A stretch of 64,000 nucleotides of DNA from Candidatus Microgenomatus sp. GTDB taxonomy: Bacteria > Patescibacteriota > Microgenomatia > UBA8517. The stretch spans positions 559,027 through 623,026 of the forward strand of contig DYGS01000001.1 in NCBI GenBank assembly GCA_020724585.1, in the 5' to 3' direction. The notes beneath the pieces were generated by a model. It searched no databases. It was not told where the DNA came from and saw only the letters and a list, made by a program, of their open reading frames with translations. Below, in pieces: positions 1 to 64,000 of the stretch; position 1 is the first letter of the stretch, and the number at the start of each line of letters is the position of its first letter. Made by a program: the position numbers and the translations under genes.

Positions 1-430
1 TTTCGTGTAAAAACGAAGATATCGCATTAATCAAACCAAGACCTGGAGAAATCAAATATCCCGCAGCAATTGATACTCCATCAATGAAATTGTGAATGGT
101 ATCCCCGATCACTACAAAAATAGAAGATGATTTTTTAATTCTATGCCCAGTCTGCTGATCATGGTGGTGCAATCCAAAAAACACTTTCTCAAATATAAAA
201 ATTAAAACAAAAGAGATTGCGGCAATCAAAAATGCAGTTTCTCCCAACTCCTCAAAAGATTCAGGCATCAAGCCAAAAATAGAAACCGTAATTAAAACTC
301 CCGATGCAAATGAAACAGAATATTTTTGCAAAAGATGTGAAAGCTTTTGATTATATAAAAATAAGACGCCTCCTATTAAGCCAAGTGCACCTCCCAGTAA
401 TGACAATAAAATCAGATTGACTGAATCCAT
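1..430 (-). CDS. ZIP-family divalent metal transporter (ZupT-like); partial, C-terminus lies beyond window start
   Basis: Manual minus-strand translation from ATG at 430..428: MDSVNLILLSLLGGALGLIGG...FGLHHHDQQTGH...GDTIHNFIDGVSIAAGYLISPGLG. His-rich loop and HNFxDG motif are typical of ZIP/ZupT. Open to position 1; absent from ORF track because it runs off the edge. Confidence 0.55.
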   Translation of the reverse strand, partial: MDSVNLILLSLLGGALGLIGGVLFLYNQKLSHLLQKYSVSFASGVLITVSIFGLMPESFEELGETAFLIAAISFVLIFIFEKVFFGLHHHDQQTGHRIKKSSSIFVVIGDTIHNFIDGVSIAAGYLISPGLGLINAISSFLHE

Positions 431-440
431 AAAAAAGTAA

Positions 441-1517
441 TTATAGCGCCAAAACAAGAGAAATCAAGATTAGAACAGCTCCAATCCCTGCCCCAAAAAG
501 TGTTGGTATATTAACTCCAGTTTCAGGAACAGGAAAGGAAGTCGCCGAAGCTGTCGCAGAGGGCTTCACTGTTGGGGTTTTTGTTGATGAGCTTCCAGTT
601 GATGTTGATGTCGAGGTCGCCGTCTGAGTTGGAGTTTTAGTTGATTGTCCTGTTGAGGTAGCCGTGCTAGTTGCTGTGGCGGTTGGAGATTGGGAAGAAC
701 TTGAGCTCCCAAATGTAAAGTTTGCAACTTGTGAACCTGAATCACAACCTTCACGACTCCAAGTTACTACTCTCCAATAATATTTTGTGCCCGCAACAAG
801 CCCTGTTAACTCGTATTCACCAACACCTTCCTGCATTGTCTGATCGTCAACAAGACAGTTAGCTGCTCCGCCCGCAGAGCAATTACCCGTCGGATCCTGA
901 TTTTTACTCACCCAAAGCCTTGAGACGCCACCAGTCCCTGGCGTCCACTTAAGTTTTGCGGTTGTTGAAGATGTCTCTTCAACAGTTAAGCCTGTGGGGC
1001 CTGTGATATTACAGGTACAAGCAGACATATCTGTCGTCCAGGATCCGCCTGCTCTTGGGCAGCAATATTCTCGAATATTACTGCCAAGGCCACAAATCTC
1101 GACTCTGCCCGCTACATTACAAAGACTAATCTGAGCGTTATTGTTTTCATCGGGAGGGTTACAAGACACAAGTGCACCATCAGACCTTGGACACTGGACA
1201 ATTGTTTCAGGATTTTCACAATTGCCTTCGGCTCTTTCTCTGACATCTTGCTGTTGACGAACCAAGAAAATCCCAGCAATTACACCAATAGCCAAAACCA
1301 CAATTCCAATAATGGCACTAATTATTTTCCAATCAGGTTTTTTACCCTTGGAAGACGAAAGCCCAACAACCTTAATGTCAGCATCAGCCATATTATCTAA
1401 TAATGTCATAGTTTGGCCATTGAAATCAATAGTAAATTTGGGTGTAATAGTCTTCATGACAAAATACAAGGAATATTTTGACAGGATGATAAATGACAAC
1501 AAAGAGATTTTTGACAA
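441..1517 (-). CDS. membrane-anchored surface protein: N-terminal TM, Cys-rich module, FN3-like module, Ser/Thr-rich linker, C-terminal VPETG plus hydrophobic tail (sortase-like sorting signal)
   Basis: 358-aa ORF. TM ISAIIGIVVLAIGVIAGIFLV. Cys-rich NCENPETIVQCPRSDGALVSCNPP...EICGLG...EYCCP. KLKWTPGTGG FN3-like. TATATSTATSTGQST low complexity. C-term PVPETGVNIPTLFGAGIGAVLILISLVLAL. Alternative ATG start at 1457 (MKTIT). Confidence 0.5.
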   Translation of the reverse strand: MSKISLLSFIILSKYSLYFVMKTITPKFTIDFNGQTMTLLDNMADADIKVVGLSSSKGKKPDWKIISAIIGIVVLAIGVIAGIFLVRQQQDVRERAEGNCENPETIVQCPRSDGALVSCNPPDENNNAQISLCNVAGRVEICGLGSNIREYCCPRAGGSWTTDMSACTCNITGPTGLTVEETSSTTAKLKWTPGTGGVSRLWVSKNQDPTGNCSAGGAANCLVDDQTMQEGVGEYELTGLVAGTKYYWRVVTWSREGCDSGSQVANFTFGSSSSSQSPTATATSTATSTGQSTKTPTQTATSTSTSTGSSSTKTPTVKPSATASATSFPVPETGVNIPTLFGAGIGAVLILISLVLAL

Positions 1518-1794
1518 TTTTTTACAGCTCCACCAAAGTTATTCTATAAACCAGGAAGATCTGCAAGAGAGATTTAACCAGGAAGGCGGAGAGGTTTTAA
1601 AAATTATCAAAGAATGGGAAAATAAACTATGTAGTCAAAGCGAAAAAGCTGGCTATGGCAGTTTTACATCAAACTTATCTGAAAAATTTTGGGCAGAAGT
1701 TAGGAAAATGCTCCCACTAATAGACTACATTGGGATTATAGCTAAAAAGGAGCCACAGTTTAGTATTAAAAAAATAAATCTTTCAAAGGTTTAG
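1456..1794 (+). CDS. hypothetical protein (112 aa from internal Met of ORF 1312..1794)
   Basis: Upstream part of the track ORF overlaps the minus-strand surface-protein gene. Taking the internal ATG at 1456 avoids the overlap. Convergent with cysS; no recognisable motif. Confidence 0.3.
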   Translation: MTKYKEYFDRMINDNKEIFDNFLQLHQSYSINQEDLQERFNQEGGEVLKIIKEWENKLCSQSEKAGYGSFTSNLSEKFWAEVRKMLPLIDYIGIIAKKEPQFSIKKINLSKV

Positions 1795-3024
1795 TCCTAA
1801 AACTTCATCAAAAGATTTTACCGAATCATATTTATCCTCGCTTGGAATATTGCTTTTTAATACCTCAAATAAAGTAGCTAATGCCTTACTAGTGTTTAAA
1901 TCGTCATTAATTGCACCCATAAACTTTGTTCTAAATTCTTCAATTTTATTTTCCTTGTCTTCAGATAAAATTGTTCTACCTTTCCCATTTTTTAAAATCT
2001 CGACCTGCTGTTTAAGACGCATAAGTCCTTTAGCTGAAGCATCAAGTGATTCCCAAGTAAAATTCATGGGTTTTTTATAGTGAGTATTTAAATAAAGATA
2101 CCTCAAAGCCATTGGGTCGTATTCTTTATCAATAACATCCTGCAAAGTAAAATAGTTACCCAAAGATTTACTCATTTTAGTTCCATTAACTATTAAAAAT
2201 GCGTGGTGCACCCAAAACTTACTGAATGGAATTTTGCCTGTTGCGCCTTCGCTTTGTGCAATTTCATTAGGATGGTGAATTGACAAATGATCTTCCCCGC
2301 CTGTATGTATATCAATTTGCTCACCTAAATACTTCATACTCATCGAGGAGCATTCAATGTGCCACCCCGGAAAACCATCGCCCCAAGGACTGTCCCAATG
2401 CATAACATGGTCTTTAAAATGGTTTACTCTTTTAAACCAAAGAGCAAAATCTGATGGGTTTCTTTTATTCTTATCTGTTTTCACTCGTTCCCTAACGCCT
2501 ATTCGCTTTTCGCTAATTTGTTGTCCAAATAGACTTCCGTAGCCTTCAAACTTTGAAGTGTCAAAATATACTGCCTCATATGTATCATATGCATAGCCAT
2601 TTTTAAATAACTTTTCTATTAATTCAATTTGTTCTTTTATGTGATCTGTTGCCCTACAAATAACATCAGGTCTTAAAATATTTAAGGCATCCATTGACTC
2701 ATAAAAGTTATTTGTAAAAAATTCTGCAACTTCCCAAACTGTTTTATTTTGTTTTTGTGCACCTTTTTCAAGTTTATCTTGACCGGTATCAGCATCCGAT
2801 ACTAAATGCCCCACATCAGTAACATTTTGGACATGTTTGACTTTGTAGCCATTGTAAATAAGTGTTCTTTTTAAAATATCATCCATTACATATTTTCTAC
2901 CATGCCCTATATGGGCATAGTCATAAACAGTCATACCGCAGGTATATAGCTTTACTTCTTTGGGGCTAATTGGAGTAAAAACTTCCTTTTTCTTTGTTAA
3001 TGAGTTATATAATAAAAAATCCAT
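1783..3024 (-). CDS. cysS: cysteinyl-tRNA synthetase
   Basis: HIGH motif (YAHIGHGR), KMSKS motif (KMSKSLGN), class I aaRS layout and N-terminal similarity to CysS. Confidence 0.9.
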
Positions 3025-3036
3025 ATCTATTTATAA

Positions 3037-3519
3037 TCATATCTTATTTTCAGTACGATTGCTCCAACTATTTATTATCGTTCTCATGTCCTGCTTTATT
3101 CTTAGAAAAGTTTTATCGGTTATTTTTTCATCCCCGACCTGCGACATCACACCACTAAGTAAATTTCCAAGATTTCGCATATTTTTCCTGGCCAATTTAC
3201 CACCGACTTTAAGTATATATTCGTAATCTAGTGTTTCATCAAGAATTTCTTTTCCAATTCGTTCAGATGTAAAAGCTGCACCAACCACACTTGGGATCGG
3301 GGGCAACACTTTGAGATATTTCCAAAAGGGCAACTTTTTGTAATCTATAAACTCACCAGCCCTCTGAATCAAATAATAACCACGTATGTATAATTTCAAT
3401 ACTTCACTTTCTTCTACCGTAAGTTTCACATGTTGCTCAGCGATTTTTGCGCCGAACTTAGAAACAATCTCTGAGTCACTCAAATTACCTCTTATACATA
3501 TATTTTCCAAATATCCCAT
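3037..3519 (-). CDS. hypothetical protein
   Basis: 160-aa ORF, same strand as neighbours, no recognised motif. Confidence 0.4.
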   Translation of the reverse strand: MGYLENICIRGNLSDSEIVSKFGAKIAEQHVKLTVEESEVLKLYIRGYYLIQRAGEFIDYKKLPFWKYLKVLPPIPSVVGAAFTSERIGKEILDETLDYEYILKVGGKLARKNMRNLGNLLSGVMSQVGDEKITDKTFLRIKQDMRTIINSWSNRTENKI

Positions 3520-3561
3520 GTGCTATTGTATCACTTTGGCCATAAACTTAGAATTTATAAC

Positions 3562-4092
3562 TTATCCGCTTGGTGGTACTGGCTTTTCTACTCTTGTGGT
3601 TTGTTTTTGAGCTGACTGCTTCTTGCCAAAAACCATTCTTCTTCCTTGTTTTGCGTTAGGTTCTATAAATCCGATATTTGCCTTTTCGTCGCTTTCTTTT
3701 TTGGCATTTATGTTTTCTAAGTGGGCTTTTAAGACTTCTCTTTGTTCGGCTGATAACTCTTGAAATTCTTCGATAGATACTTCAACCCCCGACTGGATTT
3801 TGGCAAGTAATTCGTTAAATAATTTTTGCCTTCTGATATCTCTAAGTTCTGATTCTAATGCTTCTAGTTTTCTGCCATCTTGCTCTGCAATTTGTTTTTC
3901 ATATTCTTGGTTTTGAGGCTGTTTTTCTGTTTTTGACTCATCACTCTTATCCTCGTATCCTCTTTCCTCATCAGTTATCTGCTTTCTTGCAGTTTTTAAT
4001 ATTTCAAGGGGTTCATTGGCAAACTGCTGGGCCATTTTTTTGATGTTTTGTTTAACTTGTTGTGTGGCAGTATTCATATTTTTTAGTGTCAA
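3562..4092 (-). CDS. hypothetical charged (E/K/Q-rich) probable coiled-coil protein
   Basis: 176-aa ORF. Track start is TTG at 4092; the in-frame ATG at 4077 (MNTATQQ) is more likely. Confidence 0.4.
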   Translation of the reverse strand: MTLKNMNTATQQVKQNIKKMAQQFANEPLEILKTARKQITDEERGYEDKSDESKTEKQPQNQEYEKQIAEQDGRKLEALESELRDIRRQKLFNELLAKIQSGVEVSIEEFQELSAEQREVLKAHLENINAKKESDEKANIGFIEPNAKQGRRMVFGKKQSAQKQTTRVEKPVPPSG

Positions 4093-4113
4093 GTATCAGG
4101 TGTCAAGTGTCAA
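4087..4113 (-). promoter_or_regulatory. three direct copies of TTGACA within 27 nt immediately upstream of the 4077 start codon (possible promoter -35 cluster)
   Basis: Minus-strand read: TTGACAcTTGACAcctgatacTTGACActaaaaaatATG. Second copy + 17-nt spacer + AAAAAT would abut the ATG, so function is unclear. Confidence 0.25.
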
Positions 4114-4129
4114 GTATTACTATCGCAGT

Positions 4130-4272
4130 TTTGTCATTACGAGCAAACAAAATGAGCGTGGCAATCTCTCTTATAGCAAGCATAAAACAAAATGTTGCTT
4201 TTTTGTGCGAGATATATAGTCATTTTGTTTTGATATGACTATAGATTGCTTCATCTCATTCGCAATGACACT
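4130..4272. repeat. MITE-like dispersed repeat, long version, bounded by 10-11 bp terminal inverted repeats GTCATTACGAG...TCGCAATGAC
   Basis: Shares its core (GCTTTTTTGTGYGAGATATATAGYCATTTTGTTTTGA) with 29040-29095, and its right end plus TIR with 62880-62945. Confidence 0.5.
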
Positions 4273-4885
4273 ATAGTGTTCTACGGCCTTCAAGTGCTTG
4301 ATTTAAAGTTTGCTCATCTGCATATTCCAAATCAGCCCCCGTAGGAATCCCCATTCCAAGTCTAGTTATTTTGATTTTTTGATTTTTTGATTCTTTGAGT
4401 TTTTTACTAATATACATAGCAGTCGCTTCCCCCTCCATTGTTGGATTTGTAGCAATTATAATTTCTTCGAGTTTTGGAGTTTTTTCAGTTTTGATTCTTT
4501 CAAGCAGGGCTTGAATATATATCTCGTCCGGTCCAATATTTTCCAATGGGTTAATAACTCCGTGCAAAACATGGTAGAGACCTTTGTATTTCCCGCTTCT
4601 TTCGAAAGCCAAAAGATCAAGAGGTGATTCAACAATTAAACATGTGGTTTGATCGCGAGCTGAGTCAGAACAAATTGCACAAGGGTCAATTTGATCGATG
4701 TTTTTACAAACTGAGCAAAGAACTGTGTCTTTTTTCAAATCGCCCACTGATTTTGCAAAATCGTCAAGTTGATTTTGAGGCACTCGAAGAAGATAATACG
4801 CAAGCCTCTGGGCTGATTTGGGACCTATTCCCGGCAATTTTTCAAAAGACTCAATTAGTGAGGATATTGCCTTGGGGATTTTCAT
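4271..4885 (-). CDS. recR: recombination protein RecR
   Basis: HhH (LPGIGPKSAQRLA), C4 zinc finger (CSVC...CAIC), Toprim-like C-terminal half; downstream of dnaX-ybaB as in the classic operon. Confidence 0.9.
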   Translation of the reverse strand: MKIPKAISSLIESFEKLPGIGPKSAQRLAYYLLRVPQNQLDDFAKSVGDLKKDTVLCSVCKNIDQIDPCAICSDSARDQTTCLIVESPLDLLAFERSGKYKGLYHVLHGVINPLENIGPDEIYIQALLERIKTEKTPKLEEIIIATNPTMEGEATAMYISKKLKESKNQKIKITRLGMGIPTGADLEYADEQTLNQALEGRRTL

Positions 4886-4891
4886 ATAAAA

Positions 4892-5179
4892 CTACTTTCC
4901 TAAATTTCCAAGAAGGCCTGAAAGTCCGCCGCCCATCTCCATCATTTTTTTAGCGGCTTCTTTTTGTACTTTCTTCATAGCTTCGTTGATAAGATCAACC
5001 AAAGCATTAAAATCTTCTCCGTCTTTTTTAATATATCTAATTTTTTGGTCACCCGTCACAGAAACAGTCCAACCATTTTTTTCCAAAGTCTCAACTATCT
5101 TTTCCAGCTCCTTTTGAAGGGCACTGGCTTGCTGACGCATCTTGTTTAATTCACCAAGTTGTTTAAATTTATCCCACAT
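4892..5179 (-). CDS. ybaB: nucleoid-associated protein YbaB/EbfC
   Basis: 95 aa, MMEMGGGLSGLLG C-terminal pattern, between dnaX and recR. Confidence 0.85.
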   Translation of the reverse strand: MWDKFKQLGELNKMRQQASALQKELEKIVETLEKNGWTVSVTGDQKIRYIKKDGEDFNALVDLINEAMKKVQKEAAKKMMEMGGGLSGLLGNLGK

Positions 5180-5188
5180 ATTTTCGTA

Positions 5189-5515
5189 TCAACTAAATAA
5201 TTCCTCCGCAGACTTAAGTATATTATCGTTGCCCACCTCGGTCAATACCGGATTGGAAGCACTATCTGAAGGCGGGTCAATTAAAAGACATTCAAATCTT
5301 ACATTTTTATTAAAGATGTCCGTGGCTGTATTTTCTAAAATTTGCCTATTTCGCGACTCCTCTAGCATATCTTTATGAAATTTATAGCACACTCCAAGCT
5401 TTATTCTCTCACCGTCAAATTCCAGCGGTTTTGACGAAACCAGCAAACTTGATACAGACAAGCTAACAGCTCTGACTCTTTCAATTAATTTAGACCAAGA
5501 AGACTCATCCACCAT
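5189..5515 (-). CDS. hypothetical protein, translationally coupled to dnaX (TAATG overlap); possibly a detached DnaX C-terminal module
   Basis: ATG at 5515..5513 overlaps the dnaX stop TAA at 5517..5515; 108 aa, no motif. Confidence 0.4.
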   Translation of the reverse strand: MVDESSWSKLIERVRAVSLSVSSLLVSSKPLEFDGERIKLGVCYKFHKDMLEESRNRQILENTATDIFNKNVRFECLLIDPPSDSASNPVLTEVGNDNILKSAEELFS

Positions 5516-6513
5516 TAACTTATCTTACACCACTTGATAACTGCCATTTCAAGAGGCAATTCTTCAATTGGGGAAAATTTGCTAAGTTCTTGGGATTTTA
5601 AAAGTAATTCAATCAAATGAATTTCAGATTCACTTTTATTTTCGATTATTCTACTTCGCAGTAAACTAACTAATTTTTGCAAAATATCATTAACGGTGTT
5701 TCCGTTTTTGATTGATTCATTCAAATAAACTAAAGATTTTTCAACATTTTTTTTGAGTATCAAATCCAATAGTAATTTTTCATCAAAATCAAGCAAGTTT
5801 TTCAAAACATTTTTATCTATTGAAAATATTTCCAAAATTTTGACAGCGTCTCTAAATGAACCGCCTGCCCTATTTATAATCTGTTTTATCTCTCGATCAC
5901 TAATTACCAATTTCTCCTTTTTAATTATCCTTTCTAGGGATCTTTTTAACTCTTCTTCAGTAGCATTTGTAAAATTAATTATGAATGTTCTGCTTTTTAT
6001 TGTATTGATGATTTTTTCAGGATTAGTGGTTGCCAAGATAAAATAAACATGAGAAGGCGGTTCCTCAAGAGTTTTTAAAAGAGCATTTGAAGCCTCAGTC
6101 GTCAACATGTGTGCCTCATCAATAATATAAACTTTTGCCTTTGCTTTCGAAGGCGCTAATTTTACCGACTCAATAAGTATTCTGATGTCCTCTATACCTC
6201 GGTTGCTGGCGGCATCTATTTCAATTACATCCATATTCGCACCATCTGTAATAGAAATACATGTTTTGCACTGATTACACGGTTCGAATTCTTCCTTTTT
6301 TCTGTCTCCTCGTTTTTCGCAATTAATTGCCTTAGCTACAATTCTTGCCGTAGAGGTTTTTCCTGTGCCTTTTGGGCCCGAAAACAAGAAGGCGTGTGGA
6401 ATATTTTCCGATTGCAAAATATTTTTGAGGCCTAGCCTTACCGATTCAATATCCAAATCTTGGACTGTCTGTGGTCTGTATTTTAAATAAAAAGTCATAT
6501 ACATTGCAATCAC
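5515..6513 (-). CDS. dnaX: DNA polymerase III subunit gamma/tau (short form, domains I-III)
   Basis: Walker A GPKGTGKTS, zinc module CxxC (CEKRG...CNQCKTC), DEAH-like IIDEAHML, sensor motifs. Confidence 0.85.
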   Translation of the reverse strand: MIAMYMTFYLKYRPQTVQDLDIESVRLGLKNILQSENIPHAFLFSGPKGTGKTSTARIVAKAINCEKRGDRKKEEFEPCNQCKTCISITDGANMDVIEIDAASNRGIEDIRILIESVKLAPSKAKAKVYIIDEAHMLTTEASNALLKTLEEPPSHVYFILATTNPEKIINTIKSRTFIINFTNATEEELKRSLERIIKKEKLVISDREIKQIINRAGGSFRDAVKILEIFSIDKNVLKNLLDFDEKLLLDLILKKNVEKSLVYLNESIKNGNTVNDILQKLVSLLRSRIIENKSESEIHLIELLLKSQELSKFSPIEELPLEMAVIKWCKIS

Positions 6514-6830
6514 ACTTGTTTATGATGTTTTCCTATTATATGCTTTGCCGAATGGATTAGTAAATCATATAACTCTTTTTGGGTTTTGATTGCATCCAGA
6601 CATACAACAATTTCTTTTAATTCCTCAAACGAAAAAATGTTATGAAGTTTTTGGTCTTTCTTATAATATTTTTTAGCAATTTCAAGCATTGTTTTTTTGC
6701 CAACAAATGCAACGGAAATATTTAAATTTTTTTTCCCCTCTTTTTGAAAAAAACTTTCTAAAACTCGCTTAACCTTGGGTATATTTATTTTATATCTAGA
6801 ATTTTCCTTAAAAATTTGGATTTTAATCAT
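6510..6830 (-). CDS. ybeY: YbeY-like rRNA maturation endoribonuclease (short)
   Basis: N-terminal region resembles YbeY (ISVAFVGKKTMLEIAKKYYKKDQKLHNIFSF vs ...NLTYRGKDKPTNVLSFP). C-terminal His cluster HSAKHIIGKHH vs HGxLHLxGYDH. Only 106 aa. Confidence 0.45.
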   Translation of the reverse strand: MIKIQIFKENSRYKINIPKVKRVLESFFQKEGKKNLNISVAFVGKKTMLEIAKKYYKKDQKLHNIFSFEELKEIVVCLDAIKTQKELYDLLIHSAKHIIGKHHKQV

Positions 6831-6837
6831 TTAAATT

Positions 6838-7308
6838 CTAACTTCTGGATTCTAATTTCTGTTTTACGATATTTGCAACCAATGTCCCATCCATGCTTGG
6901 TGCTTTTGCTTTAATCACTCCCATTACTTTCCCCATGTCTTTTATGCCGGAAGGATTTACCAAGTTTATTGATTCTTCAACCAACTTGCCAATCTCTTCC
7001 CTAGATAATTCCGGCGGCAAAAACTGTTGCAGTATTTTTAGCTCATCTTTTTCATTTTGCAAATTTTCACTTGCTTGGAGATTTTGAGTTTTTGAATCTT
7101 GGATTTTTGTCAATATTTCTATTGCCTCTCTTCTCTTTTTTATTTCCCTTCTTATAACTCTTTCTTCATCTTTATCTTCAAGATCTTTTTGCAGTCTTAT
7201 TTTTTCGTAATTAAACTCAGACAAAAGCATTCGAAGTGTTGAAAGTAACACCACATCTTTTGCCTTCATGGCCTCCCCAATTTTATTCTGTAGTGTGTTT
7301 GCTATCAT
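6838..7308 (-). CDS. yqeY: GatB/YqeY domain protein
   Basis: AMKAKDVVLLSTLRMLLSEF and overall 150-aa YqeY pattern. Confidence 0.75.
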   Translation of the reverse strand: MIANTLQNKIGEAMKAKDVVLLSTLRMLLSEFNYEKIRLQKDLEDKDEERVIRREIKKRREAIEILTKIQDSKTQNLQASENLQNEKDELKILQQFLPPELSREEIGKLVEESINLVNPSGIKDMGKVMGVIKAKAPSMDGTLVANIVKQKLESRS

Positions 7309-7640
7309 GTTTTCTTTAATATATCATCCTCATCTTCCAGTTTCCCTGCCAACAAATGCCAATGTACATGCATAACTTCTTGATATTTACCCCCATTAAA
7401 TATAAGCTTATAACCATCAACAATCTCAAACTTTTTAATAACTTCTTGAGCAGTTTTCGTAATTGATAATATTTCTGAATCCAATTCCATAAAACTAGCT
7501 ATATGTTTTTTGGGGCAAACTAAATAATGATGTTCTGCAACTGGAGCAATAGTTTTAAAAACTATCACATCCTCATTCTCAAAAATAATATTACTAGGAA
7601 TTTCCTTTTTAACAATTTTACAAAACACACAATCTTCCAT
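7305..7640 (-). CDS. HIT-family (histidine triad) nucleotide hydrolase
   Basis: CVFCKI N-terminus, HxHxH triad HVHWHLL. Confidence 0.8.
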   Translation of the reverse strand: MEDCVFCKIVKKEIPSNIIFENEDVIVFKTIAPVAEHHYLVCPKKHIASFMELDSEILSITKTAQEVIKKFEIVDGYKLIFNGGKYQEVMHVHWHLLAGKLEDEDDILKKT

Positions 7641-7642
7641 AA

Positions 7643-8836
7643 TTACTTTAAGTTTTTTAATATATCATCAAAGCTTAAGAGTTCGACTTTATCTGAGTTT
7701 CTTTCTTTAAATTCAATTTTGTCTCCAGTTTTGTCTGATACTACAAGTCTTACTGGAATACCAATCAAATCACAATCTTTAAACTTTTCACCCGCACCAA
7801 CATCTCTATCATCAAATAACACATCTAAGTTATTCGCTTTTAGTTTTTCATAGGTTTCCTCACCCTTACCATTTAAACCAACCAAATGTACATCAAATGG
7901 AGTTATTTCTTTACTCCAAATTATTCCTTTATCATCATGTGATACTTCTACCCAAGTACCCATAACACGAGTTGGTCCAATACCGTAACTACCAAACCAT
8001 ACAGGTTTCTTATCTCCATTTTTATCAGTGAAATACATTTTCATTTTCTCCGCATACCAAGTTCCAAGAGGAAAAATATTACCAACTTCAATTGATTTTG
8101 CACTCGTATAATCATTTTTATCTCCCTTAAAAATCTCTTCATTTATAGCTTCGCTATCATCATCTTTCCAATAAATAGTATCTTCCCCAGCTTTACTTAA
8201 AACTTGAAACTCATGGGTAAATTTATCTGTAAACACCCCGCCTGATGCCTTTGCAATCTTAAAGTTAAAACCTAATCTTGTAAATATTTTTGAGTATGCT
8301 CCTTTTACTTTTTCATAATATTCCATCAAATCTTCTTCAGTTGTATGAGCAGAATATAGATCTTTCATCATAAACTCACGGCCCCTCAAAATTCCTGATT
8401 TTGCTCTTAACTCGTTTCTAAATTTAGTTGAAAAATGATAGACAGCTTGAGGCAAATCTTTGTAGCTATTAATAGTCTTACGAAGCAGATCCATTACAAT
8501 TTCTTCATGGGTAAAAGATAGTACATACTCCTTATCGTGGGCATCTTTTAATTTATACATAATCTCATTTGCTTTATCCCATCTACCTGTTTCACCCCAA
8601 ATTGATTTTGGATGCAAAAGTGGCATAAGCATTTCTTGCCCACTAACTGCATTAATTTCTTCTCTGATTATTTGATTAATTTTATTTACCACTTTCCAGC
8701 CCATCGGAAGTAATGTCCAACTGCCTGCCATGAGTTGATCCATAAATCCTGCTCGAACCAAAAGTCTATGATTCACACTTTCAGCATCTTTAGGCACTTC
8801 TTTTTTAGTTTTTGGAAATAATTGACTCTGCAACAT
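7643..8836 (-). CDS. proS: prolyl-tRNA synthetase, minimal form without editing insertion
   Basis: Class II motifs, N-terminal LFPKTKKEVPKDAESVNHRLLVRAGF like ProS, C-terminal anticodon-binding domain. 397 aa vs ~570 typical. Confidence 0.85.
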   Translation of the reverse strand: MLQSQLFPKTKKEVPKDAESVNHRLLVRAGFMDQLMAGSWTLLPMGWKVVNKINQIIREEINAVSGQEMLMPLLHPKSIWGETGRWDKANEIMYKLKDAHDKEYVLSFTHEEIVMDLLRKTINSYKDLPQAVYHFSTKFRNELRAKSGILRGREFMMKDLYSAHTTEEDLMEYYEKVKGAYSKIFTRLGFNFKIAKASGGVFTDKFTHEFQVLSKAGEDTIYWKDDDSEAINEEIFKGDKNDYTSAKSIEVGNIFPLGTWYAEKMKMYFTDKNGDKKPVWFGSYGIGPTRVMGTWVEVSHDDKGIIWSKEITPFDVHLVGLNGKGEETYEKLKANNLDVLFDDRDVGAGEKFKDCDLIGIPVRLVVSDKTGDKIEFKERNSDKVELLSFDDILKNLK

Positions 8837-8858
8837 AAAGCTAATCTTATTTATTGTA

Positions 8859-9947
8859 TCATCTATTAAATGAATTTAGGAAATTGGTAATTGAGCCTGC
8901 AGAAATTAAACCTCTTATATCTTTAACAGTGATTGCAAGTATCAAGGCCAGGAGTATAATCATTCCAATAGTATGAATAGCCGCCTCAACTTTAGGTAAA
9001 ACTTTTTTTCCAAAAACCCCTTCAATAAATATAAATAGCAACCTTCCCCCATCAAGTGCGGGGAATGGAATAATATTTAAGATTGCCAAGTTTACTGAGA
9101 TAACCCCAACCAGATTAATAAGCGAAAGTATTCCCGTTTTAGCCGCTTCTGAAGTTACAGCAAAGACCCCAACAGGACCTGAAACATCCTTTGGCGCATC
9201 TCCTTTTGCCAAATCTGTAAAAATAGATGCAAACCCTTTCACAACAGTCCCGCCCCAAAAGAACGCATCCTTAAAACCATAATAAACTCCATAAAATGGC
9301 CTTTGCCAATAAGGAGGATAATAAATTTGAGTCGTAGATATTGAAACACCTAATGGACCCTGTCCTTCGGGTGGTGACATTCTTGGTACGATAGTCACTT
9401 TCCTGTCATCAATTTCCAATGTAATTTTTTTGCCCTTCTTGCTCTCCACCTTTGATATAAATTCAGAAACGCTTTTAACTTCCTCTCCGTCAACTTTTCT
9501 AATAACATCTCCAACCAAAATATTGGCAGTTAAGGCGGGAGAATCAGGCGCAACAGCAACAACTTTAACCTCGTCAGTTTGTCTTGGGATGCCCGAAAAC
9601 GAATAAACAACAGCAAAGGCAAATACCGCCAGCAAAAAATTCATAATAACACCCGCAACTATGACTGCGGTCTTTACTCTCTTGCTTTTATAAAAAAATG
9701 ACCTCTCTTTATTTATAATTTGATCTTCCGTCATCTCACCATGAAGTTTCACAAACCCTCCAAAGGGCAAAAGATTTATAGAATATATTGTTTCACCTAT
9801 CTTCTTACCAAAAATTCTTGGGGGCAAGCCAATCCCAAATTCTTCAACCCAAATACCATTTCTTTTTGCAACCCAAAAATGTCCAAATTCATGGACTAAA
9901 ACCAGAATTGAAAGAACTAAAATAAAAACCAGGATTGACCAAAACAT
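8859..9947 (-). CDS. rseP: RseP-type site-2 zinc metalloprotease (M50) with PDZ domain
   Basis: HEFGH near N-terminus, 4 TM segments, central PDZ, LDGG motif. Confidence 0.85.
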   Translation of the reverse strand: MFWSILVFILVLSILVLVHEFGHFWVAKRNGIWVEEFGIGLPPRIFGKKIGETIYSINLLPFGGFVKLHGEMTEDQIINKERSFFYKSKRVKTAVIVAGVIMNFLLAVFAFAVVYSFSGIPRQTDEVKVVAVAPDSPALTANILVGDVIRKVDGEEVKSVSEFISKVESKKGKKITLEIDDRKVTIVPRMSPPEGQGPLGVSISTTQIYYPPYWQRPFYGVYYGFKDAFFWGGTVVKGFASIFTDLAKGDAPKDVSGPVGVFAVTSEAAKTGILSLINLVGVISVNLAILNIIPFPALDGGRLLFIFIEGVFGKKVLPKVEAAIHTIGMIILLALILAITVKDIRGLISAGSITNFLNSFNR

Positions 9948-9970
9948 ATACTTTAGAGTATATTTAAAAT

Positions 9971-10267
9971 ATGTTAACCAAACAAGATCTAAATGCTATC
10001 GGAAATTTAATTGAATTAAAATTTGAATCGAAATTAGAAGAAAAGTTAGAATCGAAATTAGAAGAAAAGTTAGAATCGAAATTAGAGCTAAAACTTTTAC
10101 CCATTCGAAACGATATTAAAAATCTACAAAAAGATGTAAAAAAGTTGAGAAAAGATTTAACCACAACAATCAATTTTTTTGATAATAATAACCTGAAATT
10201 ACAAAACCAAATAGATCAAACTAGAAAGCATGTTGGGCTTGAAGAAGTGAATTTCGGATATGCTTAA
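9971..10267 (+). CDS. small repeat-containing coiled-coil protein (KLESKLEE repeats)
   Basis: 98-aa ORF spanning a 24-nt tandem DNA repeat. Sits on the opposite strand between two minus-strand genes, so uncertain. Confidence 0.3.
   Translation: MLTKQDLNAIGNLIELKFESKLEEKLESKLEEKLESKLELKLLPIRNDIKNLQKDVKKLRKDLTTTINFFDNNNLKLQNQIDQTRKHVGLEEVNFGYA
10025..10092. repeat. tandem 24-nt repeat (gaatcgaaattagaagaaaagtta) x ~2.8
   Basis: Direct reading of sequence. Confidence 0.8.
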
Positions 10268-10268
10268 T

Positions 10269-10823
10269 TTAAATCTTCATTAAATCCTGCTTCTTTTTTT
10301 CTCCCGCCTCTTCGATTTTTGCAATAAAGCCATCTGTTAATTCCTGTATTTTCTTTTCCTGCTCGGCTCTCTCGTCTTCAGTGATTTCTTTTGCTTCAAA
10401 TTTCTTTTTTATATTATGCATCTCCTCACCTCTAATTTGTCTAATCATCACTCTACCGCTTTCAATTTTTTGAGACAGTATTTTGACATATTTTTCTCTA
10501 TCTTCAGTCGTCAATGGAGGGAATGAAATTCTTAAAACCTCCCCATCTATTGATGGATTCATACCAAGGTTGGCTTCTAAAATTCCCTTTTTAATGTCTC
10601 CAATTATTGATTTGTCCCAAGGAGAAATAACTAAAGTATAAGGATCAGGGGCCGTAATCGAAGCAAGTTCTAAAATGCGCAAGTTTTGAGTCCCGCCATA
10701 TGCAGGACAAACTATATTTTCAACCAAGGAAGGTGCAACACGGCCGGTTCTGACAGAAGCTATATCAGAGACAACAACATCAAGAACTTTTTGAAATTTT
10801 GAAGAAATTGAGTTTATATCCAT
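10269..10823 (-). CDS. frr: ribosome recycling factor
   Basis: Full-length similarity pattern (QKVLDVVVSDIASVRTGRVAPSLVENI...). Confidence 0.9.
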   Translation of the reverse strand: MDINSISSKFQKVLDVVVSDIASVRTGRVAPSLVENIVCPAYGGTQNLRILELASITAPDPYTLVISPWDKSIIGDIKKGILEANLGMNPSIDGEVLRISFPPLTTEDREKYVKILSQKIESGRVMIRQIRGEEMHNIKKKFEAKEITEDERAEQEKKIQELTDGFIAKIEEAGEKKKQDLMKI

Positions 10824-10946
10824 TTCCTTAAATTCGAAATCTAAAATTCGAAACTTGTGACAATATCAAAATAATAATAACACAAAAATTAAAAAATTAA
10901 ATATTTGAATTTGTTTAGGATTTCGAAATTCGTATTTCGTGCTTAT

Positions 10947-11396
10947 TTATTTACCGAGCTCCACGCGAAGTACTCGACCAAGTCTGATATTCTCACCAGT
11001 TTTTGCAATAACCTCTTTAATTAAATCAACTATTTTTTTACTTGGGTCTTTAATAAAATCTTGATCTTCTATTGCCTCTGTTCCCATAGAAGCAACTTGA
11101 AGTGCAATATTCTTCCCCAATTCTTCAAAAAGCTCGTTTCGGGAAACAAAATCTGTTTCACTAAAAAGTTCAACAACAGATGCTACTTTTCCAGTGTGAT
11201 GATTATATGTGAATATTCTCCCCTGTTCTGTTTCTCTTTCCGACCTTTTAGCAACTTTTTCAAAGCCTTCTTTTTTTAAAATTTCTAATGCTTTTTTTTC
11301 GTCTCCACCCACTTCGTCCAACACCTGCTTAACTCTCATGACACCAGCACCTGTTTCTTCTCTTAATTTTTTAATAAGTGTAGCATCAATTTTCAT
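10947..11396 (-). CDS. tsf: elongation factor Ts (short form)
   Basis: N-terminal UBA-like LIKKLREETGAGVMRVKQVL; downstream of rpsB with 4-nt overlap. Confidence 0.8.
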   Translation of the reverse strand: MKIDATLIKKLREETGAGVMRVKQVLDEVGGDEKKALEILKKEGFEKVAKRSERETEQGRIFTYNHHTGKVASVVELFSETDFVSRNELFEELGKNIALQVASMGTEAIEDQDFIKDPSKKIVDLIKEVIAKTGENIRLGRVLRVELGK

Positions 11397-12121
11397 TGTT
11401 TTTTTGTTTTTGACTTAGCATTTAGATTTTTAGCATTTGAATTTTTGCCTTCAAGAATGGCTTGTTTGATATAATCCAAAACCAAATGAAGTGCTTTTGT
11501 AGCATCGTCGTTCATGGGGATTGGATAATCAATTAAAGTCGGATCAGAATTGCTGTCAACGATCCCAATAACAGCCACTCCTTTTCTTCTTGCCTCTCTT
11601 ATTGCCGTTGCTTCTTTTTTAATATCAACAACAATTAAAATGTCGGGAACTTTAGTGAGAGAAACTATGCCTCCAAAAAATCTTTCAAGTCTTTCAATCT
11701 CTCTTTCTATTAAGATTCTCTCTTTTTTTGTATATTTAGCATAAAAACCTGATGCTAATTTCTCTTTAAGATCGGATAATTTATCAATTGATTTTTTAAT
11801 CTGAGAAAAATTTGTGATTGCCCCGCCCAACCATCTTTCGGTAACAGTAGCTATTCCGGTTTCTTTATGTATTTCAAGTGCTTTATCTTTGGCCTGCTTT
11901 TTGCATGCAACCAAAAGTACGGTTTTCCCGTCCTTAACTGATTGTGTTAAAAAATTAAGAGCTTCTTCAATTGCAGCTTTTGTTTTTGGAAGATCAAAAA
12001 TATGCACGCCATCTTGAGCGCCATATATAAAATCTTTAATTTTTGGGTTCCACCTTTTGGATTGATGGCCAAAATGAGCACCGCTTGCCAATAATTCTTC
12101 TAAATCAATATTAACTGCCAT
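11393..12121 (-). CDS. rpsB: 30S ribosomal protein S2
   Basis: LLASGAHFGHQSKRWNPK and full S2 pattern. C-terminal tail carries the in-frame repeat NSNAKNLNAKSK. Confidence 0.9.
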   Translation of the reverse strand: MAVNIDLEELLASGAHFGHQSKRWNPKIKDFIYGAQDGVHIFDLPKTKAAIEEALNFLTQSVKDGKTVLLVACKKQAKDKALEIHKETGIATVTERWLGGAITNFSQIKKSIDKLSDLKEKLASGFYAKYTKKERILIEREIERLERFFGGIVSLTKVPDILIVVDIKKEATAIREARRKGVAVIGIVDSNSDPTLIDYPIPMNDDATKALHLVLDYIKQAILEGKNSNAKNLNAKSKTKKQ

Positions 12122-12219
12122 ATTTGATAATTCTCTCTTGACCTTCCATATACTTAAAGTAAGCTTCAGAGAGTTAAAGTATATGTGATTTGTATGTATT
12201 TTAGACTAGTTTCTAATTT

Positions 12220-13011
12220 CTAGCAACTAGCAACTAAATTTTCAGCCAAACAGGAAATTGTAACTGGTCCAACCCCACCTGGGACAGGGGTAATAAAAGA
12301 TGCTTTATTCTCGCATCTTGGATCAATATCTCCAAATGGACTACCTACATCGATTAAGATAGCATCGTTTTTAACCATATCATCACTAATCAAATTAGCA
12401 ACACCTACTGCTGATATTAAAACCTGACCTTTAAAGGTTACACCCTTAAAGGGTGTTGTTTTGTCATATTGATTTACTACATATCTCATTTTTTGAAGTT
12501 TTTTAACCAGTGGCTTTCCAACCATACCAGAAGCACCAACTACATCAATTTCCTTTACTAACTTCTTTGTTTCAAAAAGTGCAAGCTTTAAAATTTCAAG
12601 GATTGCTTTAACAGTAGGTGGAATAAACTTACTATCTTCCCTCATTCCATCAACATCTTTAGTCAGTGCAATTGAATTTATAATTTGTAATTTGTAATTT
12701 GTAATTTTCGCCGGAAACGGAAGTTGGATCATTATTCCATTTACTGTTTTATCCTCGTTTAAAGATTTAATAAGACTTAAAACTTCACTTTTTTCTACAT
12801 TTTCAGGTAATCGATATATATCAAGTTCTGCTCCTATTTCTTCGATGTATTTTTTCTTCAAATTTACATACAAAATACTAGCAGTATCATTTCCAACTAA
12901 AATAGTTGCCATTTTAGGATACTTTCCTTTTTCTTTTAAGAGTTTTACATCACTAGTAAGTAATGTTTTCTTTTTAAGTGAATACGATCTACCGTCAAAA
13001 ACCACAGCCAT
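12220..13011 (-). CDS. folD: bifunctional methylenetetrahydrofolate dehydrogenase/cyclohydrolase
   Basis: MAVVFDGRSYS start (track ORF extends to 13056), IMIQLPFPAKI, KDVDG, PVPGGVGPVT. Carries the in-frame repeat KITNYKLQIINS. Confidence 0.85.
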   Translation of the reverse strand: MAVVFDGRSYSLKKKTLLTSDVKLLKEKGKYPKMATILVGNDTASILYVNLKKKYIEEIGAELDIYRLPENVEKSEVLSLIKSLNEDKTVNGIMIQLPFPAKITNYKLQIINSIALTKDVDGMREDSKFIPPTVKAILEILKLALFETKKLVKEIDVVGASGMVGKPLVKKLQKMRYVVNQYDKTTPFKGVTFKGQVLISAVGVANLISDDMVKNDAILIDVGSPFGDIDPRCENKASFITPVPGGVGPVTISCLAENLVASC

Positions 13012-13056
13012 ATTAGTGTATAATATCAAAACTCTGCCAAGAAAACTAACATACAT

Positions 13057-14217
13057 ATGTCGGGGGTTGAAACTTTTCGAAAACGGATTATTGAAACTTG
13101 TTTACCTGATCAACTTGAAAGATATCGGATTATACAACGTCAAATTCAAATGGCAACCGCGGCGTTTATGGAACCGAATCCATATGGAAAAAGAGATGCT
13201 ACAAGTGGACTCGGTAGTTGGTTTGTATGGCAATCACATCAACCATCATCGGTTGCAAATAAAATTGATCCGAATGATCCATTTGCTAAAACTGCAATGT
13301 TAATCGGGGCTATCAGTTTGAGAGCGTGGATTTATAAAAGCGACATTGATGGTTGGCACAACATTAGCACTTCAGATGTCTGGAAACGTACTCCACTTCA
13401 TGATTTAGCATCTAAATGTGACGAAATTGTTGCGGAAATTGTACCAGAGACAAAAGGTCGATTTGTTGGTATCAACCTGAAAGAGATGGCGGATAGACAT
13501 AAAGAGGGAATCCATAATAATGCAAATGAACACATAGTCGTTACAGGCCTAAATGCAGTTGGAAAAACAACAGTCTTAAATATTTTTTCAAGTTATTTAG
13601 CCAACTGCAACATCGGAGCAAAAGTTATAAAAATGCCAAGACCTGATGGACCGGTTTCAAAAGTAATTCTTCCAGCGCTAAACGGTGAACTAGGAATAGC
13701 CAAAGACGCACTTCAAATGGTCTTCTTAGCAGATGCACTAGATTTTGAACCTGAACCCGAAACATTAATCGTGTTTGATAGACATCCAATTGCTTCCGAA
13801 GCTTTTGTATATGGACCGGAAGAAATTGCAAGAACAGTGTTATCTACCCAAGAAATCAGAAATCAAATATTTCAAACTTTTATACTTGACCAACACCCTA
13901 TGTCATGCGCAAGGAGGGTTGCGGAAAGATCAACAGCCCCAAGGATTTTTGAAAACGATGTCGAAAAAATGACAGAACAACTAATAAGATTTGCGCGGCT
14001 AACAATGCTACCAGGAACTCACTGGATAAATAACGATATTCCTAATACTGGTGATTACTCTAATTACAAGCCCGAATTAATTGCAGCTGAAAGATTTATT
14101 GGTTCAGTATTTCATAGCGGAGTATTACAACGCAGACTCTTAAAGCAAGGAAGATTTACAAATTATTCAGAGGCATCTTCATTCCTTTATAATAAGGCTC
14201 ACACTTATATGAATTAA
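13057..14217 (+). CDS. thymidylate-kinase-like P-loop nucleotide kinase domain with a ~150-aa N-terminal extension of unknown function
   Basis: Walker A VVTGLNAVGKTT. TMK/dNK-type DRH motif LIVFDRHPIASEAFVYG (cf. TMK LCDRYxDSSLAYQG). ATG start verified. Locally higher GC than neighbours. Confidence 0.6.
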   Translation: MSGVETFRKRIIETCLPDQLERYRIIQRQIQMATAAFMEPNPYGKRDATSGLGSWFVWQSHQPSSVANKIDPNDPFAKTAMLIGAISLRAWIYKSDIDGWHNISTSDVWKRTPLHDLASKCDEIVAEIVPETKGRFVGINLKEMADRHKEGIHNNANEHIVVTGLNAVGKTTVLNIFSSYLANCNIGAKVIKMPRPDGPVSKVILPALNGELGIAKDALQMVFLADALDFEPEPETLIVFDRHPIASEAFVYGPEEIARTVLSTQEIRNQIFQTFILDQHPMSCARRVAERSTAPRIFENDVEKMTEQLIRFARLTMLPGTHWINNDIPNTGDYSNYKPELIAAERFIGSVFHSGVLQRRLLKQGRFTNYSEASSFLYNKAHTYMN

Positions 14218-14244
14218 TATCAAAAAAAACTTGCAGGAAGAAAA

Positions 14245-14331
14245 TTACTTTATTTTGTAAAAAAATTCACGACCAACTACAAACAAAACAGAAATACTTA
14301 CTATTAGTGCCAGTATTGCTAATAAATTCAT
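14245..14331 (-). CDS. small single-TM peptide, 28 aa (MNLLAILALIVSISVLFVVGREFFYKIK)
   Basis: Manual translation; ATGA overlap with preceding peptide; stop TAA at 14247..14245. Confidence 0.25.
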   Translation of the reverse strand: MNLLAILALIVSISVLFVVGREFFYKIK

Positions 14332-14444
14332 TTTCTTTTTTTTATTCTTCTTCCTTTGATAAAGTAGTAAAAAAATCCAAGAGCAAAAAGGCCGCTTACA
14401 ACTACCGCAAAATAATATGTATTTTCAAAAGTCCAGTATTTCAT
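14328..14444 (-). CDS. small single-TM peptide, 38 aa (MKYWTFENTYYFAVVVSGLFALGFFYYFIKGRRIKKRK)
   Basis: Manual translation. TAATG coupling to upstream ORF and ATGA coupling to downstream ORF; basic C-terminus. Confidence 0.3.
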   Translation of the reverse strand: MKYWTFENTYYFAVVVSGLFALGFFYYFIKGRRIKKRK

Positions 14445-14644
14445 TATTCTTCAATCAATAATAACAAAGATAAAGCCAAAAACACAAATGTCATAAAAAT
14501 TCCATACATAAAAAATGATAAGCCAATAAAATTTGAGCTTGAAGACACGAAAAATGGAGATATAACACTAGCTGTGAACCAAGCAACTGCCAACGTGTTA
14601 AAGAATAAGGACAATGAATCTATTTGTTTGGAATTTAATCTCAT
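14444..14644 (-). CDS. small two-TM membrane protein (66 aa from ATG; track ORF starts at TTG 14668)
   Basis: Hydrophobic helices. Stop TAA overlaps the next small ORF's ATG (TAATG). Confidence 0.35.
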   Translation of the reverse strand: MRLNSKQIDSLSLFFNTLAVAWFTASVISPFFVSSSSNFIGLSFFMYGIFMTFVFLALSLLLLIEE

Positions 14645-14686
14645 TACTAAAATTGTATCACTTTTCAAAAACTTGCAAGAAGAAAA

Positions 14687-15595
14687 TTATTCTTGAATCA
14701 ATCCCATTTTCCTTACTTTTTCAACCATCTCTTGAATTTCCCTTTTATTCGTTAATCCTGCATTTTTTGCTCTTTGTTCAATTTCTTCGGAAGAAAAATG
14801 CACATTTCTTGCAAGTAACATGTCTCTAAGTGTAGTAATTTCAAATTCGTTAATTTTAACAGCATTTAATTGATATTCTTCAAATGCTTGCCAGGTAATT
14901 GGAACTGAATCTTTGACAATATTGGCCATCGCCTCTGCATGTACCCTAATTTCATACTGTGCATGTTTGTCCATTCTTAAATTAAGTAAATGAAGAATAT
15001 TATGTAAATCGCACTTCCAATACCATTCCGTATAAACTGCGACAGGTAATGGTAACCGAGCAATCTCTCTTGCCAACCCAGCTCCAATATCTTCATCCAA
15101 AAGCCATAAATATAAATCATGTGAATTTCTGAAATGTGTTCTTAATTTATCTTGCACCTCTTGTGCTAAACTAGGATCTACTTCTGGACCACGTCCCTGC
15201 TTATTATCTGAAGACTGTACAGAAATAACGCCTGCTTCAGGTATATAGAACTCATCTCTTACAACTGAATATCTAGCAGAATATTCATTTAAGCTTGCGG
15301 TTCTATGTCGAACCCATTGCCTTGCTACAAATAACGGCATTTTTTGATGGAACTTGAATTCAACCATTTCGAATGGAGAAGTGTGTTCATGTCTTAATAA
15401 GTATCTAACTAAACCTTTTGTTTCATTAATCTTCCTTGTTTCTTGGCCATACGAAATCCTTGCCGCACGTTCTATATCAACATCGCCACCCATATAATCA
15501 AGCAAATTAACAAAGCCATGGTCTAATACTGGCACCGTGACATCAATCCATTTCTCTGCTCCTTCATTAATTGGTCGTCTTGTTAAATATTCCAT
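14687..15595 (-). CDS. thyX: flavin-dependent thymidylate synthase
   Basis: ThyX signature RHRTASLNEYSARY (RHRxxSxxxxSxRY). Confidence 0.9.
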   Translation of the reverse strand: MEYLTRRPINEGAEKWIDVTVPVLDHGFVNLLDYMGGDVDIERAARISYGQETRKINETKGLVRYLLRHEHTSPFEMVEFKFHQKMPLFVARQWVRHRTASLNEYSARYSVVRDEFYIPEAGVISVQSSDNKQGRGPEVDPSLAQEVQDKLRTHFRNSHDLYLWLLDEDIGAGLAREIARLPLPVAVYTEWYWKCDLHNILHLLNLRMDKHAQYEIRVHAEAMANIVKDSVPITWQAFEEYQLNAVKINEFEITTLRDMLLARNVHFSSEEIEQRAKNAGLTNKREIQEMVEKVRKMGLIQE

Positions 15596-15970
15596 TTATC
15601 TATTATCCCCACTACCATGTAATTTGTCTCTTTGCTTCCTTGATGAAAGTTTTTCAAAATTAATTTTAATTACATCTGAAAACCTCACTTCAAATTCAGT
15701 TGCAAGTTGTGAGATATACCAAACTACGTCGCCAAGCTCTTTTACTATTTCAACTTTTTTCTCGTCTGTTAATTTACCCTTATCATCACGGAACATTTTC
15801 TTAATCTTTTCTGACACCTCGCCAACTTCTCCTTGAAGTCCTATTAAAGGATAAACGAAACTTTTACCTATCTTTGGATAAACTGCAGTACTTTTACAAA
15901 ACTTTTGATATACATCAAAGTCTTTACCACTGAAAATGGCCAAGCTCTGCTTATAATTATTTTTTGACAT
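15596..15970 (-). CDS. MazG-like all-alpha nucleoside triphosphate pyrophosphohydrolase
   Basis: EVGEVSEKIKK ... ELGDVVWYISQLA metal-binding E-x-x-E helices typical of MazG/HisE-like NTP-PPases. Confidence 0.7.
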   Translation of the reverse strand: MSKNNYKQSLAIFSGKDFDVYQKFCKSTAVYPKIGKSFVYPLIGLQGEVGEVSEKIKKMFRDDKGKLTDEKKVEIVKELGDVVWYISQLATEFEVRFSDVIKINFEKLSSRKQRDKLHGSGDNR

Positions 15971-16403
15971 ATTTTTTTAGAAACTTATTTAAAATACTTT
16001 CAATTGTGTTTTCATCATAGAAACTAAACATGAATTTTTTGTAGTCAGTTCCATCTAAAAATGCTGAATATTTTTGTCCCTCTAAACTTTTGTGTCTTAA
16101 CATTAAAATAGGTTTATCCTGACTTTCTGCATATGCATGTTCATAGCCAACTCCGTGTGAATATTGTGAAACTTCAGAAACAATATAGTCAGACTCTCTA
16201 ATCCATCTTTTATCCCTTTTAACGATACCTCTTCTGGTTTTAAGTGTTGAAGAATTTGTATATTTTTTTGCTGTATTTACAGTTGTTGCTTTAGTCATTA
16301 CCCTATGACCATTTTTTTCAACTGCCTTTGCAATTGCATTAATTCCATTTTCAAAATCACGACCACCTGCTATTGATCCACAAAGGTAACATTTCAACTT
16401 CAT
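15957..16403 (-). CDS. DNPH1/Rcl-like 2'-deoxynucleoside 5'-phosphate N-hydrolase or nucleoside 2-deoxyribosyltransferase family protein
   Basis: YLCGSIAGGRDFENG vs Rcl YFCGSIRGGREDR; DYIVSEVSQYSHGVGYEHAYA vs DVVVAEVTQPSLGVGYELGRA. Confidence 0.7.
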   Translation of the reverse strand: MKLKCYLCGSIAGGRDFENGINAIAKAVEKNGHRVMTKATTVNTAKKYTNSSTLKTRRGIVKRDKRWIRESDYIVSEVSQYSHGVGYEHAYAESQDKPILMLRHKSLEGQKYSAFLDGTDYKKFMFSFYDENTIESILNKFLKKYVKK

Positions 16404-16456
16404 TAAAAATCATTTTACCTATTTAATTTTTAAAATCTAGATGGTAAAAATACATA

Positions 16457-17485
16457 ATGATAATTGGTATTACTGGTACATCTGGCGCGGGCAAAGGAAC
16501 TGTAGTTGAGTATTTAACGCAAAAAGGTTTTAAACATTATTCCGTAAGTGACTATTTAAGAGAATATCTTCAAAAGCAGAAAAGAGAGATAAATAGAATA
16601 AATCTTCAAGACGTTGGGAATGAACTTCGTAAAAAACATGGACCTGAGTACGTAGTTAAGAAACTTTATTTAAGAGCAAAAAAAGAAAGTATAAAAAGTA
16701 TAAATAGCATTATTGAGAGCATTAGAAATCCAAAAGAAGCTGAATTTTTAAAACAAAACGGAGCTATTTTAATTGCAGTTGAAGCAAAACTTGAAACAAG
16801 ATATAAAAGAATTAAAAAAAGAGCTTCAGACAAAGATTTTGTAACATTGAGGGAATTCAAAGCCCAAGAACAAAGAGAATTTCAAAATAGTGATAAAAAT
16901 TCTCAAAATATTCCAGAATGTATTAAACTTTCTGATTTTAAAGTGAACAATAACGAAAGTGTAAAAAAACTACAAATTCAAATAGGTAAAATAATAAACA
17001 CAAAAAAAGATAAATATGTTCGCCCTTCTTGGGATGAATATTTCGTTGACATTATGGTTGCCGCCTCAAAACGTGCAACATGCGATAGAGGCAGAGCTTC
17101 ATGTGTGTTTGTTAAAGATAAACAAATATTAGTAACAGGGTATGTTGGTTCCCCTGTTGGTTTTCCACATTGCGATGAAGTAGGACATCTTATGAAAAAG
17201 GTAATTCATGAAGATGGACACATAACTGAACATTGTATGAGGACAGTGCATGCTGAACAAAACGCAATATGCCAAGCTGCAAAACGAGGTGTTAGTCTTG
17301 ACGGTTCAACTTGTTATGTAAACATGACACCCTGTAGAACTTGTGCAATGCTTCTTATCAACTCAGGTATTAAAAGAGTCTATGCAGTAAACAAATATCA
17401 TGCAGGCGCTGAATCTGAAGAAATGTTTAAAAAAGCAAAAGTAAAATTAATTTTTAAAAATACTGAGGTTGTTAAATATAAATAA
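16457..17485 (+). CDS. fusion protein: N-terminal P-loop (deoxy)nucleoside/nucleotide kinase domain + C-terminal dCMP deaminase
   Basis: Walker A IIGITGTSGAGKGT. Deaminase motifs HAEQNAI and PCRTCAMLL (H-A-E...PCxxC zinc ligands). ATG verified. Confidence 0.8.
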   Translation: MIIGITGTSGAGKGTVVEYLTQKGFKHYSVSDYLREYLQKQKREINRINLQDVGNELRKKHGPEYVVKKLYLRAKKESIKSINSIIESIRNPKEAEFLKQNGAILIAVEAKLETRYKRIKKRASDKDFVTLREFKAQEQREFQNSDKNSQNIPECIKLSDFKVNNNESVKKLQIQIGKIINTKKDKYVRPSWDEYFVDIMVAASKRATCDRGRASCVFVKDKQILVTGYVGSPVGFPHCDEVGHLMKKVIHEDGHITEHCMRTVHAEQNAICQAAKRGVSLDGSTCYVNMTPCRTCAMLLINSGIKRVYAVNKYHAGAESEEMFKKAKVKLIFKNTEVVKYK

Positions 17486-17521
17486 TTTTGTTTTTAACAT
17501 TATGATTTGTCAAAATTTTCT

Positions 17522-18211
17522 TTAAAATCCGTTTGTTTGATACTCCATCTCTTTGAAGGTGATGTTTTTATCATCTACTATCTCAAAAATGTCCTTAATC
17601 TCATTAACTGGTTTTTTAAGATAGTCCCAGACTTTGTCTTTTTTAACCCATTTATATTTTCCCTCAGGGTTGTTAGTTAATTTACCTTTAGGGTTTATAA
17701 ACTTGCACGCAAAAAATATTTTATCCTCCAATAAATGATTTTTAAAATCCTTAATTTTATAATGTCTTATCGCAAATAGTTTAGGTAAACCATTTAAACT
17801 TGTCTCCTCTAAAAGTTCGCGTCTTGCTGCATCAAGTATATTTTCTCCTCGCTTTACTTTGCCAGTTGGGAATCCTTGGTAGCCATAGAAAGGTGATTTA
17901 AGTCTAGTATAAAGGAGATAATAATCATCATCTTTTCGTTTATCAATACAGACTATTAATACAGAAACTTTAGCTTGTACTTTTATCCTTTCATCACCAA
18001 TATCCATTCTATTGGCAACTTCTTTTCCAAGTAGTGTTAGCTCATATACTGATCCTGACTTACTTACATAGTTAAGACCAATTAGTTTGTCTAAGTGAAA
18101 CGCAAACTGGCCGCTCTCAATACCCTTTGGTTTAATTTGAGAATACTTAAGGCCACGCGAGTAAAGTAACTTTTGGAGAATGTTAATCTGCAAACTATGT
18201 AGGTCTTTCAT
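17522..18211 (-). CDS. Nudix hydrolase with N-terminal winged-HTH domain
   Basis: Nudix box GKVKRGENILDAARRELLEETSL (Gx5Ex7REUxEExGU). Confidence 0.7.
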   Translation of the reverse strand: MKDLHSLQINILQKLLYSRGLKYSQIKPKGIESGQFAFHLDKLIGLNYVSKSGSVYELTLLGKEVANRMDIGDERIKVQAKVSVLIVCIDKRKDDDYYLLYTRLKSPFYGYQGFPTGKVKRGENILDAARRELLEETSLNGLPKLFAIRHYKIKDFKNHLLEDKIFFACKFINPKGKLTNNPEGKYKWVKKDKVWDYLKKPVNEIKDIFEIVDDKNITFKEMEYQTNGF

Positions 18212-18897
18212 GATGTTTTAATAAACTTAATATTCAGCCTATAGGGTTTATTTTGAAATGGCAGATAACTTGGGTATTTTATCACAAATGAATCTGGGAC
18301 ACCTGTTTCCAAAATGGTACTTACTTTAAAACCATGTTTAGTAAATGTATTTATGTAAGTCTGTAAAGTTCTTGCTTTAAAAACAACGCTCAAGTTATCG
18401 TCTTTTGCTATTTTGCCTGTGACTAAATTCTCATTTAAATATGAGTTTTTATCTAACCATTTCATTGGGTGAGTAACAGAAATAACCAATATTCCATTTT
18501 TATTCAAAACTTTGTAGGACTCTTTAGCAATGTTTTCAATATCCCTAAGATACATTAAAACCAATTTACAAGTAACTAGATTAAAATTTGTATTTAATGC
18601 GGGAAATTCTTTTTCTAAATCAAATTGAAGGAATTTTGTATTTTTGCAAACTTTTTTCGCCTGCATTAACATTTTGTATGAAAGGTCTACCCCAACAACA
18701 CGTTGATATCTAGTTTCAAGTTCTTTAGTAAACCTTCCATCACCACAACCTAAGTCAAGTGCATTTCCAAAATTGTCACACAAACTTAGAATAGACAATG
18801 AATTTACTAATCTCTCATATGCAAAATCAGCATTTATATCATTTAAAACGCTTTTTTTATATTTTGGAAATAAACTGTCCCACAAAAATTTACTCAT
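18208..18897 (-). CDS. class I SAM-dependent methyltransferase
   Basis: Motif I LDLGCGDGRFT; 4-nt overlap with the upstream Nudix gene. Confidence 0.7.
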   Translation of the reverse strand: MSKFLWDSLFPKYKKSVLNDINADFAYERLVNSLSILSLCDNFGNALDLGCGDGRFTKELETRYQRVVGVDLSYKMLMQAKKVCKNTKFLQFDLEKEFPALNTNFNLVTCKLVLMYLRDIENIAKESYKVLNKNGILVISVTHPMKWLDKNSYLNENLVTGKIAKDDNLSVVFKARTLQTYINTFTKHGFKVSTILETGVPDSFVIKYPSYLPFQNKPYRLNIKFIKTS

Positions 18898-18969
18898 AGA
18901 TTATGGACAGTAGCAGAAGTATATTAAGTAAGATTTGAATAATCTAGTAAAGTAGAGTTTACAAAAAAG

Positions 18970-20943
18970 TTACTTTTCTTCTTTCTTGGGTAGTTTCCAT
19001 GTAGCATATTTACATTTTGGATAGTTACTGCATCCGTAAAACTTGCCTCTTTTTGATTTTTTAACTATTAATTCTCCAGTTTTGCACTCAGGACAATTAA
19101 ATCCAGTTTTTTCAACAAATTTTTCAATATATTTACAATCTGGGAACTTATCACAACTGATAAACTTACCAAACCTCCCAACCCTAATAACTAACTCTCC
19201 CTCTTTGCAGTCTGGACATTTTCTACCAATCTTCTCTGTCTCAATTTTTACTCTGTTTGCATTTTTTTCAACAATCTCAATTTTTTTTGAAAATGGCCCC
19301 CAAAACTTTTTCATTTCATCTTGCCACTTTATTTCACCTTTTGATATTCTATCCAAATCATCTTCCATTTCTGCGGTAAATTTATAATCAAGTTCCTCTG
19401 GAAAGTTTTTAACTAAAAATTCAGTTACTGCAAAACCAACTGTTGTTGGAACAAAGGCTTTTTCTTGTTTTTCTACATAACCTCTTGCCTGAATTGTTGA
19501 AATGATTGGTGCATATGTTGAAGGTCTACCAATTCCCAACTTCTCAAGTGTTTTAATTAAAGAAGCTTCATTATACCTTGCAGGAGGTAATGTAAACTTT
19601 TGTTCTCCCCAAACTTTTTCTTTTGCAAGACTTTCATTTTCTTTTAACTGAGGCAATATAATAACTTCTTTGTCAATTGAGAATAGTTTCCTCCAACCAT
19701 CAAAAATCATTATTTGTCCGCCTGATCTAAGTAGATGTTTTTTGCTGTTTTCTGTTTCGCTTTCAACATCAATTATTGTTTCACTATAAATTGCCGGTTT
19801 CATCTGACAGGCAACAAATCTTTTCCAAATCAGCTCATATAATTTTTGTTGTGCTTGTTCTAATTTAGCATTTAGCATTTGTAATTTAGCATTGACGGCC
19901 GTAGGCCGTATCGCCTCATGTGCTTCCTGCACATTTTTACTTTGCTTTTTAAAGTAGTTTGGTTTTTCAGGAAGATAATTTTCCCCATATTCTTTCTCTA
20001 TAAAATCCCTGACATTATTAATTGCTTGTATGGATATATTTACTGAGTCAGTTCTGTGATATGTGATAAGTCCCTCTTCATATAATTTTTGTGCAACACT
20101 CATTGTTCTTTTTGCACTCCAGCCAAAAAGTCTTGCTCCAGTTTGTGTTAATGTAGAAGTTGTAAATGGTGGATATGCACTCTTTTTAACTTCTTTTTTA
20201 CTAATTCTTAAAACTTTAAATTTTGAATTTTCCAAATCAGATATTACACTATCTGCGTCCTTTTTATTATTAATACTTTCTTTGATTAAAGTGGTAGTAA
20301 TTATCTTGTTTTTGTCTTCACTTGAATAAAGTTTTGCAAATATTTCCCAGTACTCTTCTGGTTTAAATTTTTTAATTTCATCTTCTCTTTCAACTATTAA
20401 ACGAACTGCAACAGATTGGACACGCCCTGCAGATAAACCTCTTCTAACTTTTTTCCAAAGAAGTGGCGACAATTTATATCCCACCAACCTATCCAATACC
20501 CTTCTAGCAATCTGCGCATCAACTAAATTTTGATTAACAACAGTAGGGTGACTTATTGCTTCTTCAACAGCCTTTTGTGTTATCTCATGGAAGCTTATGC
20601 GTTTCAATTTATCATTTGTAATTTGTAATTTGGCATTTGCAAGCATGTCTCTAACATGCGAAGCGATGGCTTCTCCCTCGCGGTCCGGATCGGTCGCAAT
20701 AAAAACTTGCTCGGCTTTCTTAGATTTAGACTGTAAATTTTTCACTATAGCTTTTTGTTTTTCAATAATTTGATAGTCTGGTTTAAAATTATTCTCAATA
20801 TCAATTGAAAGCCGGCTTTTAGGAAGGTCCATAATGTGCCCACGAGTGGAATCAACTAAATACTCGCTACCTAAAAATTTAGATAGTGTCTTGGCCTTTG
20901 TCGGACTTTCTACAATTATTAAATTCATAATTACTTGCCTCAA
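18970..20943 (-). CDS. topA: DNA topoisomerase I
   Basis: Toprim IVESPTKAKT, active-site region, C-terminal Zn ribbons (CPDCKEGELV..., CPECKTGELI...). Carries two in-frame repeat insertions (ANAKLQITNDKLKR; AVNAKLQMLNAKLEQ). Confidence 0.9.
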   Translation of the reverse strand: MRQVIMNLIIVESPTKAKTLSKFLGSEYLVDSTRGHIMDLPKSRLSIDIENNFKPDYQIIEKQKAIVKNLQSKSKKAEQVFIATDPDREGEAIASHVRDMLANAKLQITNDKLKRISFHEITQKAVEEAISHPTVVNQNLVDAQIARRVLDRLVGYKLSPLLWKKVRRGLSAGRVQSVAVRLIVEREDEIKKFKPEEYWEIFAKLYSSEDKNKIITTTLIKESINNKKDADSVISDLENSKFKVLRISKKEVKKSAYPPFTTSTLTQTGARLFGWSAKRTMSVAQKLYEEGLITYHRTDSVNISIQAINNVRDFIEKEYGENYLPEKPNYFKKQSKNVQEAHEAIRPTAVNAKLQMLNAKLEQAQQKLYELIWKRFVACQMKPAIYSETIIDVESETENSKKHLLRSGGQIMIFDGWRKLFSIDKEVIILPQLKENESLAKEKVWGEQKFTLPPARYNEASLIKTLEKLGIGRPSTYAPIISTIQARGYVEKQEKAFVPTTVGFAVTEFLVKNFPEELDYKFTAEMEDDLDRISKGEIKWQDEMKKFWGPFSKKIEIVEKNANRVKIETEKIGRKCPDCKEGELVIRVGRFGKFISCDKFPDCKYIEKFVEKTGFNCPECKTGELIVKKSKRGKFYGCSNYPKCKYATWKLPKKEEK

Positions 20944-20970
20944 TAACGAGCGTGAGCGCGGCGATTATGA

Positions 20971-21549
20971 CTACATTAGGTTAATCAGATCAATTGGCGA
21001 AATTACTGAAACTGCGCCCTCTCCTATCAACCAGTCAGTTGCTTCACTCCCTGGAACAGCATAAACATCTACCCCTTCATTTGCTGCGTGATTGGCGGTT
21101 GAAATTGTACCACTTCTCTTTAAGCCTTCAATAACAAGAACTGCTTTTGATAGCTTCACAATTAATTGATTACGAGCAAGAAAATTTTTTCCAATCGGCT
21201 TGGTTCCATTTGGAAATCCTGATACTACTGCACCATTTTTAATAATACTATAGTATAGTTCTTTATTTTCATACGGGTAAATGACATCAATACCCGACCC
21301 CAAAACCGCAATTGTCCTTCCGCCGCTATCAATTGCAGTTTTATGAGCAATCGTATCAATACCCCTTGCCATGCCAGAAATTATTGTAAATCCATTTTTA
21401 ACCAATTCTTGAACAAACTCTTCCGTTAGTTTTTTACCGCGAGTGCTTGGCATTCTTGTTCCAACAACAGCAATAGCCTTTTTATCTTCTTCTTTTAACT
21501 TTCCTAAAATATAGAGATCAGTGTTTGTTTTCAATTTAGCATTTAGCAT
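20971..21549 (-). CDS. dprA: DNA processing protein DprA/Smf (Rossmann core only)
   Basis: IAVVGTRMPS...GMARGIDTIAHKTA motif; N-terminus MLNAKL derived from the repeat. Confidence 0.8.
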   Translation of the reverse strand: MLNAKLKTNTDLYILGKLKEEDKKAIAVVGTRMPSTRGKKLTEEFVQELVKNGFTIISGMARGIDTIAHKTAIDSGGRTIAVLGSGIDVIYPYENKELYYSIIKNGAVVSGFPNGTKPIGKNFLARNQLIVKLSKAVLVIEGLKRSGTISTANHAANEGVDVYAVPGSEATDWLIGEGAVSVISPIDLINLM

Positions 21550-21552
21550 TTG

Positions 21553-23058
21553 TCATTTAGCATTTCCAAAGTATTCATCCATTATTTTTCTTGCAATTGG
21601 ACCTGCAACCTTACTTCCTTCACCTGATTTTTCAACCATTACGGTCAAAAACATCAGCTCATTGCTCGGCTTCTTCTCATCTTCGATATTATATGCAACA
21701 AACCATGCATGCGTTTTATTATCTTCATTTGTCTCAGCAGTCCCAGTTTTACAAGCAATATCAATATCCGCTGTTTTCTCTTTAAAGTCAAAAAATGTAT
21801 ATCCAGTTCCCCCAGGCAGACATGTCTTTTTCATACCATCTTCTACAAGTTTTATATTTTCATTTTTAAATCCCAAATCAATACATTTGGTCTGACCCAC
21901 TATTTTTAAGTTGCAAAGTTTACCTCCATTTGCAATCATCAAATCCGCCCTGTGTAAAGAAATTGGAGTTAATGCCAAGTCACCCTGACCGATTGAAAAA
22001 TGGTAAGTATTACCCAAAAACCATCTTTCACCCTTAACCCTTTCTTTCCAGTCCGGTGATGGAATTAAATTTAGAACTTCACCTTTTATATCGATCTCTG
22101 TCGTCTTAGTTAACCCAAATTTTTTCAATCCATCTATCAATTTATTTATTCCTACCAATTCTCCAACTTTGTAAAAAAATGTATCTGTTGATCTGGCGAT
22201 GGCCCTTGTCAAGTCAATTTCCGCTTCAACTCCGCCATATTGTGTGTAATACCAATTTGTGTATGAATAATTGCCATAGGGGCTCTCAATTGTAATTACA
22301 CCCGTATCATTAAATATAAAATCTTTATCAATTTTGCCCTCTTCCAAGGCAATCAAAGCAACCACGGGCTTAAAAACTGATCCTGGATGATAAAGTCCCC
22401 CTATAGCCCTATTTAAAAGTGGCAGATTTTCGTCATTTAACGCAGGCAATATATTATTCGCATCGTAGGATGGAGAAGAAAAAAGAACTAAAATTCGCCC
22501 CGCTTTGTCAGTTATAATTACAGTGCCCGTTTTATCCTTCATTTCCTCAGCCGCTTTTTTTTGCAGATTGTAATCAATATTGGTTTTTATATCCTGTCCT
22601 GCAATTGGTTCTCTTCTACCAATTATTCTTATTTTTTCTTGTCTGCTATTAACCTCAATTAACTCTTCCCCGTCGATTCCTGACAAAATGCAATTGTACT
22701 CTTCCTGCAGCCCTCCGCGGCCAACTATTTGACCAAGTCTGTAGGCACCCTTTTCAATACACTTAGGATCAACCTTTCCAACCTCTTTTTCGTTAACTTC
22801 TGCAAGATAACCTGTTATGTGAGAAAAATCAGACCCTGATAAAATCTCACCGCCTCGGGCATAAATATTTCCTCTTCTGGCAGGAATTTTAACTCTTTCA
22901 ATCCGATTGCCTTCAGATAAACCCCTGTAATAATCTCCTTTTATTATTTGAAGTTCAAAAAGTCTTGATATCAAAACCAAAAAACCCAACAACAAAATAC
23001 CTCTTAAAAACCACAAAAACCAAGATTCATTATTTTCTATCCCCGCAAGACTTTGCAT
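21553..23058 (-). CDS. mrdA: penicillin-binding protein 2 (elongasome transpeptidase)
   Basis: SVFKP (SxxK), SYTN-like, KTGTAE; immediately downstream of mreB. Confidence 0.8.
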   Translation of the reverse strand: MQSLAGIENNESWFLWFLRGILLLGFLVLISRLFELQIIKGDYYRGLSEGNRIERVKIPARRGNIYARGGEILSGSDFSHITGYLAEVNEKEVGKVDPKCIEKGAYRLGQIVGRGGLQEEYNCILSGIDGEELIEVNSRQEKIRIIGRREPIAGQDIKTNIDYNLQKKAAEEMKDKTGTVIITDKAGRILVLFSSPSYDANNILPALNDENLPLLNRAIGGLYHPGSVFKPVVALIALEEGKIDKDFIFNDTGVITIESPYGNYSYTNWYYTQYGGVEAEIDLTRAIARSTDTFFYKVGELVGINKLIDGLKKFGLTKTTEIDIKGEVLNLIPSPDWKERVKGERWFLGNTYHFSIGQGDLALTPISLHRADLMIANGGKLCNLKIVGQTKCIDLGFKNENIKLVEDGMKKTCLPGGTGYTFFDFKEKTADIDIACKTGTAETNEDNKTHAWFVAYNIEDEKKPSNELMFLTVMVEKSGEGSKVAGPIARKIMDEYFGNAK

Positions 23059-23070
23059 CAGTTAATAATA

Positions 23071-24144
23071 CTACATTCCCTTTGTAACTCTAATCTGGGA
23101 TAACAAAGTTGGGGTTTCTAGAAGCTTGCCGCAGCCCCTCACAACACAAGTTAAAGGATCTTCTGCAACAAAAACGGGCATTTTTGTTGCACTAGAAATT
23201 GCTTTATCTATGCCATAAATTAAAGAGCCGCCGCCCGCCAAATAAATTCCTCTTTCCATAATATCTGAGATAAGCTCTGGAGGAGTTTCCTCCAGTGTAT
23301 CTGAAATTGCAGAGATTATCTCTTGAATTATTGGACCCAACGCCTCCCTTATTTCGACATCAGTTAATTTAATAGATCTGGGTAAACCAGTTTCCAAATC
23401 CCTTCCTCTAACAACCTGACTTTTAGCTTTTTCCATATCTACTGCCGAGCCTATATTTATTTTTACAGATTCGGCAGTTGGCTGGCCTAATAAAAGGGAG
23501 TACTTCAGCTTAACAAAGTTAATAATCGCCTCATCCATTTCATCGCCAGCCGTTTTTAACGACTTTCCCAAAACAATTCCCCCCAGTGAAATTACTGCAA
23601 TTTCAGAAGTTCCCCCGCCTATGTCAACTACAAAATTGCCCTCGGGAGACGAGACGCCAAGTCCTGTCCCAATTGCGGCAGCCATCGGTTCTTCGATCAA
23701 ATCGACTCGTCTCGCTCCTGAATCAATGGCCGCATCTGCAACAGCCCTTCTTTCGACCTCAGTGACACCAGATGGAATCCCCACAACAACATGGGGCCTT
23801 GGAATTTTTGGAGTGTTACCGCCCGTGTCATGAACTTTTTTGATGTAATATGAAAGAATTGAGGCCGCTGCATCAAAATCAGCAATAACCCCGTCGCGAA
23901 GCGGCCTTATTACCTCAATTGATGAAGGGGCGCGGCCTAACATTTTTTTAGCCGAGGCGCCAATTGCCAATATTTCTTTAGTTTTTTTATGTCTTGCAAC
24001 AGCAGACGGCTCTCTGATTGCAATACCCTTGTTTTTAATATAAACCAATGTATTTGCCGTTCCTAAATCAATCCCCAGGTCAGTCGAAAACAAGCCGAGA
24101 ACGAAATTAACAGGATTTGGTATACTCTTTAATAAGGGAATCAT
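23071..24144 (-). CDS. mreB: rod-shape-determining actin homolog MreB
   Basis: DLGIDLGTANTLVY phosphate-1 motif. Track ORF extends to 24228; canonical start is the internal Met at 24144. Confidence 0.9.
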   Translation of the reverse strand: MIPLLKSIPNPVNFVLGLFSTDLGIDLGTANTLVYIKNKGIAIREPSAVARHKKTKEILAIGASAKKMLGRAPSSIEVIRPLRDGVIADFDAAASILSYYIKKVHDTGGNTPKIPRPHVVVGIPSGVTEVERRAVADAAIDSGARRVDLIEEPMAAAIGTGLGVSSPEGNFVVDIGGGTSEIAVISLGGIVLGKSLKTAGDEMDEAIINFVKLKYSLLLGQPTAESVKINIGSAVDMEKAKSQVVRGRDLETGLPRSIKLTDVEIREALGPIIQEIISAISDTLEETPPELISDIMERGIYLAGGGSLIYGIDKAISSATKMPVFVAEDPLTCVVRGCGKLLETPTLLSQIRVTKGM

Positions 24145-26098
24145 GATTGCTCTACTTTTTAACACATTATTTGCATTTATTCCACTTATATTTTTTAAAA
24201 ACACATCCGAGCTATTCGAATTTAACAAAATTGTAGTTATCTATATCTTTACAATTTTAATAACAGCCGCTTGGATTATTAAAAGCATATTGGCCAAAAA
24301 AATTATATTTCGTCGCACAATATTGGATATTCCCCTAGCTCTTTATCTTTTTATTTTATTGCTTAGTTTGTTGTTTTCAATCGACTCAAGAACATCCTGG
24401 CTTGGTTATTACTCAAGGTTTAATGGCGGTTTGGTTTCCCAAATTTGTTATGCCCTATTATATTGGGCATTTGTCTCCAACATGACTGCGAAGCAGTCGC
24501 TATTCGCTATTCGCTATTCGCTATTCGCTGCCACAATAGCTTCGCTATTGGCGGTCTTAGAGCATTTTGGAATTTTTACTACCTGCAAACTATTAGGATT
24601 TAATCTATATGAATCCTGCTGGGTACAAGATGTACAAAATAGAGTTTTTTCAACACTTGGCCAACCCAACTGGCTAGCTGCACTTATAGTCGCGTTGCTC
24701 CCAATGACATGGTTATTAATGCTAACTGTTAAAAAAATAGATGCTAAATATTTATCATTTACATTTTTGTCATTTATTTTTTTTATAACGCTTTTATTTA
24801 CAAAATCCAGATCGGGTCTACTAGCTTTTGGGGTCGAGGCAATAATCTTTTGGGGACTCGTTTTTTGGCAAACTAAACTCAAATACTCAAAGAAATTTTT
24901 AACAATATTTTTTTCTTCTCTGATCTTATTTATCTTTTTTAACTCACCGCTTACAACTCTCGACTCGACTCAAAAAATTTCAACCGGTACAACTCTTGAA
25001 ACGGGCGGGACAGAATCTGGCGTCATTAGAAAATATGTCTGGATCGGAGCTATAAATGTGTTTAAAAATTACCCAATTTTGGGTAGTGGACCAGAAACTT
25101 TTGCCTATGTCTTCCCTAAATTTAAACCAATCGAACATAATTTAACATCGGAGTGGGACTACATCTACAACAAAGCACACAATGAATATTTGAATTATTT
25201 GGCGAATACAGGGCTTTTAGGCTTATTATCTTACCTCTTTATAATTGGATCTATACTTAAATTATTTATTCAAAAACTTTCAATTACAAATTACAAATTA
25301 CAAATTACAAATAATTTAGAATTTAGAATTTATAATTTAGCATTGATGTCTGGCTTTGCCAGCATACTTATTACTAACTTTTTTGGCTTTTCAGTAGTTA
25401 CTACATCCCTCCTATTTTTCCTATTTCCAGCGCTGGCAGTAGTAAGCAGTACACAGAATGTAGAATGGCAAAAAACTAATAGATTAACGATTTATCAAAT
25501 TTTAGCAACCATTGTAGTTTTACTTACTACTTACTACTTACTACATACTACATACTACTACTGGAGGGCGGATATTCATTATAACAAGGCTAAAAATAAT
25601 GGCGGTGAACAAGAAATAAATGAAGCTCTTAAAATTTCCCCAAATGAACCACTTTATATTGCAGAGCTTGCCTTCATAAATCAAGATGCTAACTTGGCGG
25701 CAAAGGCTCTTGACCTAAATCCATACGATCAAAATATTAGAAATATATTAATAAGTACCTTAATCAAAAACGCCTCTGCAGAAGCTAACTATCTTTTAAT
25801 AGCTGAGAAAATTGCAGAGGAAGGAACACTTGTAGCTCCTCAAAATCCAAAGATTTTTTACCAATTAGCACTTCTCAATTTAAAGAATAACAAAATTCAA
25901 GAAAGTTTAAAGAATTTTGACAGAGCAATCAAACTTAAACCTAATTATAAAGAAGCCTATTTTGCCAAAGGATTAACTTTAATTGACTTAAAAAGGTATG
26001 GCGAAGCCATCACTGCATTACAATACATTTTAGATAAAATTGATCCAAACGACGACTTAACTAAAAAATATCTTCAAGAAGCTGTATCGATGTTTTAA
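24143..26098 (+). CDS. O-antigen ligase-like (Wzy_C) polytopic membrane protein with C-terminal TPR repeats
   Basis: Motifs GQPNWLAALIV, FTKSRSGLLAF, NKAHNEYLNYLANTGLLG; TPR-like C-terminus. Contains a 7-nt tandem repeat (24498-24529) and the in-frame repeat SITNYKLQITNN (25281-25345). Confidence 0.7.
   Translation: MIALLFNTLFAFIPLIFFKNTSELFEFNKIVVIYIFTILITAAWIIKSILAKKIIFRRTILDIPLALYLFILLLSLLFSIDSRTSWLGYYSRFNGGLVSQICYALLYWAFVSNMTAKQSLFAIRYSLFAATIASLLAVLEHFGIFTTCKLLGFNLYESCWVQDVQNRVFSTLGQPNWLAALIVALLPMTWLLMLTVKKIDAKYLSFTFLSFIFFITLLFTKSRSGLLAFGVEAIIFWGLVFWQTKLKYSKKFLTIFFSSLILFIFFNSPLTTLDSTQKISTGTTLETGGTESGVIRKYVWIGAINVFKNYPILGSGPETFAYVFPKFKPIEHNLTSEWDYIYNKAHNEYLNYLANTGLLGLLSYLFIIGSILKLFIQKLSITNYKLQITNNLEFRIYNLALMSGFASILITNFFGFSVVTTSLLFFLFPALAVVSSTQNVEWQKTNRLTIYQILATIVVLLTTYYLLHTTYYYWRADIHYNKAKNNGGEQEINEALKISPNEPLYIAELAFINQDANLAAKALDLNPYDQNIRNILISTLIKNASAEANYLLIAEKIAEEGTLVAPQNPKIFYQLALLNLKNNKIQESLKNFDRAIKLKPNYKEAYFAKGLTLIDLKRYGEAITALQYILDKIDPNDDLTKKYLQEAVSMF
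24498..24529. repeat. heptanucleotide tandem repeat (CGCTATT)x4 inside the O-antigen ligase-like gene
   Basis: Direct reading; encodes SLFAIRYSLFA. Confidence 0.8.
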
Positions 26099-26124
26099 TA
26101 CATCGATACAAAACCAACTAAAAT

Positions 26125-26153
26125 TTGACATTTCCTCTCTCTCTCTGTAGACT
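26125..26153 (+). promoter_or_regulatory. sigma70-like promoter: TTGACA - 17 nt (CT-rich) - TAGACT
   Basis: Consensus -35, exact 17-nt spacer, 4/6 -10; ~45 nt upstream of a small ORF with strong SD. Confidence 0.4.
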
Positions 26154-26197
26154 TCAACCCATAGTAATCTATCCAATCCTAAAGAAAGGAGGATGAC

Positions 26198-26329
26198 ATG
26201 ATCGCATCATTTTGTCTTGGTGTGGCGGCAGGAATGTTAATCATTGCGATTCGCAGAGACATGCCGATGTGGTTCCCTATGCTTTTCGGAACGCTTGTCG
26301 GACTCGGTGTCTTAGCATTAACATTCTAA
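26198..26329 (+). CDS. 43-aa hydrophobic two-helix peptide (MIASFCLGVAAGMLIIAIRRDMPMWFPMLFGTLVGLGVLALTF); candidate membrane toxin-like small protein
   Basis: Manual translation. Strong SD AAGGAGGA 7 nt upstream of ATG; GC-rich relative to surroundings; followed by an intrinsic terminator; not in ORF track (<60 aa). Confidence 0.4.
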   Translation: MIASFCLGVAAGMLIIAIRRDMPMWFPMLFGTLVGLGVLALTF

Positions 26330-26340
26330 CCCCCAACCAA

Positions 26341-26380
26341 CCCCTTCAGAACAATAACCAAAATCTGAAGGGGATTTTTA
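26341..26380 (+). terminator. rho-independent terminator (CCCCTTCAGA...TCTGAAGGGG + T-run)
   Basis: 10-bp GC-rich stem, 13-nt loop, ATTTTTAT tail. Confidence 0.5.
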
Positions 26381-26387
26381 TGTCCAA

Positions 26388-26450
26388 ATGATATGACATC
26401 CTCCCCGCTCTTACGAGCGGGGTATCCCATAAAAGAGGATGACATATCAG
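26388..26450. repeat. nested palindromes: outer GATATGACATCCTC / GAGGATGACATATC around inner hairpin CCCCGCTCTTACGAGCGGGG; outer arms repeat the SD-start sequence of the small ORF
   Basis: GAGGATGACAT occurs at 26189 (SD/start), 26393 (inverted) and 26435 (direct). Confidence 0.6.
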
Positions 26451-26502
26451 AAAGAATAACCAATTTTTTAATTCATCCCACGGGCTAACGCCCGGGGTTT
26501 TC

Positions 26503-27063
26503 TTGGGTTCTGCTATAATAGCTAGTATGGTTCAAAAAATAATCCAGTCGGGTGATCCGATTTTACGAAAGGTAAGTAAACCCGTAATTAAACTTGATAA
26601 AAAAGTTTTAAACTTAATTAAAGATTTAAAAGACACACTAAATGTACAAAAAAATCCAGAGGGTGTTGGTCTTGCCGCTCCACAAATTGGAGTTAATTTG
26701 CGAGTTTTTGTAGCTAAATACAAAAACCTTGATCTAGTTGCAATTAATCCTGAAATAATTAAAAAAACTCAAAAAATCCAAAAATCAAAAACTCAAAGAA
26801 AAGCAAGAACAGAAGTTCTGGAAGGGTGTCTTTCACTTCCCCATTATTACGGCCCACTCAAAAGGGATGGAAAAATTACTTTAAAATATATGGATGAAAA
26901 CGGAGACTACAAAACGGCTGAATATAGCGGTTTTAATGCCCAAATAATTATGCATGAAATTGATCATCTGGATGGAATTTTATTTGTAGATAGACTTTTG
27001 GAGCAAAAAAAGAAACTTTATAAACTTAATGCAAAAGATGAATGGGAGGAGGTAGAAATATAG
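26503..27063 (+). CDS. def: peptide deformylase
   Basis: GVGLAAPQIG, EGCLSLP, HEIDHLDG motifs; likely true start at Met 26527 (MVQKIIQSGDPILRK). Confidence 0.9.
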   Translation: MGSAIIASMVQKIIQSGDPILRKVSKPVIKLDKKVLNLIKDLKDTLNVQKNPEGVGLAAPQIGVNLRVFVAKYKNLDLVAINPEIIKKTQKIQKSKTQRKARTEVLEGCLSLPHYYGPLKRDGKITLKYMDENGDYKTAEYSGFNAQIIMHEIDHLDGILFVDRLLEQKKKLYKLNAKDEWEEVEI

Positions 27064-27064
27064 C

Positions 27065-27877
27065 ATGCGCATTGTTTTCTTTGGTACACCAGATTATGTC
27101 CTACCAATCGTTAATGAATTAAATAAATATCATGATGTTGTTGGAGTTGTTACACAACCGCCAAAACCTGTGGGCAGAAATCAGAAAACGACTTATTCGG
27201 AAGTAGATCACTGGGCTCATAAACGCAATATTGAAAAATATTTTAACTTTGAAAATTTACCCCAAGCTGACTTGGGGGTTTGCGCTGCGTTTGGTAAAAT
27301 CATACCTTCATCTGTAATTAATCATTTTAAATTCGGAATTCTTAACATCCACCCATCACTACTTCCTAAATACAGAGGGTCTTCCCCAATCCAGACAGCT
27401 ATTGCAAACGGGGATACTGAAACGGGAATAACAATAATCAAAATGGATGACAAAATGGACCACGGCCCGATTGTGTCTCAATTTAAAGAAGAAATATTGC
27501 CGGATGACACTTTTTCTTCACTTAGAGAAAGATTATTTAAAAAAAGTGCCCAGTTCTTGATTGACCTAATCCCCAACTACACTAAAGGTAAAATAAACTT
27601 AAAAATACAAGACGAATCACTTGCTACATTTACCAAGATGGTTAAAAAGGAAGATGGATATGTAGACCTTTCCGATGACCCACAATTAATCGACAGAAAA
27701 TTGAGAGCCTATTCACCATGGCCAGGAATTTGGACACAAATTACATTAAAACAAACTGGACAAAATAAAAGATTGAAAATACTGGAATACAAAAATGAAC
27801 CAGTCACAGTCCAACTTGAAGGTAAAAACCCCGTATCCTGGCAACAATTCAAAAATGCCTATAACTTAAATTTTTAA
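27065..27877 (+). CDS. fmt: methionyl-tRNA formyltransferase
   Basis: MRIVFFGTPDY N-terminus, NIHPSLLPKYRG (HxSLLPxxRG) motif; def-fmt operon. Confidence 0.9.
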   Translation: MRIVFFGTPDYVLPIVNELNKYHDVVGVVTQPPKPVGRNQKTTYSEVDHWAHKRNIEKYFNFENLPQADLGVCAAFGKIIPSSVINHFKFGILNIHPSLLPKYRGSSPIQTAIANGDTETGITIIKMDDKMDHGPIVSQFKEEILPDDTFSSLRERLFKKSAQFLIDLIPNYTKGKINLKIQDESLATFTKMVKKEDGYVDLSDDPQLIDRKLRAYSPWPGIWTQITLKQTGQNKRLKILEYKNEPVTVQLEGKNPVSWQQFKNAYNLNF

Positions 27878-27905
27878 TTTTTATAATTTGATTTGTAAAA
27901 TCGAA

Positions 27906-28100
27906 TTATTTTTTAACTTTTAATTTTTTGATACAGCTGGCACAAAGTTTCATTCCATGCCACATTTGAATATTTGGAGCAAATGTTCTTTTTGTTTCCT
28001 GTGCCCTTTTCTTCCATCTTTTACCAGCAACACCACGCCCATGCCTTTGGCTCGAGCCAAAAACAGTTTTCTTTCCACAATTACTACATGCAAATGCCAT
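27906..28100 (-). CDS. rpmB: 50S ribosomal protein L28
   Basis: CSNCGKKTVFGSSQRHGRGVAGKRWKKR...FAPNIQ pattern (CxxTGKxxxxGNxxSHAxNxTKRxFxPNLQ) with Cys Zn-ribbon variant. Confidence 0.7.
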   Translation of the reverse strand: MAFACSNCGKKTVFGSSQRHGRGVAGKRWKKRAQETKRTFAPNIQMWHGMKLCASCIKKLKVKK

Positions 28101-28182
28101 AATATTAAGTCCTAAATTTTAAAAAATACTAACACTTTTAAATTTAAACAAAGCTTTGATATTATATATTTTATAGATATAC

Positions 28183-28800
28183 ATGACAATACTTATTTGG
28201 ATACTCGCTTTCGTGGTTGCAATTACTATTCATGAGGCAGCTCATGCTTGGATGGCAGACAAACTTGGTGACCCAACCGCAAGACTTATGGGAAGGCTTT
28301 CCCTAAATCCCCTCGTACATTATGACCCAGTTGGCACAACTATGCTTTTAATCTTAGCTGTCATGCGCGCACTTGGGGCACCAGTCATCCCCTTTGGTTG
28401 GGCAAAACCAGTTGAGTTTGATCCCTATAATCTTAAAAACCCAAGAAAAGACTCTGCACTAATTTCACTTGCAGGGCCCGCATCAAACTTATTAATTGCT
28501 GTCATATTCGGAATAATTGGAAAACTTTTCCCCTTCTTAGCTTTTATTTCTGTTCCTTTTATTATTTTAAATGTTTCGCTCGCAATATTTAATTTAATAC
28601 CCGTTCACCCATTAGATGGCGGCAAAATCTTAGTTGGAATTTTACCTAAAAAAGAAGCGTATTTGACTGAAGCATTTTTAAGTAGATTTGGGTTTATACT
28701 GCTTCTTTTTTTAATATTGCCATCTTTTGGCGGTTCATCTCTAGCATCTATCTTGATTTCTCCATTTATTAATTTCTTCATAAACCTTTTAGTACCCTAA
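28183..28800 (+). CDS. M50-family (site-2 protease-like) zinc metalloprotease, small membrane form
   Basis: HEAAHAWMA (HExxH) in first TM; multiple TM; NLIPVHPLDGGKIL motif. Confidence 0.75.
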   Translation: MTILIWILAFVVAITIHEAAHAWMADKLGDPTARLMGRLSLNPLVHYDPVGTTMLLILAVMRALGAPVIPFGWAKPVEFDPYNLKNPRKDSALISLAGPASNLLIAVIFGIIGKLFPFLAFISVPFIILNVSLAIFNLIPVHPLDGGKILVGILPKKEAYLTEAFLSRFGFILLLFLILPSFGGSSLASILISPFINFFINLLVP

Positions 28801-28984
28801 ATTGCCTCTGGTTTAGTATTGACTTAAGTTGATACAATATATATGGCTCTGGTTGACAATATCGGTGTTTTAGATGACGATTTTCCTGACTAAATCGTAT
28901 TAAAAGGGAGAGCGCGTCTTGTTACAAGCCTTTGTGCTTTGATGAGTAGCTCACCCACCTGGTATTTTCCAGGAAATTCAACTA

Positions 28985-29095
28985 TTACGCCCTTTGTTAA
29001 CTAGGGCTATTTTTTTGCTAAAACAAGCGCAAAACAGGATTTCGCTTTTTTTGTGTGAGATATATAGCCATTTTGTTTTGAAAATGCTATATAAT
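28985..29095 (+). repeat. partial copy of the MITE-like repeat (core GCTTTTTTTGTGTGAGATATATAGCCATTTTGTTTTGA); here it forms the upstream region of the tRNA genes
   Basis: Aligned by eye to 4190-4240. Confidence 0.5.
29086..29095 (+). promoter_or_regulatory. extended -10 promoter element TGcTATATAAT for the tRNA-Thr/tRNA-Tyr transcript
   Basis: TGn + TATATA/TATAAT ending ~10 nt before the tRNA 5' end (29106). Confidence 0.35.
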
Positions 29096-29105
29096 ATGTA
29101 AACTC

Positions 29106-29178
29106 GCCGGGGTAGCTCAGTGGTAGAGCAATGCTTTTGTAAAGCATGGGTCGAAGGTTCAAATCCTTTCCTCGGCTC
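29106..29178 (+). tRNA. tRNA-Thr (anticodon UGU)
   Basis: Cloverleaf folded by hand: acceptor GCCGGGG/CCTCGGC, D arm GCTC..GAGC, anticodon stem ATGCT/AGCAT with loop TTTGTAA, T arm GAAGG TTCAAAT CCTTT. Confidence 0.8.
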
Positions 29179-29204
29179 AAAAATACGGCATTTTTTACAC
29201 ATTA

Positions 29205-29287
29205 GCCAAGGTGGCGGAGTGGTCAATCGCACCTGTCTGTAGAACAGGCGACGCAAGTCTACCTAGGTTCGAATCCTAGCCTTGGCA
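29205..29287 (+). tRNA. tRNA-Tyr (anticodon GUA), class II with long variable arm
   Basis: Acceptor GCCAAGG/CCTTGGC, anticodon stem CCTGT/ACAGG with loop CTGTAGA, long variable arm, T arm TAGGT TCGAATC CTAGC. Confidence 0.8.
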
Positions 29288-29350
29288 CTCGCCTTGCTCG
29301 TGCTCGCGACTATGATTCGATGATGCACGGGAATTTCATACTATGCATGG

Positions 29351-29365
29351 CGAATCCTAGCCTTG
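29351..29365 (+). repeat. 15-nt duplicate of the tRNA-Tyr 3' end (CGAATCCTAGCCTTG) 64 nt downstream of the tRNA
   Basis: Identical to 29270-29284; abuts GC-rich repeat copy A. Confidence 0.7.
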
Positions 29366-29366
29366 T

Positions 29367-29517
29367 CAGTGCTGTGGTACGAAAAAATTCGAAATCAATA
29401 TGCGAAAGCGTATTGATTGTTATTTTCCGATATTTCAAATCGTTTTAGCTCGTCCCGCCAAGCGGGACTCGCTTCCCGCTCCGGCTCGGCCTATTGGCCT
29501 CGCCTTCGCAAAGTGCT
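29367..29517 (+). repeat. GC-rich palindromic dispersed repeat, copy A (~150 nt; contains hairpin GTCCCGC-caa-GCGGGAC)
   Basis: Near-identical inverted copy at 32431-32574; shorter copies at 41848-41935 and 45648-45729. Confidence 0.8.
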
Positions 29518-29670
29518 GGCTCGAATCCTTTTTATGTTTTTAAAATGCAAAAATTTTTCGATTTTGGGAAACCAAAATCGTCGCGTTATATTTTTAGCTT
29601 ATTCCGTGAAGTAATAAGTTCAAGTAGAAAAATATTTCACTTAAACTAAAAGTGATAAAATACCTGCATA

Positions 29671-30174
29671 ATGATTAAAATAATTACCAATACGGTCTTG
29701 GTTTTAGGAAAAAAGCTTATATCAAAAGGGGTTCGTGGCAGTTTAATTTTTAACTTCTCTGTCTTAGCCATAATCTTTTTGTTACTACATTTACTTTTAC
29801 CACCAAATTTAATTAATGACCTTTCGGATAATTTTAATAAAGTTGCGATTGGTATTGCAGCTTTGATAACTGCTTATTTCGGTAGTTCGTATTTTAGGGA
29901 GGAATTGTCGCGTAAGAAAAATATTGAACACTACCGAGCAAAATATCCGCCCAATGTTCATGGAACAAAGTATAGAATTATCGAAAGTGTAAACCAGCCT
30001 GGAGCGATTTATTTACACGACTTGGAAACCCTACACAAACACCACATTTGGAATATGAAGACTGTTTATGATTTAGGGTGGCAAGCATTCGAAAGGGTTA
30101 AACTACCAAGCCAAGACTTCGATTCAATTTTAATTGGTGATCCGATAAGAACTCGTGGAGAACTTGGAGAGTAA
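29671..30174 (+). CDS. hypothetical membrane protein
   Basis: 167-aa ORF with N-terminal TM helices; inside the inverted-repeat-flanked cassette. Confidence 0.4.
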   Translation: MIKIITNTVLVLGKKLISKGVRGSLIFNFSVLAIIFLLLHLLLPPNLINDLSDNFNKVAIGIAALITAYFGSSYFREELSRKKNIEHYRAKYPPNVHGTKYRIIESVNQPGAIYLHDLETLHKHHIWNMKTVYDLGWQAFERVKLPSQDFDSILIGDPIRTRGELGE

Positions 30175-30198
30175 TAAAATTGGAGAAACAGTAAGCCA

Positions 30199-30705
30199 TT
30201 AACCCAATTTTTCTTGTTGAGGAAGTGAATAAAATCTTGGTGTATAAACTTTGACTTCAGCTACATCATTAACTCTAATTATTCCTGATCTATACACTAC
30301 TCCAACTAGACCTCTTAAACCCATTGCATGTTTGTAAAAATCCCCTGGTCTTACATGTTCGTATACTTTTTGAATTTCTTTTCCTGGTCCTGAACAAGGT
30401 TTATTTTCTTCTTCAACCAATAAAATTGCATCGTCTGGGAATCTTAATATTGTCCCTCTAGGTAAACTTGTAAAATTCGAGATACCTTCAAAGTTTATAT
30501 TTGCTCCTAAAAGATCAGCTGTTATTGATCCTGTTTCTAAATTAACTGCAATTTTATCTAATTCTTCCTGTGATACTGCAGTCCATTGCCTCCAATTTCT
30601 AACCTCAATCTTTTTTGGAAATTCCTTATCATTTAACCATTCACGATCTCTAACATCAGAGAGCTTACCTTGACCTGAATATTTATTTCCAACAATACCA
30701 CTCAA
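30199..30705 (-). CDS. MOSC-domain protein (YiiM-like)
   Basis: GANINFEGIS...GTILRFPDDAILLVEEENKPCSGPG matches the MOSC pattern GENL..G......G..LRIG.A.LEVT.PR.PC. Confidence 0.55.
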   Translation of the reverse strand: MSGIVGNKYSGQGKLSDVRDREWLNDKEFPKKIEVRNWRQWTAVSQEELDKIAVNLETGSITADLLGANINFEGISNFTSLPRGTILRFPDDAILLVEEENKPCSGPGKEIQKVYEHVRPGDFYKHAMGLRGLVGVVYRSGIIRVNDVAEVKVYTPRFYSLPQQEKLG

Positions 30706-30824
30706 ATCAACAACTAGTTCTGCAACTGGTATTGTTACTGAAGATTAATATCACCTGTGTTATAAAGTCCTGTAACTTTTCCATTTAGTTCTGCGCTCAT
30801 AATGGGGATATTCTACCAATTTAG

Positions 30825-31355
30825 TTATAGGATTGCAAAAGCACGAATTGGAGATCCATCACCATCTTTAATTTTAAGCGGGACACCATAAAACATAAAC
30901 TCTTTGTTTTCAGGTAGCTTGTCCATGTTTATTAAATCCGTAATTGTTAGTATTCCAGATTGTAATAATTTTCTTTCTAGCTCAACATCAAGTTCTGCAG
31001 TATTACCCACAACTACAAATAATGGATTAGCTTCTTTTAATTTTTCAAATAAACTTAAATCCAATTTTCCTTCTTTAAACGCAAGGCCAATATTTTTTGG
31101 AAATTCTGAGTTGATGTCCACCAAAACTGTTTTGCCAATATATTTTTCAAGAGGAATATTATCAATTGTTTCACCCTTTTCATCCATGTGAGCAAAGGCA
31201 TCTGCATGAGTTCCAATATGTGTAGACATTTGTAAATATCTTAATCTCCAACCCTCTTTGTCTAAATCGTGAATTTGCTTAATGTGGACTTCAGGATCAC
31301 CCGGGTATACTGGCATCCCATCAAAAAGTGGTTGGGACAAATCAATTACTTGCAT
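30825..31355 (-). CDS. cyclase-family protein (kynurenine formamidase-like)
   Basis: HxGTHxDxPxH motif STHIGTHADAFAH. Confidence 0.75.
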   Translation of the reverse strand: MQVIDLSQPLFDGMPVYPGDPEVHIKQIHDLDKEGWRLRYLQMSTHIGTHADAFAHMDEKGETIDNIPLEKYIGKTVLVDINSEFPKNIGLAFKEGKLDLSLFEKLKEANPLFVVVGNTAELDVELERKLLQSGILTITDLINMDKLPENKEFMFYGVPLKIKDGDGSPIRAFAIL

Positions 31356-31436
31356 AAGGTTATTTTAACATAAAAATACTTAAGAACTCTCCACATTATT
31401 GCTTTTTGTGGAGAGTTCTCACAACGACGGGTTTGG

Positions 31437-31850
31437 TTACAGGAACATGCCGAGGATGATTCCAAGCGCAACTTGCTTGAAGATGTAATATTGGCTGAGG
31501 CCAATAAATTCATAATCATCCAAACGATAGTTCACATCATGCTGACTGAAGTAGAAACCTACCGCGTATCCAAGACCTGTGACAAGCCACTTCACCGGAT
31601 CGATGAGGCTTTGCAGGTATGCATGCGCGAGCAAGAAACTGACGACAGTTGCAAGAACGCTGAACCATGTCCATAAACCAACCTTGACTGTCCAATCATC
31701 GTCGCGTGCAAACTTGTATTTGCGGAAGATGATTTTGTATGGACCTACCAAGAGGTATTTCCACACAATGAAGATGGGCCACAAAAATGCTTCAACCCAA
31801 TCTTCACGACTATTGCCTTTCTTAACTTGTGTTGTCATTTGATCCTCCAA
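31437..31850 (-). CDS. hypothetical membrane protein in a locally GC-rich (~45%) segment
   Basis: 137-aa ORF, 3 predicted TM helices, Trp-rich; composition differs sharply from flanks. Confidence 0.45.
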   Translation of the reverse strand: MEDQMTTQVKKGNSREDWVEAFLWPIFIVWKYLLVGPYKIIFRKYKFARDDDWTVKVGLWTWFSVLATVVSFLLAHAYLQSLIDPVKWLVTGLGYAVGFYFSQHDVNYRLDDYEFIGLSQYYIFKQVALGIILGMFL

Positions 31851-32400
31851 TTGATCTTGACAGGTGTGCTAATAAGCCAGACGCTTACTATGGGAGGTAG
31901 TATATCAGTCTGTTAGATAGTAACGCAACTTTTGGAGTGTTACTCTTTCTGCCCATTCACATGGCGTAAGCCACCACCCTTGTAGCTTTGGGGTGTTTTG
32001 TGTTGGGCAGGATTCCCTGTTAAGGGAATATTTCAGGAGCAATAGTTTTGTCTGTTCTGCCTTCTAACCAAGTGCTGTGCCGAAGGCACTTTGGAGTTGT
32101 TTTATAGCACTTGGGTAGTTGCCCTCTAGGGCAAATTGCGACTGAAATTGTAATTGCGGTACCGCAACCGCAATCCGTTAGCCGTAATGCGGCTACCTGG
32201 CCGTATCTACGGCCAGTTTACGGACTGCGTGAGGTACTTGACGGTTACCCGTCAAACCCCGTTATGGGTATTTACTGTGTTTGTGTTATGGCTATATTCA
32301 AGATCGTTTGAATTTATTCAAATGTGAATTGAACATAGACATATGATTTTTAGGATAAAAATCATATAATATCACTGCAAAGCAGTGAAATTTGGCTCGC
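31851..32400. other. ~550-nt GC-enriched non-coding region packed with short perfect hairpins; possible structured RNA or replication/recombination site
   Basis: No ORF >65 aa. Hairpins include TTGCGGTACCGCAA, GGCCGTATCTACGGCC, GACGGTTACCCGTC, TCCCTGTTAAGGGA, GTGCCGAAGGCAC. Confidence 0.3.
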
Positions 32401-32430
32401 AAGCCAAATTTAAAATCGCGTCTTTGAAAC

Positions 32431-32574
32431 AAGCGGAGGCGAGGCCAAAGGCCGAGCCGGAGCGAGAAGCGAGTCCCGCTTGGCGGGACGAGCTAATACG
32501 ATTTGAAATATCGGAAAATAACAATCAATACGCTCTCGCATATTGATTTCGAATTTTTTCGTACCACAGCACTG
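32431..32574 (-). repeat. GC-rich palindromic dispersed repeat, copy B (inverted relative to copy A)
   Basis: Reverse complement matches 29367-29517 with a handful of mismatches. Confidence 0.8.
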
Positions 32575-32605
32575 AGTAGGACATTGGCAAAAATTAGATA
32601 GCTCA

Positions 32606-33172
32606 TTACCTAATAATTGTTTCGAGTAATTCAGGAAATTTTTCTGTTTTCATTTCTTCATAAATAAAATGTCCTTTATCTTTAAACTTGTGGACCTCAA
32701 TATCTGGCAACACTTTTAATATTAAATCAACTGATTTATATATATCTTCATCATCGTCTTCTGATACAAATAAATGTATTTCTTTTATTCTGTTTTTTAA
32801 TTCTGAATCGATTTCAAATTCAAAAAAGTCTGTTGTTTTAACTCTGTCAGGATCAAGCCATGGAGCAACTAATATTAGTTTATCAATTTGTTTTTTGTTT
32901 TCTGTTAACCATCTAAGCAGAAATCCACCACCACAACTATAACCAACTAAAATAGATTCTTCGTTGATGTCAAATCTTTCAAATTCCTTTTTCCATTTTT
33001 TATAATCAGGTTTATATGCATCTGGCATTTCAGGAGTTTGTGTAAAAGTACCTTTAATTAATAATTGTTTTTGAAGCCAAGGAAACCAGTGGCTGTTAGA
33101 AAGTGACGGATACAAATCACTAAAATATTCTTCTTCCTCACAACTTCCATGAATAAGTATTGCTGTTTTCAT
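32606..33172 (-). CDS. RBBP9/YdeN-like alpha/beta serine hydrolase
   Basis: ILIHGS start, HWFPWL, nucleophile elbow GYSCGG, LVAPW. Confidence 0.65.
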   Translation of the reverse strand: MKTAILIHGSCEEEEYFSDLYPSLSNSHWFPWLQKQLLIKGTFTQTPEMPDAYKPDYKKWKKEFERFDINEESILVGYSCGGGFLLRWLTENKKQIDKLILVAPWLDPDRVKTTDFFEFEIDSELKNRIKEIHLFVSEDDDEDIYKSVDLILKVLPDIEVHKFKDKGHFIYEEMKTEKFPELLETIIR

Positions 33173-33233
33173 ATCAGTCTCTATTTTATCATCTTTTAAA
33201 ACAATTAATTCTATAATGATTTAAAATATAGAT

Positions 33234-34115
33234 ATGATAAAAAGTATTGCATATTCACAAAACTTATTAGTTGATGACGAATTGATCGAAAAACTTGTTT
33301 CACTTTCGAATATTGACCAAAACGATACTGTTTTAGAAATTGGAGCAGGTAAAGGAATAATAACTAAAGAACTTTTAAAAAAGGCAGGTTGTGTTGTGGT
33401 TTTTGAAATTGATGAGGAATTTGTCAGTATTCTTAAATCAATTTCTGATAATAAACTTGTAGTTAAAAACGGAAACTTCTTAGATTTTGATTTGCCAAAA
33501 GACAAGTATAAAGTTTTTGCAAACATACCATTTAATAAAACTTCTGAAATTATAAAAAGATTATTGTTTTCTAATAATCCTCCAACTAATACATATTTAG
33601 TTATTCAAAAAGAAGCAGTTGGGAGGTTTGCTGGAAAACCATTTGATAGCAAAAACGGTTTGCTTTCAGTTCTTTTTAATCCATGGTTTGAATTTGAAGT
33701 TACATATAAATTTAACAGAACAGATTTTAAACCAATACCGAATGTTGATACAGTTTTGTTAAATATTAAATTAAGAAGTACCCCAAAAGTTTTAGATCAA
33801 GACAAAGAAGCATATAGAGATTTTGTAGTTTTTGGATTTAACCAAATGGCTCCAAACATACTTGAAGGGTTATCAAAAGTTATTAATAAAAATCATATTA
33901 TAAAATTATTCAACAAACTAAACATTTCAACTGACTTAAAACCAACTGAATTAGATAAAGATATTTGGATTGAAATTTTTGAATTACTTAAATATCAAAA
34001 ACAAAACAAAAGAAACTTAATCAAAAACTCATATATTAAATGGGTTAAACAACAAGAAAATATGGAAAAAATAAATAGGACTAGGGTTGATACAGATTGG
34101 AAAAAGTTTAAATAA
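33234..34115 (+). CDS. Erm/KsgA-family rRNA adenine N6-methyltransferase (Erm-like)
   Basis: YSQNLLVDDELIEKLV, LEIGAGKGIITKEL (motif I), NIPFNKTSEII (NIPY motif). Resembles ErmC along the full length including the C-terminal domain. Confidence 0.7.
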   Translation: MIKSIAYSQNLLVDDELIEKLVSLSNIDQNDTVLEIGAGKGIITKELLKKAGCVVVFEIDEEFVSILKSISDNKLVVKNGNFLDFDLPKDKYKVFANIPFNKTSEIIKRLLFSNNPPTNTYLVIQKEAVGRFAGKPFDSKNGLLSVLFNPWFEFEVTYKFNRTDFKPIPNVDTVLLNIKLRSTPKVLDQDKEAYRDFVVFGFNQMAPNILEGLSKVINKNHIIKLFNKLNISTDLKPTELDKDIWIEIFELLKYQKQNKRNLIKNSYIKWVKQQENMEKINRTRVDTDWKKFK

Positions 34116-34182
34116 TCCCCATTCCAAGTGCTGTGCGTTAGCATATTGTACTAATTCTAAAAAAAAGATTATACTAAAGTAA

Positions 34183-34932
34183 GTGAATAAACTTGTTCTT
34201 ACAGTAGTTTTGATTCTGGGGATATTGATAGGTGGATATTTTTTGATAATACGCCTAAAAGATAGTAGTAAACCCAATCCGCCTATTAAGATTTTACAAC
34301 CATCACAGAAAGTTAGTTTTGAAACACCTAAAAAGGCCGCTCATTATGAAAGCAGTACTCCGTCTCATGGTGCAGTTTTAGCTATACCGCCTATTAATAT
34401 TGCAATTAATTTTAATTTTGATCTTGCTGATGCTTCAACTATTTCTATTACCGCAAACAAAAAGGAGTATGGAATTGACAAAACTACTGTCGATGATAAT
34501 AAACTCACATTAAGACGAAGTTTTGACCCGACAGCACCTGACGGAATTTATACAGTTTTATATAACGCCTGTTGGCCGAATGGAAGTTGCCATGACGGTA
34601 AATTCCAATTTGCAATAGATAGATCTAAGCTAAACGATGCTGTCGATATGCGAAACCAAAAAGTTGTGAATATTGATCTGTCTGGATCAACATTTATACC
34701 TAAAGATATTAGAATTAGCCAAGGAACACAAGTGATTTGGACAAATAGTGACAATGTCATTCACTATGTCAACACCGATTCACATCCTGCTCACTCGTAC
34801 TTTAAAGATCAGAATTCAAAAGCACTTAAAAAGAATGATGTCTATTCTTTAACATTTAATAACGAAGGTACATACCCCTATCATTGCAGTGCACATGCAG
34901 ATAATATGGTGGGTACTATAATTGTCGAATGA
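34183..34932 (+). CDS. membrane-anchored copper-binding protein: CopC-like domain fused to a type-1 cupredoxin domain
   Basis: N-terminal TM. H-x-G CopC-like start (HGAVLAIPP). C-terminal blue-copper ligand pattern HYVNTDSHPAH...YPYHCSAHADNMVGTIIV (H, C, H, M). Confidence 0.55.
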   Translation: MNKLVLTVVLILGILIGGYFLIIRLKDSSKPNPPIKILQPSQKVSFETPKKAAHYESSTPSHGAVLAIPPINIAINFNFDLADASTISITANKKEYGIDKTTVDDNKLTLRRSFDPTAPDGIYTVLYNACWPNGSCHDGKFQFAIDRSKLNDAVDMRNQKVVNIDLSGSTFIPKDIRISQGTQVIWTNSDNVIHYVNTDSHPAHSYFKDQNSKALKKNDVYSLTFNNEGTYPYHCSAHADNMVGTIIVE

Positions 34933-34935
34933 TAT

Positions 34936-35370
34936 TCACTCCCTTACTTTTCCGATAGACAACAATTTTTGTTTAATTTCTTTAATATCATAGTTGGCAA
35001 AGTTAACTCCATTTTTCTTGCACTCAACAAGTGCCAAAATATATCTTCGAGCTTTTCTTGCATCATCAATTTTTAAATGATTTATTGGGTTTGGCTTCTC
35101 AACTCCAAAAGTTTCAATTGAAAGTGAGGCAAAAAATATCCCCCTTGTAACATGGGCTGTATTAATAAATTCAATTGGGATCGGTCTTTCGTCTTTTGAA
35201 AATGGATTTGAGTAGATAATCGTTATTCTGTTTGTTGAAATTGTAATTTTATCGGGATAAAGCTCGAAGGGGAAAACACTCTTGGCCTCAAACAAAACCT
35301 CTTTGGAAAGTTTTGCCAGGGCTTCTAATTTATCCTCACCCGAATATACCGTTTTAGCAGTACTAGGCAT
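34936..35370 (-). CDS. hypothetical protein
   Basis: 144-aa ORF, no motif recognised. Confidence 0.4.
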   Translation of the reverse strand: MPSTAKTVYSGEDKLEALAKLSKEVLFEAKSVFPFELYPDKITISTNRITIIYSNPFSKDERPIPIEFINTAHVTRGIFFASLSIETFGVEKPNPINHLKIDDARKARRYILALVECKKNGVNFANYDIKEIKQKLLSIGKVRE

Positions 35371-35383
35371 TTAATTTCTAAAT

Positions 35384-36256
35384 TTATTGTATCATGGGTT
35401 GTCCAATTTTTGGCGTATAAGTATTAAATTCCTCTCTATTTACGATATTTTTTCCATCAAATGTAAATTTAACAAGAAGCCCCTTTTTTGTTTCCTCGCT
35501 CCACGATTGATCAAATATAAAATTCCCAAGCGAATAATATATCGGCCTGCTCATATATTCTTCATAATTTTGCACCCAATGAGGATGATGCCCAACAATT
35601 AAATCTGCGCCTAATTCAACCATTACTTTTGCTGTTTCAGTTTGAAACTTATTAGCCATATTTTTATATTCATCTCCCCAATGAGGACTAACAATTAAAA
35701 CATCAACCTTATTGTTACTTTCAGCTATTAGTTTCAAATCCTCTTCACTTAAGTTTCTATAAACTAAATTAAAACCCAAAAAACCAAAATTTGTGCCAGC
35801 TTTCTCAATTATTTCCAAATTAGTACCATCTACCCATTTAATCCCTAAATTATTTAAGTGTCTTTTTGTTTCATCTAATCCTTCTATACCAAAATTACCA
35901 CTGTGATTATTGGCAAGCGAAACTATATCAACACCCGATTCCCAAAGTCCTTTTGCAATTTCTGGTGTTGTACAAAATGAAAAACTGCCTTTATATTGCC
36001 TCGGACAGTTTTCAATAACCGCATTTTCAAGGTTTACAAAGGTTATGTCTGCATTTGATAAAAATGTTTTTACTTTTTCAAAAGGATATAAATAATTATT
36101 TCCATCAATCGCCTCCCCCATTACAGACCTTCCTAGCATTACATCGCCTGCAAACAAGATAGTTGCTTGGTTATTGGCTTCATTATTGACAATCACTTGA
36201 CGGGTAGAAATAAATGACAACAAAAAGGCAAAAACTGAAGAAATAAAATCACCCAT
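35384..36256 (-). CDS. capA: CapA/PgsA-family capsule (poly-gamma-glutamate) biosynthesis metallophosphatase
   Basis: ILFAGDVMLGRSV motif, GNHS..., HWGDEY, GHHPHW metallophosphatase signature. Confidence 0.75.
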   Translation of the reverse strand: MGDFISSVFAFLLSFISTRQVIVNNEANNQATILFAGDVMLGRSVMGEAIDGNNYLYPFEKVKTFLSNADITFVNLENAVIENCPRQYKGSFSFCTTPEIAKGLWESGVDIVSLANNHSGNFGIEGLDETKRHLNNLGIKWVDGTNLEIIEKAGTNFGFLGFNLVYRNLSEEDLKLIAESNNKVDVLIVSPHWGDEYKNMANKFQTETAKVMVELGADLIVGHHPHWVQNYEEYMSRPIYYSLGNFIFDQSWSEETKKGLLVKFTFDGKNIVNREEFNTYTPKIGQPMIQ

Positions 36257-36279
36257 ATTGTATAATCAAGTCTAGCACA

Positions 36280-36352
36280 AAAATATATTGCCTAGATAGC
36301 TCAGTTGGTAGAGCATTCCCATGGTAAGGGAAAGGTCTCGAGTTCAAATCTC
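36280..36352 (+). tRNA. tRNA-Thr (anticodon GGU)
   Basis: Acceptor GCCTAGA/TCTAGGC, D arm GCTC..GAGC, anticodon stem TTCCC/GGGAA with loop ATGGTAA, T arm TCGAG TTCAAAT CTCGA. Confidence 0.8.
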
Positions 36353-36375
36353 GATCTAGGCTCAAACTAATTTTC

Positions 36376-37572
36376 TTAAAATTCTTTTTTAAAATTGTTC
36401 AAAATCGCCTCCGCTAGTGCACTCGACAAAACGGTTGGAACAGCGTTTCCAACCTGTAGATTTCTATCCTGTCTTGATCCATAAAACTTATATGAATCTG
36501 GAAAACACTGTATTCTTGCTCCCTCTCTTGTAGTTAACGGTCTTGGTGCTTTAGGATGAATACACCTAGACGATGATGGTGTTCCTAAATTTCTGGTAAT
36601 CGTGGTTGAAGGTCTATTCCACCAAAGACGGCAATAGGTATTTTTAAAACCTGAGGATGGGCGTAAATCTTCAGGCAAATCCTTAGGTGTCCCACCGTCT
36701 GGCAATAACTCCATGATTTTTACAAGCTTTGGATTATTTCTAGGTGCATTATGGTCCATTAATTTTATCGGGGCGTTTATTCTCATTTTTCTTTGAAATT
36801 CATTTTTAGGCCCTGAAGCATATTCAAAACTCTCTTCGCCCGATTTTATAAAGGGAAGGTCACTAATAGCATCCTCAAGTGTCAAATAAGGTTTTAGCAA
36901 CCCATCAAATAATAATTGTGTATTCGATGGGTCATAATGTGTAGGCTCAGGATATTTGAAGTCACGATTAAGTTTCGACCCAATAATTACCACCCGCTCC
37001 CTTATTTGAGGTGCGCCAAAATCAGCCGCGTTAAGAACTTTATACCACACCTTGTAGCCTAATGACCGAAAAAGTGTGAGTATCGTCATTAGTAGTTCTC
37101 CGCGTTGCATTGAAAGCAATCCTTTTACATTTTCAAATAGAAAAACTCTTGGATTAAACTCACGCAGAACTCTGTAATATTCCTGGAATAGCTTACCTCT
37201 CGGATCATCTATTAGTCTTTTACCAACAGTTGAGTAAGCTTGGCATGGCGGACCACCAATCACAATATCTACCTCATTATCATAAACTCCCAAATCTTTC
37301 TTTATTTTATCAAAGTTAAAGTATTTAATATCTTCCGTATAGACTCTTACTGTTGGGTGATTTAATGAATAGGCTTTTGCCATGTTAGGCAATATTTCAT
37401 TAGCGGCAATTATTTCAAACTGTTCACAATTCGAAAAACCATAACTCAATCCGCCTACCCCACAAAATAGATCTATAACTTTAAGTTTTTTAGCCATAGT
37501 TCTAATCAAATTCAATTTCTTTATATTTAATTGGTGGTTCTGTAATTTTCCAAACAAAATAGTTTTGGTCAA
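36376..37572 (-). CDS. dcm: DNA (cytosine-5)-methyltransferase (type II R-M methylase)
   Basis: Motif I DLFCGVGG, motif IV GGPPCQAYS, motif VI ENV, motif VIII QRR. Likely true start at internal Met (MAKKLKVIDLF, ~37497), which gives a small overlap with the upstream gene. Confidence 0.85.
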   Translation of the reverse strand: MTKTILFGKLQNHQLNIKKLNLIRTMAKKLKVIDLFCGVGGLSYGFSNCEQFEIIAANEILPNMAKAYSLNHPTVRVYTEDIKYFNFDKIKKDLGVYDNEVDIVIGGPPCQAYSTVGKRLIDDPRGKLFQEYYRVLREFNPRVFLFENVKGLLSMQRGELLMTILTLFRSLGYKVWYKVLNAADFGAPQIRERVVIIGSKLNRDFKYPEPTHYDPSNTQLLFDGLLKPYLTLEDAISDLPFIKSGEESFEYASGPKNEFQRKMRINAPIKLMDHNAPRNNPKLVKIMELLPDGGTPKDLPEDLRPSSGFKNTYCRLWWNRPSTTITRNLGTPSSSRCIHPKAPRPLTTREGARIQCFPDSYKFYGSRQDRNLQVGNAVPTVLSSALAEAILNNFKKEF

Positions 37573-38278
37573 TATTAAAAACTGTCTGACCCTCCATTTG
37601 CTGCCTTGTTATCCAATTAATATTATTTTCAGATATTTGATTTAATTTTAAGAAGGCTGTCTGCCCATTATATAAATCTATATGAATTAAAATTGTCTCG
37701 ATACCCTCTAGTTCAAAAGCCTTTTTTGCTTCCAATACTTTGTGTTGTTTAATATCGTTTATTCCGCTAAAACCAGACTGCATTTCCACCTTTACTCTTT
37801 TATTATTTTCAAATTTTATTTCTAAATCAGCCTTTGGAGTTTTTTTGAACGAATTTATTTTCCTTAAGTCATCACTCCCTACTGGTTTAATTTTAGTTTT
37901 ATCAACCTCAAATATTAAACTTAGTGCTTTTGTGAAGTAATTTGAAATTACAAATCCTCTCATCCACGAAAAATAAACCTGTTCTGGTCGTCTTCCCAGA
38001 TTATTTAATCTGGGCAATATATTATTCTTTTTTATGATATCAAACGGTTCATCAATATACTTTCGACCAAACGAATTTAGATTATCGACTTTAATTTGGT
38101 CTGCAACGACAAAACTGAGATTCTTGATAATTTGGTAAAGGCGTTCATTGAGTAATTTGATATAATCAAAATCAATAGCAGGAACAACATCTTTAGCACT
38201 CAAAAAATTTTTAAAATTAGTTTGACTACTAAAGCCAAATTTTTGACGGTATTGTTTAAAATCTTCAGCGGCAAACAT
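37502..38278 (-). CDS. putative cognate type II restriction endonuclease
   Basis: 258-aa ORF immediately upstream of and overlapping the C5-methyltransferase in the same orientation. No family assignment is possible from sequence alone. Confidence 0.45.
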   Translation of the reverse strand: MFAAEDFKQYRQKFGFSSQTNFKNFLSAKDVVPAIDFDYIKLLNERLYQIIKNLSFVVADQIKVDNLNSFGRKYIDEPFDIIKKNNILPRLNNLGRRPEQVYFSWMRGFVISNYFTKALSLIFEVDKTKIKPVGSDDLRKINSFKKTPKADLEIKFENNKRVKVEMQSGFSGINDIKQHKVLEAKKAFELEGIETILIHIDLYNGQTAFLKLNQISENNINWITRQQMEGQTVFNIDQNYFVWKITEPPIKYKEIEFD

Positions 38279-38342
38279 AGTTCTTATGCATCCTATTCAC
38301 TTACCATTGTACTTTAAATTCCAAATTTTTGGAAAGCTAATG

Positions 38343-39629
38343 TCAAATCAATTTTTTAATTTTTTTCCATGTGGCTTCGTAAGAAAAATGTTTCTGGCCC
38401 AACATAAAGTTTTTTTCAACAAGGCTTTTGATTTTATGAGTATTATTTAGATAACTTAATACTCTATTTACATCTTTTTTTGCCACACTGGGAGTTATTT
38501 CAATTGCTCCAAAACCCAAAGGCTTAATGTCTTTTTTATAAACCTCATAAGGAGTTATGATTACCGGTTTTTTAAAATAAACACTTTCAATAAATTGGTT
38601 GCCAAATCCTTCAAGTTCAGTTGGATAAGTTATAAAATCTGCATTTTTAAATGCATCCCAAAGTGTATAAACCCTTCTTCCAGTTCCTGGAATTATCCTC
38701 CTTCTAGAATTAACAAAATCACCAATAAACAAAACCCTCGACCCGTATTCTTTAGTTAATTGGTGTAATTTATTCTCATACTCATGGCCCTCGTCGCCGG
38801 AATGTCCTGCTATCACAAGCACAATATTTGGATTATTAAGTTTTTTGATAAGGTCAATTGAAACTTCAATTCTTTTTCTGGGCACAATTCTTGTAGGTTG
38901 AAGGAAAACAATGTCGTGAGGGGTTATCCCAAAATCTTTTCTAAAATTCTTGGAAAAACCGTCGTGTCTACTTAATTTTTTAGATGAGAAATCAAAGCAG
39001 TCGGTAATTATATCCGATCCTAAGTTAAATCTCTTTTTTAATTCCTTTTGAGAAATAGAATTTATAACAACATCTCTAATTTCGGGTAAATCGGGCGGAA
39101 ACCATTTTTTAAAAAATGGAAACATCGAAGATTTTAAATATCTTTTTCTTTCCCACCAAAAATCATGATGTCTCGCAATTGTTGGGATTTTATATTCTTC
39201 GATAATTCTTTTTAAAGAAATTGAAAGTGGAAAATGCATTGGCAGTGAAAAAACATTGGCAACGACTAAAAGATCCGGTTTTTTGCCATTTAAAGCATCT
39301 CGTAGTGCCCCTTCAATTTTCCCCGCGATCTTAAAAATTTCAGCTTGAACCGATTTATAATTATTATTTCCATAAACTATCTTTTGATGAAGTTCATAAA
39401 CTTCCGGGGAATTAAAATGAAGCTCGGGTATGACAATTCCCCTCCTATCAAGATCACCGGCCACATATTTAACTTTAAATTCATGCCTTTTAAATATGTT
39501 TCCCCATCTAACAGCCTCAAGTGAAACGCCATCATTTCCCGCGATGCGAAAGGATAATATCCAAACCAATTTTTTGGTTTTCATGACCTTATCAATATTT
39601 AATACTTTTAACAAAAATAAATCAATCAT
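38343..39629 (-). CDS. GT4-like (GT-B fold) glycosyltransferase
   Basis: N-terminal ISFRIAGNDGVSLEAVRW; E-x7-E motif EGFGNQFIE. Confidence 0.55.
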   Translation of the reverse strand: MIDLFLLKVLNIDKVMKTKKLVWILSFRIAGNDGVSLEAVRWGNIFKRHEFKVKYVAGDLDRRGIVIPELHFNSPEVYELHQKIVYGNNNYKSVQAEIFKIAGKIEGALRDALNGKKPDLLVVANVFSLPMHFPLSISLKRIIEEYKIPTIARHHDFWWERKRYLKSSMFPFFKKWFPPDLPEIRDVVINSISQKELKKRFNLGSDIITDCFDFSSKKLSRHDGFSKNFRKDFGITPHDIVFLQPTRIVPRKRIEVSIDLIKKLNNPNIVLVIAGHSGDEGHEYENKLHQLTKEYGSRVLFIGDFVNSRRRIIPGTGRRVYTLWDAFKNADFITYPTELEGFGNQFIESVYFKKPVIITPYEVYKKDIKPLGFGAIEITPSVAKKDVNRVLSYLNNTHKIKSLVEKNFMLGQKHFSYEATWKKIKKLI

Positions 39630-39667
39630 TGAGAATTGGTAAAATTTAATTTAAAATAGCTATTTGT

Positions 39668-39853
39668 ATGGCGAAAAAAGGTGCAAGAGAAATTGTTGGC
39701 ATGATTTGTAAAGATTGCAAGTCACAGAATTATGTCACCGAAAGAAATAAGGTTAATATGGATGTTAAAGGCAGGGGCAAACTTGAACTTAAAAAATACT
39801 GTCAAACCTGCAAAAAACAAACTCTTCACAAAGAAACCTCAAAACTTAAATAG
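39668..39853 (+). CDS. rpmG: 50S ribosomal protein L33
   Basis: CKDCKSQNY...CQTCKKQTLHKETSKLK zinc ribbon pattern of L33. Confidence 0.8.
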   Translation: MAKKGAREIVGMICKDCKSQNYVTERNKVNMDVKGRGKLELKKYCQTCKKQTLHKETSKLK

Positions 39854-40020
39854 TGTGTCACTGATTTTTATTCCACCAAATTTCAACCCTTGGACAATTC
39901 TCCAGATCTTATACTTTTTAGGGTGTCTTTTTTTCATGACTACCTCGTCTATATTCCAATTAACTAGCATTAGTTAAATATAAAGCTTTTTGGTACAATA
40001 ATCTAGATTTTAAATAAAAA

Positions 40021-40111
40021 GGGTGTCGTTCAATGGTAAGCAGAGCTTGGCCATTGAACTAGTTAGATGTTCAATGGTAAACAGAGCTTGGCCATTGAAC
40101 TAGTTAGATGA
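40021..40111 (+). repeat. tandem duplication of the tRNA-Trp 5' segment: [GGGTGTC][GTTCAATGGTAA(G/A)CAGAGCTTGGCCATTGAACTAGTTAGAT] x2; each unit forms an 8-bp-stem hairpin TTCAATGG...CCATTGAA
   Basis: 40021-40038 identical to tRNA positions 40114-40131; unit repeated at 40028 and 40069. Confidence 0.8.
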
Positions 40112-40182
40112 AAGGGTGTCGTTCAATGGTAGGACATCGGTCTCCAAAACCGATAATGATAGTTCGATTCTATCCACCCTTG
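40112..40182 (+). tRNA. tRNA-Trp (anticodon CCA)
   Basis: Acceptor AAGGGTG/CACCCTT, D arm GTTC..GGAC, anticodon stem TCGGT/ACCGA with loop CTCCAAA, T arm GATAG TTCGATT CTATC, discriminator G. Confidence 0.75.
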
Positions 40183-40433
40183 CAAGAAAAGAAACACGCT
40201 CGGACAGGGTCGCCCCTGCCGGCGGGCGACCAAACAAAAAGAGCGAATTGAAGCCATTTTTGAGTACTGGTTTGAGGTGGCGGTTCTCCAAAAAGAAGTT
40301 CGATCCGGCGTTTTTTGCATGATTGGCTAAATCATGCAAATTATTTTTTGCGCGCGCGATTTTTGCCCCTGTTTTCGCGATTTTGATAAGTTCTAAAAGA
40401 GGTTCGAGTCTCCTTCCACCATTTTGATTAAAT

Positions 40434-41747
40434 TTAGACTTTTGGAGAGCAAATCTTTTGTTTTTCTTCAAAAATTTCATTCTTCTTTTTCTTGTAAACT
40501 TCAGGCTCAACAATATGCTCCAAATATCCATCAAGTAAGGTTTCCTCTTGATCCTCAAGATTTGAAATTTTTGATTGCAATTCTATTAATCTTTGAGAAG
40601 CAGATTGCTCTTCAATCAGTTTGTCTTTCTCATATAGATCCATGAATATTTTATATTCCTCGTCATCTATAGAGCATTTTAAGACCATGTTTCTAATCTG
40701 CTTCTCAAGTTCTACATCTGTTATGTATTTCTGTCTACAGTTCCCTAAACTTTTTGTGCATCTATAATAATTAAAAACAACTTTCCTGTTGGTTCTTTTG
40801 TAATATCTAGGATGGGTTTCAGCTGTAATAGCCGAACCACACTCAGCACACTTTATAAAACCGGTAAAAGGAAAGTTGTGTCCTTTAAGTCTCGGTCTTG
40901 CTAGTCTCTCCATTTGCTTTTGGACTTTGTTGAAAAGGTCTTTTGAAATGAAAGTTTTATGTGATCCTTTATACAAAACTCCGTTGTACAAAAACGTACC
41001 AACGTAAAATTTATTAGATAGCATATTTTTGACAGTATCAACTTTTAATTCCCTTTCACCTTTTCTATATATTCCACACTTAAATAACATTCTGGCAATT
41101 TCAGAATATGAAGTACCACCTTCTGCAAATTTTTCAAAAGCCTTTTTAACATATTTGGATTTTTCATCATCTACTTCAATTGATTTAATTTTCAAATCGT
41201 TGAAATATCCAATAGGAGCAAGTTTTGGCCAAACACCACGCCTTAGTTTTTCACGCAATCCTCGCTTTACATTTTCGCTTAAATTGTCAACATAATACTT
41301 GCTCTGTCCAAATGCGATTGAAAGCATAAACTTACCCTGTGGAGTATTATCAAACCAAAAAGTTGGGAACTTCAAGTCTAAAAGTTTGCCGGTATCTAAT
41401 AAATAAACAATTCTTCCGCCATCTATTGAATTTCTGGCAAGTCTATCTGGATGCCAAGAAAGAATTGCATTAGCTTCTCCTTTTTCAATTCTTTTTAAGA
41501 CCTCGGCAAACTTTTCTCTTCCAGGTTCTTTTGCGGTTTTACTTTCAGTTACAAAATCAATGACTTGAAGTTTTTCCCTTGAAGCAAACTCTTTTAATTC
41601 AGATAACTGTCCGTCAATAGACAACACCTGTCTATCTTTTTCATCAGTTGATTTTCGGCAATAACAAATGTATTTAATCATGTGGACAGAGTTCTCCTGT
41701 TTTCTAAAATTTTCGAGTTTTGTTTTTCTTCTTTTTTGTTTTGGCAA
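40434..41747 (-). CDS. large serine recombinase (phage-integrase/transposase type)
   Basis: N-terminal resolvase domain with catalytic Ser in YCRKSTDEK. Central recombinase domain. Zn-ribbon CAECGSAI...YYRCTKSLGNC. C-terminal coiled coil. Confidence 0.85.
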   Translation of the reverse strand: MPKQKRRKTKLENFRKQENSVHMIKYICYCRKSTDEKDRQVLSIDGQLSELKEFASREKLQVIDFVTESKTAKEPGREKFAEVLKRIEKGEANAILSWHPDRLARNSIDGGRIVYLLDTGKLLDLKFPTFWFDNTPQGKFMLSIAFGQSKYYVDNLSENVKRGLREKLRRGVWPKLAPIGYFNDLKIKSIEVDDEKSKYVKKAFEKFAEGGTSYSEIARMLFKCGIYRKGERELKVDTVKNMLSNKFYVGTFLYNGVLYKGSHKTFISKDLFNKVQKQMERLARPRLKGHNFPFTGFIKCAECGSAITAETHPRYYKRTNRKVVFNYYRCTKSLGNCRQKYITDVELEKQIRNMVLKCSIDDEEYKIFMDLYEKDKLIEEQSASQRLIELQSKISNLEDQEETLLDGYLEHIVEPEVYKKKKNEIFEEKQKICSPKV

Positions 41748-41847
41748 CTAAAACCAGAGTTAAAATTGCCCTTCAATCTGGTCTTTTCTGCAAGTGGCCG
41801 AATTCGGGCGGCCACGAAGCGAGAACGAATTTCCCTGTGGGCAGACT

Positions 41848-41935
41848 TGTACCGAAAAACTCGTACCGCTCTATTGTCGTAGCTCCGGCTCGTCACTTCG
41901 TTCCTCGCCTCCGCAAACGCCGGATCGAATTGTCC
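41848..41935 (+). repeat. GC-rich dispersed repeat, shortened copy D
   Basis: ...GTACCGAAAAACTCG...CCGGCTCG...CTCGCCTCCGCAAA...GGATCGAAT aligned to copy A. Confidence 0.5.
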
Positions 41936-42037
41936 TCTTGTTTTTAAAAACAAAACGAGAAAATTTTCGACAGCGACAAGCTGTCGCGCGCTATATTTTT
42001 ACTTTACTCTGTGAAGAAATTTATTCAAGCTTTAGAG

Positions 42038-42328
42038 TTATCTATCACCACATTGAGGGTGATATGAAGTTCTGATCGTAGACTCTATCCCTAGGCGCAT
42101 TTGCTCACCTGTCACTCTCAAAATATATAGATGTATATTGCCAGTTTTGCACGCTTCCCATTGTGACTGTCTTGGATGATTGGGGAATCTGTTGTTCAAA
42201 TCCTCTGTTTGTCCGACATCAAGCAGCCTCGGTTCAGCATCAATTATCGTATATACTGCCGCAATGGTATTGGTAAAACCCCTATAAGGATCGTACGGAC
42301 CTTCAAAGTTGTAACCTGATATATTCAT
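42038..42328 (-). CDS. small GIY-YIG nuclease-family protein
   Basis: AVYTIIDAEPRLLDVGQTEDLNNRFPNH = GIY...YIG...R...H pattern. Confidence 0.5.
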   Translation of the reverse strand: MNISGYNFEGPYDPYRGFTNTIAAVYTIIDAEPRLLDVGQTEDLNNRFPNHPRQSQWEACKTGNIHLYILRVTGEQMRLGIESTIRTSYHPQCGDR

Positions 42329-42347
42329 ACTTTCTTTGTTTTAGGGA

Positions 42348-42773
42348 TTGACAATCATAAAACATTGTAATAATATTACAACAGAGATGACAAAAAGTCA
42401 AGAGTTTTCTGCCCAAAACTTTGGTAGTTTCTTCAGAGATAAAAGGATTTCCCTGGGATTAAGTTTACGCAGTTTCTGTGAAAGATATGGCTACGATCCA
42501 GGAAACATAAGCAGACTCGAAAGAAACATACTTTCCCCAAGCATAGATGATGAGAAATTGGCAGGATATGCATCAGCTTTAAAAATACAAAGGGATAGCG
42601 AAGAGTGGGTACTTTTCCATGATTTAGCCCATGCCGCAAAGGGCAAAATTCCATCAGATATTAAAAATGACGAGGAAGTAATAAACATGCTTCCTGCATT
42701 TTTCCGAACAATGAGGAATAAGAAAATAGACAAGCAAAAATTGGAAAAGCTAATTCAACTACTTAAAAAATGA
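42348..42773 (+). CDS. XRE-family HTH transcriptional regulator
   Basis: FGSFFRDKRISLGLSLRSFCERYGYDPGNISRLERN helix-turn-helix. Confidence 0.75.
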   Translation: MTIIKHCNNITTEMTKSQEFSAQNFGSFFRDKRISLGLSLRSFCERYGYDPGNISRLERNILSPSIDDEKLAGYASALKIQRDSEEWVLFHDLAHAAKGKIPSDIKNDEEVINMLPAFFRTMRNKKIDKQKLEKLIQLLKK

Positions 42774-43394
42774 ATGAAAGATCCCACCTCCATATCCCTC
42801 ACCGAAGTCATAAATGCGGCTCGCGAATTCTCCAAAAAATATAACTCTGACTTAACCATTCCAACACCCATTGAAGATATTGTAGAAATACAACTTGGTA
42901 TAAAATTAATTCTTATTCAAGGATTAATACGTAACTTTAGTGTCAATGCTTTTATTACCCAAGATTTTTCTACGATTGTGGTTGATGAATACATGTTCTC
43001 GAAACAACCCGACAGAATTAGATTTACAATCGCGGAAGAAGTAGGTCATTTATTTCTACATAAAGACTGGTATTCTCTAAATGGCCCTAAATCGATTGAA
43101 GACTACTTAAAGTTTCAAGAAACAATTGACGGGAATCTTTACAGCTTTATAGAGAGACAGGCAAAAACTTTTGCGGGAATGATTTTAATTCCATCACCAG
43201 TGATCGAGCAAAAGTGGGCCGAGTTTGCTCAGAAAAATAACTTAAAAACACCATGCTTATTCTATGATTTACCTGACACCTTTCCAGACTTTGCTCGTTT
43301 ATTTCAAGTTAACCAGGTAAGTTTATTAATAAGACTCAAGGGCTTAAAATGTGTGGAGCTTCCGGACGGGTTTTGGAAAAAACTCAAAAAATAA
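42774..43394 (+). CDS. ImmA/IrrE-family metallopeptidase (COG2856-like)
   Basis: HExxH-like IAEEVGHLFLH; adjacent to and co-oriented with the XRE regulator, as in ImmR/ImmA modules of mobile elements. Confidence 0.6.
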   Translation: MKDPTSISLTEVINAAREFSKKYNSDLTIPTPIEDIVEIQLGIKLILIQGLIRNFSVNAFITQDFSTIVVDEYMFSKQPDRIRFTIAEEVGHLFLHKDWYSLNGPKSIEDYLKFQETIDGNLYSFIERQAKTFAGMILIPSPVIEQKWAEFAQKNNLKTPCLFYDLPDTFPDFARLFQVNQVSLLIRLKGLKCVELPDGFWKKLKK

Positions 43395-43404
43395 TACTAC
43401 TATT

Positions 43405-43794
43405 TCAATTCCTGCTTTCCAAAATTTTTTTCAGTTTTTCTAATATGTCTATTGTAAAAGGATCTGAAAGTTCTCCTTCATAAACCCATTCATAATATTC
43501 CATTTCACAAGAGTTGTTATCTAGTGGAGTAAATGTATATCTGACACGATAAGTTGAATTCTTTTGAGCAAAGGTAAATGTTTTGTCTTTTTCAAATTCT
43601 GTAACTTCATATTCGCTCCATACTCCTTCTTTATTTACATTTCTATATATACTTACAACTTTAACTGGCCATTCATTTGTTTCTTCTTTAACAATTGAAT
43701 TAACCCAAAGAGGTGTATTTTTCGGATCAGTAGTAAAGTTAAAAACTTCAGAAACTGGTTTATTTATCTTTATTGTTAGTTTTAAGTCTTTCAT
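43405..43794 (-). CDS. SRPBCC (START/Bet v1/AHSA1-like) domain protein
   Basis: 129 aa; beta-rich pattern [13 protein letters not shown]...[14 protein letters not shown] typical of polyketide-cyclase/AHSA1 family. Confidence 0.5.
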
Positions 43795-43813
43795 TTGATT
43801 AATAAGTATAACT

Positions 43814-45058
43814 TTACTCTGTAGATACTTCTGGTACGCGTAACTCTTCTTCCTTTTCTTTTGCTAAACTTATTTTCGCGTCTTTTTTCTTTAGAGAAAG
43901 ATAAATAGTAATAGCAATTGCAATAAGTATGGACCAAGCTACTAGAAAGTACTCAAGTTTATTTTGCGAATTCAAACTACCTATAATTGGAGCTAGTGCA
44001 ACATATGGTAAAGTACGCAAAAATGAACCAACAGAAAGTACGGTTGCACGCTGGCTTTCGTCTGTGCGGTAGTTTAATACTTCACTCATAAAAGGAACTA
44101 GTACATGTTCTCCAGCATATAAAGTTAGAATTACGATGTAACCCCACCATCCAATGTTCGCAATTGATAGCAGTAAGCTTGTGGCAGCTAAACCAGCTAT
44201 TAAAGTTAAAACTCTCTTTTCACTTAAATTATCTGCGTTTTTATGCATATATCCTAAAATACCAACGGTTATCAAACTACACGAGGCAATAACTATTGAC
44301 CCAACAAATGGACTAAAATGAAATCTATCTATTAAAACTAGACGAAGTAGCCCCCACCCAGCTGCATAGAATAAACCTTGTACTGTAATGATTATTGGGA
44401 CATAAAGAGCCAGTTTTTGTTTACTAAATTCAGTAAAGCCATTTTTTATACCTAAGAGATGCTCACGAAGTTCAAAGAAAGCTTTCTTTTTGTCTGCTTT
44501 TACTCTTTTGTCTTTAACAGACCAAACAATGGCGACAGAGCTTATCAATGAAAATCCTGTCAGTATCCATGGAATCCTAGGGTCAATATTGTGAAGCCAA
44601 CCTCCGAAAATTGTCGCAAACATACCCCCAATTAAGGCTATTTGAGAACCTCTGGTTATAAGTTTCCTCCAATCAGGAGAAGATTCCTTAAATTTCAAGT
44701 TGTCAAAAAATAATGCCTCGTCTGCGCCAGACACAAAAGATACACCAATCATCATTGTCGCCTGTCCAAATATAAATTGTCCGAGACTACTACCAAACGC
44801 TTGTATTACCAAACCAGAGCCAGCCAAAAACTGACCAAGTCTAACCATCTTGTCTCTTCCAAATTTGTCTGCCATTACGCCAGATGGTACCTCTGCCATT
44901 AGACCGATAGCAAATGCAACGCTATCTAAAATTCCAACTTGGCTGTCAGTTATATAAATTCTATAAAAATATAACCAAACAGCACCTAAAAACCAAAGAT
45001 TGGTAAGAAGCTTATAGATAAGAAACCTGGTGGAAAGCCACTTTTGACTTTTTGTCAT
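43814..45058 (-). CDS. MFS transporter
   Basis: 12 predicted TM helices; MFS motif A-like [16 protein letters not shown]. Confidence 0.8.
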
Positions 45059-45126
45059 TCTTCGACAATTATATCTCTAGGGAGTTCCTTTTTCACTACA
45101 AATAAATTATTGATATAATTCTAAAA

Positions 45127-45549
45127 ATGAAACTCCCCTGGTATGTTGTTCCAAAAACTGCCTTATTTGACTGGATTCCCTTGCTCGGAAAGTCTACTGC
45201 AAATAGTATTGGGCCATTTATCTTTATACCAACTAAAATATATATAGACTTAAAATCAGAAAATCCTAATCCCAAACACATTGCACTTCTAATTCATGAA
45301 GAAACTCACAGAAAAAGGCAAAAACAAATAGGATTTTTAAAGTTTGGAATGAAATACTTGTTTAATTCAAACTTTCGCTTTCAAGAAGAATTGATAGCCG
45401 TAAAAGAAGCTATGAAATATTTAAAGAAAAATAAAATAAAATTTGATTTTGACAAAAACTCAAAATTTCTTTCAAGTTATGTATATCTTTGGCCAGTCTC
45501 TAAAAAATATGCTGAAAAGGAACTAAAAAGAGTTTGGAATGAATTGTAG
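45127..45549 (+). CDS. HExxH-motif putative zinc metallohydrolase (DUF45/YgjP-like)
   Basis: ALLIHEETHRKRQKQ; family assignment weak. Confidence 0.35.
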   Translation: MKLPWYVVPKTALFDWIPLLGKSTANSIGPFIFIPTKIYIDLKSENPNPKHIALLIHEETHRKRQKQIGFLKFGMKYLFNSNFRFQEELIAVKEAMKYLKKNKIKFDFDKNSKFLSSYVYLWPVSKKYAEKELKRVWNEL

Positions 45550-45647
45550 CAGGGAGTTCATTAATTTCTACAAATACATTGTTCGCGCTGGGCTGGTTGG
45601 GGCAAGAACAATGTCAGGCGTTAGCCTGACCAAATCGCGCGCAAAAA

Positions 45648-45729
45648 AGCGGAGGCGAGGCCAAAGGCCGAGCCGGAGCGGAAGGTTCGGGTTATTCGAA
45701 TTGAGTTCGAATTTTTCGATACAACATTG
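45648..45729 (-). repeat. GC-rich dispersed repeat, internally deleted copy C
   Basis: AGCGGAGGCGAGGCCAAAGGCCGAGCCGGAGCG identical to copy B; flanking palindrome GTCAGGCTAACGCCTGAC. Confidence 0.6.
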
Positions 45730-45760
45730 CAAAGAAGGGAAAACAATATCATCAAAAGTC

Positions 45761-46885
45761 TCATTTTAATTTCCAATATGTAGTTGAATTTGTAATCACT
45801 TTTTGTCCCTCTCCATTTATATATGAATTGTGAACCGATTCGATAGGATCACTATTACCATCAACATGCGGAATAAATCCAAATTCACCACCTGAAACTG
45901 TCATAATAAATTCATCTCTTTTGAATAAATCCTGTGTCATGTAATGAAGCCCCTGAAAGTGAAGTGGAACACTGTCAGTTATATCGTCCTGTTCATAATA
46001 CTCTGAAAAAGCAAAAACCACATCTTTTCCTCTAAATACATTAGACAGGGCTCTGAGCGTATCAATTGCAAGATGTCTTTCTTCATGCAGGATATAACCA
46101 ATATGGACAATCAATCTACCATCTCCCACCCTCTTGGCAATTTCTTCCAAACCTTTTTCATCTTTCATGTCCAAAACACTAATTTCATATCTTTCCTCTT
46201 CAATTCCAGCATTTTGCAAATTCTCTCCCGCTGTCTCAAAAACCGCAGGATTTATATCAGTAACTAATGCTCGCACATCCGGATATGCTAATAAAAATTT
46301 TTTTGAAAAATTTCCTGATCCCGATCCTAATTCTAGAAGAATTTGTCTGTCAGGAAATTTATCACGCAAATCTCTAACAATACTATTAGATGCAGGTGAC
46401 ATCAAGGCGTCTGATGCTAGATGGTTTATGACAGGATTTCTGTATACATTCCCACCAAATCCATACGAGATTTCCCCCCTCACTATTTTGGCAAAGTTTT
46501 CAAGTAAACTCTTTTCATAACCGGAAATCAAGAGGGCAAAGGAAGCGCTATGTAATAATGGGGCCTCATATTGGCCACCAAACTCTCTCAAAAACCTCTT
46601 TTTATCCCAACCAGCAACTATTGCATAAAGTTGAAGATTTGCAAGCTCATGAGTTAGTTTTTTAAAATGTATCAGCTCTTGCGGTGAAGGTATTACCCCT
46701 CCATTTACCATCTTGAACTGTTCCAAAAATTTTAAAGCGCCAGTATAAACCTTTCCTTCTTTATCAAATTCTTGATCTTTAAGCTCATCAAGTCCAGAAA
46801 GTAAATAGTGGGCAATAGCTCCAGACAAAACTAGCTGAGGACTTAATTTTTCTCTCATTTCTGCTCTTTTGGCTATTTCTTGCAT
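45761..46885 (-). CDS. class I SAM-dependent (O-)methyltransferase with N-terminal dimerisation-like domain
   Basis: Motif I LELGSGSGNF; acidic motif II VLDMKDE; COMT-like architecture. Confidence 0.65.
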   Translation of the reverse strand: MQEIAKRAEMREKLSPQLVLSGAIAHYLLSGLDELKDQEFDKEGKVYTGALKFLEQFKMVNGGVIPSPQELIHFKKLTHELANLQLYAIVAGWDKKRFLREFGGQYEAPLLHSASFALLISGYEKSLLENFAKIVRGEISYGFGGNVYRNPVINHLASDALMSPASNSIVRDLRDKFPDRQILLELGSGSGNFSKKFLLAYPDVRALVTDINPAVFETAGENLQNAGIEEERYEISVLDMKDEKGLEEIAKRVGDGRLIVHIGYILHEERHLAIDTLRALSNVFRGKDVVFAFSEYYEQDDITDSVPLHFQGLHYMTQDLFKRDEFIMTVSGGEFGFIPHVDGNSDPIESVHNSYINGEGQKVITNSTTYWKLK

Positions 46886-47021
46886 ATAGATTTTTAAAAA
46901 TTTTTCAATTCTAGCACAATTTAAAAAAATTTGTTATAATTCCCCAAATCCTATAGTAAACACAAGTGTGCTATTTGTGTGATAGAATAATTCTCTGACT
47001 TGGTGCATAAAATTTAACAAT

Positions 47022-47339
47022 ATGACGGAACAAATGGGACCATTACATTTTCCCAGAAGCGGCTTTGTCTCCCCACCTGATGGAACATTGATTTGGGAAA
47101 CACTTTCAAATGGAACTTTTTATACAATAACTTTTCGAATTAATGAAAAAGAACTTACACACTTAGATGCTGGAAAGGTGCCTTCTGTAAATAACATTGC
47201 CGAATTACTACAAAGTACACTTAAAGATGAAATTACCAGTAATATTGGTGGAAGAACTCCTAATTTCATCAGTGATGTTTTACGAATGATAAGAACACTC
47301 CCATCTGACAGTCCGTCACACTTTAGTGAATATAACTAA
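47022..47339 (+). CDS. hypothetical protein
   Basis: 105-aa ORF, no motif. Confidence 0.3.
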   Translation: MTEQMGPLHFPRSGFVSPPDGTLIWETLSNGTFYTITFRINEKELTHLDAGKVPSVNNIAELLQSTLKDEITSNIGGRTPNFISDVLRMIRTLPSDSPSHFSEYN

Positions 47340-47353
47340 AAATGGAGCCATCC

Positions 47354-48355
47354 CTATTTCAACCTTGCAATGTTGGCATTAACCATCATTTTAACCAACT
47401 CTTTAAATGTCGTTTTAGAAGTCCAATTCAAAACTTTTTTTGCCTTCTGAGGGTTTCCAACTAATGGCCCTGTTTCAGTTGGTCTTATAAATCTTTTATC
47501 AACCACCACATATTTCTCCCAATCCAAACCAACCGTCGAAAATGCTTCTTCACAAAGTTCTTTAATAGTATGCGTCTCACCTGTTGCTATTACAAAATCA
47601 TCCGGAGTATCTATTTGCAACATTTTCCACATAGCTTCAACAAAATCGCCGGCATACCCCCAATCTCTTTTGGCTTCCAGGTTGCCAAGTGCTACTTTCC
47701 CATTTTTTACAATCGGCTCTCCCTCTTCATTTAAATAATCTGAAGTTTTTATTCCCAATTTTGCACAAGCCGCCGCATATGTTACTTTTTGGGTTACAAA
47801 ACCTAAGTGACGGCGGGGTGATTCATGATTAAAAAGAATTCCGCAGGCTGCGAAAAAATTATAACTTTTTCTATAGATTTTAGCGATTGTATGTGCATAA
47901 AGTTTGGCAGAAGCATATGGGTTGGCAGGATTAAAGGGAGTATCTTCGTCTTGCGGGACTTTTTTAATCCAGCCAAACATTTCAGACGAACTTGCCTGAT
48001 AAAACTTTGCCTTAGGATTGACATCCAAAGTAGCATCCAAAACTCTATGCGCCCCTAAACCTGTAATTTCTGCAGTATGTATAGGTTGTTTAAAACTTTC
48101 CGAAGGATGGCTTTGCGAAGCTAAATTATAAACCTCATCGGGGTTAACTTTTTGAATAATTTCCCGCAGGGCCACTGGGTCTAATAAATCCCCTTGATAT
48201 AATTTTAAATTATCTTGGATATGGCCGATGTTGGCATATGCCTCATGGGAGGTTTTCCTGACAATACCGGATACCTCATACCCCTTTTTAAGCAAGAATT
48301 CTGCCAAATAACTTCCATCCTGCCCTGTTATACCTGTAATTAATGCTTTTTTCAT
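47354..48355 (-). CDS. gmd: GDP-mannose 4,6-dehydratase
   Basis: ALITGITGQDGSYLAEFLL Rossmann start, catalytic YxxxK (YASAKLY), full-length SDR-extended pattern. Confidence 0.9.
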   Translation of the reverse strand: MKKALITGITGQDGSYLAEFLLKKGYEVSGIVRKTSHEAYANIGHIQDNLKLYQGDLLDPVALREIIQKVNPDEVYNLASQSHPSESFKQPIHTAEITGLGAHRVLDATLDVNPKAKFYQASSSEMFGWIKKVPQDEDTPFNPANPYASAKLYAHTIAKIYRKSYNFFAACGILFNHESPRRHLGFVTQKVTYAAACAKLGIKTSDYLNEEGEPIVKNGKVALGNLEAKRDWGYAGDFVEAMWKMLQIDTPDDFVIATGETHTIKELCEEAFSTVGLDWEKYVVVDKRFIRPTETGPLVGNPQKAKKVLNWTSKTTFKELVKMMVNANIARLK

Positions 48356-48402
48356 CCAGTTGACATGATATTAACATAGTTTCATACTAATGTTAAAGTG
48401 CG

Positions 48403-49035
48403 ATGATTAAAAATTCCATTCCAATAGCAATCAAGGCTAAAGTTGCCTTGGGTCTATTTTTGGCGATCACAATTGCCCTTCCACTTTTCGTATGGACTGC
48501 AATAAATGTGAACTTCAATGTCAACAAAAGAGCGCAGGGTGAGCCAAACTTCTGCGGCGGAACATGTGGTAGCAATTTTAATTGTCAACCCAATTTTTTT
48601 TGTTATATAGAAAATGGACAAACATCGGGTTATTGTAGAAATCCCATTTGTGCCCAAGATACTGACTGTATATGTAATACCCCAACAGCAACCGCTTTAT
48701 CAACTGCGGTATCTACTAAAACGGCGGCAGCAAAAACAGCGTCTCCATCCATATCGCCAACTTTAGAACCAAAAGGTGGTAGTCTAAACACAACGAGCCC
48801 TACTAAGCCTACATCATCTCCTGATTTTAATGTCATTAAAGACAATTTAAGCGATGATCTTGATAGAGACGATGGAGAAAATGGAGTTGAAAATAAGTGG
48901 CTTTCAAATTTTGCCAAGTATACAATCTTTTTTGCAATTGCTCTTGGTTTAATAATTGCAATTGTCATAATTTCAAAAGTTGTGAGATCCAAAAAAGACA
49001 ATATTCCACACATTGTCCCCCCGCAAAATATTTGA
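48403..49035 (+). CDS. secreted/membrane-tethered Cys-rich protein with Thr/Ser/Pro-rich linker and C-terminal TM anchor
   Basis: Signal/TM at N-terminus; 10 Cys in CGGTCGSNFNCQPNFFCYIENGQTSGYCRNPICAQDTDCIC; TSPTKPTSSP linker; C-terminal TM IFFAIALGLIIAIVIIS. Confidence 0.5.
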   Translation: MIKNSIPIAIKAKVALGLFLAITIALPLFVWTAINVNFNVNKRAQGEPNFCGGTCGSNFNCQPNFFCYIENGQTSGYCRNPICAQDTDCICNTPTATALSTAVSTKTAAAKTASPSISPTLEPKGGSLNTTSPTKPTSSPDFNVIKDNLSDDLDRDDGENGVENKWLSNFAKYTIFFAIALGLIIAIVIISKVVRSKKDNIPHIVPPQNI

Positions 49036-49095
49036 TATAATCAGACTATTGTGAGAGGAGGCGATTTTTAAATTAAATGTCAAAGAAAATAAATT

Positions 49096-49308
49096 TTGGC
49101 ATATTCAAAAGCTATGTTTATAGTCACCAAGAAAAAGGGAGAATCAGAGGATGCACTTTTGGCCCGCTTTCGAAAGAAAGTGGTATTATCGGGTCTTCTT
49201 CCCGAACTTCGGGAAAGGGAAAGATTTAAAAAACCATCCCAAAAACGAAAAGAGAAAAAATACAGAATTGAATTTCAGAAATATCTTGAAAAGAAAAGAA
49301 ATTATTAA
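49096..49308 (+). CDS. rpsU: 30S ribosomal protein S21
   Basis: ESEDALLARFRKKVVLSGLLPELRERERFKKPSQKRKEKK vs S21 [40 protein letters not shown]. Confidence 0.65.
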   Translation: MAYSKAMFIVTKKKGESEDALLARFRKKVVLSGLLPELRERERFKKPSQKRKEKKYRIEFQKYLEKKRNY

Positions 49309-49493
49309 TGAATAAGATTGTTGGTTTTTTAAAAGAAGTCAAATTAGAGCTTGAAAAAGTCTCTTGGCCAAAACGCGAAGAAGTGATAAACTACCTTGTT
49401 TTGGTCGTAATTATAAGCGTCATCGTCTCGGGATTTGTAGGTTTGGTAGATTTCAGTCTAACCAAATCACTTGAAAAATTGCTTATTAAATAA
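49308..49493 (+). CDS. secE: preprotein translocase subunit SecE
   Basis: 61 aa, ELEKVSWPKREEV then single TM; position directly upstream of nusG. Confidence 0.75.
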   Translation: MNKIVGFLKEVKLELEKVSWPKREEVINYLVLVVIISVIVSGFVGLVDFSLTKSLEKLLIK

Positions 49494-50104
49494 TGAATAA
49501 TACCGATATCCAAATTTCAGAAAAAGGAACGGGGAACAAAAAAATCCCCGGACATATGGTTTTATCTAAAACCGATGATCCAAGAGCCAAATGGTATGTA
49601 GTCCATACAGCCTCAGGTCATGAAGTAAGGGTTATGGAGACTCTCCGCCAAAGAGTTGAAACAATGAATTTGGGTAATTATGTTTTTGAAATGCTCGTCC
49701 CGACTCAGGATAAGATTGTAATAAGAAGCGGCAAGAAAGCTCAAGTTAAAGAGAAAATTTTCCCTGGTTATTTGATGGTCAAAATGATTTTGGATGATTC
49801 TACATGGTTATCTGTCAGGACAACTCCGGGAATTACTGGTTTTGTAGGCACTGGAAATAAACCAACTCCGCTTTCAGAAACAGAAGTTGTCAATATCCAA
49901 AAATTTATAAGCTCCCCTGCTCCAAGATTTAAAACTAAGTTTTCCGTTGGAGAAGCAGTCAAAATTACAGACGGGCCATTCAGTGATTTTTTGGGATCAA
50001 TCCATGAATTGGATGAAGAGAAAGGGAAAGTAAAAGTCTTGGTTTCAATCTTTGGGAGAGAAACTCCAGTTGAATTGGACTTTTTGCAAATCCAAAAAAT
50101 TTAA
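49493..50104 (+). CDS. nusG: transcription termination/antitermination factor NusG
   Basis: NGN domain KWYVVHTASGHE; KOW motif GEAVKITDGPFSDFLGSI. Confidence 0.9.
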   Translation: MNNTDIQISEKGTGNKKIPGHMVLSKTDDPRAKWYVVHTASGHEVRVMETLRQRVETMNLGNYVFEMLVPTQDKIVIRSGKKAQVKEKIFPGYLMVKMILDDSTWLSVRTTPGITGFVGTGNKPTPLSETEVVNIQKFISSPAPRFKTKFSVGEAVKITDGPFSDFLGSIHELDEEKGKVKVLVSIFGRETPVELDFLQIQKI

Positions 50105-50118
50105 GATAACAATTTTAA

Positions 50119-50322
50119 TCAATCACCTTTATTTTCTTTCTCTGAGTTGGATAACAAGCTATTAATTACTTTTTCTTCACCATCAACAGTTAAAGAAAAG
50201 CCCTCATTTGTATGTCCCAATTGAACCCTTTTTCCTTCCGAATCTGTTTCTTCTCTTACTACCATTATCACTTTTTTTACCGGCTTTTCATTATCTTCTG
50301 CCATATTGAATAGATTATACAA
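50119..50322 (-). CDS. hypothetical small acidic protein
   Basis: 67-aa ORF, opposite strand within the r-protein cluster; uncertain. Confidence 0.25.
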   Translation of the reverse strand: MYNLFNMAEDNEKPVKKVIMVVREETDSEGKRVQLGHTNEGFSLTVDGEEKVINSLLSNSEKENKGD

Positions 50323-50434
50323 TAATGCTACAATAATGCTACCTCGAAGTTCTGTTTGAGGGAGACTAAACAGGTCGAAACTTCTAATTTGTTTCTTCTT
50401 GTTTGTCTTCTAAGTACTATGTACTAAAATATAT

Positions 50435-50857
50435 ATGGCAAAAAAAGTAAAAACAATCGTAAAAATTAATTTGAAAGGCGGAGAAGCAACTCCCGCGCCT
50501 CCTGTTGGAACCGCTCTTGGACAGCACGGCATTGCCCTGATGGATTTTGTTAAAGCCTACAACGATAAAACAAAGGACATGAGGGGGGAAGTTGTCCCTG
50601 CAGTTATTACAATTTATGAAGACAGAAGCTTTGATTTTATAATTAAAAAGGCTCCAGTTGCCGACATGATTAAGAAAAAATTAGGACTTGAGAAAGGATC
50701 AGGCACAGCGGGACGCGGTGTTCATGCAGTTTTGACGAAAACGCTGGCTAATGAAATTGCCAAAGATAAAATGGATGATTTTAATACTAAAGATTTAGAT
50801 GCGGCAGTAAAAATTGTTGAAGGCACAGCAAGATCAATGGGTATAAAGATAGAATAA
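50435..50857 (+). CDS. rplK: 50S ribosomal protein L11
   Basis: PAPPVGTALGQHGI, full-length L11 pattern. Confidence 0.9.
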   Translation: MAKKVKTIVKINLKGGEATPAPPVGTALGQHGIALMDFVKAYNDKTKDMRGEVVPAVITIYEDRSFDFIIKKAPVADMIKKKLGLEKGSGTAGRGVHAVLTKTLANEIAKDKMDDFNTKDLDAAVKIVEGTARSMGIKIE

Positions 50858-50913
50858 AGCTATATGCTCTAAGCTATGTGGCAAACAACATAAAACATAA
50901 AGCAAACTAAAAC

Positions 50914-51645
50914 ATGGGAAAAATTAGAACAAAAATAATAGAAGGTTTGGGTGAGGAAGATAAAAAGTCTTCGGCGGAAGAATATGCCCAAAAAAAGGCT
51001 AAAAAATTAAGCAATTTAGAAAAAACTGCCGAGGAGAAAACTGATAAACCCAAAACTGTAAAACAAAGAGGCAAAAAATATTTGTCCTCGAAAGCAAAAG
51101 TAAATTCAGGAAATTTATACAAACTAGAAGAAGCTGTTTCATTGATTAAAGAATTTAGTAGTGCCAAATTTGATGAAACTATGGAACTACATCTTGTAGT
51201 TAGAAAGAGCGGTTATTCAGTAAATGTTACACTTCCCCATCAATTTGGCAAGCAAAAGAAAGTAGAAATAGCAAATAATGAAACTTTAAAAAAACTTGAA
51301 ATGGGCAAAATTGATTTTGATGTGCTTTTGGCAACACCTGAAATGATGCCAAAATTAGCTCCCCATGCAAGATTTTTAGGTCCCAAAGGCCTAATGCCAA
51401 ATCCTAAAAATGGAACAATTATAAAAACAGAAAAAGATGCCGCCAAATTTAACAGCAATAGCTTAAATCTAAAAACTGAGAAAGGCGCACCTTTAATTCA
51501 CACAAGTTTTGGTAAACTATCACAGGATACAAAAGAACTTGTAACAAATGCTACAGCCATAATTGATGCAATTGGTGGATCAAAACAAATAATAAAAGCC
51601 TTCATGAAGTCAACCATGTCCCCAAGTATTAAAGTCCAAATTTAA
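50914..51645 (+). CDS. rplA: 50S ribosomal protein L1 (with ~45-aa Lys/Glu-rich N-terminal extension, or a later non-ATG start)
   Basis: KYLSSKAKVNSGNLYKLEEAVSLIKE..FDETMELHLVV matches the L1 N-terminal region; conserved core throughout. Confidence 0.85.
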   Translation: MGKIRTKIIEGLGEEDKKSSAEEYAQKKAKKLSNLEKTAEEKTDKPKTVKQRGKKYLSSKAKVNSGNLYKLEEAVSLIKEFSSAKFDETMELHLVVRKSGYSVNVTLPHQFGKQKKVEIANNETLKKLEMGKIDFDVLLATPEMMPKLAPHARFLGPKGLMPNPKNGTIIKTEKDAAKFNSNSLNLKTEKGAPLIHTSFGKLSQDTKELVTNATAIIDAIGGSKQIIKAFMKSTMSPSIKVQI

Positions 51646-51651
51646 AATTAT

Positions 51652-51903
51652 CTAACCATTTTTAGTAACCATTTGTCCAGGTCTTTCGTGGTTATTTTTT
51701 CCACCTTTTAAATGAGTATTGTTATGTCTTTTTAAAACGTCCATCAATTTTCTAGAAGGTTTTCCAGAAATAACTTTATATATCTCATCATTATCTTTAT
51801 CACTAATTGGTTTAAGACGAATTATAGTAACAGGCCTTCCGTCCTCTCTAGACACATCAGTACCCTCGATACTAACTAGGTGACTTTTGAATTCAGGTAT
51901 CAT
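51652..51903 (-). CDS. hypothetical protein
   Basis: 83-aa ORF in the rplA-rplJ spacer, opposite strand. Confidence 0.25.
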   Translation of the reverse strand: MIPEFKSHLVSIEGTDVSREDGRPVTIIRLKPISDKDNDEIYKVISGKPSRKLMDVLKRHNNTHLKGGKNNHERPGQMVTKNG

Positions 51904-52019
51904 AATCGATATTATTCATCACTTCGAAGCAATTATCTTGAGTTTTTCTTGAAGACTATTTAAATATATTACCTTTAAAACAAACTCTAAAAACTTGTTT
52001 TGATAACTATCAAGTATTG

Positions 52020-52226
52020 TTAATTTCCCCATATTAAAAACTTCAAATAATTTCGGGATTCTGGATCAATTCTAGGACTTAAGTCAGACCAATACTTAAT
52101 TACTTCTTTTTTATTTAACTTTTCACCATCAAGACCATAATTTATTAGTTGAGTAATTCTCCAAAGTTTATACTTCTTAGGGTTTGATTTCTTCATCTTT
52201 TTTTCATCAACTGTCCAGTTAATCAT
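52020..52226 (-). CDS. hypothetical protein
   Basis: 68-aa ORF, Trp-containing, opposite strand. Confidence 0.25.
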   Translation of the reverse strand: MINWTVDEKKMKKSNPKKYKLWRITQLINYGLDGEKLNKKEVIKYWSDLSPRIDPESRNYLKFLIWGN

Positions 52227-52305
52227 ATTCTATTATACCATGAAGTCTAGTCCCCAGGCACAAAGATTGGGCCTTGATTTTTAGGCGTAATAGACTTACA
52301 TTGTA

Positions 52306-52536
52306 TTGTATCGTATGAGTGATATTCCACCAAATCCAGACTTAACATCCAAAGAGAAAATATTTTGGAAAAAAGCAAGGCAAAAGATACAATTTTTTGA
52401 TAAAAACCGCACACAACCGTTGCGTACTGTTAGAACTACTTCTGGCCCTTACGGAATACTTGATGACCTAAGGAGAGAAGAAAAAACAACTCCGGTTGTT
52501 CCGCCTCCACCAACTGACAACCAAAACAACGCTTGA
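52306..52536 (+). CDS. hypothetical Pro-rich protein
   Basis: 76-aa ORF in the rplJ leader region; may be spurious. Confidence 0.2.
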   Translation: MYRMSDIPPNPDLTSKEKIFWKKARQKIQFFDKNRTQPLRTVRTTSGPYGILDDLRREEKTTPVVPPPPTDNQNNA

Positions 52537-52585
52537 TATATAAATCAAGACAGGTTAAAATAACATGTCCGTAGAAATTGTGTAT

Positions 52586-52617
52586 ACGCGTAAGCAGAGC
52601 TTGGCACCGCTTCGCGT
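52586..52617 (+). promoter_or_regulatory. palindromic leader element upstream of rplJ (ACGCG-TAAGCAGAGCTTGGCACCGCTT-CGCGT); candidate L10(L12)4 autoregulatory site
   Basis: Lies 20 nt upstream of the rplJ start. Shares the 16-mer GTAAGCAGAGCTTGGC with the tandem hairpins at 40028-40109. Confidence 0.3.
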
Positions 52618-52637
52618 TGTAAATCACACCGAGGAAT

Positions 52638-53171
52638 ATGAATACTGTATCAGACAAAAAACAAAAGAAAATTGAGTTGGTTGAAAAACTTTCTCCAACC
52701 TTAAAAAAAGCAACAGGAGTTGTATTGGTTAATTATACAGGTTTATCCGTAGCTCTCCAGCAAGACTTAAAAGCAAAACTCAAAGAAGTTAATAGCGATA
52801 TTGTTGTTGTTAAAAATACATTGATTAAAAGAGCGATGGATTCAGCAAACCTTAAAAATGAAGCCATTAATGAAGATGTACTTTCAGGACAAACTGCACT
52901 TGTTGTCTCAAATGGTGACAGTATTAGTGCAATTCAAGTATTAGGAAAATTTGCAAAAGATAATAATATTCCACAATTTAAAGTAGGCTTTGTTGATGGT
53001 AATTTTTATCAAAAAGAAGGATTAACCAAAATATCAACATTACCAAGTAAAGAAACATTATATGCTCAAGTTGTAGGTAGTCTCATGTCCCCTATGTATG
53101 GATTAGTCGGAACTCTAAATGGAAATTTACAAAAGTTGGTATATATTTTGGATCAAAAATCCAAATCATAA
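52638..53171 (+). CDS. rplJ: 50S ribosomal protein L10
   Basis: SD GAGGAA upstream; L10 pattern KKQKKIELVEKL...GVVLVNYTGLSVA. Confidence 0.9.
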   Translation: MNTVSDKKQKKIELVEKLSPTLKKATGVVLVNYTGLSVALQQDLKAKLKEVNSDIVVVKNTLIKRAMDSANLKNEAINEDVLSGQTALVVSNGDSISAIQVLGKFAKDNNIPQFKVGFVDGNFYQKEGLTKISTLPSKETLYAQVVGSLMSPMYGLVGTLNGNLQKLVYILDQKSKS

Positions 53172-53193
53172 TTTGAAATGGGGTGATTAATTT

Positions 53194-53583
53194 ATGACAG
53201 ACAAAGTTGAAAAATTAGTAGAAGAAATATCAAAACTTACAGTTCTAGATCTATCTGAACTTGTTAGCGAACTTCAAGAAAAACTTGGAGTATCTGCAAT
53301 GCCCGTAGCCGCAGCCCCGTCGACAGGCTCAGGGCAAGCAGCAGCTGAAGCACCAGCAGCAGAAGGAGAAGGGGGTGGAACCGTAGTAATGACAGCATCA
53401 GGCGACAATAAAATTGCAGTTATTAAAGCCTTAAGAGAAATTAATCAAAGCTTGGGGCTACAAGAAGCAAAAGCAGCGACTGAAAACTTACCATTTACAG
53501 TAATTGAAAACGGTAAATCAGAAGATGCTAAAGCCGCAGCAGATAAACTGAAAGCAGCTGGCGCTACGGTCGAATTAAAATAA
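53194..53583 (+). CDS. rplL: 50S ribosomal protein L7/L12
   Basis: N-terminal dimerisation helix, Ala/Pro hinge, C-terminal domain IAVIKALREI...EAKAATENLP. Confidence 0.9.
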   Translation: MTDKVEKLVEEISKLTVLDLSELVSELQEKLGVSAMPVAAAPSTGSGQAAAEAPAAEGEGGGTVVMTASGDNKIAVIKALREINQSLGLQEAKAATENLPFTVIENGKSEDAKAAADKLKAAGATVELK

Positions 53584-53603
53584 CTGAATAGACATTATGA
53601 GAA

Positions 53604-53632
53604 ATCACAGGGTTGCACCCTGTGATTTTTTG
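53604..53632 (+). terminator. rho-independent terminator after rplL (ATCACAGGG-ttgca-CCCTGTGAT + TTTTT); also overlaps the stop of the convergent GNAT gene
   Basis: Perfect 9-bp stem, 5-nt loop, T5 tail. Confidence 0.7.
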
Positions 53633-54108
53633 TGGAGTTCCATTAAATAGGCATTGTAGTAATTTTCCCCTACCTTAAATTCTTTTTTCATCTCGCCTAC
53701 AATTTCAAAGCCACAAGATTTATATAGATTAATTGCATTTGTTTGACTTGTGTTTACAATTAATTTTAATTTAACAACTTTTGGATTTGAAAAGGCTTCT
53801 TCAATCCTTTTTTCAAACAACATTCTGCCCAACCCCTGACCTCTGTACTCTTTTTTAACATATATTCCGCTTAAACGGGCAATATGAGAAAATTTTTTTG
53901 CCTTAGCATATTTGATAGAGCCAATTCCAACAAGTTCACCACCCATATATGCTCCATACCAAACTTGATATCTTTTGTTCAATTTTTCTTTTTTTAATTC
54001 ATTTAATGAGGTTCCAAAAGCCTGAGGTTCATTTTGCAGTGCCTCTAATCTAATCTTTTTAAATTCGTCTAAATTGTTAAGATTTAGTTTTTGTAAATTT
54101 TTCTGCAT
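53605..54108 (-). CDS. GNAT-family N-acetyltransferase
   Basis: Acetyl-CoA binding motif A RGQGLGRMLFEKRIEEA; 167 aa; 32-nt overlap with the upstream ATP-grasp gene. Confidence 0.75.
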   Translation of the reverse strand: MQKNLQKLNLNNLDEFKKIRLEALQNEPQAFGTSLNELKKEKLNKRYQVWYGAYMGGELVGIGSIKYAKAKKFSHIARLSGIYVKKEYRGQGLGRMLFEKRIEEAFSNPKVVKLKLIVNTSQTNAINLYKSCGFEIVGEMKKEFKVGENYYNAYLMELHKKSQGATL

Positions 54109-56422
54109 TTATTTTTATCTCTTCATTAATATTAATGATTTCTAAGTTAGTAATACCTTCTGGTAAATAGCTTTGATATTTCTTGGCATCTTCTACATTT
54201 TTTGTATACACAAAAAGTGTATCTATATTTTCATCTCTCATTTTACTTCCAAAGAATAAAATATCATTTTTAATATTTTCATCTTTTTTAATATAAGTTG
54301 ATAGCCAATATGATTTATTGGCTATTTTTGGAGTAAAACCTAGTTTTGATTTATATAGAATTAAACCACTACTTAAATCAGTTCCGTAAAAATTAGTATC
54401 TTGTCCAAATGAAATTTCCTCATAATTTTTACTTAATGCATATTCTATAAATTTATAATCCATCAAAAGCATATTTTCACCCCATGCATATCCAATTCCT
54501 AAAATTTTATTTGTCTCAAAAAACAATTCTCCACCGACCAATTTTCCATCTTGGTATGTAAATACCCCACTAATTTTCTTACCTTTTTTATTTTTTGCTT
54601 CTAACCAACTTAAGGTAATTTTAGATTCAGTTTTAAACTTATTTTTTAAGTAATTTTTATATCCTTCAAACCATTCGCTATATAAATTACTATCTATTTC
54701 CTTAATAATCTTTACATCTAGTCCTAGTTTTAAATCATGTTTAATATGATCCCTTGTTTTGCTGGATTTAATATGTTCCAGTGCACTTTTACTTTTATCT
54801 AATTTCTTTCGCCATGCAATTTTATATGGCCTTCTTATTCCTTGTCCTTGATCTATATAAGTATTAACCAGATCTGCTGTTTCCAAATCTATTGACTTTT
54901 TGGCATTTTTAATTCTTTTAACATATAAATTATTTAACCCTCCTTCCTTTTTAAGCCCCATCTCAATTTCAACAAGTCCCAGCATTTTATAAACAAACTC
55001 TATAGCTTTAGCATTTTGTGGTAAAACATTTCCATTTTTATCTACCATCTGACCTCTTAGGATAAACCTGAGCATTCGCTCATGTGGATCATAAACATTT
55101 CCAGATCTTTTATTTACATCCTCCGTTATTAAAAATTCACCATTCTGCTCCAGATGCCAACTTGCATAACCTTCTCGTAAAAATTCTAGCTTGTCATCAG
55201 CTAGCTTATACACACCCGCTTTAATAACTTTTGTATCAACTGAAGAACTATTTACATTGTTGTACATTACAAGTTGACTAGCGTTATACTTTTGTTTGTA
55301 TGTTTTATCTATCTCTTCAAAATTAATTTCATACGGAATATCTAAATGTTCCAAATTATGAAAAACTTGAAATGGTATAGTACCTTTTTCCATTTGCAAC
55401 ATAAGTATTAATGGAAATGCGTCTGTTTCTCTTGGATTACATTCAACTGGCCAAACCTCACCGTCTTTATCAACAATTAAATCAATTCCAAAAATACCTT
55501 TGTAGCCTTGACTATAAATATAATCACCAAACTTTTTAGCAATATGATCTGCCTGTTTTTGGCTTTTTTCACTAAATTCATTAACTACCCAATCATGACC
55601 TGAATAAACACCACTTCTATTATTAAGTTTTGCGTTAACTTCAGGCACATCAACAAGTTGTGTTTGGATAGAACCAACAAAAGTGCCATATTTAGTTGCA
55701 CAGCAAGGAACACTTGAGGAAATACCAGTTATAAAAGGTGCCACATTTACGGATCTAATTTCTTTTTCTGTATCTTTTAGTTTATCAAATAATTCAAGTG
55801 TTCTTGTTTCATATTTTTTATAATCTTCTTCATTTTCAATAAAAAATGTTCCTGTTCCACCACCCCAAGTTGCTTCCGCAATTTGTAAAACTATCTTTTC
55901 TACATTATATTTTTGTTTATACTCCTCAATTATTTTGTAATTTAAATCTTTAATTTCGTAATTTTCCCCTGGTATAGTTTTAACTCCTAATTCACGGAGA
56001 AGTTCTTTAAAATATTTTTTGTTCTCATATTTATCTCTAACATTTCTTTTATTTCCTACAAAATCCCAACCATTTTTTTCTAAGGTTTCCTCAAACTTTC
56101 CCATTGATTTGTAAACAACAAATTTGAAAGGTTCTTTAATTTCACTTAAAAACTTTTTGGCTAAATCTGTTGAGATAATATTTCCTGGCGTAATCGGAGA
56201 AATTTGAACATATTTATCAATTTGCTTTTGTGAATAGACACTAAAACCATCTTGCCTTATATACTCATTGTCTTGGCAATCATTAGCAACTAAATTTTTA
56301 AACTTTGGAAAATAAAAATCATTAATTATTCTCGGCCAAGCAGAAGGCCCCAATCCCACCAGAAGTGGAGCTTTACTAATTGCATTTTCAATTGATTTGG
56401 GAAGTTTTGCAATTTTAAACAT
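54077..56422 (-). CDS. fusion protein: N-terminal ATP-grasp amide ligase domain + C-terminal FemAB/GNAT-like (aminoacyl-transfer) domain
   Basis: ATP-grasp C-terminal signature GIFGIDLIVDKDGEVWPVECNPRETD. C-terminal ~300 aa with Fem-like pattern (GVFTYQDGKLVGGELFFETNKILGIGYAWGEN...KSKLGF). Confidence 0.55.
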   Translation of the reverse strand: MFKIAKLPKSIENAISKAPLLVGLGPSAWPRIINDFYFPKFKNLVANDCQDNEYIRQDGFSVYSQKQIDKYVQISPITPGNIISTDLAKKFLSEIKEPFKFVVYKSMGKFEETLEKNGWDFVGNKRNVRDKYENKKYFKELLRELGVKTIPGENYEIKDLNYKIIEEYKQKYNVEKIVLQIAEATWGGGTGTFFIENEEDYKKYETRTLELFDKLKDTEKEIRSVNVAPFITGISSSVPCCATKYGTFVGSIQTQLVDVPEVNAKLNNRSGVYSGHDWVVNEFSEKSQKQADHIAKKFGDYIYSQGYKGIFGIDLIVDKDGEVWPVECNPRETDAFPLILMLQMEKGTIPFQVFHNLEHLDIPYEINFEEIDKTYKQKYNASQLVMYNNVNSSSVDTKVIKAGVYKLADDKLEFLREGYASWHLEQNGEFLITEDVNKRSGNVYDPHERMLRFILRGQMVDKNGNVLPQNAKAIEFVYKMLGLVEIEMGLKKEGGLNNLYVKRIKNAKKSIDLETADLVNTYIDQGQGIRRPYKIAWRKKLDKSKSALEHIKSSKTRDHIKHDLKLGLDVKIIKEIDSNLYSEWFEGYKNYLKNKFKTESKITLSWLEAKNKKGKKISGVFTYQDGKLVGGELFFETNKILGIGYAWGENMLLMDYKFIEYALSKNYEEISFGQDTNFYGTDLSSGLILYKSKLGFTPKIANKSYWLSTYIKKDENIKNDILFFGSKMRDENIDTLFVYTKNVEDAKKYQSYLPEGITNLEIININEEIKINAEKFTKTKS

Positions 56423-56425
56423 AAT

Positions 56426-57763
56426 CTATGCCCATTTAACTTTAACTAATTTATCTTTTTCAATTTCAGGGCTAACTAAAAAACCCTGCAGATCAGTTCT
56501 TCCTATCAATATACTGTAACGAAGTAATTTTCTATCTGCAACCGTAACTTTTGTTTGCATCTTTTTACCAGCAAGTTTTAAAATTACCTCCAAAACGGGT
56601 CTTTCTTCCTCTCCAAGCGATGATAATTTTTTTCTTGTTGTAATTATCTTATTTTTCTTTAATAGACCAAGTTTTTTAGCTACCCCTACATCGATAGCAG
56701 ATGACCATGCACCGGTATCAATCTTCGCTAAAAACTTTTTCCACTTTCCAAATTGATCCTTAATAAATACATCTTCAACTGCCTTTACTACTGGAGTCTC
56801 CTCTCTAAATTTAACCCTATCGGAAAATTTACCGGCAAAAAGAGCTTTAGAAATTTTTATCCCGTGAGAAACATTTATAACTGCCAAATCATCTATCCTC
56901 TCAAGCCTTTTTTTTAATCCTTCATTATTAGCAAGTTGGATAGATAGACCGGGCTGGGCATTTAACTCAATTACCATGGGGCCTTTTTCAGGATGAAGCA
57001 CAATATCAATACCTGCATATCCTAAACCTGATGCCATTTGAGCCTTGACAGCCGTTTCCAAAATCAAATTCCATTGAGGTATTTTTATGCCGTTTAATTT
57101 GCGCAAAGTTCCAGGTTTGAACACAATTTGTCTGTTGTGTTGGATAGCATTTGTGGTTATTCCATAAGCCAAATCAATCCCCAACCCCAATGCTCCCTGA
57201 TGAAGATTGGCCCTTCCCCCTGATTCTTTAGTTGGAAGCCTAAGCATTGCCATTACAGGAATTTTATTAAAGACAATTATTCTAATATCCGGTGTTCCCC
57301 TGTATGCATATTTCCTAAAAACTTTATGTCTGCCTACATATTCTTGGATAAAAGCAACATCAGGTTCATTTCCTATTGAATAAGCCCCCTCTAAGATATC
57401 CAAACAATGCAATTTCAAATCCTCTGCATTAATTTTAATTTTTGAAGATGTCATCCAATTTATCATTTGTAATTTATCATTTGTAATTTTAAGTCGTTTC
57501 TTAACGACGATGATTCCTTCTCCGCCCAAACCTCTTGAAGGTTTGACTGCAAATGAACTGGGCAAACTCTCCCAATTAAAATTATCAACATCGGAATATT
57601 TTTTGAATTTTGCTAAAACTTTTGGATGTGCAATTTTATTTTTCTTCAAAACTTTATATGTCTGTAATTTAGAATTGGCGATCTTTTTTGCCTCACGAGA
57701 GTTATACTTTGCTGTATAAAGCGTATTTCTGGCATTTAAACCCAAAATTGAAGAAATTTTCAT
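56426..57763 (-). CDS. fusion protein: RimK-related alpha-L-glutamate-ligase-like ATP-grasp + C-terminal retropepsin-like aspartyl peptidase (DUF785-like)
   Basis: N-terminal ILGLNARNTLY typical of RimK-related ligases. ATP-grasp core. C-terminal D-T-G-A aspartyl protease motif KIDTGAWSSAIDVG. Carries in-frame repeat LKITNDKLQMINW. Confidence 0.6.
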   Translation of the reverse strand: MKISSILGLNARNTLYTAKYNSREAKKIANSKLQTYKVLKKNKIAHPKVLAKFKKYSDVDNFNWESLPSSFAVKPSRGLGGEGIIVVKKRLKITNDKLQMINWMTSSKIKINAEDLKLHCLDILEGAYSIGNEPDVAFIQEYVGRHKVFRKYAYRGTPDIRIIVFNKIPVMAMLRLPTKESGGRANLHQGALGLGIDLAYGITTNAIQHNRQIVFKPGTLRKLNGIKIPQWNLILETAVKAQMASGLGYAGIDIVLHPEKGPMVIELNAQPGLSIQLANNEGLKKRLERIDDLAVINVSHGIKISKALFAGKFSDRVKFREETPVVKAVEDVFIKDQFGKWKKFLAKIDTGAWSSAIDVGVAKKLGLLKKNKIITTRKKLSSLGEEERPVLEVILKLAGKKMQTKVTVADRKLLRYSILIGRTDLQGFLVSPEIEKDKLVKVKWA

Positions 57764-57769
57764 GTAACT

Positions 57770-58387
57770 TTAACTTTTAATAAACTTGCGAAACCTTAAG
57801 TATTCAGTAAATCTTAAGCCAACAAACCTACCCAAAATTATATTTATCAAAAATACTCCTGCTAGAGAAACTTCAGGATTTAATAAAACAAATTCCTGCA
57901 GAGGTTTATAGGTTAATACGGCGTATGACACAAGTGCCAAAATTAAAGTTTGAAATGTTAAGTTTATAGCCGTTTTAATCGATTTGCCAATTTGAATTCT
58001 AGTAAAATCCTCTGTCAGTAAAATTAATATAAAAACAGGAAAAATTGAGACATTTTGAGGATATATAAATAGTACGCCCAAAATTGAAATTGACACAAAC
58101 CATAGAATGATTGCCATTTTAGGGAGGTATTGAAGTTTAAGTTTAAGTTTTCTGGAAATTACACGAACAGTAGTTGAAACCAAGGCAATTAAAATAAAAA
58201 GTAAAATTCCAAGAATTGGGCCTATCGCCAAAAAGGACATGGCAAGGGCCGCAGGCAAAAAAATTCCAAAACCCCGAATGCCTACGATTTGCCTGACGGC
58301 GGCTATAACTGTTGCAATAACAGGAAGAAGCAAAAGCATTATTATCGAATTTTGGGAAACGCCGGCGCCAATAAGCAAATCTGTCAT
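57770..58387 (-). CDS. polytopic (6-7 TM) membrane protein, the '7TM' partner of the RimK-like/retropepsin system
   Basis: 205 aa, almost entirely hydrophobic helices; 7 nt upstream of the ATP-grasp/peptidase gene. Confidence 0.55.
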   Translation of the reverse strand: MTDLLIGAGVSQNSIIMLLLLPVIATVIAAVRQIVGIRGFGIFLPAALAMSFLAIGPILGILLFILIALVSTTVRVISRKLKLKLQYLPKMAIILWFVSISILGVLFIYPQNVSIFPVFILILLTEDFTRIQIGKSIKTAINLTFQTLILALVSYAVLTYKPLQEFVLLNPEVSLAGVFLINIILGRFVGLRFTEYLRFRKFIKS

Positions 58388-58413
58388 GGGAATATAAAAA
58401 GTATTATACCAAA

Positions 58414-59214
58414 TCAGACATATTTAATACTAGATTTTAAAAGATTATAAAAATTGTCACAAAACTGCCTTACAAACACTTGATCAGCAAAAAAGTTGCT
58501 TAAATCAAAATACAAATCGTCAGGTTTTACTTTCTTTGCCTTAGCTAAAATATTCTTTACCAATTCTCTTGTAATTAATTTACCATCAAGGCCTAACTTT
58601 ATACCATCGTTAACCATCCAATAAACATCAAACGCATCCCTACCTTTGAAATTTACCTTTTGAATATTGCCGCGTTTATATATACGATTTAAATAAGCGT
58701 CAACTTTATTTACAAATAGCGTATTCAAATCATAACATCTTGCAAAAAAAGTAAATCCATTAGAAGTGAAGGGTTTAATGACTGTTTTGCCTTTGTCACT
58801 TTGAGCAAAGTCAATTTTTAAATACAAGACCTCTGATTCGTTTGGCCCTGCAAAACCTATTTCCCTTAATATTGGAAATTTGATCAAAACTGTTTTATGA
58901 CTAAATTTTAAGCTAAATTTATCAAATTTGAGTTTTTTAATAAAATAATCTGACAAATCTTTTTGGAACTTTTCAAAATTAAAATCTGATTCTTCAAAGT
59001 TAAAATCCAAATCTTCAGAAATTCTTGGCAAATCATAAAATTTACGGAGACAAGTTTCGCCTGTAAATATTAAATCTTTATATTTTGATGTATAAATAAA
59101 ATTTAAAACATAAACTTGCAATCTTTCTTTCAAAAGGTTTCTTCTAAATTCAGGGTTGGGATTGTTTTTATTATCCTCAACCACCTTTTTTAGCTCATCA
59201 ATTATTATTGCCAT
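58414..59214 (-). CDS. abiEii: AbiEii-family nucleotidyltransferase toxin (type IV TA / abortive infection)
   Basis: IFTGETCLRKFYDLPRISEDLDFNFE matches the AbiEii motif (GGTAL..hyg..R.SeDlDF). Confidence 0.7.
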   Translation of the reverse strand: MAIIIDELKKVVEDNKNNPNPEFRRNLLKERLQVYVLNFIYTSKYKDLIFTGETCLRKFYDLPRISEDLDFNFEESDFNFEKFQKDLSDYFIKKLKFDKFSLKFSHKTVLIKFPILREIGFAGPNESEVLYLKIDFAQSDKGKTVIKPFTSNGFTFFARCYDLNTLFVNKVDAYLNRIYKRGNIQKVNFKGRDAFDVYWMVNDGIKLGLDGKLITRELVKNILAKAKKVKPDDLYFDLSNFFADQVFVRQFCDNFYNLLKSSIKYV

Positions 59215-59831
59215 TTTAGTATCTTAACTACCCTTCTCATTTTAACAGAATTGCTTAAATCAACATATTTTTTAAACTCATCGATATCATCGTTTGTAAA
59301 ATCATTTAAATTAAGTCTTAATCCTTCTGTTAATTCATACTCGAGACTAGAATTTCCAAAACTTCTTAAATAAATTGTATCAAAAAGTGCTTTTGCCTTT
59401 GTTGCTAGTCTTACAGGGTTGTTTTTATAATCAAACTCTTTGTAACCTAAAAATAAACTCTGTTTTATGTTTTGATATCTAAAATTTCCCAACTTATTAA
59501 TAAAAAGCCTTGATGATTTAGTAGTTATTGAGGTTGTAACATAAACGCCCTCGGGTATTATGCCGTATATGCTAAGCATGTATTCAAGTGAAATATATGA
59601 AGGATATCTCAAAACATTTGCAATAAATTGAATATATTTTTCGTAAATTCCTGCAGTTTCTTCAATTCTAGCTAAATATAAGCGAGATACAAATAATCCC
59701 TTTTTTAAGGCAATAATTTCTCCACTCTTTAGCCTTGTTTTAATCCAGTAATCAAGATTTGAACCAGATTTGCCCAAGGCCGTACCCAAAGTAACCTTGT
59801 TAAAATATGGTAACCTATCAATATATTCCAT
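59205..59831 (-). CDS. abiEi: AbiEi-family antitoxin / transcriptional regulator
   Basis: 208-aa ORF overlapping the AbiEii gene by 10 nt; N-terminal winged-helix-like region; size and position fit AbiEi. Confidence 0.6.
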   Translation of the reverse strand: MEYIDRLPYFNKVTLGTALGKSGSNLDYWIKTRLKSGEIIALKKGLFVSRLYLARIEETAGIYEKYIQFIANVLRYPSYISLEYMLSIYGIIPEGVYVTTSITTKSSRLFINKLGNFRYQNIKQSLFLGYKEFDYKNNPVRLATKAKALFDTIYLRSFGNSSLEYELTEGLRLNLNDFTNDDIDEFKKYVDLSNSVKMRRVVKILKWQ

Positions 59832-59926
59832 AATTAGTTAAAATTTTAACTAATTTTAGAATAAAAGTCAAGTTTAATCTGAAGCTCTACTTAAAATTCA
59901 AAAAACTTGGCCACACTTTTCAAAAT

Positions 59927-60433
59927 TTAGTATCCGCTTGGGGTTGAGGTCGGTGAAAACGAAGCATTTGGGGAAGCAGAGTCCTTGGGTGTTGCTGTTG
60001 GCTTTGGAGTTGCACTGGGACTGGCAGTATTCACTAATTCGGTCTCCTCTTGTAAACGGATGATCTCCTGATCCAGATTAATTGTAGCAACATCAATTAT
60101 TCTTTTCTCCGAAGGTCTATATAAAATTGCTTTTTTGTTAGCAACATAAATTAGAAACTTATCCCCCTGTTTTGCTCTTTCAAAAAAAATATTTTCTTTA
60201 AGTTTATCTAAGTCATCAACAGTGGCAATTATCGGCTTTTCATCTGTAGGTAGAGCTATCAATCTAGATACCTCCATAATCACTCTATCGTTTTCTGCAC
60301 TAGACAAGCCAATAGTTGTCCTAATTCCCAAGATTTCAGGCTTTAATTTCACTATGCCAAACACAATGCCTCCGCCTATCGTAAGTGACATCAAAATTAC
60401 AAGAAAGATTTTAAGAAAATTTAAAAATCCCAT
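59927..60433 (-). CDS. N-terminally membrane-anchored protein with Pro/Thr/Ser-rich C-terminus
   Basis: TM ILMSLTIGGGIVFGIV; C-term SPSATPKPTATPKDSASPNASFSPTSTPSGY. Confidence 0.4.
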   Translation of the reverse strand: MGFLNFLKIFLVILMSLTIGGGIVFGIVKLKPEILGIRTTIGLSSAENDRVIMEVSRLIALPTDEKPIIATVDDLDKLKENIFFERAKQGDKFLIYVANKKAILYRPSEKRIIDVATINLDQEIIRLQEETELVNTASPSATPKPTATPKDSASPNASFSPTSTPSGY

Positions 60434-60567
60434 ACTTTAAAGGTAACGACTTATTTATAACACTCTCTTGTAAGGTTTTACAATCCCCAAAATTCCTTTA
60501 AAGTAAGTATCATAGGCACAAAAAGGCACTTGCAAAGTAAATCCTAACAAGCTATGGTTAATAGAGT

Positions 60568-61269
60568 ATGCCTGCCTATACATATTATAAGGTAACAAAC
60601 AAAAGTAAAACCGGTGAACAAATTTTTAAAACAGACAATGATTTTAGTGTATTCTTGGGTTTTTTATCTGAATATTTAAATCCCCCACAGGATCCTTCCA
60701 AATACAAAAAAACATTTTCGGTTGGAGGCAGAGTCTTTCAGGGAATCCCCCATCTCCCCAAAAATTATTTTGGTAAATTAAGCTTGGTTACTTATTCACT
60801 ACAAAATGATGAATTTAACTTACTGCTAAAAGAAATTGTGGCGGGATCGATTACAAGTTTTGTCAAATCTCTTCTAACGCGCTATTCAATCTACTATAAT
60901 AAAAAATATCATCACAACGGATCTGTTTTTAAAGGTCCATGCAAGACAATCAAAATCGTCAATAGAGAGGATATAAATTCAACTATTTATGAATTAGACA
61001 ATAAGAGCAGACACACCCCGAAAGGTGCGTACCCAGATACTAGTGAAGTTTCTAAGGATCAGATTCAGAATGTATCAAAGTATTTATATCTACATCAAAG
61101 AGTACCAGAACTGGTCATTGCATGTTTGATCTTTGTACTTCTCGTAGCAATAGGGGTTCGCCAGACATTTATTTCAAAAAACATCGAGGGAGAAGTCGCC
61201 GGAATATCCACGGAAAAAACTGACCAAAAAGAAATAAATTTTAGATTGCCGGAGGGACTTAAAAAATGA
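60568..61269 (+). CDS. IS200/RAYT-like (Y1 transposase fold) domain protein with degenerate catalytic motifs and a C-terminal TM helix; likely inactive/domesticated
   Basis: YYKVTNKSKTGEQIFKTDNDFSVFLGFL and RYSIYYNKKYHHNGSVFKGPCKTIKIV resemble the transposase_17 core. The HuH position reads NDEF and the catalytic Tyr is replaced. Confidence 0.5.
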   Translation: MPAYTYYKVTNKSKTGEQIFKTDNDFSVFLGFLSEYLNPPQDPSKYKKTFSVGGRVFQGIPHLPKNYFGKLSLVTYSLQNDEFNLLLKEIVAGSITSFVKSLLTRYSIYYNKKYHHNGSVFKGPCKTIKIVNREDINSTIYELDNKSRHTPKGAYPDTSEVSKDQIQNVSKYLYLHQRVPELVIACLIFVLLVAIGVRQTFISKNIEGEVAGISTEKTDQKEINFRLPEGLKK

Positions 61270-61413
61270 ATAAAACTCTAACTTATGCCGGTTTTGCAGC
61301 AGCTTGCCTTTTTGTAATATTGCTTTTTGTAACAGCCAAATCATATACACAACTTGGCCTTGCAATTGTTATATATCCTTTAGTTGCCTATTTCGCATTA
61401 AAAATATTTCCTC

Positions 61414-61905
61414 GTGAACAGCGTGTACAGACTGTTCCTCAAGTTCATCATCAAACCCAGAATTACTCCCTGCCCACAACAGGGATTCCTTGGAACAGCT
61501 GAAAAAGTTGATGTTGTTGATGTTGACAAAAGAACTTTTTTAAAGTTAATAGGCGCAACTGGGCTGTCATTCTTTTTATTCTCGCTTTTAGGGCGCAGAA
61601 CCGAAACATTGCTTTTTGGAGAAAGTATCGACTCAAGGCTTTCGGTGATAGAAAACTCTTTGACCGGAAATACATACGGTACGACTCAAAATCAAGGATA
61701 TAGAATATCAGAAGTTGCCAATGACGAGGCCGCCACCCACTATGGATTTTTGAATGACAAGGGAGAGTGGTTTATAATGAGGGAGGATATTGAAACCGGA
61801 TCGTTTAGATACGCCCGAGGTGCTAGCCATTTTCCTGAAAGTTGGAGCCGACGCAAAAATTTAGCATACGATTATTATCACAATATTTTCAAGCAATCAA
61901 ATTAA
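61414..61905 (+). CDS. hypothetical protein with N-terminal signal/TM; possibly one gene with the overlapping 61266..61502 ORF via a frameshift
   Basis: Two overlapping same-strand ORFs in different frames; KRTFLKLIGATGLSFFLF signal-like segment. Confidence 0.35.
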   Translation: MNSVYRLFLKFIIKPRITPCPQQGFLGTAEKVDVVDVDKRTFLKLIGATGLSFFLFSLLGRRTETLLFGESIDSRLSVIENSLTGNTYGTTQNQGYRISEVANDEAATHYGFLNDKGEWFIMREDIETGSFRYARGASHFPESWSRRKNLAYDYYHNIFKQSN

Positions 61906-62909
61906 TAGGCGTTCTTAGTCTTCATTAGGAAACTTACATAAGCTACCATTCCAAAAATTATCAATACAAAAACTGCCAACTGTCGCATATAAATTGGGGC
62001 AACTATCATTTTTAATTCCTCAACTGGAGAACCAACCATCAGTTCCCAAGTTAGACCTCCAACACTAATTTTTTCTTTCTGGACTAAAACAAGATTTAAT
62101 TGGTCATTTTCAGAGCCGTATAAAACTTTCCCGTTGGCATCTTTTAGAATGGTCGTCGTTAAACTGGAGACCTCCATTTTGCCTAAAAAGTTTTGTACAA
62201 GATTTTCTAAATCAATTGAGGCAGCAATTAAGCCAACAAAAAGACCGTCTTTAAAAACAGGTGAAGCAACGGGAACAATTACCCTCCCCTTAGTTGCGCC
62301 CAAACGACTTACAACGGGAGTCCCAACAAAATACTCCCCTATTTCTGCCTGATTTTTCGCCCACTTAAAATAATCCCTATCAGAAACATCACCACCAACA
62401 TCAGCAACACCACTTACATTAGAATTATAAACAACATTGCCGCTTTTATTCACAAATATTAGTCCTCCAATCAACCCGCTATCTTTCCATTGGTTGACAA
62501 AAGCACTTAAAATTTGCTCTGCTTCTTTTTTTCCTGATTCAACACTTGGGGATTGAGATATGACTGTAAGCTCCCCACCAAAAATCTCAAAAAAAGAGGA
62601 AAGGTTTGCCGCTTGAGCTTTTGTGATTACTTGAAGCTTTCTGCCAATTCTTTCTTCTATTTCCTCTTTTGTGTCTTTAGTTAGTAATAAATAAAACGCA
62701 GCTGCCAAAACCACTATCAAAGCTAAATTTAAAACCCAAATTTTTTTCAAGATGTCTCTTAACAGCATATCTCTTCTCAGCAAACCAACGGCTACAATAA
62801 TTAAACGCAATTTATATTTATCTGTCAATATACATTGAGACACAAATTTCGCAGTTGATAATAGTTTGAGGTCTATGTCATTGCGAGGAAGCTTAAGGCG
62901 ACGCGGCAA
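61902..62909 (-). CDS. membrane protein with periplasmic Cache-like sensor domain between two TM helices
   Basis: TM1 VLNLALIVVLAAAFYLLL, ~250-aa extracytoplasmic domain, TM2 LAVFVLIIFGMVAYVSFL. Probable start at an internal Met (~62770). Confidence 0.5.
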   Translation of the reverse strand: MPRRLKLPRNDIDLKLLSTAKFVSQCILTDKYKLRLIIVAVGLLRRDMLLRDILKKIWVLNLALIVVLAAAFYLLLTKDTKEEIEERIGRKLQVITKAQAANLSSFFEIFGGELTVISQSPSVESGKKEAEQILSAFVNQWKDSGLIGGLIFVNKSGNVVYNSNVSGVADVGGDVSDRDYFKWAKNQAEIGEYFVGTPVVSRLGATKGRVIVPVASPVFKDGLFVGLIAASIDLENLVQNFLGKMEVSSLTTTILKDANGKVLYGSENDQLNLVLVQKEKISVGGLTWELMVGSPVEELKMIVAPIYMRQLAVFVLIIFGMVAYVSFLMKTKNAY

Positions 62910-62945
62910 TCTGGGCTTGAGATTGCTTCACTATGTTCGCAATGA
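62880..62945. repeat. MITE-like repeat, short version, with perfect 10-bp TIRs GTCATTGCGA...TCGCAATGAC
   Basis: Right half GAGATTGCTTCACTATGTTCGCAATGACACTTAGT matches 4241-4275. Confidence 0.55.
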
Positions 62946-63026
62946 CACTTAGTACGAAACTTGCGTGAGAATGACTTTTTGTTCTGTACTCGTTATACTT
63001 AAAGAAACTCGAATTTGCATTAGCAA

Positions 63027-63842
63027 ATGAGAAATTTCGAGTATATAATCAAAAAAATTATGCTCTCGGCAATTATTCCTGCGTACAAAGACCCTTTTGT
63101 TGTACCAACGATCAAATCGCTTTTAGAAAACGCCTTGGGCGAGATTGAAGTAGTTGTAGTTTTAGACGGTTTTGAGCCAGATTTTGAGATACCAAATGAT
63201 GAAAGAGTAAAAATTGTAAAACTGGGCACAAATCGTGGCATGAGAGGAGCTATAAACGCTGGTGTAAGTGTAGCTAAGGGTGAATTTTTGCTTCGATCTG
63301 ATCAACACTGCATGTTTGCCAAAGGTTATGACAAAGTATTGACTGAAACTTGCGAACCAAACTGGATAGTAACTGCAACAAGATATTTTTTGGATCCTAT
63401 TAAATGGAAAGTTATGAATATTCCCCCAGTTAATTATGAGAAATTAGTGATTCAAGGTGGGGTTAAATTTTCAGGCAAACCATGGAGGGAAAGAGATGAA
63501 CAAAGGAAAGATATAGCAATTGATGAAACCATGGCAATGCAAGGATCAATGTGGATGATGCCAAAATCTTGGTGGGAAAAGACGATTGGGCAACTTCAAA
63601 CTGAAGGTTACGGCCAAATGTATCAAGACTCACATGAGATGATCTTTAAAACTTGGAAAAATGGTGGCAAAATGATGCTTAACAAAAAAACTTGGTTTGC
63701 ACATAAACACAGAAGCTTTACAAAGGGTCGGCATGAAGGAACAAAGGAAAACTCTTCCCTCAGGGGTGAATCAGGCCTCTACGCCCTAAAAGTCTGGGGT
63801 GAATATTATGAAAAAGAAATCAGGCCTAAATGGGGAATTTAA
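63027..63842 (+). CDS. family 2 glycosyltransferase
   Basis: LSAIIPAYKD...VVVVLDG...DQHCMF (DxD-like/GT-A signatures); likely start at Met 63060. Confidence 0.7.
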   Translation: MRNFEYIIKKIMLSAIIPAYKDPFVVPTIKSLLENALGEIEVVVVLDGFEPDFEIPNDERVKIVKLGTNRGMRGAINAGVSVAKGEFLLRSDQHCMFAKGYDKVLTETCEPNWIVTATRYFLDPIKWKVMNIPPVNYEKLVIQGGVKFSGKPWRERDEQRKDIAIDETMAMQGSMWMMPKSWWEKTIGQLQTEGYGQMYQDSHEMIFKTWKNGGKMMLNKKTWFAHKHRSFTKGRHEGTKENSSLRGESGLYALKVWGEYYEKEIRPKWGI

Positions 63843-63846
63843 TAAA

Positions 63847-64000
63847 TGTGCGGATTTTTAGTTTACAAAAAAAACAATCAGGGAAATAATTTTTATATTC
63901 AAAAAAGAGGTCAGGATTTGACGACTGAAACAAAAATCTATGGTTTTACTTTTGTTCACAACCTACTTTCAATTACTGGCAAATTCTCCCCCCAACCCTA
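63847..64000 (+). CDS. class II glutamine amidotransferase / asparagine synthase-like protein, N-terminal fragment (continues beyond window)
   Basis: Starts MCGFLVYKK (Met-Cys2 nucleophile of Ntn amidotransferases), KRGQD; open to the end of the window. Confidence 0.45.

Follow-up and report, generated by a model that had tools for sequence, protein, structure and literature searches.

Few bacterial noncoding RNAs exceed about 500 nt and have an intricate conserved fold. OLE, GOLLD, ROOL, HEARO and some others are known, and each of these large ornate RNAs has pointed to unusual biochemistry, the latest case being RNA-only cages. OLE, an ornate RNA of about 610 nt from extremophile Firmicutes, is followed by its partner gene, oapA. 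ROOL (Rfam RF03087) has an average length of 581 nt (PMC5737381), and both ROOL and GOLLD often lie near tRNA genes and mobile or prophage-like DNA, but elsewhere too (PMC5737381); oligomerization of both RNAs has been shown by cryo-EM (PMC12286853).

In the window, that is, the whole 64,000-nt stretch of DNA analyzed here, a hairpin-rich block at 31851-32400 appears to form the middle portion of a gene encoding a highly structured noncoding RNA of about 630 nt on the + strand, at about 31936-32566, a reading to which we assign a probability of roughly 70%. The likeness to ROOL and GOLLD, the nearest analogues, is one of size and context and not of homology. The predicted RNA shares with them the size class, many helices, multistem junctions and the lack of an associated protein-coding gene, as well as the proximity to tRNA genes or mobile DNA, a tRNA gene being found downstream in the same orientation at four loci of the family (L012, L014, L023a, and L023b) and an antisense tRNA at L021. 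In contrast, neither covariance model matches, even at E values up to 10, and the hosts differ, ROOL and GOLLD belonging to Firmicutes and to rumen or lake lineages and the RNA described here to Woesebacteria-like bacteria of the CPR; the latter RNA also has a hairpin cluster that is hypervariable and a terminator module that can be reused. The palindrome AGCU in the loop of helix H2 is only a hint of homo-oligomeric assembly. OLE is similar in length and in having a complex conserved fold, and the likeness extends by chance to a small membrane-protein gene adjoining the RNA in the window. Rfam gives no OLE match, however, and the membrane-protein gene, unlike oapA, is divergent, lies upstream of the RNA 5' end and is missing from the RNA loci outside the group formed by the window and L003-L005. 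A search of the literature found no published description of this RNA family.

The preliminary description of this DNA had reported a run of perfect small palindromes, and every hairpin that it quoted could be located in the sequence (Table 1). Perfect hairpins (stem of at least 5, loop of 2 to 7) number 16 in 31851-32400, compared with 2.6 ± 1.7 (maximum, 7) in 300 dinucleotide shuffles, and their density tops that of all 550-nt stretches of the window. Upon RNA folding, the z scores of the block were -8.2 (+ strand) and -10.2 (- strand), and the whole predicted RNA (31936-32566) folds at -245.8 kcal/mol (z = -8.5). No tandem or direct repeat family was found in the block besides one 11-nt pair. 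The GC enrichment is real (0.43 to 0.49 across 31400-32500, compared with 0.345 for the whole window), but what had been called a foreign composition is the look of a structured RNA in an AT-rich genome. Likewise, the block exists as described, but its boundaries had to be moved: the left 85 nt (31851-31935) are outside the RNA, and to the right the unit continues to about 32566, including a repeat ("repeat copy B") that had been listed as a separate item. As this repeat is the RNA's own 3' terminator module, one unit had been split in two.

Table 1. Features of the RNA locus and of related modules in the window (entries marked "quoted" are hairpins singled out in the preliminary description)
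Feature	Position(s)	Strand	Remarks
Solo 3' module ("repeat copy A")	29375-29509	-	96% identical; convergent with tRNA-Thr/tRNA-Tyr pair
Membrane-protein gene, 133 aa	31437-31838	-	Neighboring gene, divergent from RNA
Divergent gap outside RNA	31839-31935	-	Putative promoter and 5'UTR of membrane-protein gene
Whole predicted ncRNA, ~630 nt	31936-32566	+	Extent of homology with other members; both ends inferred
U-rich 5' leader (consensus GUUUUGUUCU)	31936-31947	+	Precedes H1 in nearly all copies
Helix H1 domain	31948-32011	+	Encloses hairpins H3 and H2, then UUUUGUG
H1	31948-31955 / 32004-32011		Extension 31958-61 / 31999-32002
Hairpin H3	31962-31973		Loop GUAA
Hairpin H2	31975-31995		Conserved 9-nt loop UGUAGCUUU
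Hairpin H4 (AUUCCCU GUUA AGGGAAU)	32012-32029	+	Contains quoted TCCCTGTTAAGGGA
TCCCTGTTAAGGGA	32014-32027		Quoted
Multibranch domain closed by H7	32031-32147	+
H5	32068-32077 / 32105-32114		Inside H7 domain
Hairpin H5b	32077-32089		Inside H7 domain; loops GNRA or CGAAG
GTGCCGAAGGCAC	32077-32089		Quoted; the same as H5b
Hairpin H6	32119-32134		Inside H7 domain; compensatory changes at 3 pairs
Variable hairpin cluster	32150-32270	+	Words CCG(U/C) and (A/G)CGG
Four perfect palindromes of the cluster	32154-32167, 32179-32195, 32197-32216, 32238-32255		Those of the preliminary description
TTGCGGTACCGCAA	32154-32167		Quoted
AGCCGTAATGCGGCT	32180-32194		Quoted
GGCCGTATCTACGGCC	32199-32214		Quoted
GACGGTTACCCGTC	32240-32253		Quoted
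AU-rich spacer	32271-32426	+	Four local hairpins, otherwise poorly conserved
Spacer hairpins	32296-32333, 32341-32367, 32372-32388, 32388-32411
TCACTGCAAAGCAGTGA	32372-32388		+ strand reading; given earlier as reverse complement
TTGGCTCGCAAGCCAA	32392-32407		+ strand reading; given earlier as reverse complement
3' module ("repeat copy B")	32427-32566	+	~130 nt, two G·A hairpins and terminator hairpin
Third, shorter solo 3' module	45600-45722	+	Start approximate

Four modules make up the RNA family, namely, a 5' domain, a CCG/CGG hairpin cluster, an AU-rich spacer, and a 3' module. Homology among the copies begins at the U-rich 5' leader, which was defined by lining up 20 loci on the H2 loop motif and comparing what lies upstream. 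The conserved 5' domain (215 nt) comprises eight helices, GNNA loops and one tandem G·A loop. Helix H1 varies mostly via U·G; it is kept in L020 and L026 with a different sequence, L026 being devoid of H2 and H3. H4 displays compensatory changes at two pairs in 5 to 6 sequences, and its loop is GNNA in 16 of the 17 copies. H7 is formed by UUUCAG-GA-GCAAU (32031-32043) and AUUGC-GA-CUGAAA (32135-32147), whose GA dinucleotides face each other in a tandem G·A internal loop, and the domain closed by H7 also holds a variable U-rich linker. The hairpin cluster evolves fast, with at least four subtypes within the family. One of its hairpins, GGCCGU..ACGGCC, is present in nearly all copies, and in L010 it shows double compensatory changes; in L013 and L023a, C-G replaces U-A as the outer pair of the hairpin at 32238-32255, and the pair 32185·32189 is U·G in the window and U-A in L013. 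In some cluster subtypes, CCG(C/U)A words recur with a period of 6 to 8 nt. Within the spacer, the hairpin at 32388-32411 is the counterpart of one that reads UUUGGCGAAGCCAAA in other type II copies.

Relatives of the RNA were found at about 25 loci, in Woesebacteria-like CPR genomes and in groundwater metagenomes. A scan for an exact 21-nt motif yielded 5 genome loci and 13 metagenome loci, three further loci were reached through spurious antisense ORFs, and nhmmer together with a covariance model recovered 21 true copies. Because the bait was an exact motif, the members are fairly close relatives (mean column identity, 75%), and most helices therefore vary little. RNA subtypes are common to different genomes, a single contig carries up to two copies (L023), and one MAG has copies on two contigs.

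The preliminary description had proposed a structured RNA as one candidate and a search for covariation in homologous regions as a check, and the former is supported by the latter: the fold is conserved with compensatory changes in about 20 homologous loci. In the MAFFT alignment of the 5' domain, 94.5% of the cells are paired, compared with 33 to 46% when the partners were slid, and in the covariance-model alignment 97.6% are paired. The latter alignment contains compensatory changes at 15 pairs, with 43 cells changed on both sides (0 of 500 shuffles as high), a count that stems in part from the fitting of the alignment to the model. The + strand is favored by several signs. G·U exceeds A·C by 51 to 18 in the MAFFT alignment and by 57 to 8 in the model alignment, the fold is more stable in the window + orientation for 17 of 17 copies, GNNA hairpin loops appear in that orientation, and the tandem G·A motifs CAG-GA-GCA / UGC-GA-CUG and GCGAG..CGAGC are found on the + strand only. 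At some pairs, it is the - strand that has G·U (H3 of L009, H6 of L018, the GGCCG hairpin of L021 and L009, and likewise the terminator hairpin at 32523-32548), and the central cluster of type I members folds better on the opposite strand.

Searches with known RNA families gave no match for this RNA. Rfam 15 at gathering thresholds returned only four tRNAs from the whole window; at E values up to 10, the region 31200-32700 gave weak chance matches to terminator-like families, outside the conserved domain; and nine homologous loci, at E values up to 0.5, gave tRNAs only. The preliminary description had named a clear Rfam match as grounds for abandoning its proposal, and no Rfam family explains the block; nor do the Rfam models reveal the RNase P, SRP, tmRNA, 6S or group II intron that it had failed to recognize by eye. 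The models of HEARO, raiA, and group I introns, like those of ROOL, GOLLD and OLE, were also without a match. A search for tmRNA with ARAGORN was also negative. With several copies falling into subtypes, the RNA does not qualify as a universal housekeeping RNA (RNase P, tmRNA, SRP, or 6S), and a resemblance to RNase P (GGCUUAU near the 5'UTR) was rejected, there being no P4 partner and no model match. Group II introns are recognized by domains V and VI, a 5' GUGYG boundary and, usually, a reverse-transcriptase ORF; there was no match to Intron_gpII or group-II-D1D4, and a reverse-transcriptase gene is absent from all loci. IS110-type bridge RNAs lie beside their recombinase at the element end, with loops complementary to target and donor DNA. 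This type was rejected as well, the recombinases nearby being of the large serine type and not DEDD and no notable complementarity to the flanks being present.

The block contains only short ORFs, that of the window copy being 45 aa long. On the A/C-rich - strand of the relatives, public gene callers call ORFs of 69 to 102 aa, those of 84 to 102 aa overlap the conserved domain in nine loci, and three are found as "hypothetical proteins" in the protein collection. That these would represent a protein-coding gene or a pseudogene has next to no likelihood. No reading frame is conserved, the same DNA being read in different frames at different loci (…LLKYSLSGILP… versus …IAPEIFPLGNPAQ…), and the L011 ORF seems to pass from one of these frames to the other. 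In addition, the ORFs extend into unrelated flanks, the indels are not multiples of three, and stop codons are missing by chance on this T-poor strand. Public annotation has turned the antisense strand of the predicted RNA into "hypothetical proteins."

Our first working idea for the block, a giant - strand 5' leader (riboswitch-like or attenuator) of the membrane-protein gene, was raised because of an anti-SD/SD pairing and a G·U pair in a 5'UTR hairpin. The block lies directly upstream of this gene, the - strand z score is the one of -10.2 given above, and the 5'UTR of about 65 nt, which shares the divergent gap with a putative promoter (TTGCGT-18-TATACT, our reading) and also holds the hairpin UAGUAAGC/GCUUAUUA, contains a conserved CCUCCC anti-SD, by pairing with which the GGAGG SD could be sequestered. 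The idea was dropped because the RNA occurs without the gene, in about 20 loci, and because the strand tests favor the + strand; it is now largely refuted and very improbable. About 100 nt separate the end of the conserved domain from the start codon, and conversely L006 has the membrane-protein gene with a promoter-like site and the 65-nt 5'UTR, which is conserved in L003, L004, and L006, and no RNA copy within the 224 nt available. Only three homologue clusters of the membrane protein were found. A riboswitch or cis-regulatory leader would be followed by consistent genes on its own strand, while the neighbors of this RNA differ at nearly every locus. The 5'UTR motif, when used as a DNA bait, gave no match in the genome or metagenome collections; this motif belongs to the membrane-protein gene and not to the RNA.

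The 3' module contains two tandem sheared G·A hairpins, GCGAG[stem-loop]CGAGC, at 32439-32457 and 32469-32493, followed by the terminator hairpin at 32523-32548 and a conserved end, UUCGAAUUUUUUCGUAC (32548-32564). The GCGAG..CGAGC motif was observed 7 times in the window, compared with 0.08 expected. A terminator scan detected the hairpin on the - strand (32548-32523, 11 pairs, tail GTTATTTTCC), and on the + strand it is followed by UCGAAUUUUUUCG; with A-run and U-run on opposite flanks, the hairpin is bidirectional, and the module is predicted from its sequence to be a bidirectional intrinsic-terminator-like end. In L023b, a one-directional + strand hairpin plus U-run, with no upstream A-run, forms the 3' end, which also speaks for the + strand. 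The likeness to intrinsic (Rho-independent) bidirectional terminators is confined to the last ~45 nt of the module, where the hairpin stands between the A-run and the U-run; the module differs from them in being much longer, with two extra G·A hairpins, in its conserved end, and in forming a repeated sequence family. All three 3' modules of the window separate convergent transcription units, the one at 45600-45722 directly following the + strand gene 45127-45549 and being convergent with 45761-46885. The module seems to serve as a terminator cassette that carries tandem G·A helices and can be reused, and as such it would constitute a new repeat family for these genomes. A T-loop or tRNA-fragment reading of UUCGAAU at the 3' end was rejected because there is no flanking stem.

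Instead of an independent RNA gene, the element might be a long structured 3' UTR or terminator-insulator, cotranscribed with the upstream gene, whose transcript it would end or stabilize, and still a + strand RNA. A co-oriented ORF ends 5 to 113 nt before the element in 9 of ~17 loci, with no terminator between, the solo module at 45600-45722 follows an ordinary gene, and no fixed promoter was found: a search for a + strand sigma-70-type promoter in 31839-31947 gave none that was convincing, and at other loci -10-like hexamers occur upstream of the RNA at no fixed distance. We nevertheless consider this unlikely. The upstream neighbor is divergent in the window and in L003, L008/L012, L013, L015, L025, and L026, and read-through is therefore impossible at those loci; moreover, the 215-nt multihelix domain with its invariant loops far exceeds what termination needs, and paralogous subtypes are conserved between genomes.

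A repeated DNA element, either a nonautonomous mobile element (MITE/REP-like) or the end, att site or origin of an integrative island, would likewise show perfect Watson-Crick hairpins, copies that are truncated or reduced to the 3' module, and breaks of contigs. The hairpins would then act in DNA, as binding sites or as single-strand intermediates, and the RNA would be incidental. The palindromes are built from repeated TTGCGG/ACGG words, the element is multicopy, with a copy that lacks the 5' part (L023a) and another consisting of the 5' part only (L020), and serine recombinases and tRNA-end duplications lie nearby. Contigs mostly break inside the element, which is also of note for annotation, and close relatives differ in its presence or absence at given loci. 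Clustered short perfect palindromes, an intergenic location, several copies per genome, a mosaic composition varying between copies, and overlap with terminators recall REP/BIME and MITE sequences. These, however, do not have a 215-nt nonpalindromic conserved domain with compensatory changes and strand-specific motifs, and the copies within a genome or contig are old, divergent paralogues and not recent identical copies. The preliminary description had also suggested an ori, att, iteron or packaging site, which was not upheld. No inverted repeat between the element ends (GUUUUGUUCUCCUGCCC… and the conserved 3' end) was seen by eye, 50,697 phage and 72,556 plasmid records contained no blastn match to the block, three viral-contig scans were likewise negative, and the pairing is strand asymmetric, the G·U excess, GNNA loops and tandem G·A motifs being RNA signatures. 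Besides the repeated 3' modules, no complementarity or identity of the flanks to the RNA stood out, the longest complementarity (9 to 11 nt) not exceeding the same-sense identity (9 to 13 nt). Taken together, these data make a DNA-level repeat quite unlikely.

If the block indeed encodes a structured + strand RNA, this RNA would be transcribed rightward from the 100-nt divergent gap in the window and, at many other loci, would be read through from a co-oriented upstream gene with its end 5 to 60 nt before the RNA. Transcription would stop at the 3' module, and the RNA would then act in trans as a folded scaffold, either binding one or more proteins, for which the G·A helices and the recurring CCG(C/U)A words would be the contact sites, or self-assembling; the adjacent membrane-protein gene would not be under its control. 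In its genomic setting it may resemble ROOL and GOLLD, often lying just upstream of tRNA genes, and the host regions would be variable ones, rich in recombinases, homing-endonuclease-like genes and repeats. A further class of large RNAs, limited to the ultrasmall, host-dependent CPR bacteria, would give structural and functional studies a concrete new object in a group with RNA biology that has hardly been explored.

The region around the RNA does look like an island. In L023 (twice) and L025, large serine recombinases are found within 1 to 3.5 kb of the RNA, which lies ~3 to 3.5 kb from a divergently oriented one in these two; in the window, the distance is 8 kb. In most RNA loci, a recombinase is absent within reach, and no phage structural genes were seen at the RNA loci. 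The RNA could be a functional partner of integrative islands, as a helper of the adjacent large serine recombinase in selecting or holding tRNA-gene target sites or as a self-assembling RNA-only particle, which we regard as a long shot; in one form of this reading, that of the recombinase helper, the variable hairpin cluster would be the specificity part. If true, this would represent a new RNA-based function in CPR bacteria. The RNA does pair a conserved scaffold with a variable region.

Duplications of tRNA ends were found near RNA loci. In L023, a 60-nt direct repeat (2065-2124 and 7625-7684) had the look of attL/attR sites but was set aside, a third copy at the contig start suggesting that it is a repeated terminator hairpin.

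The hairpin block at 31851-32400 had been set apart in a preliminary description as GC enriched, non-coding and built of small perfect hairpins. All of the hairpins listed there are present, two of them having been given as reverse complements. We counted 16 perfect hairpins (stem of at least 5 bp, loop of 2 to 7 nt) in the block, compared to 2.6 ± 1.7 (maximum, 7) in dinucleotide shuffles, a count unmatched by any other 550-nt stretch of the window. Its fold z values against shuffles were -8.2 (+ strand) and -10.2 (- strand), GC content was 0.43 to 0.49 over 31400-32500 versus a window mean of 0.345, and the ORFs in the block are short. The observation as described is borne out. Its limits had to be redrawn, since the left 85 nt are the 5'UTR of a membrane-protein gene on the - strand and the real unit, hereafter the RNA, is larger (approximately 31936-32566, + strand).

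The same description had called for an Rfam scan and a comparative alignment, and both were carried out. No Rfam 15 family explains the block: at gathering thresholds the whole window gave four tRNAs and nothing else, and a permissive scan (E up to 10) of 31200-32700 gave only chance-level matches to terminator-like families, at the edges. None of nine relatives of the RNA matched Rfam, no sequence resembling the block was found in phage and plasmid collections, none of the viral contigs scanned carried the RNA, and a literature search returned no description of the family. As judged from sequence, the RNA belongs to a new family of large structured RNAs of CPR bacteria, absent from every catalogue searched.

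Relatives were collected with a 25-nt bait taken from a conserved hairpin, which retrieved five loci in species-representative genomes, two of them on separate contigs of one Candidatus Woesebacteria MAG. A slightly shorter bait gave 13 metagenome loci (Hainich aquifer, Rifle AMFJ assembly and JGI samples), and three further loci were reached via "hypothetical proteins" called on the antisense strand (loci with relatives of the RNA or of the membrane-protein gene are designated by L numbers). The covariance model found one full copy within the 64-kb window; elsewhere, two copies (L023a and L023b) lie on the 10 kb of L023 and at least two in one MAG. Most assemblies end within the element, on the side distal to the conserved domain. 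That the element is a protein-coding gene is extremely improbable, its frames being inconsistent between loci. Public gene calling has turned the antisense strand of the conserved domain, which is poor in T, into spurious ORFs annotated as "hypothetical proteins" of 69 to 80 aa (P0005, P0006 and P0007, on L027, L025 and L026). The CPR-type RNA is also carried by MAG contigs titled "uncultured Gammaproteobacteria" (L007 and L008) or "archaeon" (L009), which are probably misassigned CPR contigs; a KsgA/Erm-like protein of L007 is 89% identical to the product of window 33234-34115.

Aligned in one orientation, the copies have four parts in common, listed with the other features in the table.

Features of the RNA and its surroundings in the window
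Feature	Coordinates	Strand	Remarks
Solo 3' module	29375-29509	-	96% identical to 32427-32566; convergent with tRNA-Thr/tRNA-Tyr
Membrane-protein ORF	31437-31838	-	133-aa hydrophobic product; GGAGGA Shine-Dalgarno
Conserved domain	31936-32150	+	215 nt; highly conserved
Short-hairpin cluster	32150-32270	+	CCG(U/C) and (A/G)CGG words; four palindromes of the preliminary description
AU-rich spacer	between hairpin cluster and end module	+	from the alignment of copies
End (3') module, type II	32427-32566	+	130 nt; previously "repeat copy B"
Large serine recombinase gene	40434-41747	opposite to tRNA-Trp	Resolvase, Recombinase and Zn-ribbon domains
Shorter solo 3' module	~45600-45722	+	directly after gene 45127-45549; convergent with 45761-46885

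The hairpin cluster occurs in at least four markedly different subtypes, and a type I end module is unlike type II in sequence and alike in style. The limits of homology lie about 12 nt past H1 (a helix of the conserved domain) at one end and at …UUCGAAUUUUUUCGUAC at the opposite end. In a MAFFT alignment of 17 copies, the RNAalifold structure comprised 56 pairs in eight helices, with 94.5% of cells paired versus 33 to 46% when partners were slid by 1 to 3 columns, and double-sided changes in 16 cells, a number reached by 0 of 500 shuffles. A covariance model made from this alignment then aligned 21 copies, with 97.6% of cells paired and double changes at 15 pairs (43 cells), matched by 0 of 500 shuffles; this second alignment leans toward the structure because it was fitted to it. 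In more distant members the helices persist although their sequence differs: H1 is retained as CUGGC/GCCGG in L020, and in L026 the whole H1-H2-H3 subdomain is swapped for a simple hairpin, CCCUCAC…GUGAUGG. Within the variable cluster, a GGCCGU…ACGGCC hairpin is near-universal and has undergone two double changes in L010, the hairpin at 32238-32255 has C-G in place of U-A as its outer pair in L013 and L023a, and the final hairpin has GUAA or GCAA loops. The fold is kept in homologous loci, and the early guess of a structured RNA was right: at the level of sequence, the comparison demonstrates an RNA fold of many helices, about 600 nt long, that is conserved and specific to one strand, in a family listed by none of the catalogues searched.

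The RNA most probably lies on the window + strand. The conserved domain is more stable in this orientation in 17/17 copies, the consensus helices contain more G·U than A·C (51 versus 18 with MAFFT, 57 versus 8 in the model alignment), and H1 varies from C to U opposite a constant G. The four-base loops of H3, H4, H5b and H6 are nearly all G-N-N-A on the + strand (GUAA, GAAA, GAGA, GACA, GUUA…) and read U-N-N-C on the - strand, which to our knowledge is not a stable loop class. The symmetric loop of H7 (CAG-GA-GCA/UGC-GA-CUG) and the end-module hairpins, of the form GCGAG[stem-loop]CGAGC, give tandem sheared G·A pairs on the + strand versus U·C/C·U mismatches on the - strand; the GCGAG…CGAGC pattern has 7 matches in the window, where 0.08 would be expected. 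Read on the + strand, the element ends in a terminator-like hairpin and then a U-run, which in L023b is present on that side only. The - strand is favored by a few pairs (H3 of L009, H6 of L018, the GGCCG hairpin of L021 and L009), by the G·U of the terminator hairpin itself and by the C/A-rich central cluster of type I members, which folds better there. One more match to the GCGAG…CGAGC pattern, GCGAGGAACGAAGTGACGAGC at 41888-41908 (- strand), is not obviously a hairpin; it is found a short way upstream of the window's serine recombinase gene.

The central clusters of the two L023 copies differ strongly, that of L023a resembling the window and L013 and that of L023b resembling L021 and L025, which speaks for old paralogues rather than recent transposition. 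Such paralogue divergence and the strand-asymmetric RNA signatures make a DNA-level repeat or an att/ori site unlikely, although the multiple copies, truncated copies and contig breaks would suit one; the initial proposal of an ori, att or iteron array is likewise unsupported.

The membrane-protein gene is 45% GC, and its product has only three homologue clusters among 5.8 billion proteins. The homologue contigs L002 to L006 all end 170 to 370 nt upstream of the gene. Conservation of the ~65 nt that lead up to the start codon (CCUCCCAUAGUAAGCGUCUGGCUUAUUAGCACAC…UGGAGG) extends to L006, a homologue of 80% identity, where unrelated sequence lies farther upstream and a good promoter (TTGATA-17-TACAAT) directly precedes the conserved part; this segment is therefore the gene's own 5'UTR, with an anti-Shine-Dalgarno, and the gene is a unit separate from the RNA. 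That the RNA is instead a - strand leader of this gene is very improbable, being contradicted by RNA loci without it. In the 5'UTR (31839-31900, - strand), CCUCCC could pair with the GGAGG ribosome-binding site, and the hairpin UAGUAAGC/GCUUAUUA changes from G·U to A-U in L004 and L006; a translational control element is possible.

In 9 of some 17 loci, the RNA follows the end of a co-oriented ORF at a distance of 5 to 113 nt. This tight abutment to upstream stop codons would fit a structured 3'UTR or insulator, a reading made rather unlikely by the elaborate conserved core and by loci with a divergent upstream gene (the window, L003, L008/L012, L013, L015, L025 and L026). We infer instead an expressed, trans-acting structured RNA. 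Transcription would start at a U-rich leader, with read-through from upstream genes possible at many loci, and would stop at the terminator cassette; a scan of 31839-31947 gave no convincing promoter on the + strand. We would place the functional core in the conserved 5' domain. Surfaces for protein binding or RNA-RNA contact are suggested by the variable hairpin cluster, by the repeated CCG(C/U)A words (spaced with a 6- to 8-nt period in some subtypes) and by the G·A helices. In its size and complexity, in having no partner gene and in lying near tRNAs and mobile DNA, the window RNA behaves like ROOL and GOLLD RNAs (PMC5737381, PMC12286853), with which it has no homology.

The 3' module also occurs alone, twice in the window and, inverted, 1.1 kb upstream of the first RNA copy of L023. 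Its hairpin at 32523-32548 lies between an A-run and a U-run, with a terminator call on the - strand, and we read the module as a putative bidirectional terminator cassette common to the RNA gene and other transcription units. The 132-nt "inverted repeat" at ~29.4-32.6 kb is accordingly two such cassettes, and its interpretation as transposon ends was rejected; the two may recombine. The last 18 nt of tRNA-Tyr (CGAATCCTAGCCTTGGCA, 29270-29287) recur with one mismatch 81 nt downstream (29351-29368), just ahead of the solo module, with a further GGCTCGAATCC fragment at ~29519; these duplications look like integration or excision scars.

A same-orientation tRNA lies 30 to 800 nt downstream of the RNA in L012 (Ser), L014 (Pro), L023a (Glu) and L023b (Gln), for which we roughly estimate a chance of ~2% at each locus if tRNAs occur once every 20 kb. 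The RNA-tRNA gaps of L023 are occupied by a GIY-YIG gene and a 232-aa ORF, and both tRNAs there border on a large serine recombinase gene that is encoded on the opposite strand and overlaps the tRNA end. The order RNA, small nuclease-like ORF (GIY-YIG or 232-aa), tRNA and opposite-strand recombinase thus occurs twice (1154-3562 and 7095-10018), a pattern suggestive of a tandem stack of islands at tRNA genes. A palindrome, ATATGTGGCAGGGTGGGGACTGCCACAT, is present three times on this 10-kb contig (2-29, 2089-2116 and 7649-7676), in two cases as part of a 60-nt direct repeat with a spacing of 5560 nt, and once more in L021, in inverted orientation beside a tRNA; its two readings are a repeated terminator and an att core of the serine-recombinase islands. 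L025 has a large serine recombinase 3 kb from the RNA. That of the window lies ~250 nt downstream of tRNA-Trp, whose first 21 nt (AAAGGGTGTCGTTCAATGGTA) have a second copy 93 nt upstream with two 41-nt tandem repeats between (40018-40131), and an integrated element probably ends in this region.

Elsewhere in the window, a gap of 400 nt with no other annotation contains a GC-rich ORF of 43 codons (26199-26329, + strand) whose product would be a hydrophobic peptide, and which has a strong AAGGAGGA site and is followed by a clean terminator (~26343-26380); nearby, the string GGAGGATGACAT returns as GAGGATGACAT at ~26435. A 41-nt AT-rich repeat with ATTTGTA units (TGCAATTGAATTTATAATTTGTAATTTGTAATTTGTAATTT) recurs at 12667-12707, 20598-20638 and 57449-57489 with 83 to 85% identity.

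Follow-up and report, generated by a model that had tools for sequence, protein, structure and literature searches.

Two tandem 41-nt units upstream of tRNA-Trp in the window (the whole 64,000-nt stretch of Candidatus Microgenomatus sp. DNA analyzed here) are one instance of a recurrent, tRNA-associated form of a small palindromic module. The conserved head of this module, which we call the L-box, is a dispersed, generic element of Woesebacteria/Microgenomates and in many places forms the -35 side of a promoter. We hold with middling confidence that the units are copies of the module pasted at TA(A/G) microhomology sites by template switching. To our knowledge, very little is known about promoters, regulatory DNA, and mutational processes in CPR/Patescibacteria, which do not grow alone. 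The analysis described below yields a 15-nt conserved motif that is associated with tRNA promoters and followed by a spacer in the form of a covarying palindrome; a recurrent route by which tRNA genes gain leaders from copies of their own 5' ends; and an insertion site that can be compared in its filled and empty states.

The units upstream of tRNA-Trp

The tRNA-Trp locus of the window comprises the following features.

39971-39999, + strand: probable tRNA-Trp promoter, read from the sequence; weak -35 element TAGTTA (39971-39976), 17-nt spacer, TG-extended -10 element TGGTACAAT (39991-39999)
40018-40038, + strand: truncated tRNA-Trp copy, 3 leader nt plus tRNA nt 1-18, ending at the GGTA of the D loop; 21/21 identical to 40111-40131
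40028-40068, + strand: unit 1; arms 40028-40036 and 40051-40059, L-box TAAGCAGAGCTTGGC at 40037-40051, tail TAGTTAGAT
40069-40109, + strand: unit 2; arms 40069-40077 and 40092-40100, L-box variant TAAACAGAGCTTGGC at 40078-40092
40112-40182, + strand: intact tRNA-Trp (CCA), called by ARAGORN and by Rfam (tRNA, 64.5 bits)

The repeated sequence AAAGGGTGTCGTTCAATGGTA, present at 40018-40038 and again at 40111-40131, contains the three leader bases, the 5' strand of the acceptor stem, and the D arm of tRNA-Trp. The tandem units differ from each other by a single mismatch (98% identity), and both contain a 9-bp hairpin whose arms, GTTCAATGG and CCATTGAAC, enclose TAAGCAGAGCTTGG. RNA folding gave -17.1 kcal/mol (z = -5.6) for the hairpin of unit 1 and -12.6 kcal/mol (z = -3.4) for that of unit 2. 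A sequence-only reading of this DNA had already described the repeat of the tRNA 5' end and the two tandem hairpin units, and both are present where it placed them, with the copy being 21 nt and the hairpin 9 bp long. The same reading had reported a 16-mer shared with the rplJ leader; this 16-mer, GTAAGCAGAGCTTGGC, indeed occurs exactly at 40036 and at 52590 (52590-52605), as well as with 1 mismatch at 40077. When up to 3 mismatches are allowed, the window contains four matches against 0.32 expected, a number reached in 0 of 100 shuffles.

The repeats are not an assembly artefact, since an independent Logan assembly (L002) is identical: the window matches both the 644-kb JGI contig and the Logan assembly with 100% identity, units included (stretches 33668-45853 and 36316-45676). 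ARAGORN and Rfam call only 40112-40182 as a tRNA, and the upstream copy ends at the D loop. Rfam searches of the whole window at the gathering threshold, and of 39850-40480 and 51640-52700 at E <= 10, returned only tRNAs and noise, with no ribozyme, riboswitch, or leader family that would account for the units. The three other tRNA genes of the window are without the element, and it is absent from the tRNA-Trp genes of ~30 relatives. To judge from its NusG relatives, the window organism belongs to Candidatus Woesebacteria (Microgenomates, CPR). The nearest genome available, L107, also lacks the element 5' of tRNA-Trp; given its 70% identity in the neighboring glycosyltransferase and its different tRNA-Trp allele, this genome shows absence rather than the exact boundaries of an insertion.

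The probable promoter is of a class, TGATATAAT/TGGTATAAT located 8-25 nt 5' of the tRNA, that is the same in relatives; a consensus promoter scan was silent on 39971-39999 because the -35 element is weak. An RNA transcribed from this site would run through the truncated tRNA copy and the two hairpins, both stable, into the intact tRNA.

Further tRNA-like sequences were noted in this region and at the equivalent gene of relatives. A GC-richer stretch 3' of tRNA-Trp, at 40250-40320, aligns with the tRNA-Trp allele of L107, L015, and L042 (AAGCC..GGCGGTCTCCAAAA..GTTCGAATCC..TTGC); to judge from this alignment, it is apparently a decayed pseudo-tRNA-Trp and would then point to a replacement of the tRNA gene. 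Another tRNA-like 3' end, GGTTCGAGTCTCCTTCCACCA, is found at 40401-40421. In L015 (~6990-7068) and L042 (~4320-4406), 5' halves of another tRNA-Trp allele lie directly 5' of the live gene, each followed by agggcaaRcaaaaacc, an arrangement that points to repeated allele replacement at tRNA-Trp in this lineage. Elsewhere in the window, the promoter of tRNA-Thr(tgt) (29040-29095) has a palindromic spacer, GCCATTTTG..AAAATGC, before TATATAAT; it is like the spacer of the module without the L-box and may be an old, decayed module. Truncated tRNA copies, along with an in-frame 9-aa insert described below, are traps for annotation.

The L-box at other tRNA genes and in promoters

The module consists of a conserved 14- to 15-nt head, TAAGCAGAGCTTGG(C), which is the L-box, and an inverted repeat with CC at its start and GG at its end. 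All of the modules examined start with TAAGC and are followed by TA(A/G), and at every junction TA, TAA, GGTA, or TAAG is shared (with the junction marked by a slash, -10 TA/AAAT, D-loop GGTA/G, leader TAAG/TC, and stop codons). Modules on one contig have the L-box in common, with hairpins that differ from copy to copy.

In metagenome contigs, scanning with the 19-mer TAARCAGAGCTTGGCCATT produced 22 matches, a sample biased toward one type of module because the 19-mer includes CCATT. Three of the 22 are GC rich and look like chance matches, and 14 lie no more than 130 nt 5' of a tRNA gene on the same strand (Met, Arg, Leu, Gly, Lys, or Ile). The 19-mer had 0 matches in viral contigs. At the NusG loci, which were not selected by motif, looser L-boxes stand 5' of rpmG (L017 and L020), at the rplK-rplA junction, and at other gene junctions. 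Across related genomes, the motif was found 5' of tRNA-Met, -Arg, -Leu, -Gly, -Lys, -Ile, and -Thr, at gene junctions, and in coding DNA. Our literature searches found neither the motif in a bacterial context nor any Patescibacteria tRNA promoter motif, and no Rfam family matches the module.

The commonest form of the module reads TAAGCAGAGCTTGG-CCATTTyy-loop-yy'AAATGG-TAAAAT and is followed by a tRNA after 8-18 nt or by ATG after 6-8 nt. On other contigs, the L-box lies ~17 nt 5' of a TG-extended -10 element, with a varied set of tRNA genes or, in some cases, leaderless ORFs downstream. In a set of 45 distinct L-boxes, 10 are followed by a -10-like hexamer at a spacing of 17 nt and 3 at a spacing of 18 nt, 11 of these 13 with TG, while each remaining spacing from 8 to 29 nt accounts for 0-4 cases. 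The module at L084 has a terminator directly on its 5' side, and the promoter must therefore be inside the module. The spacer is a covarying inverted repeat: in a constructed alignment of 14 modules, 97.3% of the cells pair and 20 cells are changed on both sides, a result equaled in 0 of 500 shuffles. At L083, L103, L104, L017, and L020, only 6-8 nt separate the -10 box from ATG; leaderless mRNAs are therefore implied in these CPR genomes, including that of rpmG at L017 and L020.

With the L-box serving elsewhere as the -35 side of promoters, 17-18 nt from a TG-extended -10 element and directly before tRNAs or leaderless ATG codons, the units of the window could be functional extra promoters, such that the tandem duplication of the L-box raises or regulates tRNA-Trp transcription; tandem promoter-like arrays at L098 would fit this idea. 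We consider it improbable, however. The hexamers found 17 nt after TTGGCC are TTCAAT in unit 1, which has no A at position 2, and AAAGGG in unit 2, and the promoter scan of the + strand was empty here. By the usual sigma-70 geometry (a -35-like element, 16-18 nt, and a -10 element with A at position 2 and T at position 6), the window units fail, whereas 13 of the 45 L-boxes elsewhere fit at 17-18 nt. Other cases in which the L-box is fused to a tRNA copy also lack a -10 element at 17±1 nt, and each truncated tRNA copy has a good promoter 5' of it. Since the distance from TTGGCC to the next TGG-TA element is 23 nt in one unit and 36 nt in the other, with no -10 element at 17±1 nt, the units are probably not working promoters.

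The arrangement seen in the window is present at at least nine other tRNA genes, in a recurrent order: a good promoter, a tRNA copy running from about +1 to TA (usually that of the D-loop GGTA), the L-box, the reverse complement of the copy, 8-20 nt, and the intact tRNA. The cases are as follows.

tRNA-Gly: L087/L101, L090/L092, L091
tRNA-Leu: L091, L097
tRNA-Thr: L026 (both genes), L013
pseudo-tRNAs with an insertion in the D loop: L088, L098

A search of other tRNA genes for duplications of the 5' part, as had been proposed from the window alone, showed that 13 of 117 tRNAs have a direct copy of it, 10 nt or longer, on their 5' side; with the middle of the tRNA as a control, the number was 0 of 117. 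The stem tracks the local tRNA in each case, with arms GTTCAATGG/CCATTGAAC in the window, GTGGAATGG/CCATTCCAC at L091, and CTCAGTGG/CCACTGAG at L026. At the unselected loci L026, L013, and L042, the L-box is often degenerate and the arms are still paired. In seven cases, the left edge of the tRNA repeat lies 0-5 nt from the tRNA +1 or from the likely transcription start; this is tighter than selection and proximity obviously predict, and an RNA-templated or enzyme-driven process could be involved.

Two variants of the arrangement were also observed. At L090 (~180-215) and L092 (~1670-1705), a reverse-complement L-box, GCCAAGCTTTGCTTA, is located 3' of tRNA-Gly, between copies of the tRNA 3' end (CCCGCTC/GAGCGA), as a mirror image of the 5' arrangement. 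At L088 (1693-1900), a tRNA 5' part, GGGCGCGTGGCTCAGTGGTA, is joined to the L-box and followed by an intact tRNA-Ile and then by the matching tRNA 3' half, GGTTCGATCCCAAGCGCGCCCA; apparently, a tRNA gene has been split here by ~150 nt.

Copies in a MazG-like gene and in the rplJ leader

Two further copies in the window lie outside tRNA leaders.

15927-15953, - strand: 27-nt in-frame insertion in the MazG-like ORF 15596-15970 (-), made up of the L-box and a 13-nt hairpin, CCATT-TTC-AGTGG, with TAA on both sides
52591-52605, + strand: L-box in the rplJ leader, within an apical insert of ~34 nt (~52585-52618) of a divergent L10 leader (52567-52637)

The L-box locus at 15935-15953 (-), the third in the window and one that the sequence-only reading had overlooked, is a 19-nt match, TAAGCAGAGCTTGGCCATT, plus TTCAGTGGTAAAG. 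In the product of the MazG-like ORF (Pfam MazG), the insert adds the residues KQSLAIFSG, and these 9 aa are absent from 15/15 aligned homologues, among them a protein that is 91% identical by BLASTP and 87% identical over the alignment. When the DNA was aligned with the empty site of L105, the window read AATAATTA/TAAGCAGAGCTTGGCCATTTTCAGTGG/TAAAGAC and L105 read AATAATTA/TAAAGAC. This alignment demonstrates, at the level of sequence, that the L-box and hairpin in the MazG-like gene arose by insertion. The surrounding region (14687-17485) is a nucleotide-metabolism cluster with ThyX, the MazG-like pyrophosphatase, a nucleoside 2-deoxyribosyltransferase-like gene, and a kinase-dCMP deaminase fusion; at L106, a Gp49/HTH pair adjoins the MazG-like and ThyX genes.

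The rplJ gene has its own promoter, TTGATA-17-TAAAAT, at 52533-52561, and its leader contains a core, GTCC(N)(N)AGAAA-stem ... stem-CCGAGG, that is common to ~60 relatives. The comparison with the Rfam L10_leader family (RF00557) that the sequence-only reading had recommended gave no match at 51640-52700 of the window even at E <= 10 and none at the gathering threshold in 11 relatives; the leader of L038 scored 30.1 bits (E = 0.0018), short of the 44 bits required for gathering. Because of the shared core and the sub-gathering match of L038, with no match at gathering in the window and the 11 relatives, we classify the rplJ leader as a divergent L10 leader. The leaders of this lineage resemble RF00557 in having a core ..CCUAAGA(C/A)AG-stem...stem-CCGAGG, with a terminator following in many relatives; they differ in that the 16-mer is an apical-loop insert and no part of the core and in that the window leader reaches no Rfam score.

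The 16-mer occupies the variable apical part of the leader in the window, L014, L022, L063, and L071, and it lies between the core and the terminator in L042 and L033. In L003, the closest relative (NusG 87% and L10 85% identical), the loop is empty, with GTGTGCAcaaaaGTAAGTCGCAC in place of the ~34-nt insert; most other relatives likewise have an empty loop. With TAAG at its start and TAAATC after it, the insert sits at the TAAG of the conserved TAAGTC. Although L10 is only ~57-63% identical across species (L014, L022, and L071), the L-box is near-invariant among them, which implies recognition by some conserved factor; the template-switch model names none.

These observations bear on the earlier proposal that the tRNA-Trp hairpins are remnants of a ribosomal-protein leader or autoregulatory structure. 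The 16-mer had been assigned to a palindrome 20 nt upstream of rplJ and in fact lies ~33-48 nt 5' of the ATG at 52638. The proposal itself is unsupported: the 16-mer is outside the L10 core, the loop is empty in L003, and the motif is a generic repeat found at many unrelated loci. The absence of the element at tRNA-Trp in ~30 relatives and L107 also counts against it.

Alternatively, the hairpins could be a selected RNA device in the pre-tRNA leader, acting as a processing or stability signal, as a folding decoy, or as a site shared with rplJ for a translation-related protein such as L10(L12)n. Their high stability is compatible with this reading, as are the constant match of the decoy copy to the anti-D-arm strands, the conservation of the L-box in five species within a known regulatory leader, and the arms at L026 and L013, which track the local tRNA despite a degenerate L-box. 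Yet the element is sporadic, being missing not only from tRNA-Trp in the ~30 relatives that have this gene but also from most tRNA-Thr and tRNA-Tyr genes. The pairing of the L-box changes with context, from the apex of a hairpin before the tRNA to a stem strand formed by its 5' half in rplJ, and the same sequence is found in untranscribed promoter DNA and inside an ORF. The absence of a matching Rfam family and of an L-box from most L10 leaders also speaks against such a device. We find this origin of the units quite unlikely; the leader hairpins may be functional.

Approximately 1 kb between rplA and the rplJ promoter (51652-52536) holds small minus-strand ORFs of 83 aa (51652-51903) and 68 aa (52020-52226), neither of which has a Pfam match. 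A truncated homologue of the 68-aa ORF (29 nt, 86% identical) is located at 39896-39937 (-), just after rpmG.

Origin of the units and comparison with known systems

The window contains an island (40195-47300) between tRNA-Trp and the genes for GDP-mannose dehydratase, S21, secE, and nusG. Three of its genes are the following.

40434-41747, - strand: large serine recombinase
42348-42773: XRE-like gene
42774-43394: ImmA/IrrE-like peptidase

The island further holds SRPBCC, MFS, and methyltransferase genes; in L107, tRNA-Trp and the dehydratase gene are ~0.7 kb apart, without the island genes. The serine recombinase gene lies between the arms of a 15-nt inverted repeat, TTCGATCCGGCGTTT, at 40299-40313 and 41915-41929. 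An 11-nt repeat, AAGAAAAGAAA, present in the tRNA 3' flank and at 49291, was rejected as an island boundary; its second copy lies in the S21 coding sequence and is probably due to chance. A type II restriction-modification pair is encoded on the other side of tRNA-Trp, at 36376-38278, where a C5 DNA methyltransferase gene (36376-37572, -) and a neighboring 258-aa ORF (-) lie between the tRNA-Thr(ggt) and glycosyltransferase genes.

One of the origins suggested by the sequence-only reading was tRNA-derived att-site debris, which here would have been left by repeated integration and excision of the serine-recombinase island. The recombinase together with the XRE and ImmA-like genes 3' of the tRNA, the lack of the island in L107, the apparent pseudo-tRNA-Trp of another allele at ~40250-40320, and the foreign tRNA-Trp 5' halves upstream of tRNA-Trp in L015 and L042 all go in this direction. 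However, the units are upstream of the tRNA and the island is downstream, and a self-BLAST of 39850-40450 against the window detected no copy of a unit or of the 21-mer beyond the island, near 43-49 kb. Serine integrases do not duplicate 21-41 nt, the same architecture is found at tRNA genes without a nearby recombinase, and the L-box module is present in the MazG-like gene. For the tandem units, this origin is largely refuted, and we give it very little probability. The stems are indeed tRNA copies, but they are not integrase att scars, since there is no matching copy at the far end of the adjacent island.

Template switching, the explanation that we prefer, is inferred from the anatomy of the junctions. 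The module would be copied into sites that have a few bases in common with its ends, namely, the TA of a TG-extended -10 element (TGGTA/AAAT), the tRNA D-loop GGTA/G, TAAG in the core of the L10 leader, stop codons, and, on occasion, coding sequence. The likeliest route would be microhomology-mediated template switching at replication, with one of the many resident modules as the donor. If the switch leaves from the D loop of a tRNA gene, the tRNA survives only if re-entry occurs upstream of +1, which would explain the direct repeat of the 5' end. Quasipalindrome correction would then lengthen the stem, making the 3' arm the reverse complement of the sequence 5' of the L-box, here the D arm, and a second slippage would generate the tandem pair of units. 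In the transcript, the hairpins would pair the two anti-D-arm strands with the decoy copies, and the tRNA could therefore fold; RNase P probably cuts off the whole leader.

Several other candidates were rejected. If the fused form had arisen by a single unequal crossover between AATGGTA repeats or by deletion within a pair of tandem tRNAs, an intact -10 element should lie between the L-box and the tRNA, and none is there. When compared by eye, tRNA mimicry by the L-box (D arm plus anticodon arm), a sigma-54 -24/-12 element (TGGCAC...TTGC), and CIRCE, T-box, and C/D-box (TIGR array) readings did not fit in spacing or in conserved positions.

More tentatively, and with less confidence than we place in template switching, the module could represent an undescribed class of ultra-small (24-41 nt) self-propagating CPR element, or the L-box could be the operator of a global tRNA/ribosomal-protein regulator. 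A self-propagating element would target TA in -10 boxes and tRNA D loops and, as it brings its own -35 element, would rebuild the promoter that it interrupts. It might spread by hairpin-primed copying or by copying linked to RNA or the transcription bubble, a mode of spread that would account for the start of the duplicated tRNA segment at the 5' end of the transcript. If either proposal is true, the motif would provide a handle on CPR gene expression and genome plasticity.

Among known systems, Correia elements (NEMIS) and other IS630/mariner-type bacterial MITEs are 100-160 bp long, with terminal inverted repeats of ~26 bp in all copies. Like the module, they are short, dispersed, palindromic insertions that duplicate TA at the site, supply or rebuild promoter boxes at the junction, and form RNA hairpins once transcribed. 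It is thus conceivable that the module is a true miniature transposable element moved by an enzyme encoded elsewhere, either TA specific (an IS630/mariner-derived MITE) or hairpin dependent (a REP or IS200-IS605 derivative). The clean 27-nt insertion, with TA/TAA duplicated around it in comparison to the empty site of L105, would be expected of such an element, and so would the many copies at unrelated sites, the combination of a conserved head and a hairpin, and the TGGTA that flanks the D-loop insertions at L088 and L098. Nevertheless, we regard a miniature transposon as unlikely. The module is just 24-41 nt long and lacks terminal inverted repeats, its ends AGCAG... and ...TGG not being inverted repeats; copies on one contig have only the 15-nt head in common, with hairpins that differ or stems that copy the local flank; and the direct repeats range from 2 to ~25 nt. 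No transposase is found beside any copy. A scan of ten window proteins detected no transposase and one large serine recombinase, a site-specific recombinase; this is the only recombinase nearby, and enzymes of its type make no such duplications.

In the REP family, the whole palindrome, with its GTAG head, is common within a genome, and REP, BIME, and REPIN elements are mobilized by RAYT transposases. These elements and the module are alike in that they are imperfect palindromes of ~30-35 nt with a short conserved head, dispersed and often arranged in tandem or inverted pairs. REP elements are dispersed in intergenic DNA, whereas the module is also found in coding DNA and tRNA genes, and no conserved whole palindrome with a GTAG head is seen here, as the hairpins differ between copies on the same contig (the window, L088, and L098).

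Partial duplication next to an intact tRNA gene is also known from the 178-bp repeats of E. coli tyrT, which carry the tRNA 3' end, and from integrase att duplications. Both are 3'-end copies located downstream, whereas the copies described here are always of the 5' end, lie upstream, and are joined to a conserved non-tRNA motif and to their own reverse complement.

Quasipalindrome template switching (the Ripley model) and FoSTeS/MMBIR convert imperfect inverted repeats into perfect ones and, as here, leave direct-inverted-direct copies whose junctions have 2-7 nt of microhomology. Quasipalindrome and microhomology template switches are normally one-off mutations, and we know of no description of a single conserved donor used recurrently across many genomes. 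The module thus differs from MITE and REP repeats as well as from template-switch mutations in its size, in the 15-nt head as the only shared part, in its promoter geometry, and in its link to the 5' ends of tRNA genes.

Follow-up and report, generated by a model that had tools for sequence, protein, structure and literature searches.

In a stretch of 64,000 nucleotides from Candidatus Microgenomatus sp. (the window, throughout), which belongs to a Candidatus Woesebacteria (CPR) genome, positions 40186 to 45732 are very probably an integrated 5.5-kb cargo element, one of a family that is common in CPR/Patescibacteria, is mobilised by large serine recombinases (LSRs), and targets the very 3' end of tRNA genes. 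The comparisons that follow establish where the element ends, that its family is associated with tRNAs, and how its repeats are arranged. The first-pass annotation, largely correct in its assignment of features, had envisioned an island of about 9 kb at tRNA-Trp. A site-specific element with an LSR at its tRNA-proximal edge is indeed there, but it takes up only 5.5 of the 8.9 kb, ending at about 45732 rather than 49095, and to that extent the interpretation is partly supported.

The limits of the element are marked by a short repeat. The tRNA-Trp(CCA) gene, on the plus strand at 40112-40183, is intact (ARAGORN; Rfam, 64.5 bits), and it and rpmG (39668-39853; PF00471) lie upstream of secE, as first annotated. 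The last two acceptor bases of the tRNA, its discriminator base G73, and CAA make up the sequence TTGCAA (40180-40185, plus strand), which recurs at 45727-45732 (plus strand). With the repeat placed at the discriminator base, the inserted unit runs from about 40186 to 45732 (5,547 bp), and the identity core is 6 nt only. Following the proximal core is arm X (40186-40300, minus strand), which encodes the end of the recombinase tail and contains a GC hairpin (40208-40231). Preceding the distal core, which joins the element to the chromosome, is arm A (45634-45726, plus strand), consisting of a GC-rich repeat (45643-45680) and then a pseudo T-arm and acceptor (GAGTTCGAATTTTTCGATACAACA). The two are 71% and 86% identical to arms X and A, respectively, of locus L084, where TTGCAA is found at the equivalent junction too.

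Beyond the distal core lies what appears to be the original 3' flank of tRNA-Trp (45733-45757, plus strand; AGAAGGGAAAACAATATCA...), which resembles the sequence directly 3' of tRNA-Trp in two element-free relatives. Fusing tRNA-Trp to this flank in silico gives ...CCACCCTTGCAAAGAAGGGAAAAC, to be set beside ...CCACCCTTGCAAAGAAGGTAAAC in L026 and ...CCGACCTTGCAAAGAAGGAAATAC in L030. The similarity of the reconstructed empty site to these two spans only about 20 nt past the tRNA, and because arm X itself opens with a similar purine-rich motif, the match is suggestive, not decisive. A search for att sites at the far end of the larger island had also been suggested; a repeat search of 45733 to 49095 found nothing att-like. 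Nor is there the compositional anomaly that an island might show, GC being 0.30-0.41 within the element as well as outside. The two copies noted of the GC-rich repeat are present (41875-41928 and 45634-45699), as are the duplications of the 5' half of tRNA-Trp: a 21-nt exact duplicate of its 5' end (40018-40038 and 40111-40131) and two tandem 41-nt units upstream (40028-40109).

Could the recombinase nonetheless have brought in all 8.9 kb between tRNA-Trp and rpsU? Such a view draws on the location of the recombinase at the tRNA edge and on the genes from 42038 to 47339, which have no homologues in the same slot of 80 relatives, except for the orf140-like gene of L018 (38% identity). It must contend, however, with a distal arm and core at 45634-45732 that are typical of the family; the ancestral flank of the tRNA comes next, and no further att-like repeat was found up to 49095. 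The region 45761-47339 is lineage-specific, but it lies beyond the att sites and outside the element. It contains a 374-aa ORF (45761-46885, minus strand), termed a methyltransferase on what prove to be Pfam matches below family cut-offs only, and a 105-aa ORF on the plus strand. Also outside, within 47354-49493, are gmd (47354-48355, minus strand) and, on the plus strand, orf210, rpsU (49096-49308) and secE, with nusG confirmed alongside the last two. The identity of gmd is secure (E 5e-113), but not its role as cargo. Near secE, gmd (at least 70% identity) is conserved in 29 of 66 relatives, rpsU in 59 and an orf210-like gene in 15 of the same 66, and they are kept upstream of secE in relatives that have no recombinase. 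Recurrent neighbors of secE, the three are therefore resident, not cargo. The single large island is already contradicted for 47354-49095 and, taken as a whole, is hardly credible. Neither did the insertion split a conserved rpmG-tRNA-Trp-secE cluster, as had been supposed: the synteny check found gaps of 1.5-9.3 kb between tRNA-Trp and secE in 29 of 29 Woesebacteria relatives, and the genes contiguous in none.

What occupies this slot varies from relative to relative, and the element is sporadic: amongst 80 species-level relatives, L036 alone has a homologue of the recombinase at this locus, and there it occupies the identical site. The idea that the tRNA locus is a recurrent site of insertion holds: there are intact elements at tRNA-Trp in L036, L084 and L103, scars at tRNA-Trp in L044 and L009, and, within the window itself, a related cassette beside a tRNA-Tyr 3' fragment (29353-32577), which lacks a recombinase and has inverted arms of the A type. 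It counts against a mobile 5.5-kb element that neither an excised circle nor an empty site from the same species was found, every contig that exact-protein look-ups gave being 100% identical to the window. There were no circular contigs among 81 family loci. Contigs of other assemblies break at 45647-45676 because the A sequence is repeated.

The cargo block (42038-45549) consists of six ORFs: orf96 (42038-42328, minus strand), an XRE protein (42348-42773, plus) with an ImmA/M78 protease (42774-43394, plus), an SRPBCC protein (43405-43794, minus), an MFS transporter (43814-45058, minus), and a 140-aa HExxH ORF containing HEETH (45127-45549, plus). Domains or motifs bear out all of these early identifications but the first, where the sole basis for "GIY-YIG" is a PHROG endonuclease match (E 1.6e-4). 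In the slot between tRNA-Trp and gmd, 80 relatives have no homologues of the cargo, apart from the 38%-identical gene already mentioned. No virion, packaging or lysis genes were found, the PHROG matches being confined to integrase, repressor, metalloprotease and the weak endonuclease; IMG/VR offers one distant relative only; and no ORF from 40100 to 45732 has a Pfam or NCBIfam match to a relaxase or conjugation gene. No recombination directionality factor was identified either, which counts against a mobile element.

The recombinase gene of this copy is a pseudogene, spread over two frames of the minus strand (40100-41747). Its first ORF (40434-41747) has Resolvase, Recombinase and Zn_ribbon_recom domains, with the catalytic domain PF00239 at residues 27-173 (E 1e-20) and PF07508 (E 1e-15) and PF13408 (E 1e-9) C-terminal to it. 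By analogy with other serine recombinases, the serine within the N-terminal motif YCRKS is likely the nucleophile. The top PHROG match is to integrase phrog_95 (E 7e-70), the best NCBIfam match to CcrB (E 1e-29, its 103 bits far under the 900-bit cut-off), and residues 2-415, heptad-like region included, align distantly with structures of SPbeta SprA. The gene was thus properly recognized as an LSR, but its coding does not end 250 nt from the tRNA. While the first ORF is 81% identical to residues 1-410 of the intact 530-aa homologue in L036, a second (40100-40558), which reads antisense through tRNA-Trp, is 49% identical to residues 413-519. C-terminal coding continues in the second frame up to the tRNA, and the gene is therefore both frameshifted and abutting the tRNA. 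The frame changes near 40444-40455, through a 1-nt insertion or a 2-nt deletion, and Logan assembly L166 carries the identical frameshifted sequence. Homologues have the recombinase in a single uninterrupted frame; the window copy has no full-length frame. The frameshift is close to an A-run, where ribosomal bypass is possible, a point counted against the explanation favored here. As for the supposed tRNA 3'-end-like fragment at 40391-40411, it encodes GGRRLEP of the recombinase tail (GGGRLEP in L036), and a displaced tRNA end at that place is ruled out.

Then there is the evidence from metagenomes, where recombinase homologues at 44-73% identity define a set of 80 loci. I found no published description of this family of serine-recombinase elements. 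At 59 of the 80, a convergent tRNA stands at or overlaps the 3' end of the recombinase gene, covering 13 amino-acid specificities (those named are Trp, Lys, Pro, Gly, Glu, Ala, Leu, Ile, Ser, Gln, and Val), and several further contigs end within a tRNA. In 57 of the 59, the recombinase has its stop codon beyond the junction and none before the tRNA. Junction triplets of the forms Y-core-A, X-core-A (inverted), and X-core-tRNA can be read in L103, L084, L134, L036, L159, and L144, and cores found at the tRNA terminus include GTCG, GAGC, GTGG, GCAG, and TGGCGG. The cores of 30+ loci span the tRNA 3' terminus, which on my own reading of these sequences means position 73/74. In all 47 testable loci the predicted attP recurs, inverted, between cargo and recombinase, and tandem arrays beside one tRNA also occur in the family.

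I propose that the element carries an attP of the form X-core-A, which would exchange with an attB comprising the tRNA 3' end (40112-40183 in the window), the core, and the downstream flank. The crossover would fall in a core of 4-9 nt that takes in the discriminator base (73) and position 74, and the tRNA would therefore remain intact, the trailer alone being replaced. Arm A may mimic a tRNA's T-arm and acceptor end; its TTCGAAC motif lies about 5 nt farther from the core than does that of the tRNA. Arm X may mimic the purine-rich trailer. The recombinase gene itself lies at the tRNA-proximal edge and is oriented towards the tRNA, and its reading frame crosses the junction.

The simple integrase model does not account for the internal inverted attP, and this counts against it. 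In the window, that site survives as a relic (J2) within a mosaic upstream of the recombinase gene (41703-41970), bounded by 25-nt inverted repeats (41703-41727 and 41946-41970). J2 consists of an X-like arm (41788-41838), a core GGGCAG (41839-41844), and an A-like arm (41845-41928), and a 15-nt inverted copy of tail codons 40299-40313 lies in the mosaic at 41915-41929. The two arms of J2 are 55% and 58% identical to the element's own X and A, compared to 96-100% in intact relatives. The internal site no longer matches the ends, and the element therefore looks decayed. With its recombinase frameshifted before the conserved C-terminal tail and its internal attP diverged, the window copy is probably no longer mobile.

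One might suppose that the recombinase is resident, that it works a phase-variation switch by inverting either the repeat-flanked cargo or the gene that encodes it, and that there is no mobile element at all. Inverted repeats of 30-120 nt do surround the recombinase gene (47 of 47 loci) and the cargo (49 of 59), the 96-100% identity between arms of one element suggests that they still exchange, and in L107 the recombinase is oppositely oriented relative to its tRNA. But L107, the single such case, has direct repeats and no inverted ones. The orientation of cargo relative to recombinase is constant in all related contigs, the outer junctions are direct, not inverted, and the arms in the window no longer match. 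It also speaks against a resident switch that the unit is found at 13 tRNA specificities, is present or absent among relatives, and occurs in tandem arrays. I consider this explanation quite improbable.

A different view is that two independently mobile modules were joined at the tRNA, integron-like: a recombinase module (x..x) and a cargo cassette (a..a), each with identical inverted ends and circularising to a palindromic att. Fusion of two such circles would yield two mutually inverted junctions, the recombinase-less cassette at 29353-32577 could be one of the modules, and chains of repeat-flanked modules occur in L130 and L119. Those chains are equally well explained, however, by whole elements inserting successively beside a tRNA, and arrays of several cargo cassettes were not seen. 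No recombinase module was seen without an adjoining A half-site, a strict pattern found the conserved A-type motif beside D' in 35 of 47 loci, with the other loci recognized by eye, and the cores at Pro, Ile, and Gly sites are not palindromic. Two modules are thus an unlikely origin, and a single integrating element remains the preferred one.

Within that reading, the internal inverted attP might be a working part of the mechanism and not a relic, which I regard as doubtful but worth following to its consequences. The excised circle would then have two identical, oppositely oriented attP sites, reminiscent of the inverted repeats of the yeast 2-micron plasmid, and two integration isomers could exist, one with the recombinase silent and convergent with the tRNA, the other with it driven by tRNA read-through. 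The isomers could give a self-limiting ON/OFF switch, or excision with no need of a directionality factor. Recombinase and cargo modules could separate and re-fuse as cassettes, amounting to an integron-like exchange of genes by serine recombinase in CPR bacteria, and if the universal T-loop could be read as one half-site, specificity could be retargeted to any tRNA.

How does the family compare with known systems? Tycheposons of Prochlorococcus, as Hackl et al. describe them (bioRxiv 10.1101/2020.12.28.424599), are likewise integrative elements of small size that carry cargo and sit at tRNA genes, and that paper defines them by specific integrase and replication modules. [quoted passage not shown] I saw no report in that paper (bioRxiv 10.1101/2020.12.28.424599) of a recombinase ORF that crosses att or of an internal inverted attP.

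The large serine integrases of phages and ICEs (phiC31, Bxb1, A118, SPbeta SprA) share with this family the resolvase catalytic, recombinase, and zinc-ribbon domains, a recombinase gene placed at the margin of the integrated DNA, and a very short identity core. Unlike them, the window's family targets the tip of a tRNA 3' end, not a protein-coding gene, its recombinase ORF crosses attP (57/59), and a second, inverted attP lies inside the element (47/47). The elements are only about 3-10 kb, and no phage or conjugation genes were seen in the window copy. SCCmec, with CcrA/CcrB, is likewise moved by large serine recombinases, CcrB being the best NCBIfam match here, though below cut-off. SCC elements also carry cargo but no transfer genes of their own, accrete in tandem at one site, and leave intact the function of the conserved housekeeping gene at whose 3' end they insert. 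In the present family, by contrast, the target is a tRNA, not rlmH, there is one recombinase, not a pair, the host phylum is different, and the double inverted-repeat layout is not an SCC feature.

Islands inserted at tRNAs by tyrosine integrases (P4-like, ICEs) have the same target, the tRNA 3' end, with the integrase gene adjoining and the tRNA preserved. Insertion of those islands leaves a direct repeat of some tRNA sequence, which is commonly longer than the core of the present family, whereas in this family the repeat is 4-9 nt, no segment of the tRNA is displaced, and the recombinase belongs to another catalytic family. A parallel to a frame that spans the attachment site is provided by archaeal integrases of the SSV1 type, whose C-termini also differ between integrated and free forms. 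Those are tyrosine recombinases, and integration splits the gene in two; here the change is limited to the residues that follow the conserved tail.

There is a genuine insertion at tRNA-Trp, but it is smaller than first proposed. The first-pass annotation had read the gap between tRNA-Trp and secE as the splitting of an rpmG-tRNA-Trp-secE cluster by a ~9-kb island. When the window's proteins and tRNAs are mapped onto 80 relatives fetched around nusG, tRNA-Trp and secE are found 1.5-9.3 kb apart, never adjacent, in all 29 relatives that hold both, so the gap is the normal state of the clade. Nor is the island a single unit. Among the 66 relatives whose sequence extends 3 kb or more upstream, 59 have rpsU ahead of secE, 29 have gmd upstream (on the same strand, at least 70% identity) and 15 have an orf210-like gene there. 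Since gmd, orf210 and rpsU recur near secE, they are part of the resident locus, and gmd-rpsU-secE is the resident gene order in the clade. Two layouts of the locus are the shortest: rpmG-tRNA-Trp-gmd-rpsU-secE, in the relatives L021, L016, L044 and L028, and tRNA-Thr/Tyr/Thr-rpmG-tRNA-Trp-rpsU-secE, in L074, all within 2.4 kb. The variable slot is that from tRNA-Trp to gmd, which measures 0.4-6.7 kb in relatives. With one exception, an orf140-like gene of L018 at 38% identity, the window genes at 42038-47339 have no homologue in this slot in the 80 relatives, and just one of the 80, L036 (CP011214.1), has a recombinase homologue at the same place.

Most of the gene calls stand: rpmG, tRNA-Trp(CCA) at 40112-40183, rpsU, secE and nusG; the large serine recombinase (LSR), with Resolvase, Recombinase and Zn_ribbon_recom domains; and XRE with ImmA/M78, SRPBCC, MFS, gmd and the HExxH ORF. 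The labels GIY-YIG (orf96) and methyltransferase (45761-46885) have nothing but weak matches behind them. An Rfam scan of the window returned nothing besides four tRNAs. The window's NusG is found also on JGI contig Ga0246236_1000003 (644 kb), and its closest relatives in a species-representative genome collection are Candidatus Woesebacteria / Microgenomates MAGs at 64-87% identity. A glycosyltransferase at 38343-39629 has homologues adjoining rpmG in several relatives. The nusG-rplK (50105-50434) and rplA-rplJ (51646-52637) gaps are unusually long, with small minus-strand ORFs of 61, 83 and 68 aa, and Logan contigs have them too.

The element itself can be delimited from its junctions. At the tRNA the sequence reads ...CCACCC TTGCAA GAAAAGAAAC..., with the core at 40180-40185, and at the distal end ...GAGTTCGAATTTTTCGATACAACA TTGCAA AGAAGGGAAAAC..., with the core at 45727-45732. 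Joining tRNA-Trp to the distal flank gives CCACCCTTGCAAAGAAGGGAAAAC, and at that position the element-free relatives L026 and L030 have CCACCCTTGCAAAGAAGGTAAAC and CCGACCTTGCAAAGAAGGAAATAC. The two cores and the matching flank thus define an element of 5,547 bp. I call its arm on the recombinase-tail side, beside the tRNA, X and its distal arm A. L084, an intact element at a Trp site, shares the core and has arms that match these at 71% (X) and 86% (A) identity. The predicted empty site is tRNA-Trp...CCCTTGCAA + AGAAGGGAAAAC, and the predicted circle junction X...CTTTTC + TTGCAA + TGTTGTATCGAAAAATTCGAAC. Within these limits lie a recombinase pseudogene, orf96, XRE, ImmA, SRPBCC, MFS and the HExxH ORF; outside them are the two ORFs at 45761-47339, of 374 and 105 aa.

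Other possible marks of the insertion were sought. The element ends share no long direct repeat, the actual repeat being the 6-nt core, and neither GC content nor GC skew takes a step at either boundary. A displaced fragment of tRNA-Trp at the far end is rejected, its best local-alignment score of 22 lying within the range of shuffled sequences (mean 21, maximum 27). Breaks between Logan contigs at 45647-45676 might be read as a sign of excision or strain variation, and this too is rejected, because the break lies within a 38-nt A repeat that has a second copy at 32427-32464; the contigs are 100% identical to the window and overlap at the break. Exact-protein look-ups (NusG, RpmG, the 374-aa ORF) turned up no same-species genome lacking the element, and neither an excised circle nor a directionality factor came to light.

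The window's recombinase is broken. In L036 it is an uninterrupted ORF of 530 aa, whose residues 1-410 match the window ORF at 40434-41747 (81% identity) and whose residues 413-519 match a second ORF at 40100-40558 in another frame (49%). The frame switches near 40444-40455, beside an A-run, and the frameshifted sequence is identical in an independently assembled Logan contig. What had been taken for a fragment resembling a tRNA 3' end, at 40391-40411, is in fact a run of recombinase-tail codons, GGRRLEP (GGGRLEP in L036). Given that this stretch encodes the tail and that the second ORF matches L036, the recombinase coding region reaches the tRNA, and the second ORF runs on antisense through it. 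Between cargo and recombinase an inverted internal attachment site is still recognizable (X-like 41788-41838, core GGGCAG 41839-41844, A-like 41845-41928), bracketed by a 25-nt inverted repeat (41703-41727 / 41946-41970). It is 55% (X) and 58% (A) identical to the element's own arms, and its core is of the L036/L103 type, not TTGCAA. The diverged site and the frameshift together indicate that the copy is old or chimeric, and it is probably inactive and immobile.

The tRNA-Trp 5' duplication described earlier is real: 93 nt are duplicated before the gene (40018-40131). The 5' end of the tRNA recurs exactly over 21 nt at 40018-40038, and 40028-40109 consists of a pair of tandem units of 41 nt, both of which form a 9-bp hairpin, GTTCAATGG/CCATTGAAC. 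The Logan assembly of the same sequence (L166) has it too, and in L036 no duplication of this type is seen ahead of tRNA-Trp.

When metagenomes were scanned with the intact recombinase, 520 relatives were confirmed, of which the 80 best loci (44-73% identity) were retained. With 80 drawn from so many confirmed candidates, the family is abundant and widespread. In 59 of the 80, the recombinase alignment ends at, or overlaps, a convergent tRNA called by ARAGORN, and several contigs among the remaining loci end inside a tRNA or carry a truncated one. The targets in the 59 loci are tRNAs for Trp, Lys, Pro (3 anticodons), Gly (2), Glu, Ala (2), Leu, Ile (2), Ser (4), Gln and Val; the family uses the tips of no fewer than 13 tRNA specificities as insertion sites. 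The recombinase frame meets no stop ahead of the tRNA 3' end in 57 of the 59. Of 8,000 sequences scored in a protein search, 7,946 had E <= 1e-20, LSRs in general being counted with the family; within the best 120, the named matches belong to Woesebacteria, Gottesmanbacteria, Curtissbacteria, Parcubacteria and Patescibacteria. None of the family loci lies on a circular contig, and a viral contig collection gave a single distant relative. In L109-L112 and proteins P0011-P0020, the recombinase frame extends ~2.3 kb beyond tRNA-Ile(gat), for ORF lengths of ~1,300 aa, and lengths of ~900 aa are common among database homologues; fusions or read-through products may be among these. The tRNA pair typical of rRNA operon spacers, tRNA-Ala(tgc) and tRNA-Ile(gat), flanks the recombinase in L111 and L116.

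Intact elements have a common layout. With the recombinase on the plus strand it reads Y - core - A...cargo...A' - core' - D' - recombinase - X - core - tRNA (antisense), with A' and D' the reverse complements of A (about 45-165 nt) and X (about 30-120 nt), respectively. The X/D' pair is present in 47 of 47 testable loci and the A/A' pair, enclosing 0.6-8.9 kb, in 49 of 59. Within an element the arms are 96-100% identical in most loci; between elements they differ. Reading the junction triplets of L103, L084, L134, L036, L159 and L144 shows that both outer junctions are direct, that they share a core of 4-9 nt with the internal site, and that X-core-A, the junction expected of an excised circle, recurs at the internal site as its exact reverse complement.

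The core lies at the end of the tRNA throughout the family (CGAC at Pro, GCTC at Gly, CCAC at Ile, CTGC or TTGCAA at Trp, CCGCCA at Ser); by my reading it takes in the final acceptor bases, the discriminator and the base that follows. At 7-9 nt from it, arm A carries a conserved motif, (T/C)(A/G)CGAAAAA(A/G)T(T/C)CGAAC, which looks like a T-loop; compared with the true T-loop in the tRNA arm, it stands ~5 nt more distant from the core. The attP half-sites of serine integrases are ~5 bp longer than their attB half-sites, a difference to which this offset may correspond. Arm X begins with a purine-rich stretch similar to a natural tRNA trailer. The family's sites appear to mimic the T-arm and acceptor end of a tRNA.

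L130 (8295-18075), L119 and L089 have two tandem elements beside one tRNA, and L090 has two beside neighboring tRNA-Gly and tRNA-Pro; every element has its own pair of inverted-repeat sets. The second element lies between the resident X arm and the tRNA, an arrangement which suggests that insertion needs the tRNA half-site alone. Two other ideas about the sites fail. As a family-wide rule, a palindromic GC crossover dinucleotide fits Ser and Trp, but the Pro, Ile and Gly cores are non-palindromic; and were attP folded and single-stranded, as in integron attC or CTX phage, double-strand breaks by a serine recombinase would leave hairpin-capped chromosome ends. Nor is frequent flipping of the cargo evident, as its orientation is constant among related contigs. 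In one locus, L107 (9600-13570), the recombinase is co-directional with its tRNA, tRNA-Leu(gag), ~140 nt from tRNA to start codon; it has no inverted repeats, only a 21-nt direct repeat in the recombinase tail (11315-11335) and distal A arm (13444-13464).

The suggestion that this tRNA cluster is an integration hotspot is supported. Intact elements occupy tRNA-Trp in L036, L084 and L103. X-type sequence directly follows tRNA-Trp, with no recombinase, in L044 (7460-8053) and L009 (2674-2775), L044 having internal-site and A-arm fragments as well; these appear to be scars of lost elements. In the window, the proposed repeat-flanked cassette after tRNA-Tyr (29289-32600) is borne out, though it lacks a recombinase. 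Its inverted, A-type arms of ~150 nt (29367-29510 / 32424-32577) include a proximal one head-to-head with a 17-nt copy of the tRNA-Tyr 3' end (29353-29369, 16/17 matches), 64 nt beyond the tRNA, and a distal one that leads into GGACATTGGCAAAAATT, which in L107 is found between the 5' end of the recombinase and tRNA-Leu. The stretch 29507-29620 is similar to a recombinase 3' tail. After tRNA-Thr(ggt), a C5 DNA methylase (PF00145) and a 258-aa ORF occupy 36376-38278, where no A- or X-type repeats are present.

The map of the window is thereby corrected to a mobile part of 5.5 kb with a broken recombinase, and to gmd-rpsU-secE as resident genes. The finding is of value mainly because it exposes a widespread family of LSR elements that target tRNA tips and share a repeat layout both unusual and conserved. 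In CPR/Patescibacteria the genomes are tiny and few mobile elements have been described; small elements with variable cargo at many tRNA tips provide a concrete route of gene flux in them. LSRs are valued tools of genome engineering, and a clade of related enzymes aimed at different tRNAs, with sites that appear tRNA-like, would be a natural series in which to study site recognition and redirect it. The searchable literature gave me no description of the family, of the conserved internal inverted attP or of the recombinase frame that crosses attP. The nearest precedent for an LSR at tRNA sites, and the only one found, is the minority of tycheposons that carry one, 27 of 937 tycheposon-type elements (Hackl et al., bioRxiv 10.1101/2020.12.28.424599).
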